From positions 2,356,001 to 2,420,000 of the forward strand of contig OZ176052.1 of assembly GCA_964247055.1 (NCBI GenBank): a stretch of 64,000 nt of DNA. Reading direction: 5' to 3'. Numbering within the stretch: the stretch's first letter is position 1; each line of letters opens with the position of its first letter. The notes below the pieces were generated by a model. The model searched no databases, had not been told where the DNA came from, and saw nothing but the letters and a program-made list of their open reading frames with translations. This document shows positions 1-64,000 of the stretch, in pieces. The stretch comes from Paragordius varius (taxonomy: Eukaryota > Animalia > Nematomorpha). Made by a program: the position numbers and the translations under genes.

Positions 1-87
1 ATTTATGGATTCATTTTTTAATAACATTATAATCCTAATCATTATACTTTTGAACATAAAAAAATGCTTTATTTTATTATTATTATA

Positions 88-210
88 AAGGGTAGGACTC
101 CGGATTTGGAGTTTTCGTACCACTAAGTAATTCATAATATTTATACTTTGTGGTAATCTGAGGTGATTTTTTACCTAACACATGCCCTTGTGTATAATTA
201 ATGATTTTAC
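88..210 (+). repeat. About 125-bp dispersed direct repeat, second copy at about 3407-3537
   Basis: GGGTAGG..ACTCCGGATT.GG..TTTTC.TACCAC.AAGTAATT...TTATACTTTG...TGAGG.GATTTTTT...AACACATGCCCTTGTGT shared by both copies. Confidence 0.7.
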
Positions 211-374
211 AATAGGACTTAAAAAAATTCTTTATATTAATCATAATTACTAATTAGAGATGTTTTTCAAATTCTTGACTAGTGTTGAATAATTGAAGCA
301 AATAAACAATTTATGTATAAATAAAATCCTTTGATTTAGATATTATATTAATCCTTATCTATATATATATATAG

Positions 375-3113
375 GATCATCGGATGTATTACCGCGTTAT
401 GTTAGTGTAGTAGATCACATTCAATTATATACCATTTTAACGCATTTGAGTTTAGCTTACCTAACGGCAAATTATTCTATTAATGATACTTCAAATGAAA
501 CAAAATTGATTTCCAATGAAATCACAAATAAAGGTGAGAGGGATATGTTGACAAAAACGATGGATTTCGAAACGTGCAAAAGTTTGAATCAAAAAACTGA
601 TGAGGTTGTCAATAATTTTGAGATTTTGAAGAAATCTTTACGTTTATAAAAATATGACGTGTTTTCGAATATTATATAATATATATATATTACAGTTCAA
701 ATTTACTTTCGAACAATTCAAATTAACCCTAAATAATTTATGTTTTTTAAAGTTAAAAATACCTATATTATATAATATTTTAAAAAATGAATTTTTGTTT
801 AAAATAAATATAACACTTAAAAAATAATAAACTATGCCACGTAAATATATTTTATATTAATGACGAATTATATTAGCTGCCCTAAAACACAATTAATTCT
901 TAGGGTTTTGAATTGTTCGAGGGTGAATTTGAATTGTATATCTAATAATAAGTAAGAATGTTTTATAAAATTTTCTATAAATAGATAATTGTTTTTTATT
1001 CTACTAATATCTCTTCACCCAAAATAATAATATAATAAAATATGCATTGTATCATCTTTATATCACCTTTTTACGCTATTTTCTCCTCCCCAGGCTTGTT
1101 AAAATTTTTTATTCCTTTCTGACTTTGGTTTGTTGAATATTACTATGCAGAGATTTTTATAATTTTTTCTTGAATAGTACATTGTTAAGTTTGCTATTAA
1201 ACTATATTGTTTAAACAAAAATTTAGTTTTTTAGTGAAGAATGCAAATAATCCCGTAGATTTTTATTGTATGATATCAATTCTAATTAATATTTATTTTC
1301 ATTATGAGAGAATTTTTAATTATCAATATATACCATTTACAATTTATATTCGCCCTTGAACAATTCAAATTCGCCGTTAAACAATTCAAATTCACCCTAA
1401 AAACAAATTTAGTGTTTTCAGGCTATTATAACTCATCATTAAGTTTATTTTTTTTAGAATTATTTTAATTTTAAACAAAATTTTTATTAAAAATATAAAA
1501 AAATATAGTTTTTTTTAATTCTAAAAAAACACATAATTTATTTAGGGGGAATTTGAGTTGTTCAAGGGTGAATTTGAATTGTTTGAGGGGGGATTTTAAT
1601 TGTTCGATGATTATGAATTGTTCGAGTAGGAAATAAATTGTTCGAGTATTATTAAGTGAATTTGAATTGATTAAAGGTAAATTTGAATTATCAAGGGTGA
1701 ATTTGAAGTGTAAATGGTATGAATATATATATATATATATATATGCTAGGATAATTGCATTTATACTCTTTACTCATTTTAGATTTACAGTTATTATTGG
1801 ATACCAAATAAACCTGATGATGATTCGCAACATCCTAACAATCCACAAAATTTAGTTGGCCAGAATAACAAATTATCTCCAGCAAATGTAATTAATGGGA
1901 CCTGTTTTAAGTCTATGGTTCAATTTTCTCTGGCTAGATCCCCAGCCTTCCTTATACCAAACTATGATTTAAAACGCAATGAATTACACGTTTCAACATG
2001 GACTGAAAGTGTTTGGGATAAATTAACCATAAAGCTTTATTTGGAACCTAAGATCTCTACTGATAGGTAGGTGTATTTATTTAAAAATAGTCTCGTCTCA
2101 GATTAAGGGATATTCACAATTTGGCTAGGATTTAGTTGGATCACTTTTTTGTGCCGACTATTTTTTTGAATGAATCATATTGCCGATTAAATAAAACTGT
2201 TTAAATTTCAATTTTAGTTTTTTTTAAACATATTAAATTAACATGTTAAAAATGTTTTATTATAAACTATTTTTCATACCTTGATTTTATAGACAAAACC
2301 TATTTATAACATTAAATGACATTTGATATATATTTAACAAAGTTTATCAAAATATAATGAATGACATTACTATACCATTTACAATTCAAATTCACACTAA
2401 AAATTAATTATGTTTTTTCGGGGTAATGTAACTCATCACTAATAGAAAATATATCTAGATGGCATAGTCTATTATTTTTTTCAGTATTTTATTTATTTTA
2501 AACAAAATTTCATTTTTTAAAAATAAAAAATATAAGTAATTTTTAATAAAAAAACACTTTATTTTTTTCAGGGTGACTTTGAATTGTTCAAGGGCAATTT
2601 CAACTATAGATGGTATATATTTGTTTTAGATTAATCTTTGGTATAGCTGTAATTATGTGCCTTATTACACAATTTTTGATCTCGTACGTTGGCAGGTAAT
2701 ATATATTGTATATAATTTTTAAAATAGTTAGATTTTGTTAAGCTACAAAAAACCTATTTTTTATGATGAATTATTTTACTAAATTGTATGTTATTTTAAA
2801 TTAATGTTTTCTTTTTTTATATTCATATAATTGGTGGTCCAAATATTTTGAAATTTAATGTTAACTTAATAATTTATTTATATCTAATTTGTTGAGATAT
2901 GGCCATATCCTATTTCCCACGGTAATGATGAACAATTCTTCCAATTCAATATCCAATGATATAAATAATTTGCCTGTTGAAAATTCTCTCAATAATGTTA
3001 ATTCTAATGGTAATACAAATACAAATGCTAGAAACAATGTTGATATAAATGATTTTTTACCAAGCGCTATGACTCCGGTTGAAGGGATATCCTCGCATTC
3101 TGTAATCTCATAA
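375..3113 (+). CDS. NCSTN: Nicastrin (gamma-secretase subunit), 3' part; 5' exons lie outside the window
   Basis: Exons 375-604, 1783-2066, 2630-2695, 2897-3113 join in frame. Translation ...LPRYVSV..LAYLTA..FETCKS..IYSYYW..TCFKSMVQFSLARSPAF..STWTESVWDKLTIKLYL..[TM LIFGIAVIMCLITQFLISYVG]RYGHILF matches the nicastrin C-terminal pattern (ALSPAF..STWTESRW..RIFL, TM, ADVLF). The donor at 605 (GAG|GTTGTC) is inferred from phase and homology. Confidence 0.85.
1331..1719. mobile_element. MITE family A (TA target, TIR TACCATTTACAATT, 21-bp subterminal repeats AACAATTCAAATTCACCCTTG); representative copy
   Basis: Inverted ends TACCATTTACA / TGTAAATGGTA. Further copies at about 691-940, 2373-2615, 4149-4383, 27685-28012, 34100-34349, 37001-37326, 51460-51782. 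Confidence 0.8.
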
Positions 3114-5476
3114 AAAAAATTTTTTTACAATTTTTAAAAAAAAGACCAAAAAAAGAGAATCGAATACAGCAAGAATATGGATACAAACTTTGCTATTATT
3201 AATTATAGTATTGTGATATTTAGTAGATTATATTTATTATACATTACATGTAAAATTATTTTAGTTAAAAAATAAATGTATTTAATTTATTTAACGATAT
3301 AGTAAAATTATATTTAATAATTGAATCATGCAAATGTTTCAGATAAATCAATTTTTACCGTGTCGAAAAACAATAAGTAATAGCTTTTCTCTTCACATCA
3401 TCCTAAAGGGTAGGGGACTCCGGATTCGGATTTTCATACCACGAAGTAATTTATATTCATCAAAATTATACTTTGTTATTTGAGGCGATTTTTTTTACAT
3501 AACACATGCCCTTGTGTTCAACTAATGTTTTTACAGATCATTAGAAATATGTCCCAGTTAACATTGGAGGGAGATGACAGTTGGACTTGTAAAATTAAAT
3601 TAACATCGTATAATTGCACCCGAAAATACCGATAACTAAAGGGAAGCTATTTTTATAAAGGATCGAGTTTACTTAAATTATTTTTATCTTATTGAAACCA
3701 CCGCAATATTTCACAAATATTATTTTAAAAAACTATATATATATAATGTGTATATGTACCATTTTTTGCCTATTTATATCCATTTTTCATCAATTGCTCG
3801 ATGTTGTTGTTTAACTTTATAAATTAAACTTACCTGTTTCCATAGTTTTTTTTTCAGTTATTTTACTTTTTATACTTGATGATTTTTTGATATTCCGCTA
3901 TTTTATTTTATAATCGTTAATTTGGTAAAAATCTATAAATTACCCTTAATTATATTGAATTAGTGAAACAAATGTATATCTAAGTCATACTACATTATTT
4001 AATTTATTTTTTCAAATGGCTTAAAGAAAACTGGAATATTACTTATTTTAACGGGCTCTTATTCTATTTAAATTGATTGTTAGGGCCAACCTTATTGATT
4101 GGTTAATAATAATGTCTATATTTTTCTATTAAATTTTAATAAATCCTTCACATTTTAAATTCACCCTTGAACAAATCGAATTCATTCTGGAACAGTTCAA
4201 ATTCACCTTTGTCTTTTTTTAAAAATTACCTATATTTTTTATGTACTTAAAAAATGAAACTTTGTTTAAAAATTATTATAAAACCGAAAAATAAAAAAAA
4301 CTAATCCATAAACATATATTTCATATATGAGTTATATTAGCCCGAAAACTTATTTTTAGTGTGAATTTGAATTGTAAATGGTATATTAATTGTAAATCGT
4401 ATATTAAATCTGTTTCCAGCATGCGCATTTATACGATATAAAAAATGACAGATCTATTGAAGGTTATAACTGGCCAATATTACTTTTTCGGTTAAAATAT
4501 TGTCGAAATAAACCCTTAAATACTTAATAAAGTAAAACAACAATAATATTCATTAGATTATCATCAAGTTTTTCAATCATAACTAACTAGATTAGATTTA
4601 ATTTTAGAAAGGTTAATTTTAACCTTAATTCAAAAAACTATTCATTATTATCAACAACCATTAAACAGAACACTTGATTTTTATGGTTCAATAATCATTA
4701 AAAATAATTATATTATTATATTATATCAGTTATTTTTTAAATAATTTTAAAAAGTCAGAATAATTGTTATATTTTAAGTTAGTATGTGAAAGTGAAAATA
4801 AAATAAATAATTATAATTATAGTTTATAAAATATACTTAACTATGATTTTTCATATCTACCAGAGCAATTAATTATATTTTATCAAATATTTAATATCTA
4901 TCAAATGCATTATTATTAACCTCTTGTTACTTTTTTAACATACTTATGTCAAAATGTTAAATTTTGTTTAACTTTTATTTTCATGACATAATACGTTACT
5001 TTTTTAATTAAATTAGAGAATCGAAAACAATATATTAAATAAAATTTTGCCCGTATTTCTATTTTCTTTTAAAAAACTATAAAACCTAAAATACTTATTT
5101 GCGACATTTATTGGTATTTATATATATTATATGATTAATTTATTCACTAATTTTAATTAGTTATCGGAAATATATACAATTTCTTCTTAATCGAGAAAAC
5201 TCTGTACTACAGTTTTTCTAGCTAGTAAAATAATCAATCACACGTAATTCTAATTGTTCGCTCTTATTTTATATATAAAACATTATTTATCGCTTTATTT
5301 ATTAATTTGATTCTCAAAGAAACTTTATACCTGCACAGTAAAAAAGCGAAATTAATTTGTTTTAGCAGTTTAAGTTATTATACATATTCCGACTTTTTTT
5401 TATATAAAGAACGGATTTTTTAGTTTGTTCTTTTATTCATTAAAATATGCGCTACTTGTAAAAATGTTGTGAAAAA

Positions 5477-5484
5477 GGGGCGGG
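5477..5484 (+). promoter_or_regulatory. GC box (GGGGCGGG) about 0.6 kb upstream of the ZP gene start
   Basis: Sp/KLF-type motif in an otherwise very AT-rich region; function not demonstrated. Confidence 0.25.
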
Positions 5485-6095
5485 TGTAACTTTCTTTGAG
5501 ATTTTTCGCCTTTTTATTTGTATTATTATAATTATATCGACTAATCGCTAATTTACTCTAAAAAAATATTTTTAATCCATACTGTATGGATTCAAAAAGT
5601 TCTCACTCGGTTTCCCACATTCAACGCATTTTCCAAAAATAAAAAATTTGCCACCAAAAGAAATGGATTACAAATCGGATTTTTGGATTCGTTTTTATTT
5701 TTCAAATCACGAAATTTGAGATTATTTAGTATTTATAAAATATGACAAAATGATGGATTATCCTTTTTACCTGTTAAGATAATTATCATAGAATTTTTTA
5801 ACTTATATGGTAATAACAGATTTAACTAATTATACGGTATATGATTTCATTATTCCCCCGAAACCCTCTCTTCAATAATTCTCCTGCTGTTTTTTAACAA
5901 CAACTTTCAACAAAACTTCCCTAGTCATTCTTAACTATATATATAAATACTATCCTCTTTCACAAAAAATATTCGTATTACCAAAATTTGGCCTTAGAGA
6001 TTGTTTAAAACTATTATTTATTACAAAAAAAATTTTTATGAATATAAAAAGGATAAATTTAAAGCTTACGAATTTTATTGGAAAATTTGTAATTT

Positions 6096-9000
6096 ATGTA
6101 CGACGATAGATTGTGTTGGGTATTGCTTTTATCCAAAATTATTCGAATATTCTCAAATCTAGTCATAATATTCCTCCTATCTATGGTACGTACCCATTTA
6201 TTTATTAATTTATTTTTTGAACACCAAAGTCCTGTTTAATAAAATAATTTATCGCATTTTTTATGACAAATGGATAAATTTTTATACTCCTCAAAATTAT
6301 ATTAAGTTCAGAATGATAATTTTGTACAATTTACAATATATATATTAAATTTATAAATCCTGACCTGTGGTTTAATTTTACTACAAATTCGCATTTCTAA
6401 CTGTATTGATATTATACCACGTTTATTGCCATATTTCAAGTAGTTAGTAATTTTAATTTAAAACTAAATTTTTGCACAATTTAAAAAAACGTAACATAAG
6501 AACGAAAACTTTCATACATGGCATGCAACATACATGTATATTAAATGACATTTTAGTCATTTTAAATATCCAAATGACTTATAATAATATCTATCGATTC
6601 TGTATACCAGTAATTGGGGTCTTAAATTAATAAGGAAAAATGTAAAAACTTGTCAAATTTTCATCCTATTAACAAATAAAAAGCACATAAAACCATAAAA
6701 AGGCTGTTTATTTTATAAATCTGTTTTAACTTTAATTGAATTCATTTAACTTAGAATCGTCCTGTAACGTGTAAACCTATGAATGTTGCTCAAACCAAAT
6801 CAACCCAAAATGAATATAATCCCCCCTTGATTGACCCGTTTGAAATGGTTGATATGACAAATTCCATTGTTGGTAAGCTGGTTTAAAACTTTTTAATTCA
6901 AAATTTATATATTACTAAGTGTCTCTAATTACAATTTATGGTTATTGAAACTAATGATGAAGGAAGGGTTTCTAGAATTCAAAAATTAATCATACGTTTT
7001 ATGAAAGTTTGAAATAAAAGCAAAAAAACAATACGCGCCAAAAACCGATTCCAATATTTTAGTTATCATTACCATTTTTTTATGTAGTGGAAAGAGCCCA
7101 AACTTTTAAATAACATATATTTTATAAAAAAATATATAACAGATAAAAAGTCTAATTTAAGGTCGATCGCTATATAATAAATCATATGTAAATAGTTTAT
7201 TATGTTCTTAAGTTTTTTAAGTAAACCAATAAATTCCCTTTTGTTTGTTTGATCAGCATTTATAGATATTCTTGAGAGCAAGCAGCTAATTCCCGTAAAC
7301 ACTTTCATTTTAAATTATGAACAATTTTTGTCACTAAAATGTTTTATGCATTATATATTAAAATTGATTATTTATTCCATTTTTTTGGAGTTAAGGAGAA
7401 ATTAAATTTACCTTTAGGTATATTAGCTACCATACAAGTAATAAATATTTTAAGCCAGAATATTTAACATCGCCATTTAAAGGTTTACAAATCTAAGTTT
7501 TTACATTATAATATTAATATTTGGTAGAAACATTTATAAACAATTAGTATGATTAAAAGCTTAACGTTCTTCCCAATATGGGTATTAAAAGTTATTGGGT
7601 TTTTAATTGCACAAACTGCAACTACACATAAGAAATTTATAAGCAAAATATGAACAGTGGAGTTGTTTAACGCAATCAATTTCATTTATTTATATATTAA
7701 TTTTTAAGTTTATTTTTCCGATGAACATTTGAAACATTGCGTACATACAAACATTTTAATTTAAAGTCGGTCTTTCATAATAAAGCTTAAAAATGTAGGC
7801 GACTAATTTAATAATGATGCGTAATTTTAATGAGATTAAAGGACATGAGCCGATTGTAAATTAAAAGTGTCACCTCGTAATATAATCAAATTATGACAAT
7901 TCACAAATATGAATAAATAGGGAGGTTATTAAATATGCTTTAAATATATTAAAATGAACCTATTATTAAAATTTTAGGTAATTAAGTATTTATATTAAAC
8001 TTTGAATAGTTGTATTATATATATATATATATATATAATTTTTGATGTTAAAGAGCCATTTAAATTATGAACAGACATTAATGTTTCAATTAAAATAATT
8101 TCCATACAATAATCTAATAAATTAACCAAAAAAGCACTATGTAGTTTATGAGAAATATAATAAAAATTGAAATTATACATGTAAAGTCCAAAAATAAAAA
8201 GACAAATATTTTTTTCGAAAGACCGCTCTTTAAGTTGTGTAAAAATATAACTCATTGTTTTAAACTGCAGCGCATGAAATAGAGATGTTTATTGGTAACA
8301 CAATCAATTATATATTTTAAAATATAAATAATTTTTAAAATTAAAGTTATATAGTTTCCTTTTAAAAAATTATTGTCTTTATATTTTAACGTTTGGCCCG
8401 TATAATTTCAATTTTGACTCTAACTTTGGGGCATATCTTTTGTAGATATAACATCCACATGTTCACCGGTTGAACCCTATATCCGACTTAATGTACAATT
8501 TTTTGTTGGATTTTACGGCACAATTTACATTGAAAAGTATTTCAGGGTGCCCACTTGCAAGTGGAATGGGAATGGTGAAAAAAATACCACTTTTAAAATA
8601 CCTCTTTACCATTGTGGAACAAAGGTATATATTTCACAAATAAAAAGTTAACATCGATGATTATATAAAATTTATTTAAACTTTACTTAGAAAAATATTT
8701 ATATATTAGGATTTCGAAGCTTCCGCTAGATAATAAGTTATAAATATTTTCTTGGAAACAAAAAGTTTTTAGTTTTTTATGACGAGTTTTAATTATTATA
8801 GATGTATTATTAAATAATTTTATACATATATAAAATAATTCGGGTCTAAATTTATCCTTTATTTATTAAATAATCAAAAATAGATCTAATATATCGTTTG
8901 TTTTCATACTTTTTTTGACAGATATACGATGGCGTATTTTACAACGTGATAGTGGTAAAAATGGAAAGTCAATTACCTATCATTGAAGTTTGGGATAAAG

Positions 9001-11185
9001 CTTACCTCGTTATCTGTGATTCTCGTGACTTTAGTTTCGATCTACAATCTGACATTAAAACAACAAATTCAAATTCGACCTCTAGCAATTATAACCATTT
9101 AGATTATTCATTGGAGGCGTTTGGTAAAGTTTCTAAAACTCAATCTACTGAAACCACTTGGAATTCTTCACATTATTACAGGAGTAAAAAAGGAAATGTT
9201 CTGCATAAAAGGAAGAATAGCAATAAAAAAGACACCACACCAAATCTATACCAAAATATAAGGTCACCACCTCAGGGCACAGTCACAGCGTAAATTATTT
9301 TAAACTTTTCTATTATATAATGTATGAAAAAAAATATGGATTATCTTTTAAATCTAAAAAAGTTAAAGTGTTTTAAATATTATTGCAATATTTGACTAAA
9401 TATAGACTTTTGGTTTGCTTATAAAAGTTTTTTAAATTTGGAATAAGAGTGTCAATTTATCTAAAAAACTTAATGGTGACTTTATTTCTTAAAGACCCTT
9501 ATTTAAGTGGCGCAAGATTTTAACTCATAGCTCATTTTAAAATATCAATAGTATTTTCTAAATACATATCTATTATGTTTATAATGAAGTATTTGCGCTG
9601 AGTGGGAAAATTTATCTAATGTATGCACAGAATTCCAAGACCCACAAAATCAACTGTATCATGGCTTCGGGTGTCAAAAATGCCCTCCAAAAAAGCGAAA
9701 TGTCGCATGAAAGTTGTCCAAAATGAGGATCCAATGGGGGAACCTGCAAAATCTTTAACGCTAGGTCTTCAATCTACGCTCGTTTTACAAGCTACACCAT
9801 ACATAAATGGTTTACATAAGATTTATTTCCAAAAAAAATAGTTTTTTTTTGAAATAAAATTAGGTTGTTTGTAGTTTTATACAAGACGGGAATTTTTTAT
9901 TGTCTAAAATTAATGCTTATAAAATTTCGCTTTGAATTTGTCGTTCCTTGGTTAATCTTATTTTAAAAAACTATGAATAAATATCAAAAAAATAGAATTA
10001 ACAAACTTTTCTCGATTACAATATTTTTACTTAACCTTACAATAATATGTTTATAATTAAACCACACAAATTTTAAACTCCTTTTGTTATAAATCATCTT
10101 AAAAGTTTAATCAGTACTTTAAAAACAAGAAGTCGAATTCAGTGATAAATAAGTTTTATTTTTAAAAAATTTAAAATATTTGTTTAGATAACTTACGGAT
10201 AACTGATATGATGATCTTAAGTTGTTCAGCAGAAGATTCGAACCGACAAAACAAAATTTTGCTCTACAATGATTTGACGTAAATTTAAAAATTGATATTT
10301 TGACCAAATTTTAAGTTACCTTTATCTTTTTTAAAGTTATACTTATTATTGAGTTCCAATATCATTTTATTAATATTTTATATTGATTGGTATCACTTTT
10401 TGCTTGTAAATTATTAATGTTTAATTTACTAATTTTTGTTTGCTCATAGAAAAAAAATTTTTTTTATCCATATAAAAAAATTAATGTTTATTACTATAAA
10501 ATTTTTAGGTTATAACTCTGTTTAAAAAAATTTTTCACATTTTTTTCATTAGTAATGTTTGCAAATCAAACACCAAATCGAATTCGGTTTCATTCCATCA
10601 ATCATCACAAGATGATAAGACTTTATCATCTACCCTTAGGATCCGTCATAAAACTGTAAATGGGTCACTCATTGCCTATTTTCATTTCAACACTTTTCGC
10701 CTGTCTGAGGGGGACTCCATAATTTTTACCTGTGTACTTAGGCTTTGTCCCGAATCCTGTCACGATACCAGAAATGTAATAATTATTTCAAATTTAATAT
10801 TTATTTTATAATTTTCAAAAAAAGGGTTAGCGAAATATATAGGAAGAGAGTTTCTTTAACTATTTAAAAACATTGAATGAAAGAGATTTGTATAATTTGT
10901 TTAATGTTTCAAGTAAATTTTTGTTTTTAATAGAATTCCTCAAAACAATGCGTTAATACAATGGTTGATACCTGGGAGGCTAGGAAGGGAAATAATCCCT
11001 TCATACAAACGCTAAAAGTCCGACTCGGTATAAAAGATGACATAAAGTCCAACATGTTCTCAAATAAAATGTTGAGTAATCCTAATAATGTTTTCGATTC
11101 CAAATCAAACAATTTTAATCCCAATGATAATGCGTTGTGGCAATATCATAATTATTCAAATCCAAATATTTTTTATAAATTATAA
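6096..11185 (+). CDS. Secreted ZP-domain (cuticlin-like) protein, about 499 aa
   Basis: Exons 6096-6185, 6755-6872, 8446-8624, 8922-9289, 9631-9809, 10188-10278, 10553-10775, 10934-11185 total 1500 nt in frame with GT-AG borders. Hydrophobic N-terminus (LVIIFLLSM..VTC/KP); ZP-N motifs (TC..F.G.IY..C..IPLYHCGT; YNVIVVK..D.AYLVIC); ZP-C motifs (KCRMKVV..P.G...LTLG; MILSCSAED; AYFHFNTFRL..IIFTCVLRLCPESC). The first two exons are less certain. Confidence 0.8.
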
Positions 11186-11701
11186 TTTTGTTGAGGAAAT
11201 GTGACTAAATAATTATACCTTAACCAATAGTTTTGTACACTTTTCTGATTGTGCAAAATGTGTAAATAATTTTTTTTGATTATTAAATAAAAATGTTAGA
11301 ATTTGCGGTAGATATAAATTACTTAGATACAGTAAAAATTAAAATTATACGGACAAAACGTAAAAAAGACAAATATTTTTTTCCAAAAGACAACAATACA
11401 TTTTCAAAATATTTCCCATATAAGCTACTTAGTTACAATTAAATATAGAATTAGATGTGTTGGTATTTCACACTTTGCCATCTAAAACAATGAGTTATAT
11501 TGAAATAAATTAATATTAAAAAATTATCGTTGTCTTTTGTAAAAAAAATATTTGACTTTATATTTTTACGTTTTGTCAGTATAAATTTCAATTTTTACTA
11601 TATTTTTAAAAATACCATATTTAATATGCTAAAATCATAAAATAACTAGTTTCGATTCCACAAATGTGAATTCATATTCAAATATATAATATCATATTTA
11701 A

Positions 11702-12258
11702 CACTTGGATACAAGACATTCATTTTAGTCCTTCGATTCAAATTGGGGTAGTTAAATACCCCAGGTCTGTTTAAAATTAATTCTTTAAAAAATATGGGAG
11801 GAATCGAAACCATAGCAAAATTTTGCACTTATATAACATTAATAAAACGATATATAAAAAATCAAAAATACTTGATATCACTTACTTTAAGCTAAAACTG
11901 AAAGGTAAAATTTAGTCAACGTGACATGAATGCAATAAAATTGAAAAATAATACAAAATAAACAGCTTTTTCTATTTTTATCAATGTTAGATGTAATTTA
12001 TATAAAAAATTAGCTTTAATTTTACCCTTAAAATTAAAAGAAGACGATATTTTGCAAAAATTTTGTGAAATAAAAATGGCGTCGAAGTAGTTTGACATGG
12101 AACTTTTTTTTCAAAACAAAATTATATTTAGATATTTTGGCATATTTATATAATTTTTATTAGGATAGAAGCACAAATTTAAATTGGGGCCGTTTCCTTC
12201 AGTAGTTTAACTCAAATTTAGTCTGGGGTATTTAGATACCTCAAATTGAATCGAAGTA
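11702..12258. mobile_element. piggyBac-like MITE (TTAA target), copy 1
   Basis: TTAA|CACTTGGA...TCGAAGTA|TTAA; internal sequence shared with 56310-56848. Confidence 0.7.
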
Positions 12259-12516
12259 TTAAACATTATTACCGAATATAATATTTTAATAGCATTATAA
12301 TAAATGAGATTATACAGACAAAACGTAGCCACTAAATGACGAATATTTTGTCAAATAAGACAACCATATTATTTTAACCTTAATTTTTCCTACATACACT
12401 ATATTACATTATTGATATTTATATAAGAGAGTGTTACATCAATTTACATCTGTACGATGAATTGTATAAAAAATCACGATATAGAAAATATGGTTGCCTT
12501 TTTTCAAAAAAAATTA

Positions 12517-12811
12517 TACAGTAAAAACAGAAATTATACGGACAAAACGTCAAAATATAAAGACAAATATTTTTTTATAACAAACAACCATACTTTCTAA
12601 ATTTTAAATCTTTTAAACATAACACATTTGTTAAAATGGCAAAGTGTGAAATAGAGGTATATATAACTAAAACTACCAATTCTATATTTTACAATTCTAA
12701 CTATATAGCTTATAGATAATTTACGGGTTAAATAATATGGTTGACTTTTATGTAAAAATATTTGTCCATATATTTTTACGTATTGTCCGTATAATTACAA
12801 TATTTACTGTA
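12517..12811. mobile_element. MITE family B (TA target, about 55-bp TIR CAGTAAAAATTGAAATTATACGGACAAAACG); representative copy
   Basis: Inverted termini; other copies at about 8163-8417, 11328-11602, 39574-39861, 52534-52788, with degenerate pieces at about 26700-26995 and 29390-29585. Confidence 0.8.
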
Positions 12812-13471
12812 CTTTAGTTTTTACATTTTGTCTGTAATATTTCACTTTTTACTGTACATCAGATTATTTCATTTTTATCGACCCGATAAACGATCACCAT
12901 TTTGTGGAATCGAACCTAGTTGTTTTGTGATTTTATATTTTTAAATTACTATTTAAATAAAAATTTTAGTAACTACTAATAATACTAGAAAAATTTTTTG
13001 CAGCACAAGGTTAATTAGTAAATCTGAAATAAATATTAACGTAAGAATTTTTTACTACTTAATTTTTTGTAAATATGCGCCTACTTAAAATCTATGACAC
13101 CCATATAAAATATATTATTTAAAAACATTACAAAAGCATAAAATTTTTTTTATCGAGGGCTAATAATTAATTATGAACAACTTAATAGGGTGTTTTTGTT
13201 TATAATTTTATTTTTTAAACTAATATTAATATAGCTAAAACTTTGAATAAAAACAAATGAATGTTTATATAACATATACAAAAAATTTGTTGCCACAAAT
13301 GGATTATTGGTTTCAATCGTTCACAACAGCGATAAATTTTTATTCAATCTTTTTAAAATTTCCTTCTCATCATTTTGATAGTAAAAAAATTTAAATCAAT
13401 GACTGGAAAATCAATTTTTAGGCATTTATCAACGCTAAAACATGCTTCAATTAATTTACAGTTATAACTGG

Positions 13472-13721
13472 CAGAGGCGGAGCTAGAGTAGAGTGAACTT
13501 GGCGCCATACTGGAATAGGCGCCGGATTTCGAAAAATTTTAATTTTATTTTAAAAAAAGGTATTTAAGAGTTATTATTTTGAATAAAACATAAATAATCA
13601 CCCATTTATGAGTGGTCATAACCACTGTTTGAATTTGATTATTTTTTTAAAATGCAAGTAGGAGGGGGAAGGGGCGCCATCACGGATTCATCGGGCGCCA
13701 GAAATTCAAGTTACGCCTCCG
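13472..13721. mobile_element. hAT-type MITE (250 bp) with 8-bp target-site duplication
   Basis: Ends CAGAGGCGGAGCT... and ...AGTTACGCCTCCG; flanks ATAACTGG (13464-13471) and ATAATTGG (13722-13729), one mismatch. Confidence 0.75.
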
Positions 13722-16458
13722 ATAATTGGGTATTTTAGTAACCTCTTGGGAATATTTTTATAACATTAAAAAATAAAAAATCAATAGCTTATTCACCGAT
13801 TTCTTCAATTTTATAAGTGTTTTATATGGTTAAATACTTAACATCTGAAAATTTTTGAAATATAGGTTAATTCGATACTATCAAATATATATTGTGATTT
13901 AGATAAATGAGTACTTTACAAAGATTCATTTTCCGACTCTATGGAATATAAAATTTTTTGCCATATATTAAAACTTTTCATTTGAATATTTTGAAATTAA
14001 TGAAATTTTAATAAAAAAATTCTTACGTTATGGCCATTTTTTGGAAATATATCATTTGTATTTAATGATTATATATTAAATGTTTTAATATGTGCATGCT
14101 CGAAAACAAAATTTGTAGATCAGTATAATTGAGCTAGGCTTGCTTGATTGAAATTTCAATGCGCTTTTATAAATAACTAATCAAGAATTTTGAACAAAAG
14201 CTAATAATCATATATGATAAATATAATGCAAGGGTGTGGTAGTTACAAAAAAATTTGGACAGATCAGATTTAATATTTTTTTTATGTTAAGGGCCACATA
14301 AAAAAGATGAGTGTTTATAGGTTATATATGCAGGCACTTATGAACTAAATCATTACACCAAGATTATTTGCGAGTCATACGCACTTATTTTGATGATAAC
14401 ATCTGCAAAATAGACATATTTTACTACTAAACAATATTTTTTGACAAATCTGGTTATCATAACAGGTCAATCTAAAGTCACTCCTTAAATCTTCCTAACA
14501 TATATTTTTATGCCGCCTCGATGTAAGTTAAGATCAAATAATAAGGATAACTGCAACTTATTTTATATTTTATTATTTATTTGGCACATCTTGCTAAAAC
14601 TCAATATACACTTATCCTTTTTCGGCTTTTTAAGGATCCTAACCCATATAAACGTATCTCAAAAATTGACCTTCTAAGCTCATACAAAAAATTCGCTACG
14701 CATTGTTTTGCAAAATATATTTTGCAACAAACAAAACTAAAATATTCAGTTTTATTAGCTAATAATACAAAAATTAATTTAATGTGCGCTAGATTTTTGA
14801 TATTTCTTTATTAGATGATTCCGTTAAACAAATTCTATATCTTACCTAAATAATTTTTAGGACCGAAACTAAAATAACCACAACCTGATATATTTCAATA
14901 CCACAATACATGTATTATAAGGATATAGTTAATAACCCCCTAATGTGTGAGTATGACATTTAAGATATATTCCACACTAATCAACATCAACTCTGCTAAA
15001 GGTTCACTAAAAGTTACGGATAAAAATAAGATGTCATCTTCAAACTATATACAAAAAATAAGTTCCTACTCTATTTTAGTTTGATTATGCGCAGACCGCA
15101 TCTCAATTTTTTATAATGCCAAATCCTTCTCTACAACATATATGACTAACGGCCATTTTACATTTTACATAGTCTGTTAGATTATCCGACATTTTTGACA
15201 ATTACATTTTTTGAGAGCTTTTTCCCAGTTATTATTTGCTATTGAATAACTAACTTAAGTATTATTAGTCAATATGTTATTCAAATGCTTCTCATAAAAT
15301 TTTTAAATGGACTTTCCTTGTTTATAATAGTTTAAACAAGGTAGATCCACAACTTGACTTTTATACAGAACTACCTAAGTATTTTTATGGTCATTAATCA
15401 AATAATTTAACTTACTTCTGTGCTTTTAAACCCATTTCGGACCGTGTTATCCTTCGGGTTAGAGGTAACCATGAAACTTTAGAAATTTTATTTAAAAAAC
15501 TTAATTTTAAAATAGTCATTAATCATTTTATATTAATAATTTAATAGGTATTGTAATTATTCCTGGCTGGCAAAAACAATTTTTATTCCGATCTCTGTAA
15601 TAAAATTCATGCGATAAAATGTTAGCACCCAAATATCCAGAAACCGTGGAAAGTTAATTAATATGTTGATATTCAATTATATAATTAGAGTGAGTGGACT
15701 AAATTATATTTTTTATTAATAGCAGGGTCGTTAAAATTAAGATTGGATTTTTTTATATAAAACAACAGGAACTAACTTTTGTATACGTTTTCTGTAATTT
15801 TTACAAGGTGCTAAGGAAAGAAAGTGATTTTTCCTATTTATTTTTTTTTAGAAATAAAAACAATCTTTTACTCTTTACATAATTAATAATGTTGATGGCG
15901 TTAGCGATGCGTGGCATAGAAATAGGGAGAATGGATTTTTATTTTGCGGCATATTTATCGATTTCCTATCATCCATCATTACTCATTGCATGCAAATAAA
16001 ATTTATATCTATATTTACATTTATAATTATGTTTTTTTTTGTTTTATATTTTAATATTTTTGCATAATAATTGTAAAAATAAATAAATAATTTTTTTTGT
16101 TAAATTAACATTTAATATGATATTTTCGTATCGTTGTGATTTTTATTCGGTATCGCTAGAAGTTAGAGCGTAATTTTTAGCAGTTAAATATATAAAGAAT
16201 ATAAAAATCATGCCTCTTAAAAGATATATTATATTTCAATGAGTTATATATTTATAACAATATTTTTAACTAATTAAACCATCCATTATTTATATATAAT
16301 ACACCAAAATGTAATTAAATTAGTATTAATATAAATTAAAAAGCAATTTTTAACACCTCTATACCTACATATATGTTATCAAAAACAAGGTTTCTCTAAA
16401 AAACCTCTGAAAATCAGATCCAAAATCAATATTTTTAACATAGTGTTCACACCTTTCA

Positions 16459-16490
<32 letters not shown>

Positions 16491-17699
16491 TAATTTTACT
16501 AAAAATTAAATATCATTATATATTTTTAATAATTCAGCAAATTAGCAAATAAATAATTTTCAGCAAAAAAATCAATCGTAACATTTTGCATTTGATAATT
16601 TCACCGATATATTGTTACCAATAAATAATATATAATATATATAAAATCATAATTTTCCAATTTTTTTGTTTATTATCTTCCCAAACAAATTTTTATGTTA
16701 ACATTATTTAAGAGAAATATATGTAAAAATCATTATTCTTTGAACTGTAACTCTGTATAATAATCATGTATATTAGTAAAACAAAATAAATTTTTAGCAA
16801 TCTTATATATATATACTAAATATAAATCCTTATTTTCTGTTTTTCAAAATGAACATCTTCAATCATGTTAGATATATTTCTGATATTTGCCTTAACAGAA
16901 ATGCTCCTGTTGCACAGAAACTTCATATCATTAATCCCTGCCTTTTTTTCATTTTTTTTCTATACATATATTATGTATGTATTGATCAAGAAGCGCGGAA
17001 AATCAAAAAAATCTTTTATTAAACATGTTTGCTGCTTAGCTAGATAGCTAACTAGCTAACTATATAAATATATCTAGAAATGATGTGCTCTCCTAACAAA
17101 AACAAAACATCCATCGTTTGCGCTATTCTTATGTATAATAATCATTAACTGTATGTATATTTATATATTTACGAGGCGAACATTATTTCTGAATATCATA
17201 ATAATATAAATATCCCAAGAAAATATATGTATGTCATATACCTGAATAATTAACATTGTGATTGTTTTCAGGCTCTCTCTCTGTTCATGACCACCAGAAA
17301 AAAAAGATAATTTATTTTTTTGGTAAAATTTTATAAACTTCTCACAGACGATTAAATGGTACCAAATTAAATGTTTCATTTTTATTTTTTGACAATATAT
17401 ATTATTATTGTTGTTTAAACTATGTTTCCCGCCAATTATCATTATTACTGAGTTTAATTTTATACCATCACTTATATCCATCACGATTCCTAACAAGTAA
17501 ATACTATTTAAAATTGATATAATAATCATAATTTTGACTTTTTGCCGTTTTAATACACTATTAAGTTAAAACCTCTATTTGAATCAACATGTGCCGCTCA
17601 AAGAGAAGTTTTAGGACTCTTTATAAATTTGATATTTGTTTTATATATATCAAGTAAAAACTATAATATGATTAAATAGTTTTATGATCAAGAGTTCTT

Positions 17700-18900
17700 T
17701 TTAAGTTACCGCTTGCTTGGGCTTAGGTTTTTTCATGATGAATTAATGCAAGTTTTTATAACAAATGTTTTAAGGTTTGTGTTAACGTGTTTTAGGTGAT
17801 ATATAGAAACGTTCGAAATAAAAAAAACTTTTAATACATCCATCAAGTTGTGCATGGAAAACATTTTTTTTGTTAAAATACTCGGAATCCCAGTTCGAAA
17901 ATGAGCGGTACATTTTAGATTATTGGAACTTGTTAATGGCAGGGAATTTTAATTTAATTCATTGCATTTCGTAAAAATGTTCTATTCATTTTCATTGATA
18001 ATTTACTAAATAAAAGATAAAAATATATTTGCATGAGCCACGTTGGAGTATCGTGATGTATGATTATTAAATAAATAATCTTACTTAACACACTAATTAA
18101 TTATTCAAGTTTTCCCTCCCATTTTTATTATGTAATCAATTAATTCTCAATTGTAGTTTTTAAGATAATATGTATATTTTTAAATCCAAAAATTTTGTCA
18201 AATTTTTTAATTCCATAGCGATGCATGACCGCTAATGTTACTTGTATATAAATTATTTTTAGTGTTTTCATTTTACATATATCACAGTATGCATTGATCG
18301 ACTGCAATGTCCGTCATCTTAAAACTCTATTTGCTGACAAAGATTGATTTGCCAAAATGTTTCTTACAATAGAATTTAGGTTGATAATTAGTTTGCTTCT
18401 ACAATTGTACATTAAACTAAAAGTGTATCCTGACTTGATTTGAAAGTTTTTCTTCAATTTTCGCATAATTTTAACAAATATGTTTTTTAAATGTTTAACC
18501 ATTTGGAGTATCCTGATATTCATCATATCTGGCATAAGTAATCCATATTTTTATTTCAATCTTTGCCTAAGCCAGGTAAGAAGTAACTCTGATACACCAT
18601 CCAGTCAGACCATTCAACCTTAGATTGAAACACCTCTCTTTCTATTTAATGCATTTCCACTTTGAATAACATACATTGTTGCGAATGTGTGTTACCTGAT
18701 TTAAAATCCATTATGCTACAAAAAATATTATGTTTTTTTACCATTTTTGCTTGGCCAAAAATCATTTTATTAACATTGTATAGGATTTTATCCTTAGTAT
18801 GAATTATATTACAATCTATAAATTTTAAGGTGATAATATAAAATTCTGAATTTATATCTGGCATAAAAAAGGACGCAAGGAGAAAAAATCAAAGTTTTTA
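17700..18900 (-). mobile_element. Possible highly decayed MULE/Mutator-like transposase remnant
   Basis: In-frame fragment MTDIAVDQCIL*...NISGHASLWN*KI*Q loosely resembles the MULE MTDFE..A....GC.FH....WRKIQ motif. Boundaries unknown; weak. Confidence 0.3.
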
Positions 18901-19376
18901 AAGTTTTCTTTAATTAATTTTTTCTTTTTACCTTTTTTATGAGTTGAAATACTAAAATGGTATAAAATACCTCTTATGCTCTCATTAATATGTATATAGG
19001 TATTAGGTCTTTTTTATCTGGATTTTGTTATGGTCTCTAATTTATTTTTATCCAACTTAGATGCATATATCCTGACAAAAATGGACGCAGACAATTTAAA
19101 TCTGGTGAGCTAATTAAAGGATTTTACGAAATTTTTTGAATCACCAACTATAAAATTATCGCATTAACAAAATGAATCCGTACCAAATTTTTATAACAAT
19201 GGATGCGCGCTTAAGCAATAACACTAAACCTTTGCATCGCTATGATATAGCTTACTTGGAAAAAAAGATATATGGCAAATTAAAATACACTATACCATGT
19301 TTACTAAAAATCAAAATTTTCAATTAATCCATCCAATTTAATACATTTCTATTATGCTAAACTAACATCATGAATT

Positions 19377-22187
19377 ATGAGTACGTATGGTGGTAATTAT
19401 CGGACTACGCATTACTCTCCACCCAGTAAAACAAATTTCAGTCGCCAGCAATGGCTCAACACTTACAGCAGAACTAATAAAGCAGGAGGAGGAGGTGGTG
19501 GCGGTCCCATATATGTAGCTACACATGCATCTACGCTACCGCTGTACCCTAAAACCGGGGCTCAGTTAGTTTTTTATGACACGTCTCCTAAAACTGAATA
19601 CGATATTCGGCAAGAGGAATGTTTGAAGGAACGTTATTGGTGGAGTTTTCTCCTCTCCTCTATCCTTAGTTTTGCGGGTTGTGTCTTTCTAGTCCTGGCT
19701 TACCGTGGTTTATGTTGGGCTTGGGACCAATATTGGGCTCGTCGGCAACTTAAAGCACAATCCGAATTGTTTGGGAATTATTACATAAATCGGGCAAAAA
19801 AGGTTGGTAACGTTTCTGCTCACAACACAAATAACAGTAGTACACCTGGTGGTCATTATGTCTTATCATGTTGCAGAGCATTTAAACAATTTTGGCGACA
19901 AACTTGTTATAGGTATTGTTGTAGATACTTGCATACATCTTGGTTATCTCGAGGTAAAAAGGGTAAAACATCTGTATTCTTGCTTCCCGGAGAATTGGGA
20001 AATGCTCCTGATGCTTCATATCAGTCAGGTGGAAATCTGGAATCACGTAAAAAAATTCCTTCCCTGTACAGTTTATCACAGCTACATACGAATCTATCGA
20101 ACCGCGGTTCAGCCTATGATCTCAATAGCAAATGTAAATATGAACCGCTAAAAACTATAATAACTACTGCAACGTCACCAAACGCCGAAACGGAAACAAC
20201 TCAATTACTCCTCACAACACAAGATAAGCAAGGTAAAGAGACGAAAAAAGTTATGATAGTATCAACAACCCAAAACAATCCATCCACATCTCAGTTACTG
20301 CCATCTCGCATAAAATCCGCCCTAGCCTCTTCAAACAAGAAAGGCGGAGGTCTTGTTGGAACTAAAACTGAAAATACCACGTCTTCTCCGTTCAAAACTA
20401 AAGCGCGAAATGTTATCACAGACAATGCAATGGCAAATAAATCACCACTAGGGCAAAGTTTAAACACCGGCGGAACCGGTATAGTTAAAAGTATGAGCAG
20501 TAATCAGATCAATATTCTTGGCCATGTCCCCGTGGAAAAGGACAAGGCTCTCGTCTCAAACGTTAGGGGTGGAGCTGGTGTCAGACACCATACAACCAGC
20601 ACGGCTGGACGCTCCTCAGAAAGAGAAGGTGGTGGTCAAGGCGGGCCCTTTTTATTGGGTGCGGGTGCGGACACAGCTAATAAAGGTCCTCAACAAACCT
20701 CATCTTTCGTATGGATCGCCGAAGCTAAGGATTGGGCTGGAGAGCTTATGTCAGGACAAACTATCACAGGACGTATTCTGGTATATCTTATTTTTTTATT
20801 ATTAATATTAATGCATATGCAATTCTCGACTTGGTTGATTAAATTTATTTATGACTGTTAGCTTACTAAGTTTAGTATAAGTAAAATTATTTTTGTTTTA
20901 TTATAACGTTCGACATGGATTACTACTTGTAGTAATTATTCATGTATAAAATAGATTCAATTATAACTGAATTTAAATAATTCCAATTTATGTGATAATA
21001 AAATACTGAATGGTTTCAGTTGGTAACTCTTTTGCATAAAAAAATTGTTTTATATTACACCAAAAAAACCTCATAGGTTTAATGTTTCCTCGCATTATGT
21101 TTATTGAATTTTTGTCATCAAAAATTGGACAAAAAAATCAAATTTATTGGATATGTACTTTAGATAAAAGTGACTATTCTAATATATGTAAAATAATAAT
21201 GATATTTAGGTTATTGACTCTTTCATTATGCATTTTTTAACATTAATTTTTTTATTCAAATATTATATTGTAATAAATAATAATAATAATGCTGCAATGG
21301 ACCAATGTTAAAAATAGGATAAAATAATTTATAAAACCATTATATATTAATTTTAAATAATTTTAGTTTATTTATTGTGTAATAAAATTTGGAGAAAATG
21401 AAATGTGCTTGAAGAATAAGTTTCATCATTATTGCTTATGAATATTCATAAAAAAGAAAAAATTGTAAAATATTAAAATATTTTATCCTAGCTTAATAAC
21501 TTAAAACTTATCATAATTTTGATTAAAATAAAAATTGTAAAATTATTTGGATTGATTATTTATTAAGCTGCGGATTTCATATGAAAAGATGCATTAACAT
21601 GTTCATTCAAAAAATAATTTGAAATTGTATTATAATTTATTGATGTAAGAAATAAACTACATTTATTATTTGGACAATTCAAATAAATGTAATCAAAAAA
21701 ATAATCTTTATTCGTGATTTACTTATATTTTTAACAATAATTTATTTTTTAAAAATAAAATAATGATTTAAGGTAAGCAGTCTAAAAACTTTTTGCTTAA
21801 TAACTTAATAAGTGATGAGGTCTGCGGTCTTACAATACATACAAATTTTGAAATTATAGAATAGATCTGTTTATAATATTTGTAGTATATATAACCAATT
21901 TACATATTAATACCGACATTATTATTTTATTCATCCGCAATGTTTAGAAATGAAAAAAAAATATATTTTTATTTTAGGTCTTCCTAGTTTTTTTGTTAAG
22001 CATAGCTTCACTTGTCATTTACTTTATCGATGCGTCGCGGGAACATGTTGAATCTTGCAAAGATTGGTCATCAAGCACCACTCAGCAAGTGGATTTGGCG
22101 TGCAATATATTTTTCATGGTGTACTTCCTTATAAGGGTAAATTAAAATTTTGATTCTTTTTTAGTAACATATTTATAACATATTTAT

Positions 22188-22238
<51 letters not shown>

Positions 22239-25200
22239 TAGCGTCAATCTCGTGCTGCTACGCAGCCCGAGGAAGTCCTTCGGACTTTTTTTTTTGGGGG
22301 GGGGGGGGGGGGCTATTTGAAAAAAATTATTTCGAAACATTATTTAATAGCTATGATCTCATAGGAATTTCAAAACGATGTATTCATACTAATATATTGT
22401 TTACTTGGGCGAAAAATAGATTCAAAAAATTATTTTTGTGGACTTTGTTTTTTGAAAAAAATGGCATTTTACGGAGGGAGCGGGTAAAAAGAGGTAATAT
22501 CCTATACATATGATAGATAAATAAATAATAAAATAAAAAACTAATACGATTTTATGTTTAACATTAATAATGTATAATTAATCATTTAATTGTCTCGTTT
22601 AAATATTGAGATAGACAATTTTATATGAAATGAGCATAATATATTTTTGATTTTATAAGCAATTTAGTTTTGCGGCACGAAGTTTTAAAATAATTCACAT
22701 AGTCTCATAGGTTTTCTGAAATTTGGCTCCAAAGGCACGCTGTATCGATATGATGGCGCAGTTTAGGCGGGTAGTCCCCTACCCAGAGGCCAATATATAA
22801 ATGTGGTTAGATAAAAAAAGATTTCTTTATACCTGAAATCATCGTTCATTCCTAATAATTTATGGAAGAAATGCTTCAAAACTAAATAATAGTTTAATGA
22901 TAGCGCACTTTTTAGGGCGTAAAGGGCCTATTTAAACGCTAATTTAAAAAACCCCAAGACTGAATTTTAGATTTTTACGGGTAATATTTTAAGCATCTAT
23001 TGAACTCATATGGCCTAATTGGTTTTCTGAAATTTAGCCTTAAGAGCCTGCGATTTCGATATGACGGGTCAGTTTTTCGCGGGTAGCTCCTTACTCAGCA
23101 GCTATCATCAAAGAAATGCTTGATTAAAATTTTTGCTTTTTAACAGGGAATACGTAGAATCCTTATTGAATTTTTACGGTCTCATACCTTTGGCGAATAA
23201 TAGATTCAAAAAATTATTTTTGTGGACTTTGTTTTTTGAAAAAAATGGCATTTTACGGGGGGGAGAGGGTAAAAAGAGGGTTTAAATTAAAAAAGCGAAC
23301 CGAGTATTTTCGGAGAAATCGAAAATAACTAAACAAAAATCATATTTGAAATTGAATGGTCCAACACGTTCTCCAGAAAATTGTCTCAAAGACACGATTA
23401 TTGTGGACTTCTGTTTTCAAAAAAACCGTTTTTCACACGGGGTGGGCCCGAACTGGGGGCCTAATTCAAAAAAGGGCGAAGCTATTGCCGCGCATTTATT
23501 AATGATTATATTTTTTGGAAATTTGGATTTGAATGGGTCTACCGGTTTTCCGGAAACAGATCACAAAGCCAGCATTTTCCATTTTTATAAATATATTGAT
23601 ATATATGTGTATATGTATATATGTATATATACATATATATAGAGAGAGAGAGAGAGCTAAGTTGAGCAATAAAAAAATAATATAAAGTCTTACCGCTTGT
23701 GGGTGCAGACATTTTCATGGTCATAACTACACTTATTTAATACCACAAATTCACTTGCCACTAAAAATTCAAATAATCACTAATATTGATTCTCTTATAT
23801 TCTCAATTTATAATATTCTACCCCATAGAATATTAAATTTTGTTAATATTTAATTTATATGTGCATTATCATTTTTTTGAATTCGACTGGTATTTTCAAA
23901 AGCGATCACACAGTCGTAATAAAATGGAATATATAACCGTACCTAACCCTGATAATATATGGATTAAAATAGAAAATTATGATTATAATTATAAATGTGT
24001 ATGCTTTATCAATGTCGTTTGTGTTATTAAGTTATTATATAAAAAACTGTTAAGAATTTAAAAAAACAGCAAAGACTAAAATAATATATACGGCAAATAT
24101 ATGATCAATATATTTACCATAAGATATACCATACTTTCTTTGTAATAATTGTAAGTTTCAATGTGTTTTCTATAAAAGACAGTTGAAGCGCACGTAGATA
24201 TAAATTAATTTTTTATTATAATACTCTTTAAATTAATGATTTTATTAGCGATTTATACACTTCAGTAGCGGCAACCACTTAGTTAAAAACCAATGAACAC
24301 CCTGAATATTTATGAAATTTAAAAGCATTGTTTGACAACAATTGACACACGTAAAACTTGTTCCGCTTTAAAAATTATTCAGAACACCATTTGAAATCTT
24401 AAAGCGCAAACTCACTATAGATAATTAGGTAAATGCGAGTTATGATATGTTAAACGTGATTCCTCCCGCCCTAATAATAATTCTCAATCAATAAACTATT
24501 TTGGAAAGCGTAATTATCTGATTTCACTGACAATATAGCAATTATTTAATGAATCTTGATTTAAAATTATCTAAAATACAAGCTGTCCTAAATATGTGGA
24601 ACCATTAAAAGTCAATTCAATATACTTACCATTTGTTGAAACAACTTGGAAGAAATGACATAATTTCTATAATTAGGGTGTTATATCAGTTAATATCCAT
24701 ATCCTCTTATAATAAGTTCCAAACCCTATCTTGTCCTTTAACTATGCTTTTTAATCCCCTTTCGTTCTTTCCCTACCGTCAAAAATATAATCAGATAATT
24801 TTTAGTGGTTAAAATATGCCAACACATAAAATAATATACTCTGAATTTGTTATACAGTAATGGGTGTACGAAGAATTGGTAAAAATTAAACATCGATTTT
24901 TTCTGGTCCATTAATTTTTTTCTATAGTTTTTTCTACAATCACAAAAAATGTTTAGTAGATATAGATATGTGCGTAACAGCATAGTTAGTTTGATAAATG
25001 ATTTTGCACTAAAGATAAGTCCATTATCCTGATTACATTTTAGTTTTCTAAAAATAAAAGGAGCGATGCGTTTTTAAAAATAGCCTCTTTGACATCCTTG
25101 TCTTTTGATATATATATTATATGGGGTATTTACAGTAAAGTTTATTATTATTTTTTTAAAAATAACCAAATTGTATAATATTATTTTTATACAGTTTATA

Positions 25201-27921
25201 GCAGCAAGTGATAAACTGTGGTTTCTGTTTGAACTTTACTCCCTAGTGGATTACTTCACTATACCCCCGTCCTTTATGGCCATCTATTTAAATCGCAATT
25301 GGATAGGTTAGTTGAGATTTAATAATTTTGAAATTACTCTCAAATTTATAAAAATATTGATAGTTTTTAACAATAATTTCGAAACGTAGCATTATAATAT
25401 TTGTGAAAATATACTTCAAAAAGCTTTACAATTAATCTTGTTGAAAACGAGAGCTAAAAATATACAGTCATGAATCCTTTATTTTTTTTTAAATTTATTT
25501 TTTTTCGTTAAATGGGTTTTTGGTAAAGAATGGAAAAAACAAGAGCTCTATAGTAATTCTTATACTTTTTGATAAATATGATATTGTTAATAATATAGAG
25601 CTCTTTTTTTCATTCTTTACCAAATATTTATACCCATTTAACGAAAAAAAATAAATTTTTGTTAAAATAAAGGATACATGACTGTAAGTGTTTTTTTAAC
25701 CTAAAACTTAGCATTTAGGCATTATTTTTTTCTAACTTTTCTAATTTTTAAAACAAGTTTTTGCTGGCATAAGAAAGCTCTTTAAAATTTAAATTCTATG
25801 AATAGCAATGATCTTCGCACAGATTAATATTTAAACCAATTTAAGTGTCATGGTTAAAAAAAGGCACGTAACTTAAACATATCCTAAATTCGAAAAAAAA
25901 TTTTGAAATATAATTTTTACCAATTGGCTTTATTATATATCAGATATATGGAATTGACCAATTATCCTAATAGATCATTTACAAAATCAAACGGCTTATT
26001 TAAATGGTTTTATAAGTTTCAACATTAGCCAATGAATTTTATGGGTTTATAGAAGCTTATTTAGATTTAAAGTTGTATACTAAATAAAATATGATCGCAG
26101 CAAGCATTAGAATTTAGATATATAATATATTATTTTTAATGCGGATACAACTTAAAACGATGCAACTTGTATTTTTTTTGAAACCGTTTTGATTTTGGTG
26201 GTTGGTTTGACTAGTATTATTTACTTATAAAATTTTCAATATGGTGAGATTTAGGCACTTCCCTGCCTCAATTTGTTGTAAGGATTTCTTGTGTCTTTAA
26301 TCAGAAAATATTGGTTAATATTAAAATTAACCTATTATACAAAAATAAAATGAATATAATTAGGTATATCTATATCATCCTACGTTAATCATAAATGTAC
26401 CTAAGCGTTTATATATATATAAATATATAAAATCTTGGTAACAAAAAAGCTATATATTATTATATCTATCATTTATTTAGGTCTTAGATTTCTTAGAGCT
26501 GTTCGACTCATGTCAGTACCTGATATCTTGCAATATCTCAACATTCTCAAAACTAGTCTTTCCATACGTCTCACTCAACTTGTCTTCTTTTTCATTAGCG
26601 TTTGGTTAACGGCCGCTGGCATAGTGCATTTAGTAAATATGTTTAATTTATTAAAGCGATAATAATTATTAACTATATAGTGTGTTTATATAACTAAAAA
26701 TATGTGTTTTTAAAAGAGTGAAATTATAAAAACCGAAGGTAAAAACATAAAGACGAATATTTTTTCTAGAATTCTTTTTTAAACTATATTTTTTTCTATA
26801 TAAACTATTTAATTACAATTGTAAAATATGGAATTGATGTTTTCCTTTTCATATTCCATAATTTAAAACAACGAGTGAGTTATATTTAAGCAAAACAAGT
26901 TTTAAAAACAATAGCGGTCTTTTGGAAAAAAAAATTGTTTATTAATTGATTTTGTCTGTAAAATATAAATTTCTTAAAATGATACCAAATCACATAGCTT
27001 TTACCATGTGTTTTATATTTTTGACTGGTTACACAAATAAGGTCGGAGTCGTCTTTGCGAAAAACATAAAATTAATAATTGTTATTTTCTCTGAATACAG
27101 TTAGAAAATTCTGGGGATCCATTTTATAACTTTGAGAATGTTCATCCACTAACATACTGGGAAGCGACATATTTTGTCCTAGTTACTATGTCAACTGTTG
27201 GCTATGGTGACATTCATTGTCAAACCGTTTTGGGTCGCTTTTTCATCGTGTTTTTCATCATGTTTGGACTTGTACGTTTTTTGCTTATACAGCTTATCTA
27301 ATTATTTTTTTATTTATTATTTTCACTTATGATTGCCAATAAAAAATAATGATTAATTTTTCTAGGCCATGTTTGCAAGTTACATTCCAGAAATATTTCA
27401 GCTCATAGGGACTCGCCAAAAATATGGGGGCGAATATTCCCGAGAACGATGCAAAAAGTACAATAGCAAACCTTTTTTTATTATAAAATATGCCTTTTAT
27501 GGATATCACAACATTATTTTCTGTATGTTTAGACACGTTGTGGTGTGTGGACACATCACTTACGCCTCAGTTTCTACATTCCTTCAAGATTTTCTGCATG
27601 AGGATCGTGAAGATACTGACGTGCAAATTGTATTTATTCACAGGTACTTTTTTTAAGATTCAAATCCATTTTTTAATTATCCAGTACCAATTGAAACTTC
27701 GAATTCCGCCTTAAACATTTTATACTCTCCTAAAATTCACCCTTGAACACTTTAAATTTACCTTTTAAATATTTGTAATTTCACTCATAAACATATCAAA
27801 TCTCTCTCTATCAATTTATTTTCTGGGCTATATCAACTTATAATTGTGAAGAATATTCATTTTTGGGTATAATTGTCATTTTTTATCACTCCATACTGTT
27901 TTTTACAATTTACAATACTTT

Positions 27922-27971
<50 letters not shown>

Positions 27972-30900
27972 GATTTGAAGTGTACAAGGGTAAATTTGAA
28001 GATATATAGTATATACAGTAATAAAACATTTTCCAAATAGACATCTTCCCGACTTAGATACTTTGGCATTGTTCAAAAGGCATTTCACGACAGTTGAATT
28101 TTTGCAAGGCAAAGTCACGGATCCCAATGATTTGAAGAGGGTCAAGGTACATAGATAGTCCTTTTTCCTACACAATATAATTAAAATTATCTAATTGTAT
28201 TATATTATAAATATACCATTCATTAATTTGCTGATAAATAGCTTAATAACTAGATTTAATAAAATAAATCATATAAACCCCGCTTTGAAGTTGTTTTCCG
28301 CTGGATAGGGAAACGGTTTCATAAAAATTTATTTTTGGACAATTTTGTAAACCAACACTGATTTGGCCCAATCGATATTAAACGGTGTCCACCATTTTAT
28401 ATTGGTCTAAAAAATTTTGAATCCATAAAATAGTGGTTGATTTTTAACTTAAATGCCGGTTTTTTGAATATCCACGATTTTTTATAATATATAGTTGGAA
28501 GAGGCCGATGCTTGTTTAGTATTAGCAAACAAATATGCAGAAGATCCTGATGCAGAAGACGCGGCCAACATTATGAGAGTTATTTCTATCAAAAACTTTT
28601 GTGCCGATATTCGTGTACTTATACAATTGCTTCAATACCATAACAAGGTTAATAAATATTATTTAATGGTGTTTATTTAGAATATGAAAGCTTTTTTATA
28701 TTTTACCTATATATCTTTTTTATCATAAAATTTGTTCAAAAATGTGAATTATATCATAACCAAATTCGACAAACACTATTACACTAAGGAGTCTGACTGG
28801 TATTAACACTTCGATTCAAATTGAGGTATCTAAATACCCCAGACTAAATTTAAATTAGGTTTTTTGAAAAACTACTGAAGGAAACGGTCCCAATTTAAAT
28901 TTATGCGTCTATCCTAATAAAAATTATAACAAAATATTTAAATAGGAACCTTAAATGACTGCAATCATTAGCGATCGAAGTGGGTATTACATTTTATCCA
29001 GTCAAAATCCCGTCCCTATAAGTTATTTGTATTTTAGTTTACAATATTTTACTTAATATTGGAAACCTTAACCATGTTACTTTGAGTTTTACAAAAATAT
29101 GTATAGAGATTTCTAAAAAACTTTATTACCAACAATTAATTAGGCCTACCTCCTTAATATCCCCAGTTGGAATTGGAAATTGGGGGATGATGTGATATGC
29201 ATATCAGAACTAAAACTCGGTTTTATAGCTCAAAGTTGTTTAGCTATGGGTTTCTCCACCATGGTTGCCAACCTTTTTGCCATGCGCTCATACAAAACGG
29301 TACAATCAGTTTTTATTTCAATTTACAAAACTTACTATACATAAAAAGTTGAAATTATACTACGACAACGCGTGAAATCAAGACGTATATATTTCTAAAG
29401 ATCGTTGCAGCGTTTTAAATTCAAAGTATGAAATAGAAAAGTAATTTGACATACAATCAATTTTTTGTTAACTGTAATCAAGTAATTTATATATAAAATC
29501 AAGGAACAAGTACGCCTATCTTTTGAAAAAATATTTGTCTATGTTTTTACGTTTGGTCTGTATAATTTCAATTTTTAACGTATTTTTTAGATAAGAAAAG
29601 ACCGTTAATTTTTATTATATCGAATAATAGAGGGTGATTTAATATAACTAGTGTCATTATTGTAAATTTTAGCTGCCAAATATGCAAAAATGGCAAAATG
29701 ATTACTTAAGAGGAGCCGGTATGGAAATTTATACTGAAATTTTGTCTAGTTCCTTCATTGATATGACATTCCCACAAGCTGCCGAGTATATTACACTTTA
29801 TTTTTTCCCAAAATTTTTTAATGTGTGGTATTCTATTAAATACATCAAGATTATTTATTTTCTGTGAATGCATAAAAAAACTTTAACCTTCATATTTTTT
29901 TGGGTAATAACAAACACTATTTAAAACTTTTCACCGATTTTAACAAATTGATTTTTTGGAAATTACTCACACTATATTGATATTATGTATTGATGGTTTT
30001 TTATCAAATTTTCGTATATTTGCATTATTTAGATTGTGCTTTACAAAACTAAAGCTTTTACTCCTGGCCATTGAAGTAAGGTCAGACAATATGATAGAAG
30101 GCGGAACAATACTAATTAATCCTGGTCCCGCCACAAAAATCCGAATGGGTTGTCCTGGATTTTTTATCGCTCAATCTGCCGATGAGGTTAAAAGGTTTGA
30201 ACACTGCATATTAATTTTTTAAGAGAGTCATTTTTTAAATTTGATTTAACATACGTTTTAATTTCAAATATTATAAATATCGACAATAAAAGCTGATTTT
30301 GAATTCTATTGAAGGTTAAAATTAAATTAATTTAAATCATGATTTTGTCCTTTAGAGCCTCAAATTACTGCAAACAATGCCACAAAGATGTCACTGATGT
30401 CGCTATGATCAAAAAGTGCAAATGCAAAAATAGTAATTAATATATGAAAAATTTAGCCTATTTTATGGTTAAAATTTATTTTTTTAAAAATTTACAATAC
30501 TATATATATTATTCATTTATTTTATAAATATATCTAAATTATCAAAAATTACAATTCCATAATTATAATTAATTGTTTATAGTTGCCAAATTGAAACAGG
30601 GTATTAAAACAGTTCAAGCCTTTAGCGGTAAGTTTTGTGTAATTTTGCAACACCGCTGTGTGTTTGAAACATACTATTTTGTGCATTAAAAAATTGTTTT
30701 AGTTTGAGAGTGGCTTTTATACAGTAACGACTACTTTTATGGGCCATATCTGTATTTTAAATGGTTAAAGGGTTATTTAAGTTACATGTCAGTTGTTGTC
30801 ATGTATGATACCTTTTATTTTATAGTCACGTATTTAATCAATATGGTATTCAATAATTTAACTAAGAAAAACCAAAAATCTCATACTACACTGACTTGTA

Positions 30901-33900
30901 AATTACAGTATGCATTTTAATGGTTTTTACACTATAGTTGTGCAATTTGCAACTCAGAAGTGTCTGACAAAAGAAAGGAATAATTGTTTATACAACATTT
31001 TATTAATTTTCCACACACTGCTGTGTTGCAAATTGCCCAACTATAGTGCTGTGAAATAAGCAACCATAAAAATGCATATTGTAAATACCTTTTTAGAGTT
31101 TCAAAATACAGATATGGCCTAGAAATAGTGTTCTTTGCTGTTTTATGATTGATTGCTTACGAAGTTTGCTTGTTGTCGCATATATATACTTAAAAAAGAT
31201 TCAAATTGAGAATCTCTATGTTTGCTGTGATGAGTGAAACTTTCTGGTTGTGTACATTAATACTTTGTCTATCAAGAAAATGTATTTGTCTTTTTTCATA
31301 TATGATTTTAATATTAAACGGGTGGTTTCTATTAATTTTAATGTGGTGTGCTTATGCATCCTCTGCTTTTTTAAATTAAACACTTCCAATTTGGATCAAA
31401 ATTGTACCAAATTAAATGTTTTTCTGGGAGATATTTTCTTGAACAAAAACATATTGTAATTAAAGTAGTATGTATTTGAAAAATTATTAAATATAAAAAA
31501 TACAATATCAGGGCCTGATCAAATGTTAAATATTCGAAACCTAAAAATGGTGTTTGAAGTTGGTTTCCGTTTCAGTCCCTATTTTTCATTTTCTAAACGT
31601 TTAGCACGGTTTCAAAATATAAAATAATGGAATTGATTTGGATTCTTCCCATATTATACAATTCCAGAGCCGGTTTTCGCAAAAAAGTAACTAGATATAA
31701 AGTGACTGAACCTCGTGGCTGTTCTGAATGTTTTGTTGTAAGGCGTGGTTGTCTTTGTAAAGCCTTGAGACACGGTTTTTTTGGTTGAAATTCTAAACTA
31801 AGAACAAAAGATTTCGCTAAAATCACATAATCTTATGAGTAATTTCTTTTCCTAATTCGAAAAACTAAAAATTTAGGGCTATACTATACACTCTTAATTG
31901 GTTTTCTTAAATTTAAATAACTATTTTTTCTACATTATCTTCATCCAATAGGCAGTGAAAATATATAATTGGTTCCAACTCTCCAAAATAGATAAATAAG
32001 CAAAAATTGATATAATTCAAAAACTGTAATTAGGTATGGTACAATTTTGATTCAAAATTGAAACAGAGTACATGTTAAATAACTAAAAATATTTCATTAT
32101 ATTTTATTAATAAATTTTTCACTTGTTCTGCATTGTGTTTTAAGATTGCCTAGTTTTTGCACCATAAATTTAAAAGCTATATAATTGACTCATCTGGTTT
32201 TTAATTGGCGTAAGGAAAAAATATTTGTTATGCTCTGCAGCCAGATCTCAATCACAAAAAAAGTGAAAAGGTCATGATGTGTTAATTATGCAAATTAAAA
32301 AAAAATGATTCACATTCAATTTTTGCTTTTCCCTTAATTTTAAGGTTATCTTATACGCACACCATATACCTTACATTCAAATAATGCACCAATTAAAAAC
32401 AAATGAAGCAATAATATGGCTCTTAACTTATATATAAAATATGTCTAGTGTTATTTATTGTCGTCTTAATGCAACCAAAACTGTCTACAGTGTTTGAATG
32501 TCAAATGTGATAATTATGCGTATGTTTTATATTAATTATAAATTAATATTTGTCTAAACTCTAATATATTTTGCTCATCACAGCACAAAAATTTAAAGCT
32601 GCCTCGGTTGAAAAAACAGTTGGAACCACTTCGGCTACCGGAGGCCCGATAAAGGAACCAAGTCGGACATATTTTGTTTTATATATTTTATACATACTTC
32701 CAGCACTTGAAATTGACCCTTATTTAAACACTTTATACATTATTTTACAAATGTCCATATCAATTATTAATAATCCATTTCACTCTTAAACATATATCGA
32801 TCCTTAAACATTTTCAATTTTACACATAATGAAGTTTTAAGGAGTTGAAGTGTTATATTAAGCAGTATGAGTTTTTATTTTTTAAAAAGGAACTATTTTT
32901 GTTGAAAATATGCATATAAATAAAAAATGTAATTTTAAATTGTTTATTTAATATAATTAAAAGCGTTTAATAGAAAGTTTAAAACCTTAGTGGAATCTTT
33001 TTTTCTCGTTTTATATAATATCAGATTAGTTTAGGCTTTACCATTAATTCCAAAAACAAAAATATTTAGCGCTAAAAAGTATTGTAATCGCCATGAACCA
33101 GTGACCTTCGGAATCATATAAGTCTGTATAGTGTTATTTAACCTTTAGCATGAAAAATTATCATTTTTTTGCATCATAGAAATGTTATTAAGCGATTTGG
33201 TCACAACCCTGAAGGCGAGGAAAAGTACGGTAGAAAAATCTTCTAGTCTTTCACAGGCAGATTCTCAAACTCCTGGGCCAAATCCTTCCTCATTATCGGC
33301 TCAGGATATTAGGTTGCTGTTGTTTTTTTATAATAAATATGATATTGTCAAATTAAAACTAGGAGATAATTTTCGGATTATAACTGTTAAATCATCTAAA
33401 TAATTATATTAGCTATAAATGCGTGTTTAATTAAAATTTATTTATATATAATAATCATTTATATTTATATAATATATATATATATATATATATAGTGCAC
33501 AACCCATAGTACCCAAATTTTATGAAAGACGATTCGATATAACCGGAATGTTTCATTGGTGCCCGGAGAAAAAAATTGAAGAATGTTTGATAGTAATAAT
33601 ATTCTTTTTTAACCCTTTCTATAATTTTAAAGGTTTCAATATTTATCAGGTTTGCGTTAAAATGTCGATTTTATTTTAATAAATATTTTATTTTATAGTT
33701 ATAGATAATTGGAGTTTTGACTATATCTATGATATCATTTCGATATCCCAACCAAAAAATTTAACATTTGTATTAGGTAGCGTAACCTTTTGGTTTTTTG
33801 TATACAGCTAATTATTTATTCAACGGCGTTTGGCTTGAGAATTATTAACGCACAACTATGAAATGTAAATACTGTCGATTGAGATAATTGGTTGAATTTA

Positions 33901-36900
33901 AATTAAAAAAAATTTGTTTAAAAGGTTTCATAGTAACATTTTTCATCTCCTTTGGAAATTCAAAGAGAAAACAACGCCTTTTTACAACTCTTATCTTTAA
34001 CTGTCCCTGATTGCCATGATTCTATATACACCATAATAATTTTCAACGTTTTATTTTGATATGATGTGTTAGGCATTTATGAAAATCCCGTCTTTAATAT
34101 ACCATTTACGAATTAAATTCACCCTCAAACAATTCAAATACACCCTAAATATAAATGTGTTTGGCTAATATACTCATCATTAATATTAAATATTTCTTTA
34201 TGGCATTGTTAATTATTTTTTCACTATTATTTTAAGTTTAAACTAAATTTTTAAAATATAAAAAAATGGATTTACAATATTTAAAAAAAACATAATTTAT
34301 TTAAGGGTGAATTTGAATGGTTCAGGGGTGAATTCGACGTGTAAATGTATTTCATAATCACAGTATTGATTACAGTGTCATATTTAAATATCGACAGCAT
34401 AATTAGCACAACTTTTTCCGATTAATTATTGGAATTTAGCGTTTTTCGGATGATTAATCTACTTAAGTGTCTAGCAAACGCTATTATTTAGTCCAAATAA
34501 TAACTTCAAATCAAAAATTTAAGTTGCCCCACATCATATAATTTATCTCTCATATATATGATCAAATCGCTTTTCTTATATTACAGTATGAGTAAAAATA
34601 TGCTGGAAAGTTATTAATTATTCCTGCCAAATAGCATATGCAGCAAAGACAATTATTATTGGCTAATAATAGAGTAAAAATTGTAAAAAATAATTATAAG
34701 TTAATAATACTGTCCTTTGTTGTATATGCTATTTAGCAAAAATTAATAATAACTTTCTAGCAATGTATACATCTACTCATACTGTATTTGAAATATTAAT
34801 TTTCTATTTGTAGGATCCCGATCAAGCATCCGTAACGATTTGGAGCGGCCATGTTGTCGTCTGCATATTTGCTCAAAAAGATTCACCTCTCATTGGACTT
34901 CGCAATCTAATCATGCCCCTAAGAGCAAGTTGTTACCATTATCACGAACTTAAACACGTCATTTTGCTCGGTAACGTTGAATACTTGAGGAGAGAATGGA
35001 AGAATATTCATAATTTACCAAAAATATCTATCTATGATGTAAGTCATTTTTTATCAAAGTGTATATAATAGCCATAGGCTCTTAGGTTATCAATATAGTC
35101 TACTAGACCTTAAAAACAATTATAAATTTGATTATAGTTTTAAAAAGGGTTATATTTTTAATCGTTCACAATTAGAATCTATATCATTGATATTTTTTCT
35201 CATTGTTTGTGGTTTTATATCTATATAAACCTCTAAGGTTATAAATCATATTTTCAATAAAAAAGTAAAATTTTTCCAAGCAAGCGCAGTATTTTTCAAG
35301 CATGTTGCGTTTGCTTGGAAAAATTTTGTCTTTGCTTGTAAAAATGCCATTATTAAAAAAGTGTTGCTTTTGACTGAAGAATGATATATTATAATCAGTA
35401 AATTTCTAAAAGATAATATATAACTTTCCATATAAAGTTGTAATATCTATTTAACAAAAATTTGAATAAAATTTTTTTCCCCAACGATATAATGTTTTGA
35501 CTTCTCCATTTTTTGCGACACATGACAAAGGGTTCTCCCCTCATCCGTTCAGACCTTCGTGCCGTGAGTGTCAATCTGTGTGACATGTGCGTAATTTTAT
35601 CAGCTAAAGTCGCTCAAATCGAAGATACCACATTGGGAGATAAGGAAGCCATACTTGCAACGCTAAATATAAAAGCCATGAATTTTGATGAAGCCTTTGC
35701 CACTGTCCAAGAAGAAACTGGTATGTATAATTATAATTCTCTGAAATTATTTTATTTAAGAGTTGATTTATCATTAGAGTTGTGCTGACCAAGTCATGAC
35801 CCGGTCAATTGACCGAGTCATGACCAGGTCAGTGATTATTTATTTTTTGACCATGGTCATTAAAAATACAGCTGTTTTTTGAAAAATTGGTAGTAAATTT
35901 TTGGAAAAGAGATAGTAAGATTTTATTGTTTTTTATATTTCTTAAAAAATTTTAATATTTAAATATGCTTATTTAACAATATATTGAAAACTCTTAAACA
36001 TGCATCCTTATAACATTAGCACCCAAGCATATACAGTTTTTCCAAAAAACAAAACAATCGAGCACTTTGCAAAATAAGCAATTATTCTATATATGTAAAC
36101 CACTAAAATGAATAATTTTTAATTGGATATTTCAATGATGAAAGAATGTGTAAAACAAACTAGGTAATTTTTTTTTGAAATATCCAGTAGTAAAAGCTAA
36201 GTATTTGAAGATGAAGGTCACAAACATGTGGCAAAAATTTAATTGAAAACAAAAGTCGTGATTAAATTTGATTAAAAATATTTGTAAATAATAAATATAA
36301 AAAAATGTATAATACAAACTTTTAAGAAAAATGACATTATTAGTAAAACGAAAGTGTCGTTCAAACCTTATTTTCACAATCCAATATCGCATAAGTAAAA
36401 AGTGCTGGGTCTAGCCGGACTTTTTTGAAAAAGCAGTCAAATGCACAACCCTATTTATCATGCTCAAAATATTATATAGAAAGAATTTATTATTTTCTTC
36501 GAAATATACGAAATAATTTACAGTTTAGGGTTGGGTTAATAATCGAAAAATGGTGCATTTTGTATGAAAGCTAACAGAAATCACATTTTTTTTATAAACA
36601 TAAATATAAATACCCTCCCTAAAAAGATATACTATGCTTGTTATATAGTTGCGACCATAAAGGTCCTTAGTTTTATCTGAACAAATTTTAGCTAACAATG
36701 GTTTGCTAATGTAATATTTTCAATATGAAATGCGTTTTAGGTGTGGCTCTAGTCAATATCCCTGCATCTATGTCACATCATGATAGAGGTTATCACCGCA
36801 AAGGAACCTCCATTCCAATGATAACAGAACTGAGTATATTTATATAAGGATAATAATAAATAATCTCTTCCTTATAATTTATATCATATTTAATTTTTTC

Positions 36901-39900
36901 AAAGTTTTTAAAATTGACAAAAAATGTTTTAGGTTAAAGTTATTGGTTTTTAAATATGTTAATAAATTAATTTATCCGGCTTTAAATGACTGAGATGCTT
37001 CACCATTTACACTTCAAATTCACCCTTGAACAATTTAAATTTACCCTAAAATAAATTATGTGTTTTCAACGATTAAAAATTACTTATATTTTTTTATATA
37101 AAAAAATGAAATTTTGTTTAAAATTAAAATAAGGAAAAATTAATAAACCATGCCATAAAGATTTATTTCATATTAAAAAATGATTTATATAAGCCCGAAA
37201 ACACATGATTATTCTAGGGTGAATATGATTTGTTTAAGGGTGAATTTGAATTGTAAGAGGGGGAATTCAAATTGTTCGAGGGTGATTTAAATTGTACAGG
37301 GGTGAATCTGAATCGTTCAAGGGTTTTAAAATTTCTATGAAAAAGGTATATTAAAATACTTTATATGTGTTCAAATATCACAAAGTTAAATTTACACGCA
37401 AATCATATAACGTATGTAATTTTAACTCTATATTATATTTTATGTTCTCATTGTTTTCTTAACCAGTGAATGACTCAAATGTTCAATTTTTGGACCAAGA
37501 TGATGACGATGATCCAGATACGGAATTATATTTAACTCAACCGTTCGCTTGTGGCACAGCTTTTGCCGTTAGCGTTTTAGATTCTATTATGAGCACAGTA
37601 AGATATTTTAATTTCACTATTTTTTTCTTTTGGTTCAAAAAAACGAGGTTTACTTGCTTTTAATGATTTTTTTTCTCCATTTAATTATTGTTGATTTTTT
37701 TAATTTATATACCAAATAATGTGCAAAATTAATTTATCCATTGCCCGAAATGTGATTTTATTAAAAGTGTGTCATAAGATGTGTGTATGTGTTATGTTTA
37801 TTTCTACAGTCGAGGTCGACTTTTTGCAATATAAAACTTCTCCATAGGTTGGAATTTTTAGTTTTAGTGTAGATTTCTGCCATGGTTGCGTTTGTTCCTT
37901 TTAAAATATTGTCCATCCACCTTATCCTTCTCCCACCCCTTTTACGTGTAGCACTCTCTTTTCCCAATATCAAAGATTTTTCAAGTTAATTAGATCAGAT
38001 AATGTGGCCAAAGTAGGATAGTTTAGTGCGGTTGGACATTCCAAGCACTGACATATGGTGTTGGTTATTTAAAATTGCGTTGTTAGTTATTTTCCCTGTT
38101 TTAAATGTCTGCAAAGACCTTTTGTTGCAAAATATAGCGCATTCACAAAAATATTTTATTTTCTTGTATTATTTTATATATTTTAAAAGATGCAATGTGA
38201 TAATTATTTTTTGGGGGCCAATTTTTTTTTCCTACGAATTAACAAAAAACAAATTAAACAATAATGTTTTTATATTAACTTTTTTCCCATGATTTAGACA
38301 TACTTTAATGCAAATGCCCTAACCCTAATTCGTACACTTATAACTGGGGGCGCTACACCAGAGTTAGAATTAACTCTGGCAGAAGGCTCAGGGCTCCGAG
38401 GCGGATATTCAACCCAAAAAATCTTGAAAAATCGTGATAGATGCCGTATCGCTCAATTACCACTCTGGGAGGGTCCACTTTCTTCATTTGGGGTTTGATT
38501 TTACAAATATGAATTTTAGCTTTTTTTTTTATCTTTTAGTAAGTTAGAATTGCATTAAATAATTTATTTAATAATATTTTTTTTTATGAAATAAAAGTAT
38601 TTAATTGTAGTTTGGCTGTAAAAGGGTCAAACTATATATCAATCTTAAAATGCAAAATAAAAAATACCCTGAATTCTTCATATGGGGTTTGATTTTACAA
38701 ATATGAATTTTAGCTTTTTTTATCTTTAAGTAGGTTAAGAAAAATATTTTATTTAATATAATAATTTTTTGATAAAATAAAAGCTTTAAACTGTAGTTTG
38801 GCTGTAAAGGGTCTAATTATATACCAATCTTAAAATACCAAATAAAAAAATACCGGGAGGCATTGTTTCGTAGTTTTTTCAGAGTTAAAGACCAATTTTA
38901 TAAGCGTTATGTGATCACATGTATTAACAACTAATAAATTTAATTTTAAAATCAAACTATAATTTAATGCAAGATGTTACCGGGTACTTTTATTACCTTA
39001 ATAAGCATTTATTGCTTTTGCTCGACGGTTTTTTATTATCTAAGAAAAAAATAATAATGAACAAAATTTTTATTTATCAAAATGTATAGGAGGGCTCCTT
39101 GTACAGTGATCTTTTTTGTGCGGCTATGCGAAAATATTCAATGCTCTGTTTAGGCATTTATCGTATCAAAGATGCCAATTCACTCATTAAAAATATTTGT
39201 TCGTCGGCAAAACGTTACGTTATCACAAATCCCGAGGACGATTTTTTGCTTCTTAAAACGGATCAAGTTTTTGACGATTAAAATTTTATTTTAACCATTT
39301 TTTTGCAAAAAAGCTGATAAATTTAATTATGCCTTTAATATAAACCAGGGGTGTCCCAAATTCACGCTGCCTTCAAAAAAAATTACAGCCCCCCAAAAAT
39401 AGATAAAAAGAATACAAATAAATACAATCGATTAAATTTCAAAAATTATCTCAATAAAATTATGAAAGTTACATCATTTACTCGAAATATTATTTTTTGA
39501 TAATATTTAGATATTATACATTTCATTTACCATTAATGTTCGATAAAGATTTATGGCCATTTAATAATTATAGAGGAAAAATTGAAATTATACGGACAAA
39601 ACGTAAAAATATAAAAATAAATATTTTTATTGAAAAAACAATCATCATACTTTTTAAATTTTGAATTTTTTAAATAAAACTCATTGTCTGAAATTGCTCA
39701 GTATGGAATAAAGATATAAATTGCAATATATTATGTATTTTACGTGTATTTAATTGATTGATAGGGAATAAATTAAGGTTTAAATAAGCTTGGTTGTCTT
39801 TTACAAAACAATTTATTATCTTATATTTCATTTTGTCCGTATAATTTCAATTTTTACTGCATATGCCATATATTACTTTCATATATGAATTTGGCAAAGT

Positions 39901-40595
39901 AATGAGTTCATTAAGGTTAAAATCATTATCTATTCACAATTTTTGCATAGACGAAAACCGTTAAAATAACTAAATTCAAATTTCTTATTGTTGTATAAAT
40001 CTTCTTGATTTTTAAAAATGTAAACTCAGACTTCTTCAATTTTGTCAACTAAATTAAAATTGTAAAATAATTAGTAGTTATATAGTGGTATACAATCCGA
40101 TGATTGAAATATAATCAAATATTGAATGTTCAGTTATTTTTGTTGTTCATGAAGTTCAAATTTATGCTGACCGCCATTTGTCTTACACACCTGTCTGATT
40201 TAAACATAAGTTTTATTACGTCATATACAGTATGCATTTTAATGGTTGCTCTGCACTATAGTTGGGCAATATGCAACACAGTAAGGTATGGAAAAAACAA
40301 CAAAATGTTAAATAAACAATTTTTCCTTTCTTTTTTCCATACACTCACTCTTGTGTAGCCAATTGCCCAACTGCTGGGAAATAAGCAAAACCATTTAAAT
40401 GCATACTGTTTTATTGAAGGTATCGATTGCCATTATATTTCTAGTATGATTTTTTTAATTGGGTTTTAATGTGTTTTAGTGTTTTCTATAACACATTTAA
40501 ACATTAAAAATATTTTCTATTAAAAGTATTTTTTGTATTAGGTGTTTGTTCTACAACAATATGATCCGGATATGCATGAGAGACCTCATGTTTAA
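19377..40595 (+). CDS. slo-1: Large-conductance Ca2+-activated K+ channel alpha subunit (slowpoke/BK/KCNMA1 ortholog), about 1461 aa
   Basis: 24 exons: 19377-20780, 21978-22136, 25195-25306, 26481-26632, 27101-27271, 27366-27457, 27533-27643, 28041-28146, 28495-28647, 29144-29299, 29673-29785, 30033-30194, 30356-30432, 30583-30627, 32584-32661, 33180-33312, 33496-33592, 34814-35038, 35531-35720, 36741-36833, 37467-37597, 38298-38492, 39090-39266, 40542-40595 (4386 nt, phases all compatible). Contains S0 (ERYWWSFL), [14 protein letters not shown]4 [10 protein letters not shown], pore TVGYGD, RCK1 HVVVCGH, heme motif [16 protein letters not shown], calcium bowl [12 protein letters not shown] and terminal VFVLQQYDP. 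Linker exons 15-16 are less certain. Confidence 0.95.
22191..22237. repeat. (AT)n microsatellite; others at about 27925-27968, 16460-16483, 33475-33493
   Basis: Seen directly. Confidence 0.9.
22238..23655 (-). mobile_element. Non-autonomous Helitron-like element in slo intron 2
   Basis: On the minus strand it ends CTAG|T (22238-22241) and has a GC-rich hairpin CTCG-T-GCTGC-TAC-GCAGC-C-CGAG (22249-22271) 7 nt inside. Internal duplicated blocks (about 22406-22495 vs 23190-23280; about 22710 vs 23020); microsatellites at both ends. 5' boundary approximate. Confidence 0.6.
25465..25684. repeat. 220-bp near-perfect foldback (MITE-like, TA-flanked) in slo intron 3
   Basis: TA|CAGTCATGAATCCTTTATTT...CGTTAAATGGG...GGTAAAGAATG..AAGAGCTCTATA / TATAGAGCTCTT..CATTCTTTACC...CCCATTTAACG...AAATAAAGGATACATGACTG|TA. 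Confidence 0.8.
30904..31083. mobile_element. MITE family C (about 180 bp, TIR CAGTATGCATTTTAATGGTT)
   Basis: Inverted termini with TA flanks; second copy at 40226-40409. Confidence 0.7.
34582..34786. mobile_element. MITE family D (about 200-bp foldback, TIR CAGTATGAGTA)
   Basis: Arms GCTGGAAAGTTATTAATT..CAAATAGCATAT are inverted; other copies at 48369-48560 and about 50680-50839. Confidence 0.7.
35786..35859. promoter_or_regulatory. Cluster of palindromic TGACC-N-RGTCA motifs (nuclear-receptor half-site-like)
   Basis: TGACCAAGTCA TGACCCGGTCA AT TGACCGAGTCA TGACCAGGTCA ... TGACCATGGTCA. The sequence is seen directly; function is inferred. Confidence 0.4.
37761..38050 (-). mobile_element. 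RTE-type LINE 3' fragment (antisense, in slo intron 21)
   Basis: Encodes [19 protein letters not shown], the RTE/BovB-like ORF C-terminus. Confidence 0.7.
38481..38854 (+). repeat. Tandem duplication (about 190 bp x 2) covering the slo exon 22 donor site
   Basis: 38481-38668 and 38675-38854 both start TCTTCAT(T/A)TGGG|GTTTGATTTTACAAATATGAATTTTAGC and end AAAAATACC. Confidence 0.85.
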
Positions 40596-41706
40596 TACAA
40601 TAAAAATCTTTTAAAGAATATTTTATCCATAGAGGCAGAATAGCTACTAAAGTAAATGCAATATACCAGTGATTTATCGTAGAGTGCAATATTGTATTTA
40701 ATATATATGAATATATTTAATAAATTTTATTAACTTACATTATTTGAAAAATCTTTTTTAATATAAATATGAAAAATAATAATTTTATATAACAGTTTAT
40801 TGATTTTAAATAGGGTTTAAGGATAAGTATTATTTCAAAAAATGCCATTTGTTAATTTAAATCTTACTAAATTCACAAATAATAATAGGTTGTGGATACA
40901 ATAGGTAAATGATAAAAATTTATTCATTCATGCTATGTACATAACAACATTTATGAGTTTTCTTGTGCCATAAAAATGTGTCAATGAAAATTTTGTATCT
41001 AATAATTTCATTTATAGATATTAAAATAATCAATATATATATATATATATATGGATGTTGCTTTTAAAAATCAATCAATAAAAAACACAATAATATATTT
41101 GATTGCTAAGATTCTATATATCATTATGAATGCGTCAATGTTTAAAAAGTGCTAATTAAAAATTACGAAATACTTAGGCATAAATAATTATGTACATTGA
41201 TTGATATTATGGGGGAAAAGTGTGAATATAAATAAGTGACTAGTTAATTTAAGAAAAAGATCTATGGTCAAATCTAAAACAAATTTTATTACACTTTCAT
41301 TTTCCAAACCGGATAAATAAGGCGACTTAAAGTTGCGCCAATTTTGGACAGCTCCTCGAATGAAATTTTGTGACAGGGGTAAACTTTGTTGAGTTCAATT
41401 ATAGCATCATTCTATAGAATCCAAAAATTTATGTTTTATATATCGGATAAAAAAGTTTTTTTAAACCTTATATTTGAATTATAATCTCCAAAAATGTTGA
41501 GAACGTAAGTTTTAGTAAAATGGTTTGCCTTCCAAGTTCATCGCTTGAAATTTGATTTTTTTAAAATAAACTAACAGACATCTTGTGAGTATGATTTAAT
41601 AAGATTGGTATATTTAAAAAATAAGTTATCCAATTTAAATTCTATTTTATTGCGGTTATGATTCTTTGTAATTGAGTGCTTATGATTTCCATTCCATTTT
41701 TTAAGT

Positions 41707-42653
41707 TTAGATAAAGGGGATTAAAGCCCACAAAAATAGAACATAGCGTTTAAATATTAGCATAAAAATAATTATAATAATGATAAAAAAACAAAAAATT
41801 GAATTAAAATTTGAAAAATAACAATAATTTTTTTTAAAAATCAGCTTTTCAAGCTTCAATAACGGTTGGCTAAACGGTTTGATTTCGGTCATATAATTTA
41901 GGATAAAGAAAGAAAATCTTAATTAACTAAATTTAAAATATACTCTAAAAATTTTATCATCATAATAAAATATGTGGCCTTTAAATGAGATTATATTCCG
42001 TGTATCAAATGGAACACCCAATTTGCGATACTTGAATGAGCTCTGAGTTTCAATTTGCTAAAATTAAATTTAAATCAAACTTTTAACAAATAGGTATGAT
42101 TTTTTAAGTTCGTGTTATAAATTAATAATTGTAGTTCAGGTAAAAAATTTAAACATTCCTTTAAATTATCAAGATTCGGAGACATTTTTACCAAAGAACA
42201 AGAAAAATCAAATAGTTGGGCAATGTTTTGGGCTTCTGATAGGCAATAATTGCCTTTATAACCAATAAACAATTCGCTACCTAGATATAAAATAATAAAT
42301 TTACCGGAAAATAAAATGTTATCTGATACAAATAAATCAAAACTGTGAAGATGTAGATTTAAATCTTTACTTAAGATCGATTGAAAATACTGCATTTTAT
42401 ATAATGTATTAACTTTATCAGCCAAAGAGGATAAAATACATATGTTGTCAATAGTGAACCCATAATCTCCAGTGAGGGATAAACATATATTATCATTTTC
42501 TGGTGCCAATTCGATTATATCCAAATCAAATTTTCTTAATATAGCAATGTATTCGTTAAACTCTGAGTGTAATTGATTGTTAATATCGATAGATGATTCC
42601 AAAATAATGTTTTTAGGGAACCTTCTAACCACGGCGTTACAAAACCGATACAT
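41707..42653 (-). CDS. DDAH-like (dimethylarginine dimethylaminohydrolase family) protein, strongly divergent; last exon uncertain
   Basis: Exons 42653-42305, 42280-42081, 42057-41944, then an uncertain terminal exon within 41917-41707. Matches to DDAH1: NAVVRRFP~HAVVRALP; YIAILRKFDLDIIELA~YVGVLGSKLGLQVVELP; LFSG/SELFIG~LFTG/REFFVG; KYRKLGVPFD~RYDKLTVPDD; KGHIF~KGHVL; LEKL~LEKV. Confidence 0.75.
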
Positions 42654-43122
42654 CGACCCATCGTTTACTCACAATCATAAAACCAGCCTTAATATAAAAT
42701 ATTTTAATATTCACATGCAAAGATTTTATCAAAATGAGTCGTTATGCAAAAATAATAACAATTTTCAAGTAAAATTTTTCAGCAATTTAAGTGATACCTA
42801 AAATAATATAAAAATCATATAAATGAGATTAAGAACAAACATTATGCAAAAACAACTTTCATGTAGGTATTCCCTTCAACATGTGCAAACTGATTTTTTC
42901 GCTTAAAAAACGTTTCTCTATCACGCAGATATTGTTAATTTTTGCCTTTAATCAAATTATTTTAACTTCTCTCGCTGTTCAAAACCTTATCTCTAATTCC
43001 TATAATTTATGATTGCATTTTTATTTAATCATAAACCAAGATCTTTCCATCCCTAAGGTAGGGTTTTATTATTAATATAGCCTTGTATTTTTAATAATTA
43101 CTTTCATTTTCATCAGATATCA

Positions 43123-45425
43123 ATGCCTAAACTCAGCGGTTACGCAAATAGAAAACGAATCCAGGAAGAGAATAAACAAATAAAATGCGAATTACTATGA
43201 AATCTTATTTAAGGATAATATTTGATAATATTATAAAAAGTGTATGCGACACAAACATAACGGTGCCCCTTAATAAAAAAAAATTAAATAGACCTGAAAC
43301 ACCTATTATTGATCAATAAATAGAAATGAGAAAACTAAAAATATACTATTTGTAATTCCAGCGCTATACCTAGAGAATGTCACCTATTTAAAATTAACTA
43401 ATAATAATGTTCCCGTAATATCAATCAACTTCGCACAGAAATGATTATTCGTGGATCTCAATGAAATGAAAATAAATGCAATCTCTTTGAAACAAAAAAT
43501 CATCGTTCAATGCTCCAATCTTGGTTTTTTCGACGTGTCGGTAAAAAATAATCATGTGAAGTTGAGAGGTCTTGATATTCACCAAAGAACAGATATGCGT
43601 ATTGTTTTTGTTGCCTGCTTTTTGATCGATCTAATTCTTCATCATTTATTATAACTTCGCATGGTTTCAATAAATGGAGCAAAAAAGATAAAAAAAAATC
43701 CATCATAAAATAGCCTCAATCACCGGAAAGCATTTACTGCTTGAAGAGGCAGAAAGAAGATTGATAAATAAAACAGGAATTGATTCTGCTCTAGAAGCTC
43801 ACATACAATCGGAAAAGAATCGATGGCGAAATATTTTACATTGAATATTGGCCCGCATAAAATTTCTAATCACCCAATATCTCCATTTTCGAGGACATGT
43901 TGAACATTTAATGTATCTAGATGACTCAGCACCAAATCCTGGAACCTCTTATCTTTACTAAAACTTGCAGCTCAGTTTCACCCAATAATGGGAGAACACA
44001 TGAATGACATTGACTCTCCTAACACATTCTATGTTTCACCCAAAATCAAAAACAAGTTTATACATCTTTTATTTTCAAGAGTTAAAGCTAAATTGATCGA
44101 TGACATAAAAAGTAAATATTATAGACTTATATATGATTCAACGCCAGATATAGCCCACCGAGAACAAATTTCTCAATTTATCAGTTATGTGTTCATTGAT
44201 TATTTGAAAGAGAAAGTTGTGATAAAAGAACTTTTTTAATTTTTTTCAGTTAAACAAAGATGCAATGTCAATTGAAAAGGTAATTTTAGAAAATCTAAAT
44301 ATGGATAATAAGTTATCAAATTGTAGATCTAATGCTATGATAATGCAGATGTGATGTCGTCACATTTCAAGCATTTAACAAAGGATACCTGAAAAAAAGA
44401 GCAATATTTGTCAACTGTGACAATGATTCCTTGAATTTAGTAGGAGTCACGGTAACAATTTCGGAATAATTGAAAATATCTTTCTTTTTTTCACCTTCAG
44501 TATTAGATGAGACCTATTAATAAATAAACAAAAAAAACTGTTAAGCATGAGTCGAAACCCGATGGAGTGCTGGAATTCAAGCAGTTAATGCCATTGTTGA
44601 GGGAATAGATTATTTAATGTTTAGAAGATTTTAGTAAAAATACTTCAAATACTAGTGAAACAAGAAGTGAGGCATAAGTTTAGCTTCAGAGTGTTTTAAA
44701 TTTTAATTTTTTAACATTTTTTTTGTCTGGCATTAAATATACCATTTGCACTTCAAGAGTGTCCTTGAACACTTCAAGTTGGTCCTTGAACAGTTCAAGT
44801 TGGTCCTTGAACATTTCAAGTTGGTCCTTAAACAATTCAAGTTGGTCCTTAAAAATTATAAATTTTGATTTAACCATAATTTTTGTTATTTTTCTATTAA
44901 ACCACTTTTTTGTTTCAAACTATTTTAAATGAACAAAATTATTGACTTTTAAATGTTTTTAATGAAAAATTATAATTAATAACCCAGAAAACTTATATAT
45001 TTTTTCCTTTCGTGTTAAATGAATATTCAAAATTATTTTAAGAAATTAATATATACGGTTTTTCAAAGATTAAAAGTTGATATCGATTTAAAATTTATGT
45101 TAAATAATAGAAAATAGTTTAAAAACAATAATATAGATGATCTATTAACGATTTGATTGATAAAAGTTAAAAACAAAACAAAAAAGTCAAAGGAGAAACT
45201 TGAAGTGTTCAAGGACCAACTTGAAGTGTTTAAGGACACTAAGTGCAATTGGTATACATAGAAGAATCGATAGGGTTTAACATAGATTGCAAGATCCTAA
45301 AAATAATTTTAATGAAGCATTTAAAGACATTTAATCCTTAACTATTGAATTATCAAATATTCGGAAAGGATTGGGGGCATCAGAGTTTTATGCCCCGGGC
45401 GCCGCAAATGCTCGGTACGCCACTG
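43123..45425 (+). mobile_element. Decayed hAT-superfamily DNA transposon (DUF4371/ZMYM1-like transposase remnant) with right TIR
   Basis: Broken ORF fragments: MPKLSGYANRKR (43123), GIDSALEAHIQSEKNRWRNIL, HFRGH, LAAQFHPIMGEH..YVSPKIKN..YDSTPDIAHREQISQFISYV; many stops and frameshifts. Right end ...GGTACGCCACTG (reverse complement CAGTGGCGTACC) ends at 45425. Left TIR not found. Confidence 0.75.
44740..45254. mobile_element. MITE family A variant with 21-bp tandem subterminal repeats, nested in the hAT remnant
   Basis: TACCATTTGCACTTCAAG ... AAGTGCAATTGGTA; about five units of CASTTCAAGTTGGTCCTTGAA at about 44749-44850, with inverted units near 45190-45240. Confidence 0.7.
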
Positions 45426-46679
45426 ACGGTATAAAACAATTTAAGATACGTAAAAACACTCTTTCTATATAATAAATGATGATAAACTTTTCTATCACTT
45501 AAGAATTTTGATTTTGTTCGCCTTTAAATTTATGATAAATCTAAATTGAATTTAAATTATGTTTGGCGCTGAACACAAGTTTTAAGTTTCTGAAAAATGC
45601 TTTCTAAAATTAAAATATGGAAAATTCTAATAGTTTTAAATGGTAATTATTTAAAATATTCGCTTTCTCCTACCATGTGCCGCTGGCAGCAAATCGAAAC
45701 AATATTTAAAAATGTAATAATCGGGTATATTTGATTGTTTTAAAATGAATAAAAAATAAAGAACCTGTTTCCTAACAAATATAAAACACATATGAAGGTG
45801 CGCTAACATATATGATATATCGTATAATACATCGGGATAATCTATTTTTACATTAAATTTTTCTTTTTGAGATAAGATAGACACAACTAGGTATATTACG
45901 ATATTTGTAAATTTCATTTGACGCTTTCATAATTATCGATTGGCTCTAATCTTTTGCACAAAAAATTTTTTTATTATTTGTATTTCTAGACGTTGGGCGG
46001 AAATTTGGTCCACAACGTGATTCTATAGCCGCCTAAGAGATTTTATGACCCGTAAAATATAAAGCAAATTAACACAATAATTTCTTTCCAAATAATTACA
46101 TTTTATTAATTATATTTTTTAAGGCTCATCAATTTTTTAAAACTAAACAAACGGTAAACACAACTATATTACCGATTGTGGTTAAAACTCGTCCAATTCA
46201 AACTACAGTTTGTATCACACTTTTCAGATTTCCCTATTTTAAAGCATTTATGATTGAATATTAAAAATCAGATAAGTTTGCTACGCTTATATTTTTCATT
46301 CTTCAGGGAATTGTATGGAGCGAAGGTAGTGTAAGGTGGCGCTTTCAGAATAATCAATAGTTGATGTTAACAGCTGTATATAAGAATGAATTTTATATTT
46401 TAATTTAAATCTTGTTCTAAATAACTATGAATATTTAAGTATAAAGAAATTTTGTTATTCCAACAATCATATGATTATTGAGTTATGCCCTAGGCTCCTC
46501 TATAAAATTGTGGATAATAAAAGGGTCTAGTGTAATTACAAATATATCTTTGTTCACCAATTATTTATTGGGTAATTAATATGTGTAGGCTGAAAGATAT
46601 AAGGAAGCAGTGCCAAAAGGTTAGAAAAGTCCTAAATATACATAATGTGAATCATCGAAATTCGCTCAATTAAGTAAAA

Positions 46680-47540
46680 TATATAAAAGTTGTTGTCTTT
46701 CTGCGGTTTTCGATTAGCCGCAACATTGAAAATATATCTTCTCCACTTAATGCGTATACCAGATCTAGCGTTTAGTTCGGCTAATGTTTGGTTTGTTTCT
46801 TGGAATATGTTATCCATCCAGCGAGTTCTTCTTCGTCCTCTTTTACGAGCACCAATCACTTTTCCAAGCAGTAAGAGAGTTTTTGGCGTATTAGGCTGCC
46901 AAGTAGGGATATTTCGTATTAATTTTGTTCAAAATAGTAGAGTTGGCCATTTTATTTGACCATTTCGTTTAGAGAAGTTTCTTCCATACTCATAGTTCAA
47001 AAAAATTAATTAATTAGTCATATTTTATCAATGTCCAGCTTTCACATCTATATAGTATAGGGGTTACTAATGCCTTGATCAATCTAATTTTGGTTTTTAA
47101 TTCGATATCATGCGACGAACAAATCTGTTTGAAAGTAAATAATTTTGCGTAATTTATGAGGTAAAGTTGTTCTTATTACAGATGAAATAAGTGTAGTACG
47201 GTTTCAATCGGATTTCCGTTGATGATTATTGAGTTAATTGTTTGAGCTGGATTGATTTGTAATACTTTTGTTATTTAAAGTTAATTTTTCCGTATTTGCC
47301 ATTGATTGTAAAAAATTGGAGAATTTGCGATAAAATGCCGATACTGTTCGCAAAAATTCTGTTATCTGCATAATAAACGGAGGCAAGCATCCGACGTTAA
47401 TCAGAAGTTTCTGGCAGATTTATTAGTACGCATATGGGCGTTAAAAGAATTCGTGCAAAATCGTAGCCATGACGCAGGCCGACTTGCACCTCACATGAAT
47501 CAGTTATACCGTGAGCTGCAGTTACTATAGCAGTGGATTT
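46680..47540 (-). mobile_element. RTE-type LINE 3' fragment (older, degenerate)
   Basis: GARKRGRRRTRWMDNI motif; similar to 60055-60960, including a decayed GxxQGCxLSP region. Confidence 0.75.
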
Positions 47541-47739
47541 TAAGCATAATGTGAAGATTACGTTGATTATATAGAGTTATTTTAGGGATATTTGTACTTT
47601 ATTGTGTTAGATGGATTCAAATGCTTTGGAAAAGTCAACAAAGCACATGTGCAGTTCTTTATTGAATTCTATATGTTTCTCTAGTATCCACCACACATTG
47701 CATATCATATCTCGGCATCCTCCTCCTTTTCAAAAACCA

Positions 47740-47890
47740 GTTTGTTATGGTATAGTAGGTAGGGCGCCGGACTCTTACACTCCGTGCAAGAGTTCGACCC
47801 CGAAACCACGCAATTTTTCCATCATCACTGTCAGCCCTGGGCAGGCGAGTGTTTAAAGGCCTCCACATGTCCGAATACAATTTAAGTCCT
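47740..47890 (+). ncRNA. tRNA-Lys(CTT)-like Pol III unit: tRNA pseudogene or tRNA-derived SINE head
   Basis: A-box-like TGGTATAGTAGG (47748-47759), anticodon-arm-like GGACTCTTAC, B-box AGTTCGACCCC (47791-47801), T5 run at 47814-47818. The acceptor stem pairs poorly, so it is probably not a functional tRNA. Confidence 0.5.
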
Positions 47891-48751
47891 CACCCTTTAA
47901 TAAAAAGGAAAAAAAGAGATTCTAATAAACTGTATATTATTTTAATTTTATTTATCGTGGATATCTCCGCATCAAGAAAGGTATTTAGTCAAACCTGTAT
48001 TATTTTTAGGAAATCTTTCGATACCTGGTTAATGAGATAAGGGTAGGGTAATTATACCGTACCTTTTCCTCTCGATTAATAAACATGTTTTTACATGAAC
48101 GAAAGGGGTGCTACATAAAAAAAGTACCCATAGTAAAAATATCTAATCTATGTCTGTAAATTGTATTATAGGTATATTTTAATAATATATGGTTATTTTG
48201 GCTAACTTTTTTAGTAATTATAATTTATAGTTAATAACATTCTTGTATATGTTACAATACCTTATGAATATAACTAAATTATATTTACAATAAAATGATT
48301 GCTATATCTGTATTAATTATATTCTATAGAATGGATGGATTACAATGTAAATATATTATATATTTTTATACAGTATAAATAAGTATATATTGCTGGAAAG
48401 TTATTAATTATTACCAAATAGCATATACAAGAAAAGGCAGTATTATTAGCTTTCATTTCTTTTTCACTTTTTATTATTAGCCAATAATAATTCTCTTTGT
48501 TGCATATGCTATTTGGCAATAATTAGTAACTTTTCTAACAATATATACTTACTCGTATTCTATATATATAATTGGGACATGTTAAATTTGAGCAATATTA
48601 AATGGTTAAACAATGTTTTAAAATAGTTTAAGCTTGCATAGTTAGAATAAAATATGTCATAATAAGGGAAGGGTAAGACAAAGCTAATAAAGGCTGACTA
48701 GTGCATAATTTATCACAAAATAATAAGTAATACATGAAATAATTGTTAGTA

Positions 48752-51700
48752 TCATTCAACCGGTTTATACAGTAATGTGGTGACATATTTTTTATTGTGT
48801 CTGTGGGTACAACTCAAAACCATAACATTGTCCTGTACAATGATGTTAATAAATATTAAAAAAACATATAAGCATAAATTTGTATTTTCAGAAAAATATA
48901 TTTAATTATTTGGTTTGTATTGGACCAAATTTTTAATAAGTCAGTCCTGGTATCAAAATACTTTTTAAGTACACCAATGAAAAAGTATTATATAATTATA
49001 TTATGGCTGAAAAGGTTAATATATAAAAGATTTATAAAAAAATATTTTATTTTTTTAAAAAAATACATATAGCAAACCATAATTCCAATCCGTTATAAAA
49101 ACTGAATTCCGTATAAAAAAAACGTCGTAAAAATGTGTTATACAACAAAAAACATTCGTTAGCTAAAAATATGATTAATCTAAATCTTTCCTTACCCTTT
49201 GCTCAAAATAAAAGAACCGTTAAAAATTTGATTAAAAATTTCCAAATTAATGAGGAAAAAACCTTGAAACAACAACTTTCTCAAAGTTTAAGTTAAGTGC
49301 ATAAAAAATAATTACCTTAATACTCAAGGCATATAAATGGTTGACCATAACGTGATTTGGTTCAGGCAAGAGTTCAGGTTCGAAATGGTAGGGGATATTT
49401 TGATTAAGTATGACTTGAAGTAATTGAGGAGGTAAGATGGGTGGCCCACTTGGACCGCTATTGCGTGACCTTTCCCCACAAGATCTAGAATGATGTTCCG
49501 TGTGAGAACAACTACTGTTATCATGAGATGAGCCAAATAACCGATCCCAATCAACGAGTAGCCGTGTACTTGGAATATCTTGACTATAACCTATAGCCAT
49601 ACATACATACAGACATTTCGTAATGTGTAAACTTTTGTAAAACGTTATGTGTATACGAAAATAATCGGAAATCATTTTTTTTCGGAAAAATTGATTATAA
49701 CATATATATAAGGATATAAAAATTTATCTTAATGAGTATTTATACGGATTTAATTTTTGGAAAAATAAAATTATATATGGATATTGAAAATTTATATTAA
49801 TGAGTATTTAAACGGATTTAATTTTTGGAAAATCATGACAAAAAACCTTTAAGTATAGTACATAAATGAAAATTTATTTGATCCAAATGAGTATTTATAC
49901 GGATAAAATTTAAGGTAATGATATATCTTGACTATAACAAAGGTATATAATTTTATACATCGGTGTATCTCCGTAATGAGTAAGGTTGTGCATTATGACT
50001 GTGACGGTTTAAGAAAATAACTGGTCAAAAACGTTTTAAGATGTGTAATTAAAAAAATGTTTATCAAATTTAATAGATTGTCATTATTAATGAAGATATT
50101 GAAACGAATCAACAATTAACCTTAATTCGTTTAAATTATTTTATTTTACATTTGTGGTATTGATGACGCATATGTCCGCAAAAGACTCCATTTAAATATT
50201 AATTCCACTGCTTACAATACTATAAATTATATTTTATACATGTGACTTGAAACATTTGACAACAAAGTGTGATTAAATATATTGCATCCCTGAAATTAGT
50301 TTTTTATAATTTGGAGGGCCGTTAACTATGTTTAAAATATCACCCCTTCATGGTTTATACAATCCGTTTTGATAACCACCTATTTTAGGTTTAGATTTAT
50401 AAAAAGGTGGTTGTAAAATGTGCACATTTAATTACCCTTATCATCCAAATAATTTAAATGCGAATGTGGAGAAACGAATTGATTTGAACCGGAGGACGAG
50501 TCTGATGAACGACCAGATGAATCGTGACCAGCTGATGTGGAAGCTAAATCGTCTGCCAGAGCATCGAAAACTTCAAAATCCGATTTTTTTACTTCTATCA
50601 CATTATTTTTGCTCCCAAACGCATTCTCTATCACTGGCTAAATAAAGTAAATTTATATTGCTATTTATTTATTTATATTGCCATGCCAAATTGCATATAC
50701 AGAGCAAAGAGCATCATTATTGTCAGTAAAAAGCGAAAAAAATAACTATATAGACCAATAATATTGCCCTTTGCTTTATATACTTGCTATATGGCATTAA
50801 TTTATAAAAAAACTACAATGTAAACTTACTCATACTGTATAATATATACATACGAGTAAAAATTAATATTTTTTGTAAAATGTATGGCTACTCAAAACTG
50901 ATTTAATACAATAAAATATGGAGTAATGAAATTATTTAAATATTATTATCAATGATTAAGCACATTTCAAACTAGCATATAAGCATTTCTCTTAAAATTT
51001 GAAACTGAAAAATACAAAACTAAAAATTTATTTTGAAATAAGTAAAGATTAAGGTTAGGTAAAATAGTATTTAGTCTTTTTTGATAGAAAAGTACCATTC
51101 TTTCATCATAAGCCCAATTATCATCAACTAAAAATTTGTATTCGTGCTTCCCTTCCGGAATTTCGACTATGGTTGCAAATTGTTCATCACTATAAAACGC
51201 AAAAAATATTTGATAATTATAAAGTATCAAATATAATAAATTTGCACAAAATATAGATTGTCAGTTTATAATAGCTTATTTGAATCGGTTAGCATCGGTT
51301 AAATAATTTTGAAATTAACAATTATATATTTTTATATTAAAAAAATTCCAAATACACCAATTAAAAATTATGGTCGTTAAAAATAGGCTAAATAAAATAA
51401 TAATTTGGGTATACATAATTATAAAATGTATTGTTATATTAAAAATATATTGGAATATATACCATTTACAATTCAAATTCACCCTTGAACAATTCAAATT
51501 TACCTCAAACAATTCATATTCCCCCTAAAAATCGGGATAATAGAACTCATCATTAATATGAAATATATTTTTACGACATAGTTTAATATTATTTCAGCAT
51601 TATATTAATTTTAAACAATTTCATATTTTAAAAATATTATAAAATAAAGTAAATTTTTAATCTTAAAAAACACATAATTTATTTTTAGGGTGTTATTAAA

Positions 51701-54700
51701 TTTAAAGGTGAATTTAAATTGTTTAAGAGTAATGTTCAAGGGTGAATTTGAATTGTTTAAGGGTGAATTTGAATAAATGGTTTATATATATATATATATA
51801 AATATACCATTTATGCAAATATATATATATATATAGCGTTGCATAAAATCTAAATAGAATTTCAAATTTCTGATAGATCGAAACTTTATTGACTGATTTT
51901 AAAATATTGCAGTGGAGTTAAAAAAATTAATTAGCTAATATTGTTTATTATTATTAATGATTTTTAATTCAATCGATTAAATAATCCTTTAATTCAACAA
52001 CATTTACAATATAACCAATTTTATTATATATGGAATAATTTAGCAAAAAAATAAATTTAATTTTTTTTATTATGGGGGGGGGGGGGGGGGGGGGGGTGAT
52101 ATAAAATTCCAATGTTTAAATTTTATAAATAATAAGCGGTGCTTTAACAAAGTATCACTTAAAATTGGTCAAAACGATGTTTGATTGGAATGGGAAATTT
52201 TTTGAATAAAATAAGGATAAAAAACTGGTACATATAAAAAAATTAAAATTTCCGACAGTTTCTATTAATTTAAGTATCTTTAACCATCCTCTAGCAATCA
52301 TATTAAATGGCACATATCAAAACTAACCTTAATAGAAAAAAATTATCCATTATTATTAAATTTTAACAAGGCTTTCCTGTTTTCCATATTATAGCTTTAC
52401 ATAATACGATATTTAAGGACTTAATAAAACGATCTATCCTAAAAAAAATTATAAACCTATAATAACACTTCCGAAAATTGATATTAAACTTATATTAATG
52501 ACACCTTATTTTTATTGAATGGACAATCCATATTACAGTAAAAACTGGAATATATAGACAAAACGTAAAAATATAAAGACAAATATTTTTTTCTAAAAGA
52601 CTTATTGTGTTAAACTGCAAAATATAAAATAGAAATTTAATTGATAAGACAATCAATTACACATTTTACGATTGTTATATAATGATTTTTATAGAATAAA
52701 TTAGGGTTTGAAGAAGTATGGTTGTCTTTTGAAAAAAAATTTGTCTTTATATTTTTTACGTTACCGTAAAATTTCAATTTTTAGTGTATTTAAAATATAT
52801 TTTGAAACTATAATTTTGGGCTTAAATATCTTATGAAAAATGCTATTAAGGCAATAATTTTAATATAAAATGCTTTGAAAAATGGGTAATTATTTTAATT
52901 TAAACTAAATTTTGATATTTTTACAATGCAAAGAGTGATGCCATCATAGCAATTATTTATTAGTAATAACTTTTGATAAAGTATCGTTAATCCATTTTAA
53001 AACCGAATTTTGTGGAACTTTCTTGAAGACGGTAGTATATGGCACAAAATAACAAAACGAATAAATTAAATTTTCCCCTATATTTTAACAAAAATAAGAT
53101 TTTTTAATATGGACAAACTGTCTTTAACACCATACGTTACTGTTAACTAAATTTTATTATACAGGATTGTTGCTTAGTTTTTACAGACCTAATCGCAACG
53201 ATCCATAATTAACAATTATTTATCATACATATATTTTTACAGCAAATATACAAGTTTTTTTATAAAACTTTCATTGTATGACACTAGGAGAAACAATGTA
53301 AATTGAAATATTTTTGTAAAGTATTCCTGTTTTCTACAATCAACCAATAAATTTAGGATTCATGCCAAAAAAAGTTATATTTATATTAATTTGCTTGTTT
53401 TATTAGGTGTTTTTTTACCATGTAGTTAAGAAATAAAACATGAATACAACAAATATTTGTAATAAAATTGGTATAGGTAAACATACGAAACCTGTAAAAA
53501 TTGAATTAAATATTAGGTATATTTGATACTGCTAAAAATATATTTACATAGCTAGGATATGTCACCTAAGTAGAAAATAGGAGCGATTCATTCAAAATTC
53601 ATATTTTTTATATAATTTGTGTTAAATATGAATACATGTAAAATTGAACCTAAAGTGCCGTGAAATACAATATATAAAAAAATTATATTCTAAGATGCTA
53701 TTTTTAGGCTTTTAATCACGTACTCACAAAAGATAAAATATTAGTGCACGCAAAATATGTTTAGTCATTATAATATATTATGAAAATATAAAACCACCGC
53801 CTTCTTTCTTATCTCTAATATTTTTGATACAATAATACAAAATATATTGCCTAAACATAAAACGCTTTTATAAGTAAAATGTAACTGTTAAAATGCAAAA
53901 ATCAATACTTTGGGCAAATTCAATGTAATTAAAATAAAAAGCTTGCAATTTTTTAAGATTTTTCTTAAAATTTATAATAAATATAATATTTTCATAAATT
54001 AGAATGAATTTAATTTTAAAAAACTGCATAAATAGAAAATGCGTTTACGCAAAAAAACCAGGATGTGGACAAAAATTTAAAAATAGATAAGAAAATGATG
54101 TATAACTATAATTGTCAGTCAGACGATAGCAAAAGTTAAATTATGAATAACTTGTAATATACCTTAAAACCATAGGTATTCGTGATTTCCAGCCATCCCA
54201 GCTCCCCAACAACCAAACTTTGGGTTTATTTCCTCCGCTATATCCACTACTGTTTGTATGATGATGCATTCGATCTCGTAAAGATTTAAACCGAATTTGT
54301 GGAAATATAAAGTGACGTGCTGCACCGTGGTCTTTAGGTGATTTAGAATCTGAACTGGTTGAATTATGTCGACTACGGGCATTATTTGGACCGGTTATAA
54401 CAGTGGAAGAGCTATTTTGGCTAGTGTCGTCAGAATTGGTACTTTGATTAGATTGTTCATTATCCAGGTTGGAGGTGAGTGGAGGTGTAGAAAACTCTTC
54501 ACGGATATCAAATTCTACCCGCTTATGAGGTTCTTTGGCACTAGATATGCCACTATCAATACTAATATTAATAGATGGTTGGCCGGTTAAATACGTAGGT
54601 GTTAATTGTCCAGAGTTTTTTGGATCCCATCTAAACACAGTGGGCAAGTAGTTGCGACCCGATTTACTAATTTTTTTAAAGTTCGGGAAGTAATCAAAAT

Positions 54701-55061
54701 AATTTTTATCACTATGAACACCATGACCAGAATAATAGTTTATTTTATCATCAACTGGAGATTTTAAACTTTCTCCTGGTGGAGTGCTATCATGACGCAT
54801 TCGCCAAAATGCCAATGATGGATAAGCTTGGCTAATAGTTTTGGCCCGGGGTCTAACAAACTTAGGTGATTGCGTGTTAGGATTCACACCTAGGTGCTAA
54901 AAATAAAAAAACGCAAAATATACCTTTACATATATATCTGGCGCTTCTTTATCTATTTTACTTTGCCTAACATTGACATCAAAAAAAGTTCCACTTCTAA
55001 AATCAGAAGATATCTCGTCAAAATCGGGAGTTGCATGCCGCTTTGAATGATGCGCTCCCAT
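48752..55061 (-). CDS. PRKAB: 5'-AMP-activated protein kinase beta subunit (about 490-510 aa depending on the exon-1 donor)
   Basis: Exons 55061-54924 (donor ambiguous), 54896-54163, 51189-51096, 50637-50436, 49590-49316, 48832-48752. N-myristoylation-type start MGAHHSK; CBM48 PTVFRW..VWLLGSWDGW..IPMVLS..EGKHEYKFLVDDNW..NNVIEVKKSDFEVFDALADD; C-terminal PPILPPQLLQVILN..LPEPNHVMVNHLYALSIKDNVMVLSCTHRHNKKYVTTLLYKPVE*. Confidence 0.93.
52074..52096 (+). repeat. G23 homopolymer (a G17 tract lies at 22296-22312)
   Basis: Seen directly. Confidence 0.9.
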
Positions 55062-56309
55062 CTGGTGAGCGATTTAAATATGAATATATGAATATTAAAT
55101 ACAAATGTCAATTTTCGATTTATCGTATGATTAAATCCAATTTATGGATGAAAAAATTAACATAACTCGGGTTGATACTTCTTCAACCCATTTTTCTAAA
55201 AATATAAACGCTGTACGCCCAAAAAACTCTGATCAAATTATATATTTTGATAGTAAATGTATCATTTTCATGGAGTTTTGGTATGCGGTTAATGTGAAAA
55301 AGTATTTTTGCGTAATTTGTCACCATGAAAAGTGTCAAATTAGGGCTTATTTTAACAATTAAAATTTTTGGTAAATACAAAAAATTAAATTAAATTATAT
55401 ATTCTGACAATCCAGGTGATATATATATATATAGATATTTATATATATGTATATATATATATTGGATATTTAGCAATCAAGATGATTTTGGTTTTTGGGC
55501 TTACGAGTGATATAGAAATGTACAATTGCGCATTTTATGCAATTTTGTTTGTAGAATCTAAATGCGGCATAAAAAAAATATCAAAATTTATTATTAACAC
55601 TTCATGACCTTTTAACTTTTTCGCCCTAATTGATATGTTGATTTATATTCCAGAGCTCAATTTTGAATATTTTATTTAAATTTAATCATCAAACTTTCTC
55701 CTTTGTTAAATAAAAAGCTTAATTTTTACAGTTCTGTGACTTCTAGATTCTAAAATTGGTAACAAACAGCTGATATTATAACAAAATCAGGTTTTTGCTT
55801 CTGAACTGTAGCCTGAAATCTTTTTGAAGTTATTCATCTTTTCTAACCATACCTACATTTATTTGCCTGTCAAATTAGAGATTTAAAAAGATTTAAGGAA
55901 ATGCGGCATGAGTCGGGGATTTTTTTTTGATTTTTACAATTTTTTAAAAAATAATTGCGCCTAATAGGCTAAACGAGCATATTTTTAAATTCGTGTTAAT
56001 ACCTTAATTATTTTTTAAGATAATCCAATTTCAACTCGATTAGGGATATTAAATTAACCCAAACATTCATAGAGTTTATACATGTAAGTTAAATTATCAA
56101 AAATCAGGTATTTTTACATACCTGAAAGTCTCAAATTTATGCTCTCTAAAATGGAATTCTCTTAAACTCAAAAAATGCAGAAATTGCGCGATAAAATTCT
56201 AAATGTATGCTAAATTTTAATTTACACTAAAAATATTTAAAATAATACATTTTTGATATTGTTGAAGTGCGCCTAATACCATTTTGGAAAATGTATATAA
56301 TCTCCTTAA

Positions 56310-56848
56310 CACTTGGATACAACACACTCATTTTAGTCCATCGATTCAAATTGGGGTAGTTAAATACCGCAGGCCTGTTTAAAATTACATTCTTTAAAAA
56401 ATATGGAAGGAATCGAAACTATTGCTTTGCACTTATATAGCATTAATGAAACGAAATATATAAAAAATTTTATTCAAAAATACCTTATATTACTAATTTT
56501 AAGCTAAAACCAAAAAGTAAATTAGTCAACGTGACATGTGTGCAATAGTAAAATTGAAAAACAAAACAAAATAAATCGTTTTTCTATTTCTATCAATGTT
56601 AGATGTAATCTAAATAAAAAAATTTTACCCTTAAATTAAATGAAGACGATATTCACAAATGGTGTAAAATAAATGGCGTCGAAATAGTTTGACATGGAAC
56701 TTTTTTAAAATAAAATTTTCAATATATATTTTGTATTTTCATAATTTATTAGGATAGAAGCATAAATTTAAATTGGGACCGTTTCTGTAGATTAAAATTT
56801 TAACAATTTAGTCTGGGGTATTTAGACACCCCAATTTAAATCGAAGTG
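56310..56848. mobile_element. piggyBac-like MITE (TTAA target), copy 2
   Basis: TTAA|CACTTGGA...TCGAAGTG|TTAA; subterminal TTCGATTCAAATTGGGGTA-type motif inverted at both ends. Confidence 0.75.
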
Positions 56849-57799
56849 TTAAACCTTTTCTCTAATTTCATTATGCTGAACATTTATATCGCTTCTGAAA
56901 TTGTAAAGGCTGGTTGCTTTTATATTATATGGAATTTTGTAAAATAATACATTCTACATTTAACATAAATTTCAAGATGAACCAATATTTAAAGCGAAAT
57001 TTTGAGATAATAAAAAGGTTTACCATCATCTTATATAGAAAATGTTTACTTTTGGATACAACATTTTCATTTCCGTCATTCGATTAAAGTTGCGGTCTTT
57101 AAGGCCAGCCCTGTTTAAAATCTCATGCCTCAAAATAGTGTGAAGTAGGCTTCAACAAAATTTTGTTCAAAATTATATTTTTAAAAAATCTATATATTTT
57201 TTTAAAAATTTTAGTTGATGTCAAAATTTAGCATATATTTGAAATTTTATCCCACAATCTTTTATAACTTATTTTAAAGGAGAGATTTGCGACTTTTGGA
57301 ACCCACATCTAAATATTAATTTATTTTAAAAATTTTGTTTTGCTTTTATATGTTGTTTATGATATTTTTTATTGATATTTTTATAAATAAACCATTTAGT
57401 TTTCATCAAAAAATTTTTTTAAAAAAACGTGCTCAAATTTTGCCATTTTCTGATATGCAGTACTTACCACAAAAGTGTTAATAATTTTTATAAATCACTT
57501 GTAAGGGCCAAAACAAAACCAACATGATAATCCTCATACATATATGTATTTCCAGTTATTTTTAATATCATCCATTTTGTGCTTAGTGTATATTCATAAA
57601 ATATGAAGTCTGGGCTTTGAAAGATGTTTGGGGACAACGAGTAATCCCAATCAGATTTCAAAATAAAAATTATTTATTATAAAATACTGACAATGAGCCC
57701 TTTTTAAATAGACACCTCCTTTTTTGATCCCGTATAAAAATAGGGTTTTTTAAACAATTAATGTCCGTAAAATAGGATTAACGTTTCCATAAAACGTGA

Positions 57800-58900
57800 G
57801 GCCCATTCAGTTTCAATAGTGTATTTTTTATTGTTATAAGAATAGGCTTGGCTGACTTAGCAATTTTTTGAATTAGTCCCTCATGTAGACCGACGCTTAT
57901 CTAAAAAGGGTCATTTTTAAAAAATTGTTAGCTTTGAAACACGATTCCAAAAAAACGTTTTGGCTCAGTCTTCAGAATTTTTTTAAATTAAATTAGTAAC
58001 TATGCCTTTTTTTGAATAAATCCCTCAGTTTAGCCCATTTATTACAAAAAGGGCCCGGAAAAATATTAGAATTGAAGCTATTTTTCGAAAAACTGTCCCA
58101 TTTGAATTTAAGATTGGTAATTTTTATATTATTAATAAACACCCAGAATGACTAAGTCATTATTTTATATTAGTTTCTCAGTTCAGCCCCAAATGTGAAA
58201 AAATGATTTTCTTAGATAATATTTGTTTTGAAGCATCTTTCCAAAAATCGTGCAGTAACATTTTGTTTCCAAATTATTTTTAAATTGTTCTACAAATGCG
58301 TAAAAGGTGACTGCCCTTTCTTATAAACCTATAAGTTCCGCCCCGCCCGGGCAAATATATTTGTAAAAAATAATGAGTTCGTAGTAATTTGCCGGAAACG
58401 TTCTGGCTTATTCAGTTTCTATAATTGATTTTTTTACATGTATTACAAATGCGCCGAGGCTGACTTCTCTTTTTTTTTAGAATTTAGTCCCTCAGTTTGG
58501 CCTCATCCCGTGCAGGCCCATTCGAATTTAAATGTGGTATTTTTAAATAGCGACGATGGTGACTACGTCATTATTTTAAATTAGCCCTCCGCACGTATAA
58601 AAATGGGAATTTAACAAACTTAGAAACAGGTTTACTAGAAATATTAAGGCCTATTAAATTGCAATATTGAATTTTTTAATTTTTTCGCAAACGCACCTCC
58701 ACTCAGCTTTTTTTTAAATTATCGTTTTGCCCCAACCCTTTTTGAAAAAAAACATAGCCTAAAATTAGTTTTTCGGAAAACATGTAGGCCCATTCGAATT
58801 CAAATGAAGGATTTTTTATCATAAAAAATACTCCGTGGGTTATGAGACGTTATTTTTAATATGTGATTCGAGTCCATACGGATCAAAATATATCCCACAA
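57800..58900 (+). repeat. Degenerate tandem array of four 270-420-bp units
   Basis: GGCCCATTC(G)AATT-like anchors at 57800, 58096, 58515 and 58787, mostly followed by GACT..GTCATTATTTT..ATTAG.CCCTC. Confidence 0.55.
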
Positions 58901-59551
58901 ATATTAACTTTTAATAATTTCCCTCGAAAAAAAGGTCTGAAGAATTAAATTAATTATTTGTATGAAAAAGATGGAAGATAAGGTTTATTTCAAATTAGGT
59001 GCTTAAGAGGATATTAATCAACCTCTCTAAAATTCTCGACCTATAATAAGGTGGCTTATAAGCACTTTTTTAAACTTGGGATTAATATTAATTTTCAGTA
59101 TGAAAGCAAAATTTTAATTGGCGCAATTATTTTGAGGGCCACTGGGTTAGGCTTAATTTCTATATAAAATGTCTAATAATGGAGATATTTGTTTAATATA
59201 ATAAATATTATTCGAGTTGAATTGAATATATACATATGTTACAATCAGTTTATTGATCAAAATGGCAACTTATAACCATATCAGACCTGGCTGGCTGCTC
59301 CATATCAAAAGGCAAACTTTAAAGACATGCGGCATCTCATATTTATTATAAACTACTAAAAAATAAAAGAATATTTAAATAAAAATAATAATCAAATGAG
59401 TGCTCCAAAAGTCGCAAATTTTTTTGCTATTCTAAAATGGCTAGTTCAATAGACAAAAATGCTGAGATTGCTGGATAAAAATTTTAATATATGCTAAATT
59501 TTGATAAATTATTTTGAAAGATGCATACTTTGTTCAAAAATTTTACATTAA

Positions 59552-61140
59552 CATTTCGATTCAAATTGAGATATCTAAATACCCCAGACAATATTTAAGT
59601 TGATATTTTTAAAAAACTACTGAAAGAAACGCCAATTTAAATTTATGTTTCTACCTGAAAAAATTATATATATATGCCAAAATATCCAAAAAATATAGTT
59701 TCATAAAAAGGTTCCGTTCCAACTACTTGGACGCCATTTTTTTACAACATTTTCGCAAAATATCGTGTTTATTTGATTCTAAGCCTAAAATTAAGATTAC
59801 TTTTTTATTAAAATCACATTTAACATTGATATAAACAGAAAAAGTGGTATATTTTGCATTATTTTTTTTAGCTTATGGAGAAATGTCGTAATGGCTAAAT
59901 TACATATCGAATTCAACAGTAACTGCACATATGCTTTATCGATTTTTCCAAAGCATTTGATTCCATCCTATACAATAAATTACAACATCCCTAAAACAAC
60001 TTGGAGTATCAAGCCATCTAATCTGCGCCATATTCTCAATTTATTTAAATTCCACGGCTATAGTATCTACACCTCACGGTATTACATATTCATGTAAGGT
60101 GCAAGTTGGCTTATACCAAGGATGCGTTTTATCCCCAATTCTTTTTAACACCTATCTCGAATAAGAAACATGCCAGAAACTTCAGGCATCAACGTAGGAG
60201 AAAACTTGCTCACATCCGTTCATTACGCAGATGACACAGTTATATTTGAGGACAGTATAGCACTAGTTCTGCAATTTTTTAAAATTGAATGCCATAAACG
60301 GATTAAATATCAACTTGAAAAAAACAAAAGTACTACAAATCAACCTAGCTCAATTAACCTCAATAATCCACAACGGAAATCAGAATCAAACCGTAAACAA
60401 TTACATGTATTTGGAGCAGTATTATAAACAATGCAACAACTCTACTTCAGAAATAAAACGAAGAATTGCCCTTGGAAAAGCAGTTACATTCATATACAAC
60501 AAGATTTGGATGCCATATCATCAAACTAAAAACCAAAATCAGATTAATCAAGGCAATAGTATTCCCCACATTACAATATGGGGGCGAAAGCTGGACGGTG
60601 AAAAAATATGATGAACGACTAATAATTCTTTCAAACTATGGTGGATGAAACTTCTCCAAACAAAATGGTCAGACAAGATTCCTAGCTCCATTATTATAAA
60701 TGAAATTAATCCGAAAATGTCGCTACTGGGTGGCCTAACGCCAAAAACTATTTCGGCCACATTATGAGATCTAACCCACTTGAAAAGTCACTGATGCTGG
60801 GAAAAGTGAGTGGAGCTCGTAAAAGAGGAAGAAGACGAACTCGTTGGATGGAAACATCCTCAAAGTAATTAACCAAACATTATCCGAACTAAACGCCAGA
60901 TCATGTATTCGCAATAAATGGAGAAGAGATATTTTCAATTATGCAGTTAGTCGGAATCGACCTTAGCAACTACAACAAACTATATCAACTATTTTAAGTG
61001 AATTTTTTATTATTCGGTTTGTTATATAAGTGCAAACTTGTGCCATGGTTTCGATTTATTAAAATTTTCAAACAGGCCTGGGATATCTAACTACCCCAAT
61101 TTGAATCGAAGGAGTGAAATGAATGTGGTGTATCCAAATG
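59552..61140. mobile_element. piggyBac-like MITE, copy 3 (inverted), interrupted by an RTE LINE fragment
   Basis: TTAA|CATTTCGATTCAAATTGAG... (59552) and ...TATCCAAATG|TTAA (61140) are the two ends of the family in reverse orientation; the LINE occupies about 59880-60980. A further partial copy lies at about 28807-28935. Confidence 0.65.
59880..60980 (+). mobile_element. RTE-type LINE 3' fragment (RT C-terminal half, frameshifted)
   Basis: QGCVLSPILFN, YADDTVI, GLNINLKKTKV, YMYL, SEIKRRIALGK, YGGESWT, GARKRGRRRTRWM; (CAA)n-like tail near 60965. Confidence 0.85.
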
Positions 61141-61600
61141 TTAAGCAAATTTATAAGGTGTGCTTCATACTTTTTGAAGCATGATAGAAATAGTATTAAA
61201 ATGAAGAAATTATAACACACCTTTTCTATATAATTCAATTATTATGCTGAACATTCCCAGAATTTTATTAAAAGCTAGATAGCTTTCGAACGATTATATT
61301 CTATAATAAAAACATAATTAATATTTTACATAACAAAGATTTAAGCAAATTCTGAGGTGGTAGAAAAGTTCAGCATTATCAAATTATATAGATAAAATAT
61401 TGTTAAAATATCTAAGGCGTTTTATACCGTTTTCATCATAAAGCAGAATGAACGCTTCAACAAAATTTTTCTGAGAATTACATTTTTGTAAAAACTATGT
61501 TTTTCTGAAAAAATATTTTAGTTAATATCATTTTGAATATACTTAATATCGAGCAATCCTCCCATTTTTGCGTTTATTTGAAGATAACTAGCCTATTTAT

Positions 61601-62295
61601 TGTTGTTGTTGCTAAGATCGATTCCGACTAACTGCAACATTGAAATTATAACTTCTCCATTCATTGCGAATACATGATCTGGCGTTTAGTTCGGATAATG
61701 TTTGGTTAATTACTTTGAGGATGTTACCCATCCAACGAGTTCTCCTTCTTCCTCTTTTACGAGCTCCACTCACTTTTCCCAGCATCAGTGACTTTTCAAG
61801 TAGGTTAAATCTCATAATGTGGCCAAAATAGTTTTTGGCGTTAGGCCACCCAGTAGCGACATTTTCGGATTAATTTTATTTACAATAATGGAGCTAGGAA
61901 TCTTGTCTGACCATTTTGTTTGGAGAAGTTTCCTCCACCATAGTTTGTAAGAATTTATTAGTCATTCGGCATATTTTTTCAGCGTCCAGCTTTCGCCCCC
62001 ATATTGTAATGTGGGGAATACTATTGCCTTGATTAATCTGATTTTGGTTTTTAGTTGGATGATGTGGCATCCAAATCCTGTTGTATATGAATGTAAATGC
62101 TTTTGCAAGGGCAATTCTTCGTTTTATTTCTGATGTAGAGTTGTTGTCATTGTTCGTAATACTGCTCCAAATACGTGTAACTGTTTACGATTTCAATCTG
62201 ATTTCCGTTGTGGATTATTGAGTTAGTTAATTAAGCTACATGTATTACCTTTGTTTTATTAAGTGAATTTTAATCCGAATTTATTGCATTCAGAT
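61601..62295 (-). mobile_element. RTE-type LINE 3' fragment, inverted close relative of 60285-60980
   Basis: Its reverse complement aligns almost base for base with 60285-60980; tail CTTAGCAACAACAAC. Confidence 0.85.
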
Positions 62296-62419
62296 GTTTT
62301 TTTTACCAAAAATATTGATTTTATACCTTCTCCGAACATTAGACATAATTATATTATATTCCTTACATACCCTTAACATATTTCTCATTAAATTCTCCCA
62401 TTCTAAGCACATTCTGTTT

Positions 62420-64000
62420 ATGCTGAAATCACGCAATCTCAGCATCCGTATCGGAACGTGGAATTTACGCGGAGCTTATAACAATAATAATTTAGATATA
62501 GTAGTTAAAGAAATGACCAAGCATAAAATTGACATGCTAGGAATTTCAGAACCACACATTCCCTCTACCGGAACTTTAAAATTTGACAATAATATACTGT
62601 ATTACTCCGGCCATGACTCGTTTAAATACAACGGTGTCGGTAAGCTAGCTAATTTATCTGACATTTTTAATCCAATCCATAAACATATAATTGCAATCCG
62701 CATACAAACAACCCCTCAACCCATTACAATCTTTCAAATTTACGCCCCTACCTCCACTTACAGCGATGACGACTGTGAAAATTTTTTACAGTGATCTCGA
62801 CTTGGCGATTTCCAAATATCAAAAAAGATATCATATTTATCTTAGGCGAATTCAATTCAATCATAGAAAAAGATAAAACGTCTTCTATGACGGGTGACAT
62901 AGGCTTGGGCATAAAAAACGAGAGGAGATAGATTGATTGAATTTTGTGCTAACCATCGTTTCTTCGTCTCAAACACCTTATTTAAACAGCCCAAACGACG
63001 TCTATACACTGGCGTTCCCCGTGTCAGAGATACCAAATTCACTTCATATTAGGTATGGTTAAATATAAAAGTTCATTTAATAATGTCAAATGCCTACCAG
63101 GATCGGATTGCTTCAGCGACGCACAACCTATTGATCGCCAAACTCCGCATTAAATTACAACTCCCCAAAATATCCAAACCCACCAGAACAAGATTAAATT
63201 ATGATACAATTGACGACAAGTTTAGCACCGCTTTATCAAATCGTTTCGAGTGTCTTGATCATAATTCCGAAAACTATAACATTATAAATTCCTTTTGGAA
63301 CGCTATACACACAATCTGCAGAGATACAGCGGACGAATTTATTCAGCCTCTCAAACATACAAAACAAAAAATAAAATTGACAACAAAAAGTCGTGAGATT
63401 GCAGAAAAACGTAGAGAATCCAAAATCAAAGCAAATGGGATAGTACAAACAACTACAGCGAATTTTAAAAGATTACATGAGAGGACAAAAATAATTATTA
63501 TGACCAACTTGTGAAAAATTAGAAAGAGACGCCAAAAATAACCGAAACCCTTTTGCCCATACAAACAATATTATTCCACACAAAAAAGCTTTTTACAAGA
63601 GACCTACGAGAAACGACAACAACTCAATCGTCACCGAAAAAGACGAAATCCGCAACTGGCTTAAACACAAGTAGACTTTACAACGTAAATTATTCCCAGA
63701 CTATCAACGAACCTACTCAAGAGAAAGACCCACCTAAAATGAAAGAAGAAGAAGTTGAACACGCTATAAAACACTCTAGTATAGGCTATTCAGAGGGGCA
63801 CAGAGACATCCATACTGAAATAATAAAATATATCCCAATCGATATACTTACCAAATTATTTCAAAATATATTTGAGATGGAAATAATTCCTGAGGATTGG
63901 TGTACATCAACTATGATTCTTATTTTAAAAGAGGGTAATCCAGAACTGTGCGACAACTATCGCACCATAACGCTCATTAACCAGGTGGCCAAAGTTTTCC
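62420..64000 (+). mobile_element. RTE-type LINE, 5' part (APE endonuclease plus RT start), frameshifted; runs off the window
   Basis: IRIGTWNLRG..IDMLGISE..YSGH..NGVG..ITIFQIYAPT; GEFNS; later DIHTEIIK..EDWCTSTMILILK.GN..CDNYRTITLINQVAKV. Confidence 0.85.

What the first reader, a model, noticed from the sequence alone, without database searches (positions are those of the whole stretch)
41918..54923. Two-class intron system: 23-27-nt micro-introns coexist with 75-nt to 3-kb introns
Seen: three GT-AG introns of 23, 24 and 27 nt (plus a 26-nt candidate) in two conserved genes, while slo, nicastrin and the ZP gene have introns of 75 nt to about 3 kb, and AMPK-beta itself has a 2973-nt intron 2. 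Known: introns under 30 nt are typical of ciliates, nucleomorphs and dicyemids, usually genome-wide; most animals have a floor well above this. Inference: this spliceosome handles intron-defined micro-introns with almost no room for a separate branch point and pyrimidine tract, alongside long introns, which is unusual in an animal.
Basis: partly seen in the sequence, partly recalled or inferred. Interest (0 to 1): 0.9.

Follow-up and report, generated by a model that had tools for sequence, protein, structure and literature searches.

The report
Tiny introns in hairworm genes
Two ordinary genes of this AT-rich, hairworm-like genome carry segments of 23, 24 and 27 bases that look like real introns, because a related hairworm has introns at the same spots; introns this short are published for only two other animal groups, but I could not see the cutting in RNA.

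Summary
The 23-, 24- and 27-nt GT-AG segments exist exactly as described.

- **Relative:** the only close relative in the databases is the hairworm Gordionus.
- **23 nt and 24 nt:** the Gordionus DDAH1-like gene has introns of 39 and 42 nt at the same codon and phase.
- **27 nt:** the Gordionus AMPK-beta gene has a 7,790-nt phase-0 intron at about the same place, with a near-identical donor (AAG|GTATATTT).
- **Gene models:** removing the three segments gives a 261-aa DDAH-like protein and a 507-aa AMPK-beta. Both align end to end with the Gordionus proteins.
- **26-nt candidate:** wrong. The same donor pairs with an acceptor 532 nt away and restores a conserved last exon.
- **Long introns:** AMPK-beta also has introns of 2973, 458, 845 and 483 nt, so both size classes sit in one gene.
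- **Chance:** sequence alone does not prove the case. GT..AG scans give no excess over control dinucleotides, and one in-frame 24-mer is clearly coding.

Introns under 30 bp are published only for dicyemids and myxobolid myxozoans. The scan has already noted the same micro-intron class on several other pieces of this genome.

The parts
54897..54923 (-). 27-nt GT-AG micro-intron 1 of AMPK-beta; phase 0, in frame, ends in a TAG stop, GC 0.19
   Evidence: Exon 1 (MGAHHSKR...GTFFD) and exon 2 (PKFVRPRAKTISQAYPSLAFWR) are one continuous protein in Gordionus P0006. Gordionus has a 7790-nt phase-0 intron at about the same place with donor AAG|GTATATTT.
54924..55061 (-). AMPK-beta exon 1 (46 aa, starts MGAHHSKR)
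   Evidence: tblastn with Gordionus P0001; model.
54163..54896 (-). AMPK-beta exon 2, including a long insertion inside the carbohydrate-binding module
51190..54162 (-). AMPK-beta intron 2, 2973 nt, GT-AG
   Evidence: Gordionus has 2858 nt at the same position.
48755..51189 (-). AMPK-beta exons 3-6 (51189-51096, 50637-50436, 49590-49316, 48832 to about 48755) with introns of 458, 845 and 483 nt
42281..42304 (-). 24-nt GT-AG micro-intron of the DDAH-like gene; phase 1 inside a Gly codon, in frame, no stop, GC 0.12
   Evidence: Gordionus has a 42-nt intron at the same Gly codon and phase. Removal gives a gapless ILFSGSELFIGY against VLFTGREFFIGI and a better global score, 298 against 284.
42058..42080 (-). 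23-nt GT-AG micro-intron of the DDAH-like gene; phase 0 between Lys and Gln, contains an in-frame TGA, GC 0.13
   Evidence: Gordionus has a 39-nt phase-0 intron between the same K|Q (ILK|QMEMKASYKYK against LLK|QIETQSSFKYRK). Retention truncates the protein (score 137 against 298).
41412..41943 (-). 532-nt GT-AG intron 3 of the DDAH-like gene; it replaces the proposed 26-nt candidate at 41918-41943
   Evidence: The last exon at 41411-41292 (..FEELSKIGATLSRLIYPVWKMKV) matches the Gordionus C-terminus. Gordionus has a 620-nt phase-0 intron here.
41292..42653 (-). DDAH-like gene, 261 aa in four exons (42653-42305, 42280-42081, 42057-41944, 41411-41292)
   Evidence: The ESM Atlas features also point to DDAH_eukar.
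42390..42413 (-). Negative control: an in-frame, stop-free GT..AG 24-mer (GTTAATACATTATATAAAATGCAG) that is coding, not an intron
   Evidence: Removing it lowers the alignment score (285 against 298). It also leaves 10 residues between anchors where Gordionus has 16 and P0004 has 15.

Best explanation
The 23-, 24- and 27-nt segments are genuine U2-type GT-AG spliceosomal introns of a nematomorph (hairworm) genome. They are extreme members of a short-intron class that is about 40 nt long in the related Gordionus. They sit in the same genes as ordinary introns of 0.5-3 kb. Shown: GT/AG ends; AT-richness relative to the exons; exact coincidence with orthologous intron positions and phases; and restoration of full-length proteins that align end to end with the orthologues. 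Inferred: removal from pre-mRNA by intron definition, with a branch-point A about 8 nt upstream of the AG. That leaves only 15-19 nt between the 5' splice site and the branch point and a 3-5-nt pyrimidine stretch. Splice-site motifs look the same in short and long introns (GTAWWT...YAG), so one spliceosome probably serves both classes.
For: The sequences and frames are as described. The nearest relatives of both genes are Gordionus sp. m RMFG-2023 proteins. The annotated Gordionus DDAH1-like model has introns of 42, 42, 39 and 620 nt in phases 0, 1, 0 and 0. The window's 24-, 23- and 532-nt introns fall on the last three of these at the same codon and phase. The spliced DDAH-like model scores 298 against P0003. 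Retaining the 24 nt gives 284, the 26-nt model gives 241 and retaining the 23 nt gives 137. AMPK-beta exons 1 and 2 are contiguous in Gordionus P0006, and the window's 27-nt segment carries an in-frame TAG. Gordionus intron 1 is phase 0 with a near-identical donor. The full 507-aa model has only GT-AG introns, of 27, 2973, 458, 845 and 483 nt. Intron GC is 0.12-0.19 against 0.27-0.39 in the flanking exons. An A lies at position -8 from the 3' end in all three (read).
Against: There is no RNA evidence for these sites. Sequence-only scans show no excess of such segments over control dinucleotides in this window. The 24-nt segment is in frame without a stop and could be retained. The AMPK-beta intron-1 position is equivalent only within the alignment uncertainty of a poorly conserved region. 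The A at -8 is weak evidence in DNA that is about 74% A+T.
Confidence: 0.8

Rival explanations
1. The 24-nt segment (42281-42304) is not removed, or only sometimes. It would be an exonised or optionally retained intron that adds eight residues (KFIILYLG) to the DDAH-like protein.
For: It is 3n long, in frame and stop-free. The orthologous 42-nt Gordionus intron is also 3n and stop-free in frame. An unrelated in-frame GT..AG 24-mer 100 nt upstream is clearly coding.
Against: It lies exactly on the Gordionus intron position and phase. Its GC is 0.12 against about 0.28 in the flanking exons. Its removal gives a gapless match across the conserved LF(S/T)G-(S/R)E(L/F)FIG block and a higher score.
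Confidence: 0.12
2. AMPK-beta intron 1 is not 27 nt. It would use the GTAAAG donor six bases upstream (33 nt, 54897-54929) or the in-frame CCTAAG acceptor 36 bases downstream (63 nt). With the second option it would be an ordinary small intron.
For: Both alternatives keep the frame (one search lists the 33-nt form; the 63-nt form is read). The residues directly after the junction are poorly conserved.
Against: The 36 nt after the 27-mer have a GC of about 0.44, which is exon-like. They encode NPNTQSPKF, which resembles Gordionus NPPSPHF. The AAG|GTATATTT donor is shared with Gordionus.
Confidence: 0.1
3. The segments are not introns at all. They would be chance GT..AG strings in decaying pseudogenes, or small insertions or assembly artefacts.
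For: GT..AG segments of this size that bridge open frames are no commoner than controls in this window. The DDAH-like gene is very divergent and lacks the catalytic Cys.
Against: Both genes are otherwise intact over 261 and 507 codons with GT-AG at every intron. Two segments coincide exactly with orthologous intron sites, at about 0.02 probability per site. The loss of the catalytic Cys is shared with Gordionus, so it is not recent decay.
Confidence: 0.05
4. The segments are removed by something other than the spliceosome, such as programmed DNA excision in somatic cells.
For: None from the tools. It is considered only because tiny intervening sequences in ciliates include DNA-level excised elements (own knowledge).
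Against: They have canonical GT...AG ends and share splice motifs with the long introns of the same genes. Their positions are homologous to annotated spliceosomal introns in Gordionus.
Confidence: 0.02

Closest known systems
Dicyemid micro-introns (Dicyema sp., D. japonicum)
   Same: GT-AG spliceosomal introns mostly under 30 bp (median 27 bp, about two thirds under 30 bp; PMC6543705) in a parasitic animal. They keep conserved intron positions, and the genome has many repeats (49%; PMC6736024).
   Different: In dicyemids the short class dominates a reduced 67-Mb genome (mean intron 38 bp). Here the micro-introns are a minority beside 0.5-3-kb introns in the same genes. The lineage is ecdysozoan, not spiralian.
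Myxobolid myxozoan ultra-short introns (Henneguya, Thelohanellus, Myxobolus; PMC13644364)
   Same: Median 22-27 bp. They were validated by conserved positions between conserved exons. Weakly conserved A residues lie a few bases upstream of the AG, with no real pyrimidine tract. The hosts are parasites with AT-rich genomes.
   Different: Myxobolid short introns are the genome-wide norm and tend to have short neighbouring introns. Here a 27-nt intron is followed by a 2973-nt one. That paper found ultra-short introns in only two animal lineages among 51 genomes. I could not check whether any nematomorph was among the 51.
The roughly 40-nt short-intron class of the hairworm Gordionus sp. m RMFG-2023
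   Same: Orthologous genes with the same intron positions and phases. The introns are AT-rich GT-AG and sit alongside introns of 0.6-10.8 kb.
   Different: Gordionus short introns are 39-42 nt in the gene examined. The window's are 23-24 nt, and one Gordionus 7.8-kb intron corresponds to 27 nt here.
Ciliate tiny introns (Paramecium about 20-30 nt; Stentor 15-16 nt)
   Same: Canonical GT-AG introns far below the usual steric minimum. 3n introns tend to carry in-frame stops (own knowledge; the 27-mer here ends in TAG).
   Different: They occur in unicellular eukaryotes, where tiny introns are essentially the only class.
Bimodal intron lengths of tapeworms and flukes (a short mode near 36 nt plus long introns; own knowledge, not checked here)
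   Same: Two discrete intron size classes in one parasitic-worm genome.
   Different: The short mode there stays above 30 nt.

Membership tests
U2-type GT-AG spliceosomal intron | GT at the 5' end and AG at the 3' end on the coding strand | tested here: met
   All three segments, and all five longer introns of the two genes, are GT-AG.
U2-type GT-AG spliceosomal intron | Removal restores a continuous reading frame that encodes the conserved protein | tested here: met
   The result is a 261-aa DDAH-like protein and a 507-aa AMPK-beta that align end to end with the Gordionus proteins. Retaining the 23- or 27-mer meets a stop.
U2-type GT-AG spliceosomal intron | Position and phase shared with an intron in an orthologue | tested here: met
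   The match is exact for the 23- and 24-nt introns (K|Q phase 0; Gly codon phase 1). For the 27-nt intron the phase is the same and the position is approximately the same.
U2-type GT-AG spliceosomal intron | Absent from mature mRNA | not testable with these tools
No transcript-derived protein of this species was found.
U2-type GT-AG spliceosomal intron | Branch-point adenosine upstream of the 3' splice site | tested here: inconclusive
   An A is present at -8 in all three (TTAAT, TTATA, TTTAT contexts). This is expected fairly often by chance at about 74% A+T.
Animal ultra-short intron class (dicyemid or myxobolid type) | Intron length under 30 nt | tested here: met
   23, 24 and 27 nt.
Animal ultra-short intron class (dicyemid or myxobolid type) | Short introns are the majority, so the genome-wide median is below about 30 nt | tested here: not met
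   In the two genes, 3 of 8 introns are micro-introns. slo shows none, and its smallest verified intron is 94 nt. Only one window was examined.
Animal ultra-short intron class (dicyemid or myxobolid type) | Reduced splice-site motifs (GTa...AG only) | tested here: inconclusive
   Three introns read GTTTGA, GTAAAT and GTATAT at the 5' end, and all end in TAG. That is too few for a sequence logo.

The most novel reading that the evidence does not exclude
This hairworm lineage would be a third, independent animal lineage, and the first ecdysozoan one, with spliceosomal introns under 30 nt. Here they would form a discrete class biased towards the 5' end of genes, and coexist with kilobase introns in a repeat-rich genome. 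The class would have arisen by collapse of both roughly 40-nt and multi-kilobase ancestral introns. Its spliceosome would tolerate only 15-19 nt between the 5' splice site and the branch point. Gene finders with higher minimum intron lengths would break such genes, which could inflate the reported loss of universal genes in Nematomorpha.
Probability: 0.4. Interest if true: 0.8.

Novelty: new member of a known kind. Interest (0 to 1): 0.66.

Why it matters
A September 2026 survey (PMC13644364) states that introns under 30 bp occur in only two animal lineages, both with compact, reduced genomes, and predicts that more will be found. A hairworm would add an ecdysozoan case in which micro-introns and kilobase introns share the same genes. 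That makes the minimal requirements of an otherwise ordinary animal spliceosome directly testable. It also has a practical side. From my own knowledge, common aligner and gene-finder defaults (STAR minimum intron 21 nt; AUGUSTUS minimum about 39 nt) would miss or mis-model such introns. They would truncate genes such as AMPK-beta at the in-frame stop and depress completeness scores. Hairworm genomes have BUSCO scores near 70% (10.1101/2023.06.26.546503), which have been read as gene loss.

Tried and rejected
- **RNA evidence.** It was counted and nothing was laid.
- **Runs X1 and X2.** They hold about 0.7 of the words across introns as well, so they are DNA, not RNA.
- **DDAH-like ORF.** It has no Pfam hit, no PDB hit and no word-index hit. 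Only the exhaustive HMMER search found the Gordionus orthologue.
- **Own-species proteins.** Searching with Gordionus AMPK-beta found no protein of the window's own species, so there is no transcript-derived model.
- **Sequence-only statistics.** Scans for ORF-joining GT..AG segments showed no excess over control dinucleotide pairs.
- **26-nt candidate (41918-41943).** Rejected in favour of a 532-nt intron.
- **Extra in-frame 24-mer (42390-42413).** It lies near the Gordionus intron-1 site but is rejected as coding.
- **30-nt GT..AG before the slo exon (34784-34813).** Most likely just the 3' end of a long intron, because the preceding slo exon lies at about 33.6 kb.
- **22-nt candidate (3107-3128, minus strand).** The gene could not be identified.
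- **Nicastrin.** Not found by Pfam scans of ORFs or by a motif search.
- **tRNA-like stretch near 47.75 kb.** ARAGORN found no tRNA.
- **Literature.** Searches found no report on intron lengths in Nematomorpha.
Full report
**What is there.**
The window is 22-35% G+C. All features of the finding lie on the minus strand. The three strings are exactly as described:
- 23 nt, GTTTGATTTAAATTTAATTTTAG, at 42058-42080.
- 24 nt, GTAAATTTATTATTTTATATCTAG, at 42281-42304.
- 27 nt, GTATATTTTGCGTTTTTTTATTTTTAG, at 54897-54923.

The 23-mer contains an in-frame TGA and shifts the frame. The 27-mer is in frame and ends in a TAG stop. The 24-mer is in frame without a stop.

**The genes and the organism.**
- Pfam confirms AMPK-beta (AMPKBI and AMPK1_CBM).
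- The second gene has no Pfam, PDB or word-index hit. ESM Atlas features point to DDAH_eukar/amidinotransferase.
- The exhaustive HMMER search finds one clear relative, P0003 (E 6.8e-14, 35% identity). This is the RefSeq 'dimethylarginine dimethylaminohydrolase 1-like' protein of the hairworm Gordionus sp. m RMFG-2023.
- The best AMPK-beta hits are also Gordionus. They share lineage-specific features with the window: the N-terminus MGAH.SKR, the block RPRAKTISQAYPSLAFWR, and SCTHRHNKKYVTTLLYKPV.
- Gordionus DNA is 26.9% G+C (10.1101/2023.06.26.546503).
- I conclude that the window comes from a nematomorph that is related to Gordionus but clearly distinct from it.

**The DDAH-like gene.**
I rebuilt the annotated Gordionus model exactly from its locus. 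It has introns of 42, 42, 39 and 620 nt in phases 0, 1, 0 and 0. The window matches the last three:

| Window intron | Junction in window | Gordionus intron | Junction in Gordionus |
|---|---|---|---|
| 24 nt | splits a Gly codon after its first base (TCC G\|gt...ag\|GT AGC) | intron 2, 42 nt | ACT G\|gt...ag\|GC AGA |
| 23 nt | phase 0 between Lys and Gln (LLK\|QIETQSSFKYRK) | intron 3, 39 nt | ILK\|QMEMKASYKYK |
| 532 nt | phase 0 | intron 4, 620 nt | phase 0 |

tblastn also found a last exon at 41411-41292 (..FEELSKIGATLSRLIYPVWKMKV) that matches the Gordionus C-terminus. The donor proposed for the '26-nt candidate' therefore pairs with an acceptor at 41412. This gives a 532-nt phase-0 intron homologous to the 620-nt Gordionus intron 4.

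Global alignment scores against P0003:

| Model | Score |
|---|---|
| 24+23+532 spliced (261 aa, end to end) | 298 |
| 24-mer retained | 284 |
| 26-nt model | 241 |
| 23-mer retained | 137 |

The window lacks Gordionus intron 1. An in-frame GT..AG 24-mer nearby (42390-42413) is coding, because removing it worsens both the score and the spacing. This is a useful warning that such strings arise by chance.

**AMPK-beta.**
A homology-guided search over GT/AG sites gives a 507-aa protein in six exons. The introns are 27, 2973, 458, 845 and 483 nt, all GT-AG.
- Exons 1 and 2 are contiguous in the Gordionus protein, so the stop-bearing 27-mer must be removed if the gene is functional.
- The Gordionus introns are 7790, 2858, 10784, 1173, 135 and 1493 nt.
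- Gordionus intron 1 is phase 0 after AAG with donor GTATATTT, as in the window. Its position is equivalent only within the alignment uncertainty of a weakly conserved stretch.
- In-frame alternatives exist: 33 nt with an upstream GTAAAG donor, and 63 nt with a downstream CCTAAG acceptor (read). The 27-nt form is favoured because the following 36 nt are GC-rich and encode NPNTQSPKF, which resembles Gordionus NPPSPHF.

**Is it more than chance?**
Sequence alone does not show it. Scans for short GT..AG segments that join open frames give the same counts as control dinucleotide pairs:
- All segments of 18-34 nt: 49 'obligatory' cases against 42-108 for controls.
- AT-rich obligatory segments: 4 against a mean of 2.3 and a maximum of 5 for matched controls.

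The support is comparative. A 20-30-nt GT..AG segment starts at a given base of these genes with probability about 0.02, yet two fall exactly on orthologous intron sites and a third falls approximately on one. Intron G+C is 0.12-0.19 against 0.27-0.39 in the flanking exons.

**RNA.**
- X1 and X2 hold about 0.7 of the words over introns too, so they are DNA.
- X8 holds 0.27 of the AMPK-beta stretch, about its exon fraction, and is a promising RNA lead.
No read-level evidence exists here.
- No protein of the window's own species is in the protein collections.

**Two classes.**
- In these two genes the introns are 23, 24 and 27 nt against 458-2973 nt, with nothing in between.
- slo is confirmed by Pfam. 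Its smallest verified intron is 94 nt (27272-27365), and its exon spacings run up to about 3 kb.
- The micro-introns are the first intron of AMPK-beta and the first two of the DDAH-like gene.
- Splice motifs are alike in both classes: GTAWWT at the 5' end and (T/C)AG at the 3' end.
- All three micro-introns have an A at -8. This implies a distance of only 15-19 nt from the 5' splice site to the branch point (inference).

**Literature.**
- Introns under 30 bp are reported in animals only for dicyemids (median 27 bp; PMC6543705, PMC6736024) and myxobolid myxozoans (medians 22-27 bp; PMC13644364). The latter paper predicts further lineages.
- I found no report on nematomorph intron lengths.
- The two hairworm genome texts I could search contain no occurrence of the word 'intron'.

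**Earlier scan notes.**
Earlier notes of this scan describe the same class, 22-28 nt, on several other pieces of this genome. I treated them as leads. My Gordionus comparison independently agrees with their remark that a related worm has roughly 40-nt introns at such sites.

**Verdict.**
Three of the four proposed micro-introns are very probably real (confidence 0.8 overall; the 24-mer is somewhat less certain than the other two). The 26-nt candidate is not an intron. The case would be a new animal lineage for a known kind of intron, with the unusual feature of coexisting with kilobase introns. RNA confirmation is still outstanding.

Noticed in passing
window 42390-42413 (-): An in-frame, stop-free GT..AG 24-mer lies close to the site of Gordionus intron 1. 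By alignment length and score it is coding. It shows that micro-intron look-alikes occur by chance in this AT-rich coding DNA.
   Followed up: yes
window 42281-42304 (-); L002 10404-10445: The orthologous introns of both hairworms at the Gly codon (24 nt and 42 nt) are 3n long and stop-free in frame. Retention would add 8 or 14 residues without breaking the protein, so optional retention is possible.
   Followed up: partly
window 54219-54626 (-): The AMPK-beta carbohydrate-binding module is interrupted between FRW and GSWDGW by about 136 residues of Ser/Asn-rich sequence. Gordionus has about 25 residues there. The stretch is open and GC-rich (0.39), so it looks coding rather than intronic.
   Followed up: partly
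window 41292-41411 (-); P0003 C-terminus: At the column where another DDAH homologue (P0004) has the Cys of the ..SLCLL.. motif, the window has Ile and Gordionus has Val (..LSRLI.. and ..LSRLV..). The presumed catalytic Cys seems to be lost in both hairworms.
   Followed up: partly
window 49100-55099 (run X8): A 2024 run filed under another organism label holds 0.27 of the sampled words of the AMPK-beta stretch, about its exon fraction. It holds none of the DDAH-like stretch. It may be RNA containing this species' transcripts.
   Followed up: no
window 43925-44236 (+), 46635-46928 (-), 37764-37985 (-), 61615-61869 (-), 62267-62791 (+): There are transposon remains between and inside the genes. 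One is a hAT-type DUF4371 fragment. Several are LINE-like tails that share the motif RKRGRRRTRWM. One is an endonuclease/exonuclease/phosphatase ORF.
   Followed up: partly
window 44690-44880 and 45190-45250; also 630-860, 1286-1773, 2458-2625, 51318-51530: A short repeat family reads as LEQFKFTL or FKDQLE in translation. It recurs in direct and inverted copies, including inside AMPK-beta intron 2, and looks like a MITE or small satellite.
   Followed up: no
window 52074-52096: A run of 23 G lies inside the 2973-nt AMPK-beta intron.
   Followed up: no
window 3107-3128 (-): A 22-nt AT-rich GT..AG segment (GTAAAAAAATTTTTTTTATGAG) joins open frames of 33 and 81 codons. The gene could not be identified, so its status is unknown.
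   Followed up: partly
L003 3160-10949: Gordionus AMPK-beta intron 1 is 7790 nt where the window has 27 nt. If the two are orthologous, an intron changed size class between two hairworm genera.
   Followed up: partly

What the first reader, a model, noticed from the sequence alone, without database searches (positions are those of the whole stretch)
42281..42304. 24-nt in-frame intron: spliced, or an exonised ancestral intron?
G|GTAAATTTATTATTTTATATCTAG|GT is 3n and stop-free, encoding KFIILYLG if retained. Removing it gives LFSG-SELFIG, gap-free against DDAH1 LFTG-REFFVG, at what I recall is a conserved phase-1 intron. It is either a real micro-intron or an intron that shrank until read-through was tolerated. 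Gene predictors would miss it.
Basis: partly seen in the sequence, partly recalled or inferred. Interest (0 to 1): 0.75.

Follow-up and report, generated by a model that had tools for sequence, protein, structure and literature searches.

The report
24-base in-frame intron, hairworm DDAH-like gene
A 24-base stretch inside a gene of a probable horsehair worm sits exactly where horseshoe crab, flour beetle and another hairworm have an intron, and this genome has similarly tiny introns in essential genes, so it is most likely a real, spliced micro-intron that merely happens to be readable as protein.

Summary
The sequence is there, on the minus strand (42304..42281). It is GT...AG, 24 nt, 87.5% A+T, a multiple of three and stop-free inside a 192-codon open frame. 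It interrupts the first base of the Gly codon in ...ILFSG|SELFIG...

The gene is a fast-evolving DDAH homologue. Its best relative is a Gordionus hairworm protein (E 6e-14). A profile of the two plus a mite DDAH1 hits solved DDAH1 at E 2e-45.

No homologue has eight extra residues at this site. Limulus (2,847 nt), Tribolium (55 nt) and Gordionus (42 nt) each have a phase-1 intron in exactly this codon. The 24 nt is therefore what remains of an ancient intron, not a coding insertion.

Introns of 22-32 nt are real in this genome. I verified them by exact continuity of residue numbering in ribosomal protein uL2 (22 nt) and myosin (27, 28, 32 nt). CCT genes give motif-level support (23, 23, 24, 25 nt). 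The same DDAH-like gene also needs a 23-nt intron removed.

Best reading: an ordinary spliced micro-intron of the "translatable" kind (about 75%). Partial or full retention cannot be excluded without RNA data. Earlier notes of this scan had already reported the micro-intron class elsewhere in this genome.

The parts
42305..42653 (-). Exon 1 of the DDAH-like gene (ATG at 42653; 349 nt; ends with the first base of a Gly codon)
   Evidence: ORF. phmmer hit to Gordionus P0001 over residues 2-189, E 5.8e-14. Exon lengths and phases.
42281..42304 (-). The finding: 24-nt GT-AG intron, phase 1, 3n, no in-frame stop, 87.5% A+T
   Evidence: Sequence. Same codon and phase as introns in Gordionus (42 nt), Tribolium (55 nt) and Limulus (2,847 nt). 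Homologues lack the 8 residues.
42081..42280 (-). Exon 2 (200 nt)
   Evidence: Exons 1+2 total 549 nt, which is 183 codons.
42058..42080 (-). 23-nt GT-AG intron (GTTTGATTTAAATTTAATTTTAG), phase 0. It must be removed, because retention gives an in-frame TGA and a frameshift
   Evidence: Same position as the 39-nt intron of Gordionus (ILK|QME) and an intron of Limulus (VLK|RIE).
41944..42057 (-). Exon 3 (114 nt: QIETQSSFKYRKLGVPFD...DDKIFR)
   Evidence: tblastn of P0001 residues 189-223, E 0.018. Coordinates.
41412..41943 (-). Ordinary 532-nt intron (GTATAT...CTATAG), phase 0
   Evidence: Same position as the 617-nt intron of Gordionus and an intron of Limulus.
41289..41411 (-). Exon 4 with TAA stop (NDAIIELNK...ELSKIGATLSRLIYPVWKMKV*)
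   Evidence: tblastn of P0001 residues 229-265, with ELSK.G.LSRL shared. Sequence. The exon lengths sum to 786 nt, in frame.

Best explanation
The 24 nt is a genuine U2-type GT-AG spliceosomal intron. It is the shrunken descendant of an ancient phase-1 intron of the DDAH gene and belongs to a class of 22-32-nt micro-introns that this genome uses routinely alongside introns of hundreds to thousands of bases. It is most likely removed from most transcripts, giving a 261-residue DDAH-like protein with the conserved ...ILFSG-SELFIG... hairpin. Its length (3n) and lack of an in-frame stop make it a 'translatable intron'. An unspliced transcript would escape nonsense-mediated decay and yield a protein with 8 extra hydrophobic residues. 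Shown: the sequence, the conserved position and phase, the absence of the insert in homologues, and the existence of equally short obligatory introns in the genome. Inferred: that this particular intron is spliced, and how efficiently.
For: (1) Position and phase. Limulus has ACA G|GTAAAA...CATAG|GT CGA. Tribolium has ACT G|GTAAGT...TTTTAG|GA CGG. Gordionus has ACT G|GTTTTC...TTTTAG|GC AGA. The window has TCC G|GTAAAT...TCTAG|GT AGC. (2) No homologue has residues between TG and RE (P0001, P0002, solved DDAH1, Limulus, Tribolium). (3) Micro-introns are real here. In uL2 a 22-nt intron separates residues 1-46 from 47-94 of solved uL2 chains. In myosin, introns of 27, 28 and 32 nt separate Pfam Myosin_head positions 48|50, 196|~197 and 313|314. 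CCT genes have 23-, 23-, 24- and 25-nt introns inside conserved N-terminal motifs. (4) The same gene needs its 23-nt intron removed to stay open. With that, all four exons form one 786-nt frame ending in a motif shared with Gordionus. (5) The features match the verified set. The 5' end GTAAAT is identical to that of the myosin 27-nt intron, the 3' end is TAG, A+T is 87.5% against 77-86% in the five myosin introns, and the length is mid-range.
Against: There are no RNA data, so splicing of this intron is not observed. Retention keeps the frame open. The intron-encoded FIILYLG resembles the exon-encoded NILFSG, so aligners, and a very low-confidence AlphaFold model (pLDDT 43), put the intron-encoded strand in the hairpin. 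The spliced product is 4 residues shorter than its homologues just upstream. The orthologous Gordionus intron is also 3n and stop-free, a coincidence of roughly 1% that could hint at tolerated read-through. A second 24-nt, 3n, stop-free GT..AG in exon 1 (42413..42390) looks similar but is probably coding, so sequence features alone do not predict splicing.
Confidence: 0.75

Rival explanations
1. Leaky or regulated retention. The intron is spliced in some transcripts and retained in others, and both mRNAs are translated because retention is invisible to nonsense-mediated decay. This would give two isoforms differing by 8 residues in a beta-hairpin.
For: It is 3n and stop-free. The orthologous Gordionus intron is also 3n and stop-free at 42 nt. 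The intron-encoded ILYLG mimics the exon-encoded ILFSG. Very short introns are spliced inefficiently in Microsporidia, as cited in PMC13644364.
Against: About one micro-intron in seven is expected to be 3n and stop-free by chance at this composition (my estimate). The hydrophobic peptide is what any T-rich sequence encodes. The two species' intron peptides show no evident similarity (by eye; not aligned).
Confidence: 0.13
2. Fully exonised intron. The 24 nt is no longer recognised by the spliceosome and is now constitutive coding sequence.
For: The frame stays open. Read-through is only 4 residues longer than the homologues over this segment, and the intron-encoded strand can align to VLFTG. 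The protein is fast-evolving (35% identity to Gordionus) and seems to lack the catalytic Cys, so constraint may be relaxed.
Against: GT and AG are intact at exactly the ancestral boundaries. Composition is intron-like. The length and ends fall within the verified micro-intron class of the same genome. The ILFSG match to VLFTG is better than the ILYLG match.
Confidence: 0.07
3. The locus is a dead or dying gene, so the question of splicing is moot.
For: Pfam finds no DDAH domain in the window protein or anywhere in the genome. No matching protein is in the large collection. The catalytic residues seem lost.
Against: A 192-codon open frame in 26% G+C DNA has a chance of about 3e-8 per start. All four exons keep frame with canonical splice sites and a stop at the expected place. 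The C-terminal motif ELSK.G.LSRL is shared with Gordionus.
Confidence: 0.04
4. A chance GT..AG inside a lineage-specific coding insertion that is unrelated to any intron.
For: The ORF contains 15 in-frame, stop-free GT..AG segments of 18-36 nt.
Against: It starts at the exact base where three other species have a phase-1 intron. The chance of that is about 2%.
Confidence: 0.01

Closest known systems
Translatable introns (3n, no in-frame stop) as described for Paramecium and other eukaryotes (Jaillon et al. 2008, from my own knowledge; review PMC11334263)
   Same: A tiny (20-34 nt) GT-AG intron whose retention neither shifts the frame nor introduces a stop, so nonsense-mediated decay cannot detect it.
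   Different: This is an animal with the standard genetic code (three stop codons). Whether this genome is depleted of such introns could not be measured on the 305 kb available.
Ultra-short introns of animals: myxobolid myxozoans (median 22-27 bp) and Dicyema japonicum (PMC13644364)
   Same: Canonical GT-AG introns under 30 nt at conserved positions between conserved exons, in a parasitic lineage with an A+T-rich genome.
   Different: In this genome the micro-introns coexist with introns of 0.5-3 kb in the same genes. The lineage is most likely Nematomorpha, which that paper does not mention.
Orthologous DDAH intron in Gordionus sp. (GCA_954871325; 42 nt), Tribolium castaneum (55 nt) and Limulus polyphemus (2,847 nt)
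   Same: Same codon and same phase 1, between LFTG and REFF.
   Different: The length is only 24 nt here, and no sequence similarity between the introns was evident by eye.
DDAH1 (dimethylarginine dimethylaminohydrolase; Pfam PF19420; solved structures 3p8p, 2jai)
   Same: Homologous over the whole length by profile (E 2e-45). Three of its four exon boundaries match those of arthropod DDAH1; the intron-1 site has no intron in the window.
   Different: The window protein does not reach Pfam significance on its own. The hairworm proteins have LSRL where DDAH1 has the catalytic-Cys motif, so they are probably pseudoenzymes.

Membership tests
U2-type GT-AG spliceosomal intron | GT at the 5' end and AG at the 3' end | tested here: met
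   GTAAAT...TCTAG.
U2-type GT-AG spliceosomal intron | Same position and phase as introns of orthologous genes | tested here: met
   Phase 1 in the Gly codon of LFTG|REFF in Gordionus, Tribolium and Limulus.
U2-type GT-AG spliceosomal intron | Removal restores colinearity with homologous proteins | tested here: met
   The junction is gap-free against DDAH1, P0001 and P0002. A 4-residue length difference remains in the loop upstream.
U2-type GT-AG spliceosomal intron | Length that the organism's spliceosome can handle | tested here: met
   Obligatory introns of 22-32 nt in uL2, myosin and CCT genes of the same genome.
U2-type GT-AG spliceosomal intron | Absent from mature mRNA | not testable with these tools
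   No transcript data were reachable for this genome, and no protein from the locus is in the collection.
Translatable intron (retention invisible to NMD) | Length a multiple of three and no in-frame stop in the upstream exon's frame | tested here: met
   24 nt. The 192-codon ORF reads through it.
Exonised intron (constitutive coding) | Orthologous proteins carry the corresponding residues | tested here: not met
   No homologue has an insert at TG|RE.
DDAH family (PF19420) | Significant match to the family profile | tested here: inconclusive
   The window ORF has no Pfam hit and the own-genome scan is blank. P0001 scores 22.3 bits against a cut-off of 23. A profile of window ORF + P0001 + P0002 hits DDAH1 at E 2e-45, probably driven largely by the mite sequence.
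DDAH family (PF19420) | Catalytic Cys-His-Asp/Glu triad | tested here: inconclusive
   By eye on hand alignments, the Cys motif reads LSRL in the window and in P0001, against SLCLL in P0002 and LTCCS in Limulus.

The most novel reading that the evidence does not exclude
The intron is kept 'translatable' on purpose. In both hairworm lineages the intron at this ancient site is 3n and stop-free (24 and 42 nt). Here its 3' half encodes a copy-like strand (ILYLG) of the exon end (ILFSG). Splicing and retention would then give two foldable isoforms of a DDAH-derived pseudoenzyme, making a micro-intron act as an optional 8-residue cassette.
Probability: 0.08. Interest if true: 0.6.

Novelty: new member of a known kind. 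Interest (0 to 1): 0.42.

Why it matters
On its own this is one more intron. It matters as a clean test case. The site is ancient and precisely datable: 2.8 kb in Limulus, 55 nt in Tribolium, 42 nt in Gordionus and 24 nt here. At its smallest the intron has become invisible to mRNA surveillance. If RNA data show it is spliced, it adds to the evidence that a bilaterian spliceosome handles 22-24-nt introns. Those are currently credited in animals only to myxozoans and dicyemids (PMC13644364). Gene predictors with minimum intron lengths near 40 nt would then mis-model such genes. That would bear on reports of low BUSCO scores or gene loss in hairworms. If it is partly retained, it would allow a direct measure of the cost of translatable introns in an animal.

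Tried and rejected
Ciliate origin, suggested by the tiny AT-rich introns, was rejected. The ORFs use the standard code, the window holds animal genes (BK channel, AMPK-beta, LINE), and introns of 0.5-1.2 kb are present.

A dicyemid-like genome of uniformly short introns was rejected for the same reason.

Direct searches with the 192-residue ORF found nothing for DDAH: Pfam, PDB phmmer, the word-indexed protein collection and PF19420 over the own genome. Only the exhaustive HMMER search found relatives.

Ab initio counts of GT..AG segments joining two open frames, with null-frame and reversed-dinucleotide controls, showed no usable enrichment at any length on 305 kb. I therefore could not measure the length distribution or any depletion of 3n stop-free micro-introns.

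Micro-intron-like decoys in long ORFs numbered 15 on the sense strand against 27 on the antisense strand. This is suggestive only, because strand composition confounds it.

AlphaFold on the read-through ORF with a 3-sequence alignment gave pLDDT 43. That is unusable, so no fold search was run.

Two other 3n stop-free candidates in long ORFs (C1 block) lie in proteins I did not recognise and did not search, so they could not be judged.

A candidate 'intron 1' in the window (42413..42390) was rejected. It lies two codons from the ancestral site, and removing it leaves the segment 6-7 residues short.

I did not seek it by other routes.

Exons were handled one by one, by reference.

Full report
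**What is at the coordinates.** The window is about 26% G+C. The reverse complement of 42281-42304 is GTAAATTTATTATTTTATATCTAG, with G before it and GT after it. It lies within a 192-codon ORF on the minus strand, 42653..42075. Read through, the ORF gives ...DNILFSGKFIILYLGSELFIGYKG... The segment is 24 nt, has no in-frame stop and is 87.5% A+T, against 71-73% in the two flanking exons.

**What organism and what kind of genome.** The window carries animal genes. These include a BK/slowpoke-like first exon, followed by an intron of about 1.2 kb, an AMPK-beta gene and LINE-like ORFs. It belongs to a 110.5-Mb assembly of 44 contigs. The nearest relative of the gene in question comes from Gordionus sp. 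(GCA_954871325), a hairworm with 26.9% G+C. Earlier notes of this scan also call the genome a hairworm. I did not test that identity independently beyond this one gene.

**What gene.** Direct searches with the ORF found no DDAH: Pfam, PDB, the indexed protein collection and PF19420 against the whole genome.
- The exhaustive HMMER search found three proteins. P0001 is from Gordionus (267 aa, E 5.8e-14, 35% identity). P0003 is an alternative model of it. P0002 turned out to be an eriophyoid-mite DDAH1 (79-81% identical to Aceria-like proteins).
- All three hit PF19420 weakly.
- A profile of the window ORF with P0001 and P0002 matches solved DDAH1 over its whole length at E 2e-45.
- The gene is therefore a fast-evolving DDAH homologue.
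- tblastn with P0001 located the rest of the gene. After a 23-nt GT-AG segment (42080-42058) comes exon 3 (42057-41944), then a 532-nt intron, then exon 4 (41411-41289), which ends in TAA.
- The exon lengths are 349, 200, 114 and 123 nt. They add up to 786 nt in frame, which is 261 codons, against 267 in Gordionus.
- The C-terminal motif ELSK.G.LSRL is shared with Gordionus, while the catalytic Cys seems absent from both. This points to a conserved pseudoenzyme rather than a dead gene.
Exons were treated one by one, by reference.

**Is the 24 nt an intron?** Yes, by position.
- Mapping P0001 onto its genomic locus shows short introns of 42, 42 and 39 nt and one of 617 nt.
- The second of these splits ACT G|GT...AG|GC AGA, the Gly codon of VLFTG|REFFIG, in phase 1. 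That is the same codon and phase as TCC G|GT...AG|GT AGC in the window.
- Limulus DDAH1-like has a 2,847-nt intron there (ACA G|GTAAAA...CATAG|GT CGA). Tribolium DDAH1 has a 55-nt one (ACT G|GTAAGT...TTTTAG|GA CGG).
- The other three Gordionus introns also sit at Limulus positions. The window keeps two of them (23 nt and 532 nt) and has lost the first.
- None of the homologous proteins, including solved DDAH1, has residues between TG and RE.
- The ORF holds 15 in-frame, stop-free GT..AG segments of 18-36 nt at 11 start positions in 576 nt. The chance that one begins at exactly the ancestral intron base is about 2%.

**Can 24 nt be spliced in this animal?** The genome answers this.
- In a myosin gene (L016), reading-frame switches and in-frame stops inside the motor domain are resolved by GT-AG segments of 27, 28, 32, 22 and 27 nt.
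- Pfam coordinates of the flanking exon translations are contiguous across the first three: Myosin_head 48|50, 196|~197 and 313|314.
- In the ribosomal protein uL2 gene (L022), a 22-nt GTATTTTTTTTTATATTTTTAG separates an exon matching residues 1-46 of solved uL2 from an exon starting at residue 47.
- CCT subunit genes have 23-, 23-, 24- and 25-nt introns inside the conserved N-terminal motifs. These are supported by motif reading and by one Pfam start coordinate, not by full two-sided contiguity.
- These micro-introns sit in the same genes as introns of several hundred bases.
- The finding's intron is mid-range in length. It shares its 5' hexamer GTAAAT with the myosin 27-nt intron, ends in TAG like most of the set, and has comparable A+T content.
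- The DDAH-like gene itself cannot stay open unless its 23-nt intron is removed.

**What remains open.** Nothing here shows RNA.
- Retention would keep the frame and add 8 hydrophobic residues.
- The 'gap-free' argument is only local. Between the LNL motif and SELFIG the spliced protein has 17 residues, the homologues 21 and the read-through 25. MAFFT and tblastn align the intron-encoded ILYLG, rather than the exon-encoded ILFSG, to VLFTG.
- ILFSG is the better match residue for residue, but a read-through protein could plausibly still fold.
- An AlphaFold model was too poor to use (pLDDT 43).
- The orthologous Gordionus intron is also 3n and stop-free. By my estimate from composition, about one micro-intron in seven would be so by chance here and about one in twelve at 42 nt. 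The coincidence is therefore about 1%, but it was noticed after the fact.
- A second 24-nt, 3n, stop-free GT..AG in exon 1 (42413..42390; 79% A+T) lies two codons off the ancestral intron-1 site and is probably coding. Looking like a micro-intron is evidently not sufficient.

**Attempts at genome-wide statistics failed.** Counts of GT..AG segments joining open frames were no higher than the null-frame controls on the 305 kb I could obtain. I therefore cannot say whether translatable micro-introns are depleted here as they are in Paramecium (PMC11334263).

**Comparison with what is known.**
- The feature is a 'translatable intron' in the sense used for Paramecium.
- A 2026 survey states that, among animals, introns under 30 nt are known only from myxobolid myxozoans and Dicyema (PMC13644364).
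- I found no paper describing them in Nematomorpha.
- Two earlier follow-ups of this scan reported the same class on other parts of this genome. My uL2, myosin and CCT cases are independent of theirs and agree with them.

**Verdict.**
- The intron reading is supported: an ancient phase-1 DDAH intron reduced to 24 nt.
- It is most likely spliced like its neighbours (about 0.75).
- Partial retention has a probability of about 0.13 and full exonisation about 0.07.
- As a single feature it is a new member of a known kind.
- Its interest lies in being a ready-made assay for micro-intron splicing and for retention that escapes nonsense-mediated decay in an animal.

Noticed in passing
window 42058-42080 (-): A 23-nt GT-AG intron (GTTTGATTTAAATTTAATTTTAG) in the same gene. 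It must be removed, because retention gives an in-frame TGA and a frameshift. It sits at the position of a 39-nt Gordionus intron and a Limulus intron.
   Followed up: yes
window 42390-42413 (-): A second 24-nt, 3n, stop-free GT..AG (GTTAATACATTATATAAAATGCAG, 79% A+T) in exon 1. It lies two codons from the ancestral intron-1 site and removing it would leave the protein 6-7 residues short, so it is probably coding. The ancestral first intron seems to have been lost cleanly.
   Followed up: partly
L022:2193-2214 (+) = G000 C1:9042193-9042214: A 22-nt intron in the ribosomal protein uL2 (RPL8) gene. The flanking exons match residues 1-46 and 47-94 of solved uL2. This is the strongest single proof of micro-intron splicing capacity in this genome.
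   Followed up: yes
L016 (G000 C5:4356500-4363500, minus strand): A myosin gene with five micro-introns (27, 28, 32, 22 and 27 nt) next to introns of about 760-870 nt. Three are confirmed by contiguous Pfam coordinates.
   Followed up: yes
L004, L005, L007 (CCT subunit genes); L026: Further 23-, 23-, 24- and 25-nt introns near the 5' ends of CCT genes, and a 23-nt one between two RRM domains.
   Followed up: partly
window 54897-54923 (-): A 27-nt GT-AG segment (GTATATTTTGCGTTTTTTTATTTTTAG) after the myristoylation-type MG... start exon of AMPK-beta. It is 3n with its own TAG in frame.
   Followed up: partly
G000 C2:9807614-9809314, C6:5283631-5285832, C5:9316440-9322045, C1:8855483-8859250: CCT and myosin genes show open frames of 590-1,719 codons in which Pfam matches lie hundreds of bases apart in a single frame. 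These may be large in-frame insertions in conserved proteins.
   Followed up: no
window 41289-41411 (-) and P0001 C-terminus: Both hairworm DDAH-like proteins read LSRL where arthropod DDAH1 has the catalytic-Cys motif, and the His of HLKS also seems replaced. They are probably a conserved pseudoenzyme.
   Followed up: partly
L014:3001-4547 (Gordionus sp.): All three short introns of the Gordionus orthologue are multiples of three (42, 42 and 39 nt). The middle one is stop-free.
   Followed up: partly
window 62294-63514 (+): ORFs that look like a LINE endonuclease by eye (not searched), pointing to a transposon near the window's end.
   Followed up: no
literature: The Gordionus genome paper reports only 71.6% BUSCO completeness. 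If hairworm genes carry many introns under 35 nt, predictors may be breaking genes, which could inflate apparent gene loss. Untested.
   Followed up: no

What the first reader, a model, noticed from the sequence alone, without database searches (positions are those of the whole stretch)
54219..54626. AMPK-beta glycogen-binding module split by a 136-aa segment
Canonical CBM48 reads PTVFRW-(about 6 aa)-VYLSGSF. Here 136 Ser/Asn/Thr-rich residues separate PTVFRW from VWLLGSWDGW inside one exon, while both sugar-stacking Trp, the YKF motif and the S108-equivalent Ser (IPMVLS) are retained. This looks like an intact CBM carrying a large disordered loop, an architecture I do not know from other AMPK-beta subunits.
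Basis: partly seen in the sequence, partly recalled or inferred. Interest (0 to 1): 0.75.

Follow-up and report, generated by a model that had tools for sequence, protein, structure and literature searches.

The report
Hairworm AMPK-beta with giant sugar-module loop
This worm's copy of a conserved energy-sensor subunit (AMPK-beta) has about 130 extra, probably floppy, amino acids in one surface loop of its glycogen-binding module; this looks like an extreme case of loop growth seen in a related hairworm and in other genes of this genome, not a new kind of protein.

Summary
On the minus strand, 54626..54219 is 136 open codons between PTVFRW (strand beta1) and VWLLGSWDGW (strand beta2) of an AMPK-beta glycogen-binding module (CBM), inside one 734-nt exon of a six-exon, 507-codon gene.

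The segment looks coding:
- GC is 0.39, against 0.22 in the introns.
- Codon periodicity is strong (p = 7e-8; intron controls 0.10 or more).
- No GT-AG pair removes it while sparing beta2.

No RNA evidence could be obtained, so inclusion in the mRNA is inferred.

The closest relative is the hairworm Gordionus. Its orthologue has 25 residues at the same site, where the canonical loop has 6. Its second paralogue has 6, and nematodes have 6-13. None of the 120 best relatives approaches 136. A search of 1.84 billion proteins found nothing similar to the insert.

AlphaFold keeps beta1 in the Gordionus module and models the loop as lower-confidence coil.

A BK-channel gene in the same window has a 328-residue linker, against 28 in Drosophila. 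Unchecked scan notes report similar inserts in Rheb, KDM7 and PanK elsewhere in this genome.

Verdict: a real, extreme loop expansion in a fast-evolving hairworm paralogue, probably disordered and largely passive. Interest is modest.

The parts
54924..55061 (-). Exon 1 of the AMPK-beta gene. It starts MGAHHSK, which fits the N-myristoylation consensus (Gly2, Ser6), and ends at the donor AAG|GTATAT.
   Evidence: tblastn of Gordionus P0001 residues 1-113.
54897..54923 (-). Intron 1, 27 nt, GT..AG. Its last three bases (tag) read as an in-frame stop, so it must be spliced out.
   Evidence: a stop appears in the read-through; agrees with scan note s1-267138.
54163..54896 (-). Exon 2, 734 nt (244 codons plus 2 nt). 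It holds the N-terminal linker, CBM strand beta1, the 136-residue segment, strand beta2 and the first stacking Trp.
   Evidence: The Pfam AMPK1_CBM profile (positions 13-30) matches its last residues weakly, at 13.6 bits.
54801..54854 (-). An 18-residue motif, RPRAKTISQAYPSLAFWR, identical to Gordionus P0001. The whole-library search found it in no other protein.
54627..54644 (-). CBM strand beta1, PTVFRW. [quoted passage not shown]
   Evidence: Arg83's role from PMC8217686; the residue mapping is my own.
54219..54626 (-). The 136-codon insertion in the beta1-beta2 hairpin loop. It is open in one frame only, is Ser/Asn/Thr/Pro-rich, and matches no known domain or relative.
54510..54524 (-). 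KRVEF, which fits the RVxF pattern for a PP1-docking motif, inside the insertion. This is a pattern match only.
   Evidence: scan note s1-267213.
54360..54377 (-). RSRHNS, which fits the basophilic-kinase pattern RxRxxS, inside the insertion. This is a pattern match only.
54189..54218 (-). CBM strand beta2 and the first sugar-stacking Trp (VWLLGSWDGW; the last W is the W100 equivalent).
51096..51189 (-). Exon 3. Its first base completes the Ser108-equivalent codon (AG|T). It also holds EYKF (K126 equivalent) and DDNW (W133 equivalent).
   Evidence: Pfam AMPK1_CBM 36.2 bits against a cut-off of 26.8.
50436..50637 (-). Exon 4. It holds the end of the CBM (FGSKNN, the L146-N150 region), KKSDFEVFDAL and a Ser-rich linker.
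49316..49590 (-). Exon 5. It holds a linker and the first part of the C-terminal domain that binds the alpha and gamma subunits.
   Evidence: 68% identity to P0001; Pfam AMPKBI 45.7 bits against a cut-off of 24.3.
48752..48832 (-). Exon 6. It holds the end of the AMPKBI domain (to ...TLLYKPVE) and the TGA stop.
   Evidence: Pfam AMPKBI 35.9 bits.

Best explanation
This is a functional-looking AMPK-beta gene of a horsehair worm (Nematomorpha). It is the orthologue of a fast-evolving, hairworm-specific paralogue. The turn between strands beta1 and beta2 of its glycogen-binding module has grown from the canonical 6 residues to 136.

The extra residues are translated as part of exon 2. They most likely form a disordered surface loop that leaves the beta-sandwich, the sugar-binding residues, the Ser108 equivalent and the C-terminal alpha/gamma-binding domain intact.

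The loop is rooted two residues after the Arg83 equivalent, at the pole of beta2 opposite the first sugar-stacking Trp. I therefore expect glycogen binding to be spared.

The expansion is best read as one instance of a lineage-wide and genome-wide tendency to inflate loops and linkers with polar sequence. It would be tolerated because this turn is solvent-exposed and already length-variable in nematodes and hairworms. I do not read it as a purpose-built domain.

Shown: the open frame, coding periodicity, absence of splice pairs, retained motifs, orthology, loop lengths in relatives, and absence of relatives of the insert.

Inferred: inclusion in the mRNA, disorder, an intact fold, and a passive role.
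For: Gene and frame:
- The frame is open for 136 codons in one frame only.
- GC is 0.39, the same as the flanking coding sequence, against 0.22 in intron 2 and 0.19 in intron 1.
- T at codon positions 1/2/3 is 0.18/0.15/0.44, like the flanking exon parts. The heterogeneity test gives chi-square 44, p = 7e-8, while 16 intron control windows all give p of 0.10 or more.
- Only one fair donor exists inside the segment. Its in-frame acceptors give 33-nt or 42-nt excisions, or a 393-nt one that would delete beta2.

Family membership:
- AMPK1_CBM and AMPKBI score above their Pfam cut-offs on exons 3, 5 and 6.
- All five introns have GT-AG ends.
- Key residues are retained.

Relatives:
- Gordionus P0001 has 25 residues at the same site. 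Its paralogue P0011 has 6. The loop is 6 residues in 79 of 120 relatives and up to 13 in nematodes.
- Window exon 5 groups with P0001 (SH-aLRT 98), and both group with P0011 (98), on a long branch.
- AlphaFold2 on P0001 with 66 sequences gives beta1 a pLDDT of 94, the loop 58-67 as coil, and beta2 95. The module superposes on solved CBMs at target-normalised TM 0.92-0.94 and 1.5-1.7 A.

The insert itself:
- Mean hydropathy is 0.366, below the fold/unfold boundary of 0.419. 78% of residues are polar or disorder-promoting.
- It has no Pfam hit and no tandem repeat.
- It has no copy elsewhere in the window.
- phmmer of exon 2 against 1.84 billion proteins found only Gordionus, through the N-terminal motif.

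Genome trend:
- The BK-channel S0-S1 linker in the same window is 328 residues, against 28 in Drosophila Slowpoke.
- This protein also has smaller expansions than Gordionus elsewhere.
Against: - No transcript evidence exists.
- The window's own CBM could not be folded, because that would need a joined exon model. The fold evidence is by proxy from Gordionus.
- The single-sequence AlphaFold run on exon 2 (pLDDT 34) is uninformative.
- The loop has normal sequence entropy (3.87 bits), no repeats, and a hydrophobic patch (HFIFPQIRF). It is not a simple low-complexity run and could hold functional motifs.
- Whether this genome keeps a paralogue with the canonical loop is unknown.
- The survey of relatives covers only the best 120 proteins of 188-598 residues.
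Confidence: 0.65

Rival explanations
1. The loop is a selected regulatory tether. Rooted next to the Arg83 equivalent at the interface between the CBM and the kinase N-lobe (the ADaM site), it would carry docking and phosphorylation motifs: KRVEF as a PP1-type RVxF, RSRHNS as a basophilic-kinase site, and several SP/TP and CK2-like sites. These would control CBM docking or dephosphorylation of the kinase in a hairworm-specific AMPK complex.
For: - The insertion point is two residues after the Arg that contacts alpha-Asp88 and phospho-Ser108 at the ADaM site (PMC8217686).
- The motif patterns are present.
- The same site is already expanded in the Gordionus orthologue but not in its paralogue, so the trait has been kept since before the two hairworms split.
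- Sequence entropy is normal and there are no repeats.
Against: - Short motifs of this kind are expected by chance in 136 polar residues.
- The Gordionus loop and this insert share no detectable similarity: the local alignment score of 22 equals the mean of shuffled sequences.
- Similar large inserts occur in unrelated proteins of this genome.
- No experimental or comparative evidence supports any of the motifs.
Confidence: 0.12
2. All or part of the segment is removed from the mature mRNA, as an in-frame intron within an exon (an 'exitron') or an alternative splice. The protein would then have a much shorter loop.
For: - No RNA evidence was available.
- This genome is reported to splice unusual, very short introns (scan notes seen). 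Intron 1 of this gene is 27 nt.
- One fair donor (TAC|GTATTT at 54594) pairs in frame with acceptors ending at 54562 (33 nt) or 54553 (42 nt).
Against: - Composition and codon periodicity are those of coding sequence.
- No GT-AG pair excises the bulk of the segment while keeping beta2.
- The 33/42-nt candidates would remove only 11-14 residues.
- The real introns of this gene have 19-22% GC, against 39% here.
Confidence: 0.1
3. This is a decaying or neofunctionalised paralogue whose CBM no longer works as a glycogen-binding or kinase-docking module. The split between beta1 and beta2 would be tolerated because a paralogue with the canonical loop does the standard job.
For: - The branch leading to this gene and Gordionus P0001 is long (1.41 changes per column).
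- Gordionus keeps a second paralogue with a canonical loop (P0011).
- Pfam does not match beta1 in P0001 or here.
Against: - All six exons are open with canonical splice sites.
- The sugar-contact residues, the Ser108 equivalent, PTVFRW and the AMPKBI domain are conserved. Exon 6 is 85% identical to Gordionus.
- AlphaFold keeps beta1 in the Gordionus module at pLDDT 94.
Confidence: 0.1
4. An assembly artefact placed foreign or duplicated sequence inside exon 2.
For: The runs that hold this stretch hold only 45-55% of its sampled words.
Against: - The segment is exactly in frame on both sides, has coding periodicity in that frame and has no copy elsewhere in the window.
- A 45-55% share is also what about 2% divergence between individuals would give.
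Confidence: 0.03

Closest known systems
AMPK-beta paralogue of Gordionus sp. m RMFG-2023 (P0001, 342 aa; NCBI 'unnamed protein product')
   Same: - It is the orthologue by per-exon identity (55-85%) and by the tree.
- It has the same exon 2/3 boundary: its isoform P0002 reads through into the intron at the same point.
- It shares the identical 18-residue N-terminal motif.
- It has the same insertion site between FRW and the beta2 strand, and the same GSWDGWK and Ser108-equivalent residues.
   Different: - Its loop is 25 residues, not 136, with no detectable sequence similarity to the window's insert.
- The window's protein is about 165 residues longer overall and has further small expansions.
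Canonical metazoan AMPK beta1/beta2 (for example PDB 4CFE, 4RER, 1Z0M, 4YEE)
   Same: - N-myristoylation signal.
- A CBM48-type module with the W100, K126, W133 and N150 equivalents and Ser108.
- The C-terminal AMPKBI domain (residue roles from PMC6274970 and PMC4032982).
   Different: - The canonical beta1-beta2 turn is 6 residues (79 of the 120 relatives). Here it is 136.
- The L146 equivalent is Phe.
- The N-terminal linker is longer and carries a hairworm-specific motif.
Small loop insertions known in this module: Thr101 in mammalian beta2, and the VPM insertion in plant AKIN-beta-gamma
   Same: They are loop-length changes within an otherwise conserved CBM (PMC6274970; PMC4032982).
   Different: Those insertions are 1-3 residues long, lie next to the first stacking Trp and tune sugar specificity. 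This one is about 130 residues long and lies at the other end of beta2, next to the Arg83 equivalent.
Long polar or low-complexity inserts inside conserved domains of proteins from AT-rich genomes (Plasmodium falciparum, Dictyostelium); from my own knowledge, not tested here
   Same: - The genome is AT-rich (window GC 0.27).
- The insert is polar, rich in Ser/Asn/Thr, sits in a surface loop and leaves the flanking fold motifs intact.
- A second example lies in the same window.
   Different: - The insert here is not a homopolymer or repeat run (entropy 3.87 bits, no tandem repeat).
- I did not find the phenomenon described for Nematomorpha in the papers I searched.

Membership tests
AMPK/SNF1 beta subunit | CBM48-type glycogen-binding module (Pfam PF16561, AMPK1_CBM) | tested here: met
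   - Exon 3 alone scores 36.2 bits against a cut-off of 26.8, on profile positions 34-62.
- The exon 2 tail matches positions 13-30 at 13.6 bits.
- Profile positions 1-10 (beta1) are not matched by the HMM, either here or in Gordionus P0001, because of the loop.
- A single continuous match could not be tested, because the joined model was not submitted.
AMPK/SNF1 beta subunit | C-terminal alpha/gamma interaction domain (Pfam PF04739, AMPKBI) | tested here: met
   Exon 5 scores 45.7 bits (profile 5-47) and exon 6 scores 35.9 bits (profile 48-71). The cut-off is 24.3.
AMPK/SNF1 beta subunit | N-terminal myristoylation signal (Met-Gly, with a small residue at position 6) | tested here: met
   The protein starts MGAHHSK. 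Gordionus starts MGAHQSK. Actual myristoylation was not tested.
AMPK/SNF1 beta subunit | Carbohydrate-contact residues (W100, K126, W133, N150 in rat beta1 numbering) | tested here: met
   - GSWDGW, EYKF, DDNW and KNN are all present.
- The residue roles come from PMC6274970 and PMC4032982.
- The L146 equivalent is Phe.
- The position mapping comes from alignment to relatives and from my own numbering.
AMPK/SNF1 beta subunit | Ser108-equivalent autophosphorylation site and Arg83 equivalent (ADaM-site residues) | tested here: met
   - The Ser is encoded by the split codon AG|T across intron 2.
- The Arg is the one in PTVFRW.
- Their roles come from PMC8217686.
- Phosphorylation was not tested.
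AMPK/SNF1 beta subunit | Short beta1-beta2 hairpin (6 residues between FRW and the beta2 strand). This is typical of the family, not defining. | tested here: not met
   The loop is 136 residues here, 25 in Gordionus P0001 and 6-13 in the other 118 relatives that could be measured.
AMPK/SNF1 beta subunit | Glycogen or cyclodextrin binding, and assembly into the alpha-beta-gamma heterotrimer | not testable with these tools
   This needs recombinant protein.

The most novel reading that the evidence does not exclude
Hairworms evolved a dedicated AMPK-beta paralogue whose beta1-beta2 hairpin, next to the ADaM-site arginine, became a long disordered regulatory arm. The arm would recruit a phosphatase (through KRVEF) or be phosphorylated (at RSRHNS and the SP/TP sites) to gate docking of the glycogen-binding module on the kinase. 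That would add a new input to AMPK in a parasite whose adults do not feed.
Probability: 0.1. Interest if true: 0.6.

Novelty: new variant of a known kind. Interest (0 to 1): 0.3.

Why it matters
If the loop is translated, it shows that the beta1-beta2 turn of the AMPK glycogen-binding module can accept about 130 extra residues right next to the Arg83/ADaM interface. That is useful to know for engineering tags or sensors into AMPK-beta.

It also gives a natural with-loop / without-loop pair, the long-loop and canonical paralogues in hairworms, for asking whether CBM docking on the kinase is sensitive to bulk at that corner.

More broadly, it is one of at least two verified cases in a single 64-kb window of very large polar inserts inside conserved proteins of this AT-rich hairworm genome. 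A genome-wide count may be the more interesting result. Taken alone, the finding is a modest curiosity.

Tried and rejected
RNA evidence:
No reads were laid.
They took part only passively: in the whole-window subject of local BLAST scripts, in the whole-window GC count of a local script and in a whole-window ORF listing.
- The share of words in the holder runs (0.45-0.55) cannot separate RNA from DNA or decide the splicing question. No holder is on record as RNA.

Protein and locus look-ups:
- The word search with exon 2 found only the two Gordionus isoforms.
- The look-up of encoding contigs for P0001, P0002 and P0011 found no locus. The Gordionus gene structure could not be compared.

Ideas tested and rejected:
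- Homology between the Gordionus 25-residue loop and the insert: rejected, because the score equals the shuffled mean.
- An internal duplicate of beta1 (HFIFPQIRF against PTVFRW): rejected.
- Origin from a tandem repeat or a dispersed repeat: none found.
- A known domain in the insert: none in Pfam, and only chance-level PDB hits.

Weak or omitted steps:
- The single-sequence AlphaFold run on exon 2 gave pLDDT 34 and tells us nothing either way.
Full report
**What is there**

The finding lies on the minus strand. Reading down from 54644, the sequence encodes PTVFRW. Then come 136 open codons (54626..54219, Asp to Lys). Then comes VWLLGSWDGWKSRIPMVL, followed by a GT donor at 54162.

The open frame starts at an AG acceptor (54898-54897). 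That acceptor ends a 27-nt intron whose last three bases read as an in-frame stop. Upstream of it is a first exon beginning MGAHHSK.

Local tblastn with the closest relative places four more exons, and I read their splice sites directly. The model is:
- exon 1: 55061-54924
- exon 2: 54896-54163
- exon 3: 51189-51096
- exon 4: 50637-50436
- exon 5: 49590-49316
- exon 6: 48832-48755, followed by a TGA stop

This makes 1521 coding nucleotides, or 507 codons. All five introns have GT-AG ends.

**Is it an AMPK-beta?**

Yes. Taken one exon at a time:
- Exon 3 scores 36.2 bits on Pfam AMPK1_CBM (cut-off 26.8).
- Exons 5 and 6 score 45.7 and 35.9 bits on AMPKBI (cut-off 24.3). Together they cover profile positions 5-71.
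- The tail of exon 2 matches CBM profile positions 13-30 weakly.

The residues that the literature names as carbohydrate contacts are W100, K126, W133 and N150 (PMC6274970; PMC4032982). Here they are present as GSWDGW, EYKF, DDNW and KNN. The Ser108 equivalent is a split codon, AG at the end of exon 2 plus T at the start of exon 3. It is also Ser in the relative.

**Is the 408-nt segment coding or an unspliced intron?**

Everything that can be read from the DNA says coding.
- It is open in one frame only. The chance of that is 2e-4 at its own composition and 3e-6 at intron composition.
- Its GC is 0.39, equal to the flanking coding parts. Intron 2 has 0.22 and intron 1 has 0.19.
- T makes up 18%, 15% and 44% of codon positions 1, 2 and 3, the same pattern as the neighbouring exon sequence. 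The heterogeneity test gives chi-square 44, p = 7e-8. Sixteen 408-nt control windows from intron 2 all give p of 0.10 or more.
- Only one fair donor lies inside the segment (TAC|GTATTT at 54594). In frame, it pairs with acceptors giving a 33-nt or 42-nt excision, or with one at 54202 that would delete strand beta2. No splice restores a canonical loop.

What is missing is RNA. No run that holds this stretch is on record as RNA. No protein of this species is in the protein collections.

**Relatives**

The word search with exon 2 found only two isoforms of one gene of Gordionus sp. m RMFG-2023, a horsehair worm. The full-length form is P0001 (342 aa). It reads AVFRW, then 25 residues, then VSIVGSWDGWKK. 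The same turn is therefore already four times its usual length there.

I searched with P0001 and aligned the 120 best relatives. I measured the distance from the Trp of FRW/FKW to the Gly of GSF/GSW:

| Distance (residues) | Proteins |
|---|---|
| 1 (an N-terminally truncated fragment) | 1 |
| 10 | 79 |
| 11-17 | 39, the longest of them nematodes |
| 29 | P0001 only |

In the window, counted in the same way, the distance is 140.

Gordionus has a second AMPK-beta, P0011, with the canonical 6-residue loop.

A quick maximum-likelihood tree of 30 named relatives plus the window's exon 5 gave two results. Exon 5 groups with P0001 (SH-aLRT 98), and that pair groups with P0011 (98), on a long branch. 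This suggests a duplication in the hairworm lineage followed by fast evolution of the long-loop copy. The caveats are that only one exon of the window gene was used and that long-branch effects are possible.

The Gordionus loop and the window's insert show no similarity. The local alignment score is 22, equal to the mean of shuffled sequences.

phmmer of exon 2 against 1.84 billion representative proteins returned only the Gordionus protein, through the N-terminal motif. The insert therefore has no detectable relative anywhere. It has no Pfam domain, no tandem repeat and no copy elsewhere in the window.

**Structure**

AlphaFold2 on Gordionus P0001, with 66 aligned sequences, models residues 112-120 (beta1) as a strand at pLDDT 94. 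It models the 25-residue loop as coil at pLDDT 58-67, and beta2 at pLDDT 95. The module superposes on solved AMPK CBMs (4YEE, 1Z0M) at target-normalised TM 0.92-0.94 and 1.5-1.7 A. The alignment has about 20 more columns than the target chains have residues, consistent with the loop being left unaligned.

So, by proxy, a long loop at this turn is compatible with an intact module. The window's own module spans three exons and was not folded. The single-sequence run on exon 2 gave pLDDT 34 and says nothing.

The insert's mean hydropathy is 0.366, below the charge-hydropathy boundary of 0.419. In all, 78% of its residues are polar or disorder-promoting. Its entropy is normal (3.87 bits), and it contains one hydrophobic patch.

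**Where the loop sits, and what it may do**

The Arg of PTVFRW corresponds to beta-Arg83. [quoted passage not shown] The residue mapping is my own.

The insertion begins two residues later. The first sugar-stacking Trp lies at the far end of beta2. I therefore infer that glycogen binding is spared, and that the loop projects from the corner of the module that faces the kinase N-lobe.

The insert contains several motif patterns:
- KRVEF, an RVxF pattern
- RSRHNS, an RxRxxS pattern
- several SP/TP sites
- several CK2-like sites

These are pattern matches only. They are expected by chance in such a sequence.

**Genome context**

The window has 27% GC. In the same window, a 494-residue ORF (19377-20858, plus strand) matches Drosophila Slowpoke in two stretches. 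Residues 74-114 align with chain residues 35-75 (S0), and residues 443-478 align with chain residues 104-139 (S1). The linker between them is 328 residues here, against 28 in the fly. It is rich in S, G, T and N, and it has coding periodicity.

Compared with Gordionus, the AMPK-beta gene itself also has about 30 extra residues before beta1 and 12 extra in exon 5.

Unchecked notes of this scan report inserts of 141, 211 and about 350 residues in the Rheb, pantothenate kinase and KDM7 domains elsewhere in this genome. I did not test these.

This pattern makes passive, genome-wide loop inflation the most economical reading.

**Verdict**

It still lacks RNA and biochemical evidence.
- The architecture is unmatched in size among the relatives surveyed, but it has a clear precursor in the Gordionus orthologue.
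- I rate it a new variant of a known kind, of modest interest on its own.
- The regulatory-arm reading is not excluded; I give it about 10%.

**Limits**

- The survey covers the best 120 relatives of 188-598 residues only.
- Only one other hairworm genome was accessible, and its locus could not be fetched.
- The species of the window is inferred to be a nematomorph. This rests on the closest relative and on scan notes.

Noticed in passing
window 19377-20858 (+): A 494-residue ORF matches BK/Slowpoke channels at S0 (residues 74-114) and S1 (residues 443-478). The linker between them is 328 residues, against 28 in Drosophila Slowpoke (PDB 7pxe). It is rich in S, G, T and N and has coding periodicity. 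This is a second very large insert in a conserved protein within the same 64 kb.
   Followed up: partly
window 54897-54923 (-): Intron 1 of the AMPK-beta gene is only 27 nt long (GTATAT...TTTTAG). Its last three bases read as an in-frame stop, so it must be spliced. It fits the class of very short introns that other scan notes report for this genome.
   Followed up: partly
window 54801-54854 (-): The 18-residue motif RPRAKTISQAYPSLAFWR is identical between this gene and Gordionus P0001, although the surrounding N-terminal region has diverged. phmmer of exon 2 against 1.84 billion proteins brought up no protein but the Gordionus one, matched over this region. It begins with an RxRxxT pattern that is also present in the consensus of invertebrate AMPK-beta proteins.
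   Followed up: partly
Gordionus proteins P0001 and P0011 (same 34.6-Mb contig): Gordionus has two AMPK-beta paralogues that group together in the tree. Only the one orthologous to the window gene has the expanded loop and the N-terminal motif. Whether the window's genome has the canonical copy is unknown.
   Followed up: partly
window 54562-54594 (-): An in-frame 33-nt GT..AG pair (or a 42-nt pair ending at 54553) lies inside the insert, with a fair donor (TAC|GTATTT). It could be a small optional intron that removes 11-14 residues. It is longer and more GC-rich than the 22-27-nt class.
   Followed up: no
window 49400-49520 (-) and 54660-54750 (-): This protein has further small expansions relative to Gordionus: 12 extra Ser/His/Cys-rich residues in the exon 5 linker, and about 30 extra residues (rich in Tyr, Phe, Asn and Lys) just before strand beta1.
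   Followed up: no
window 62294-63514 (+) and 47600-47880 (-): These ORFs look, from memory, like parts of a non-LTR retrotransposon. The first pair resembles an endonuclease-like N-terminus. The second contains a reverse-transcriptase-like FVDFSKAF motif and lies downstream of the AMPK-beta gene. I ran no search on either.
   Followed up: no
I worked beside them and sent none of their letters as a query to any search tool afterwards.
   Followed up: no
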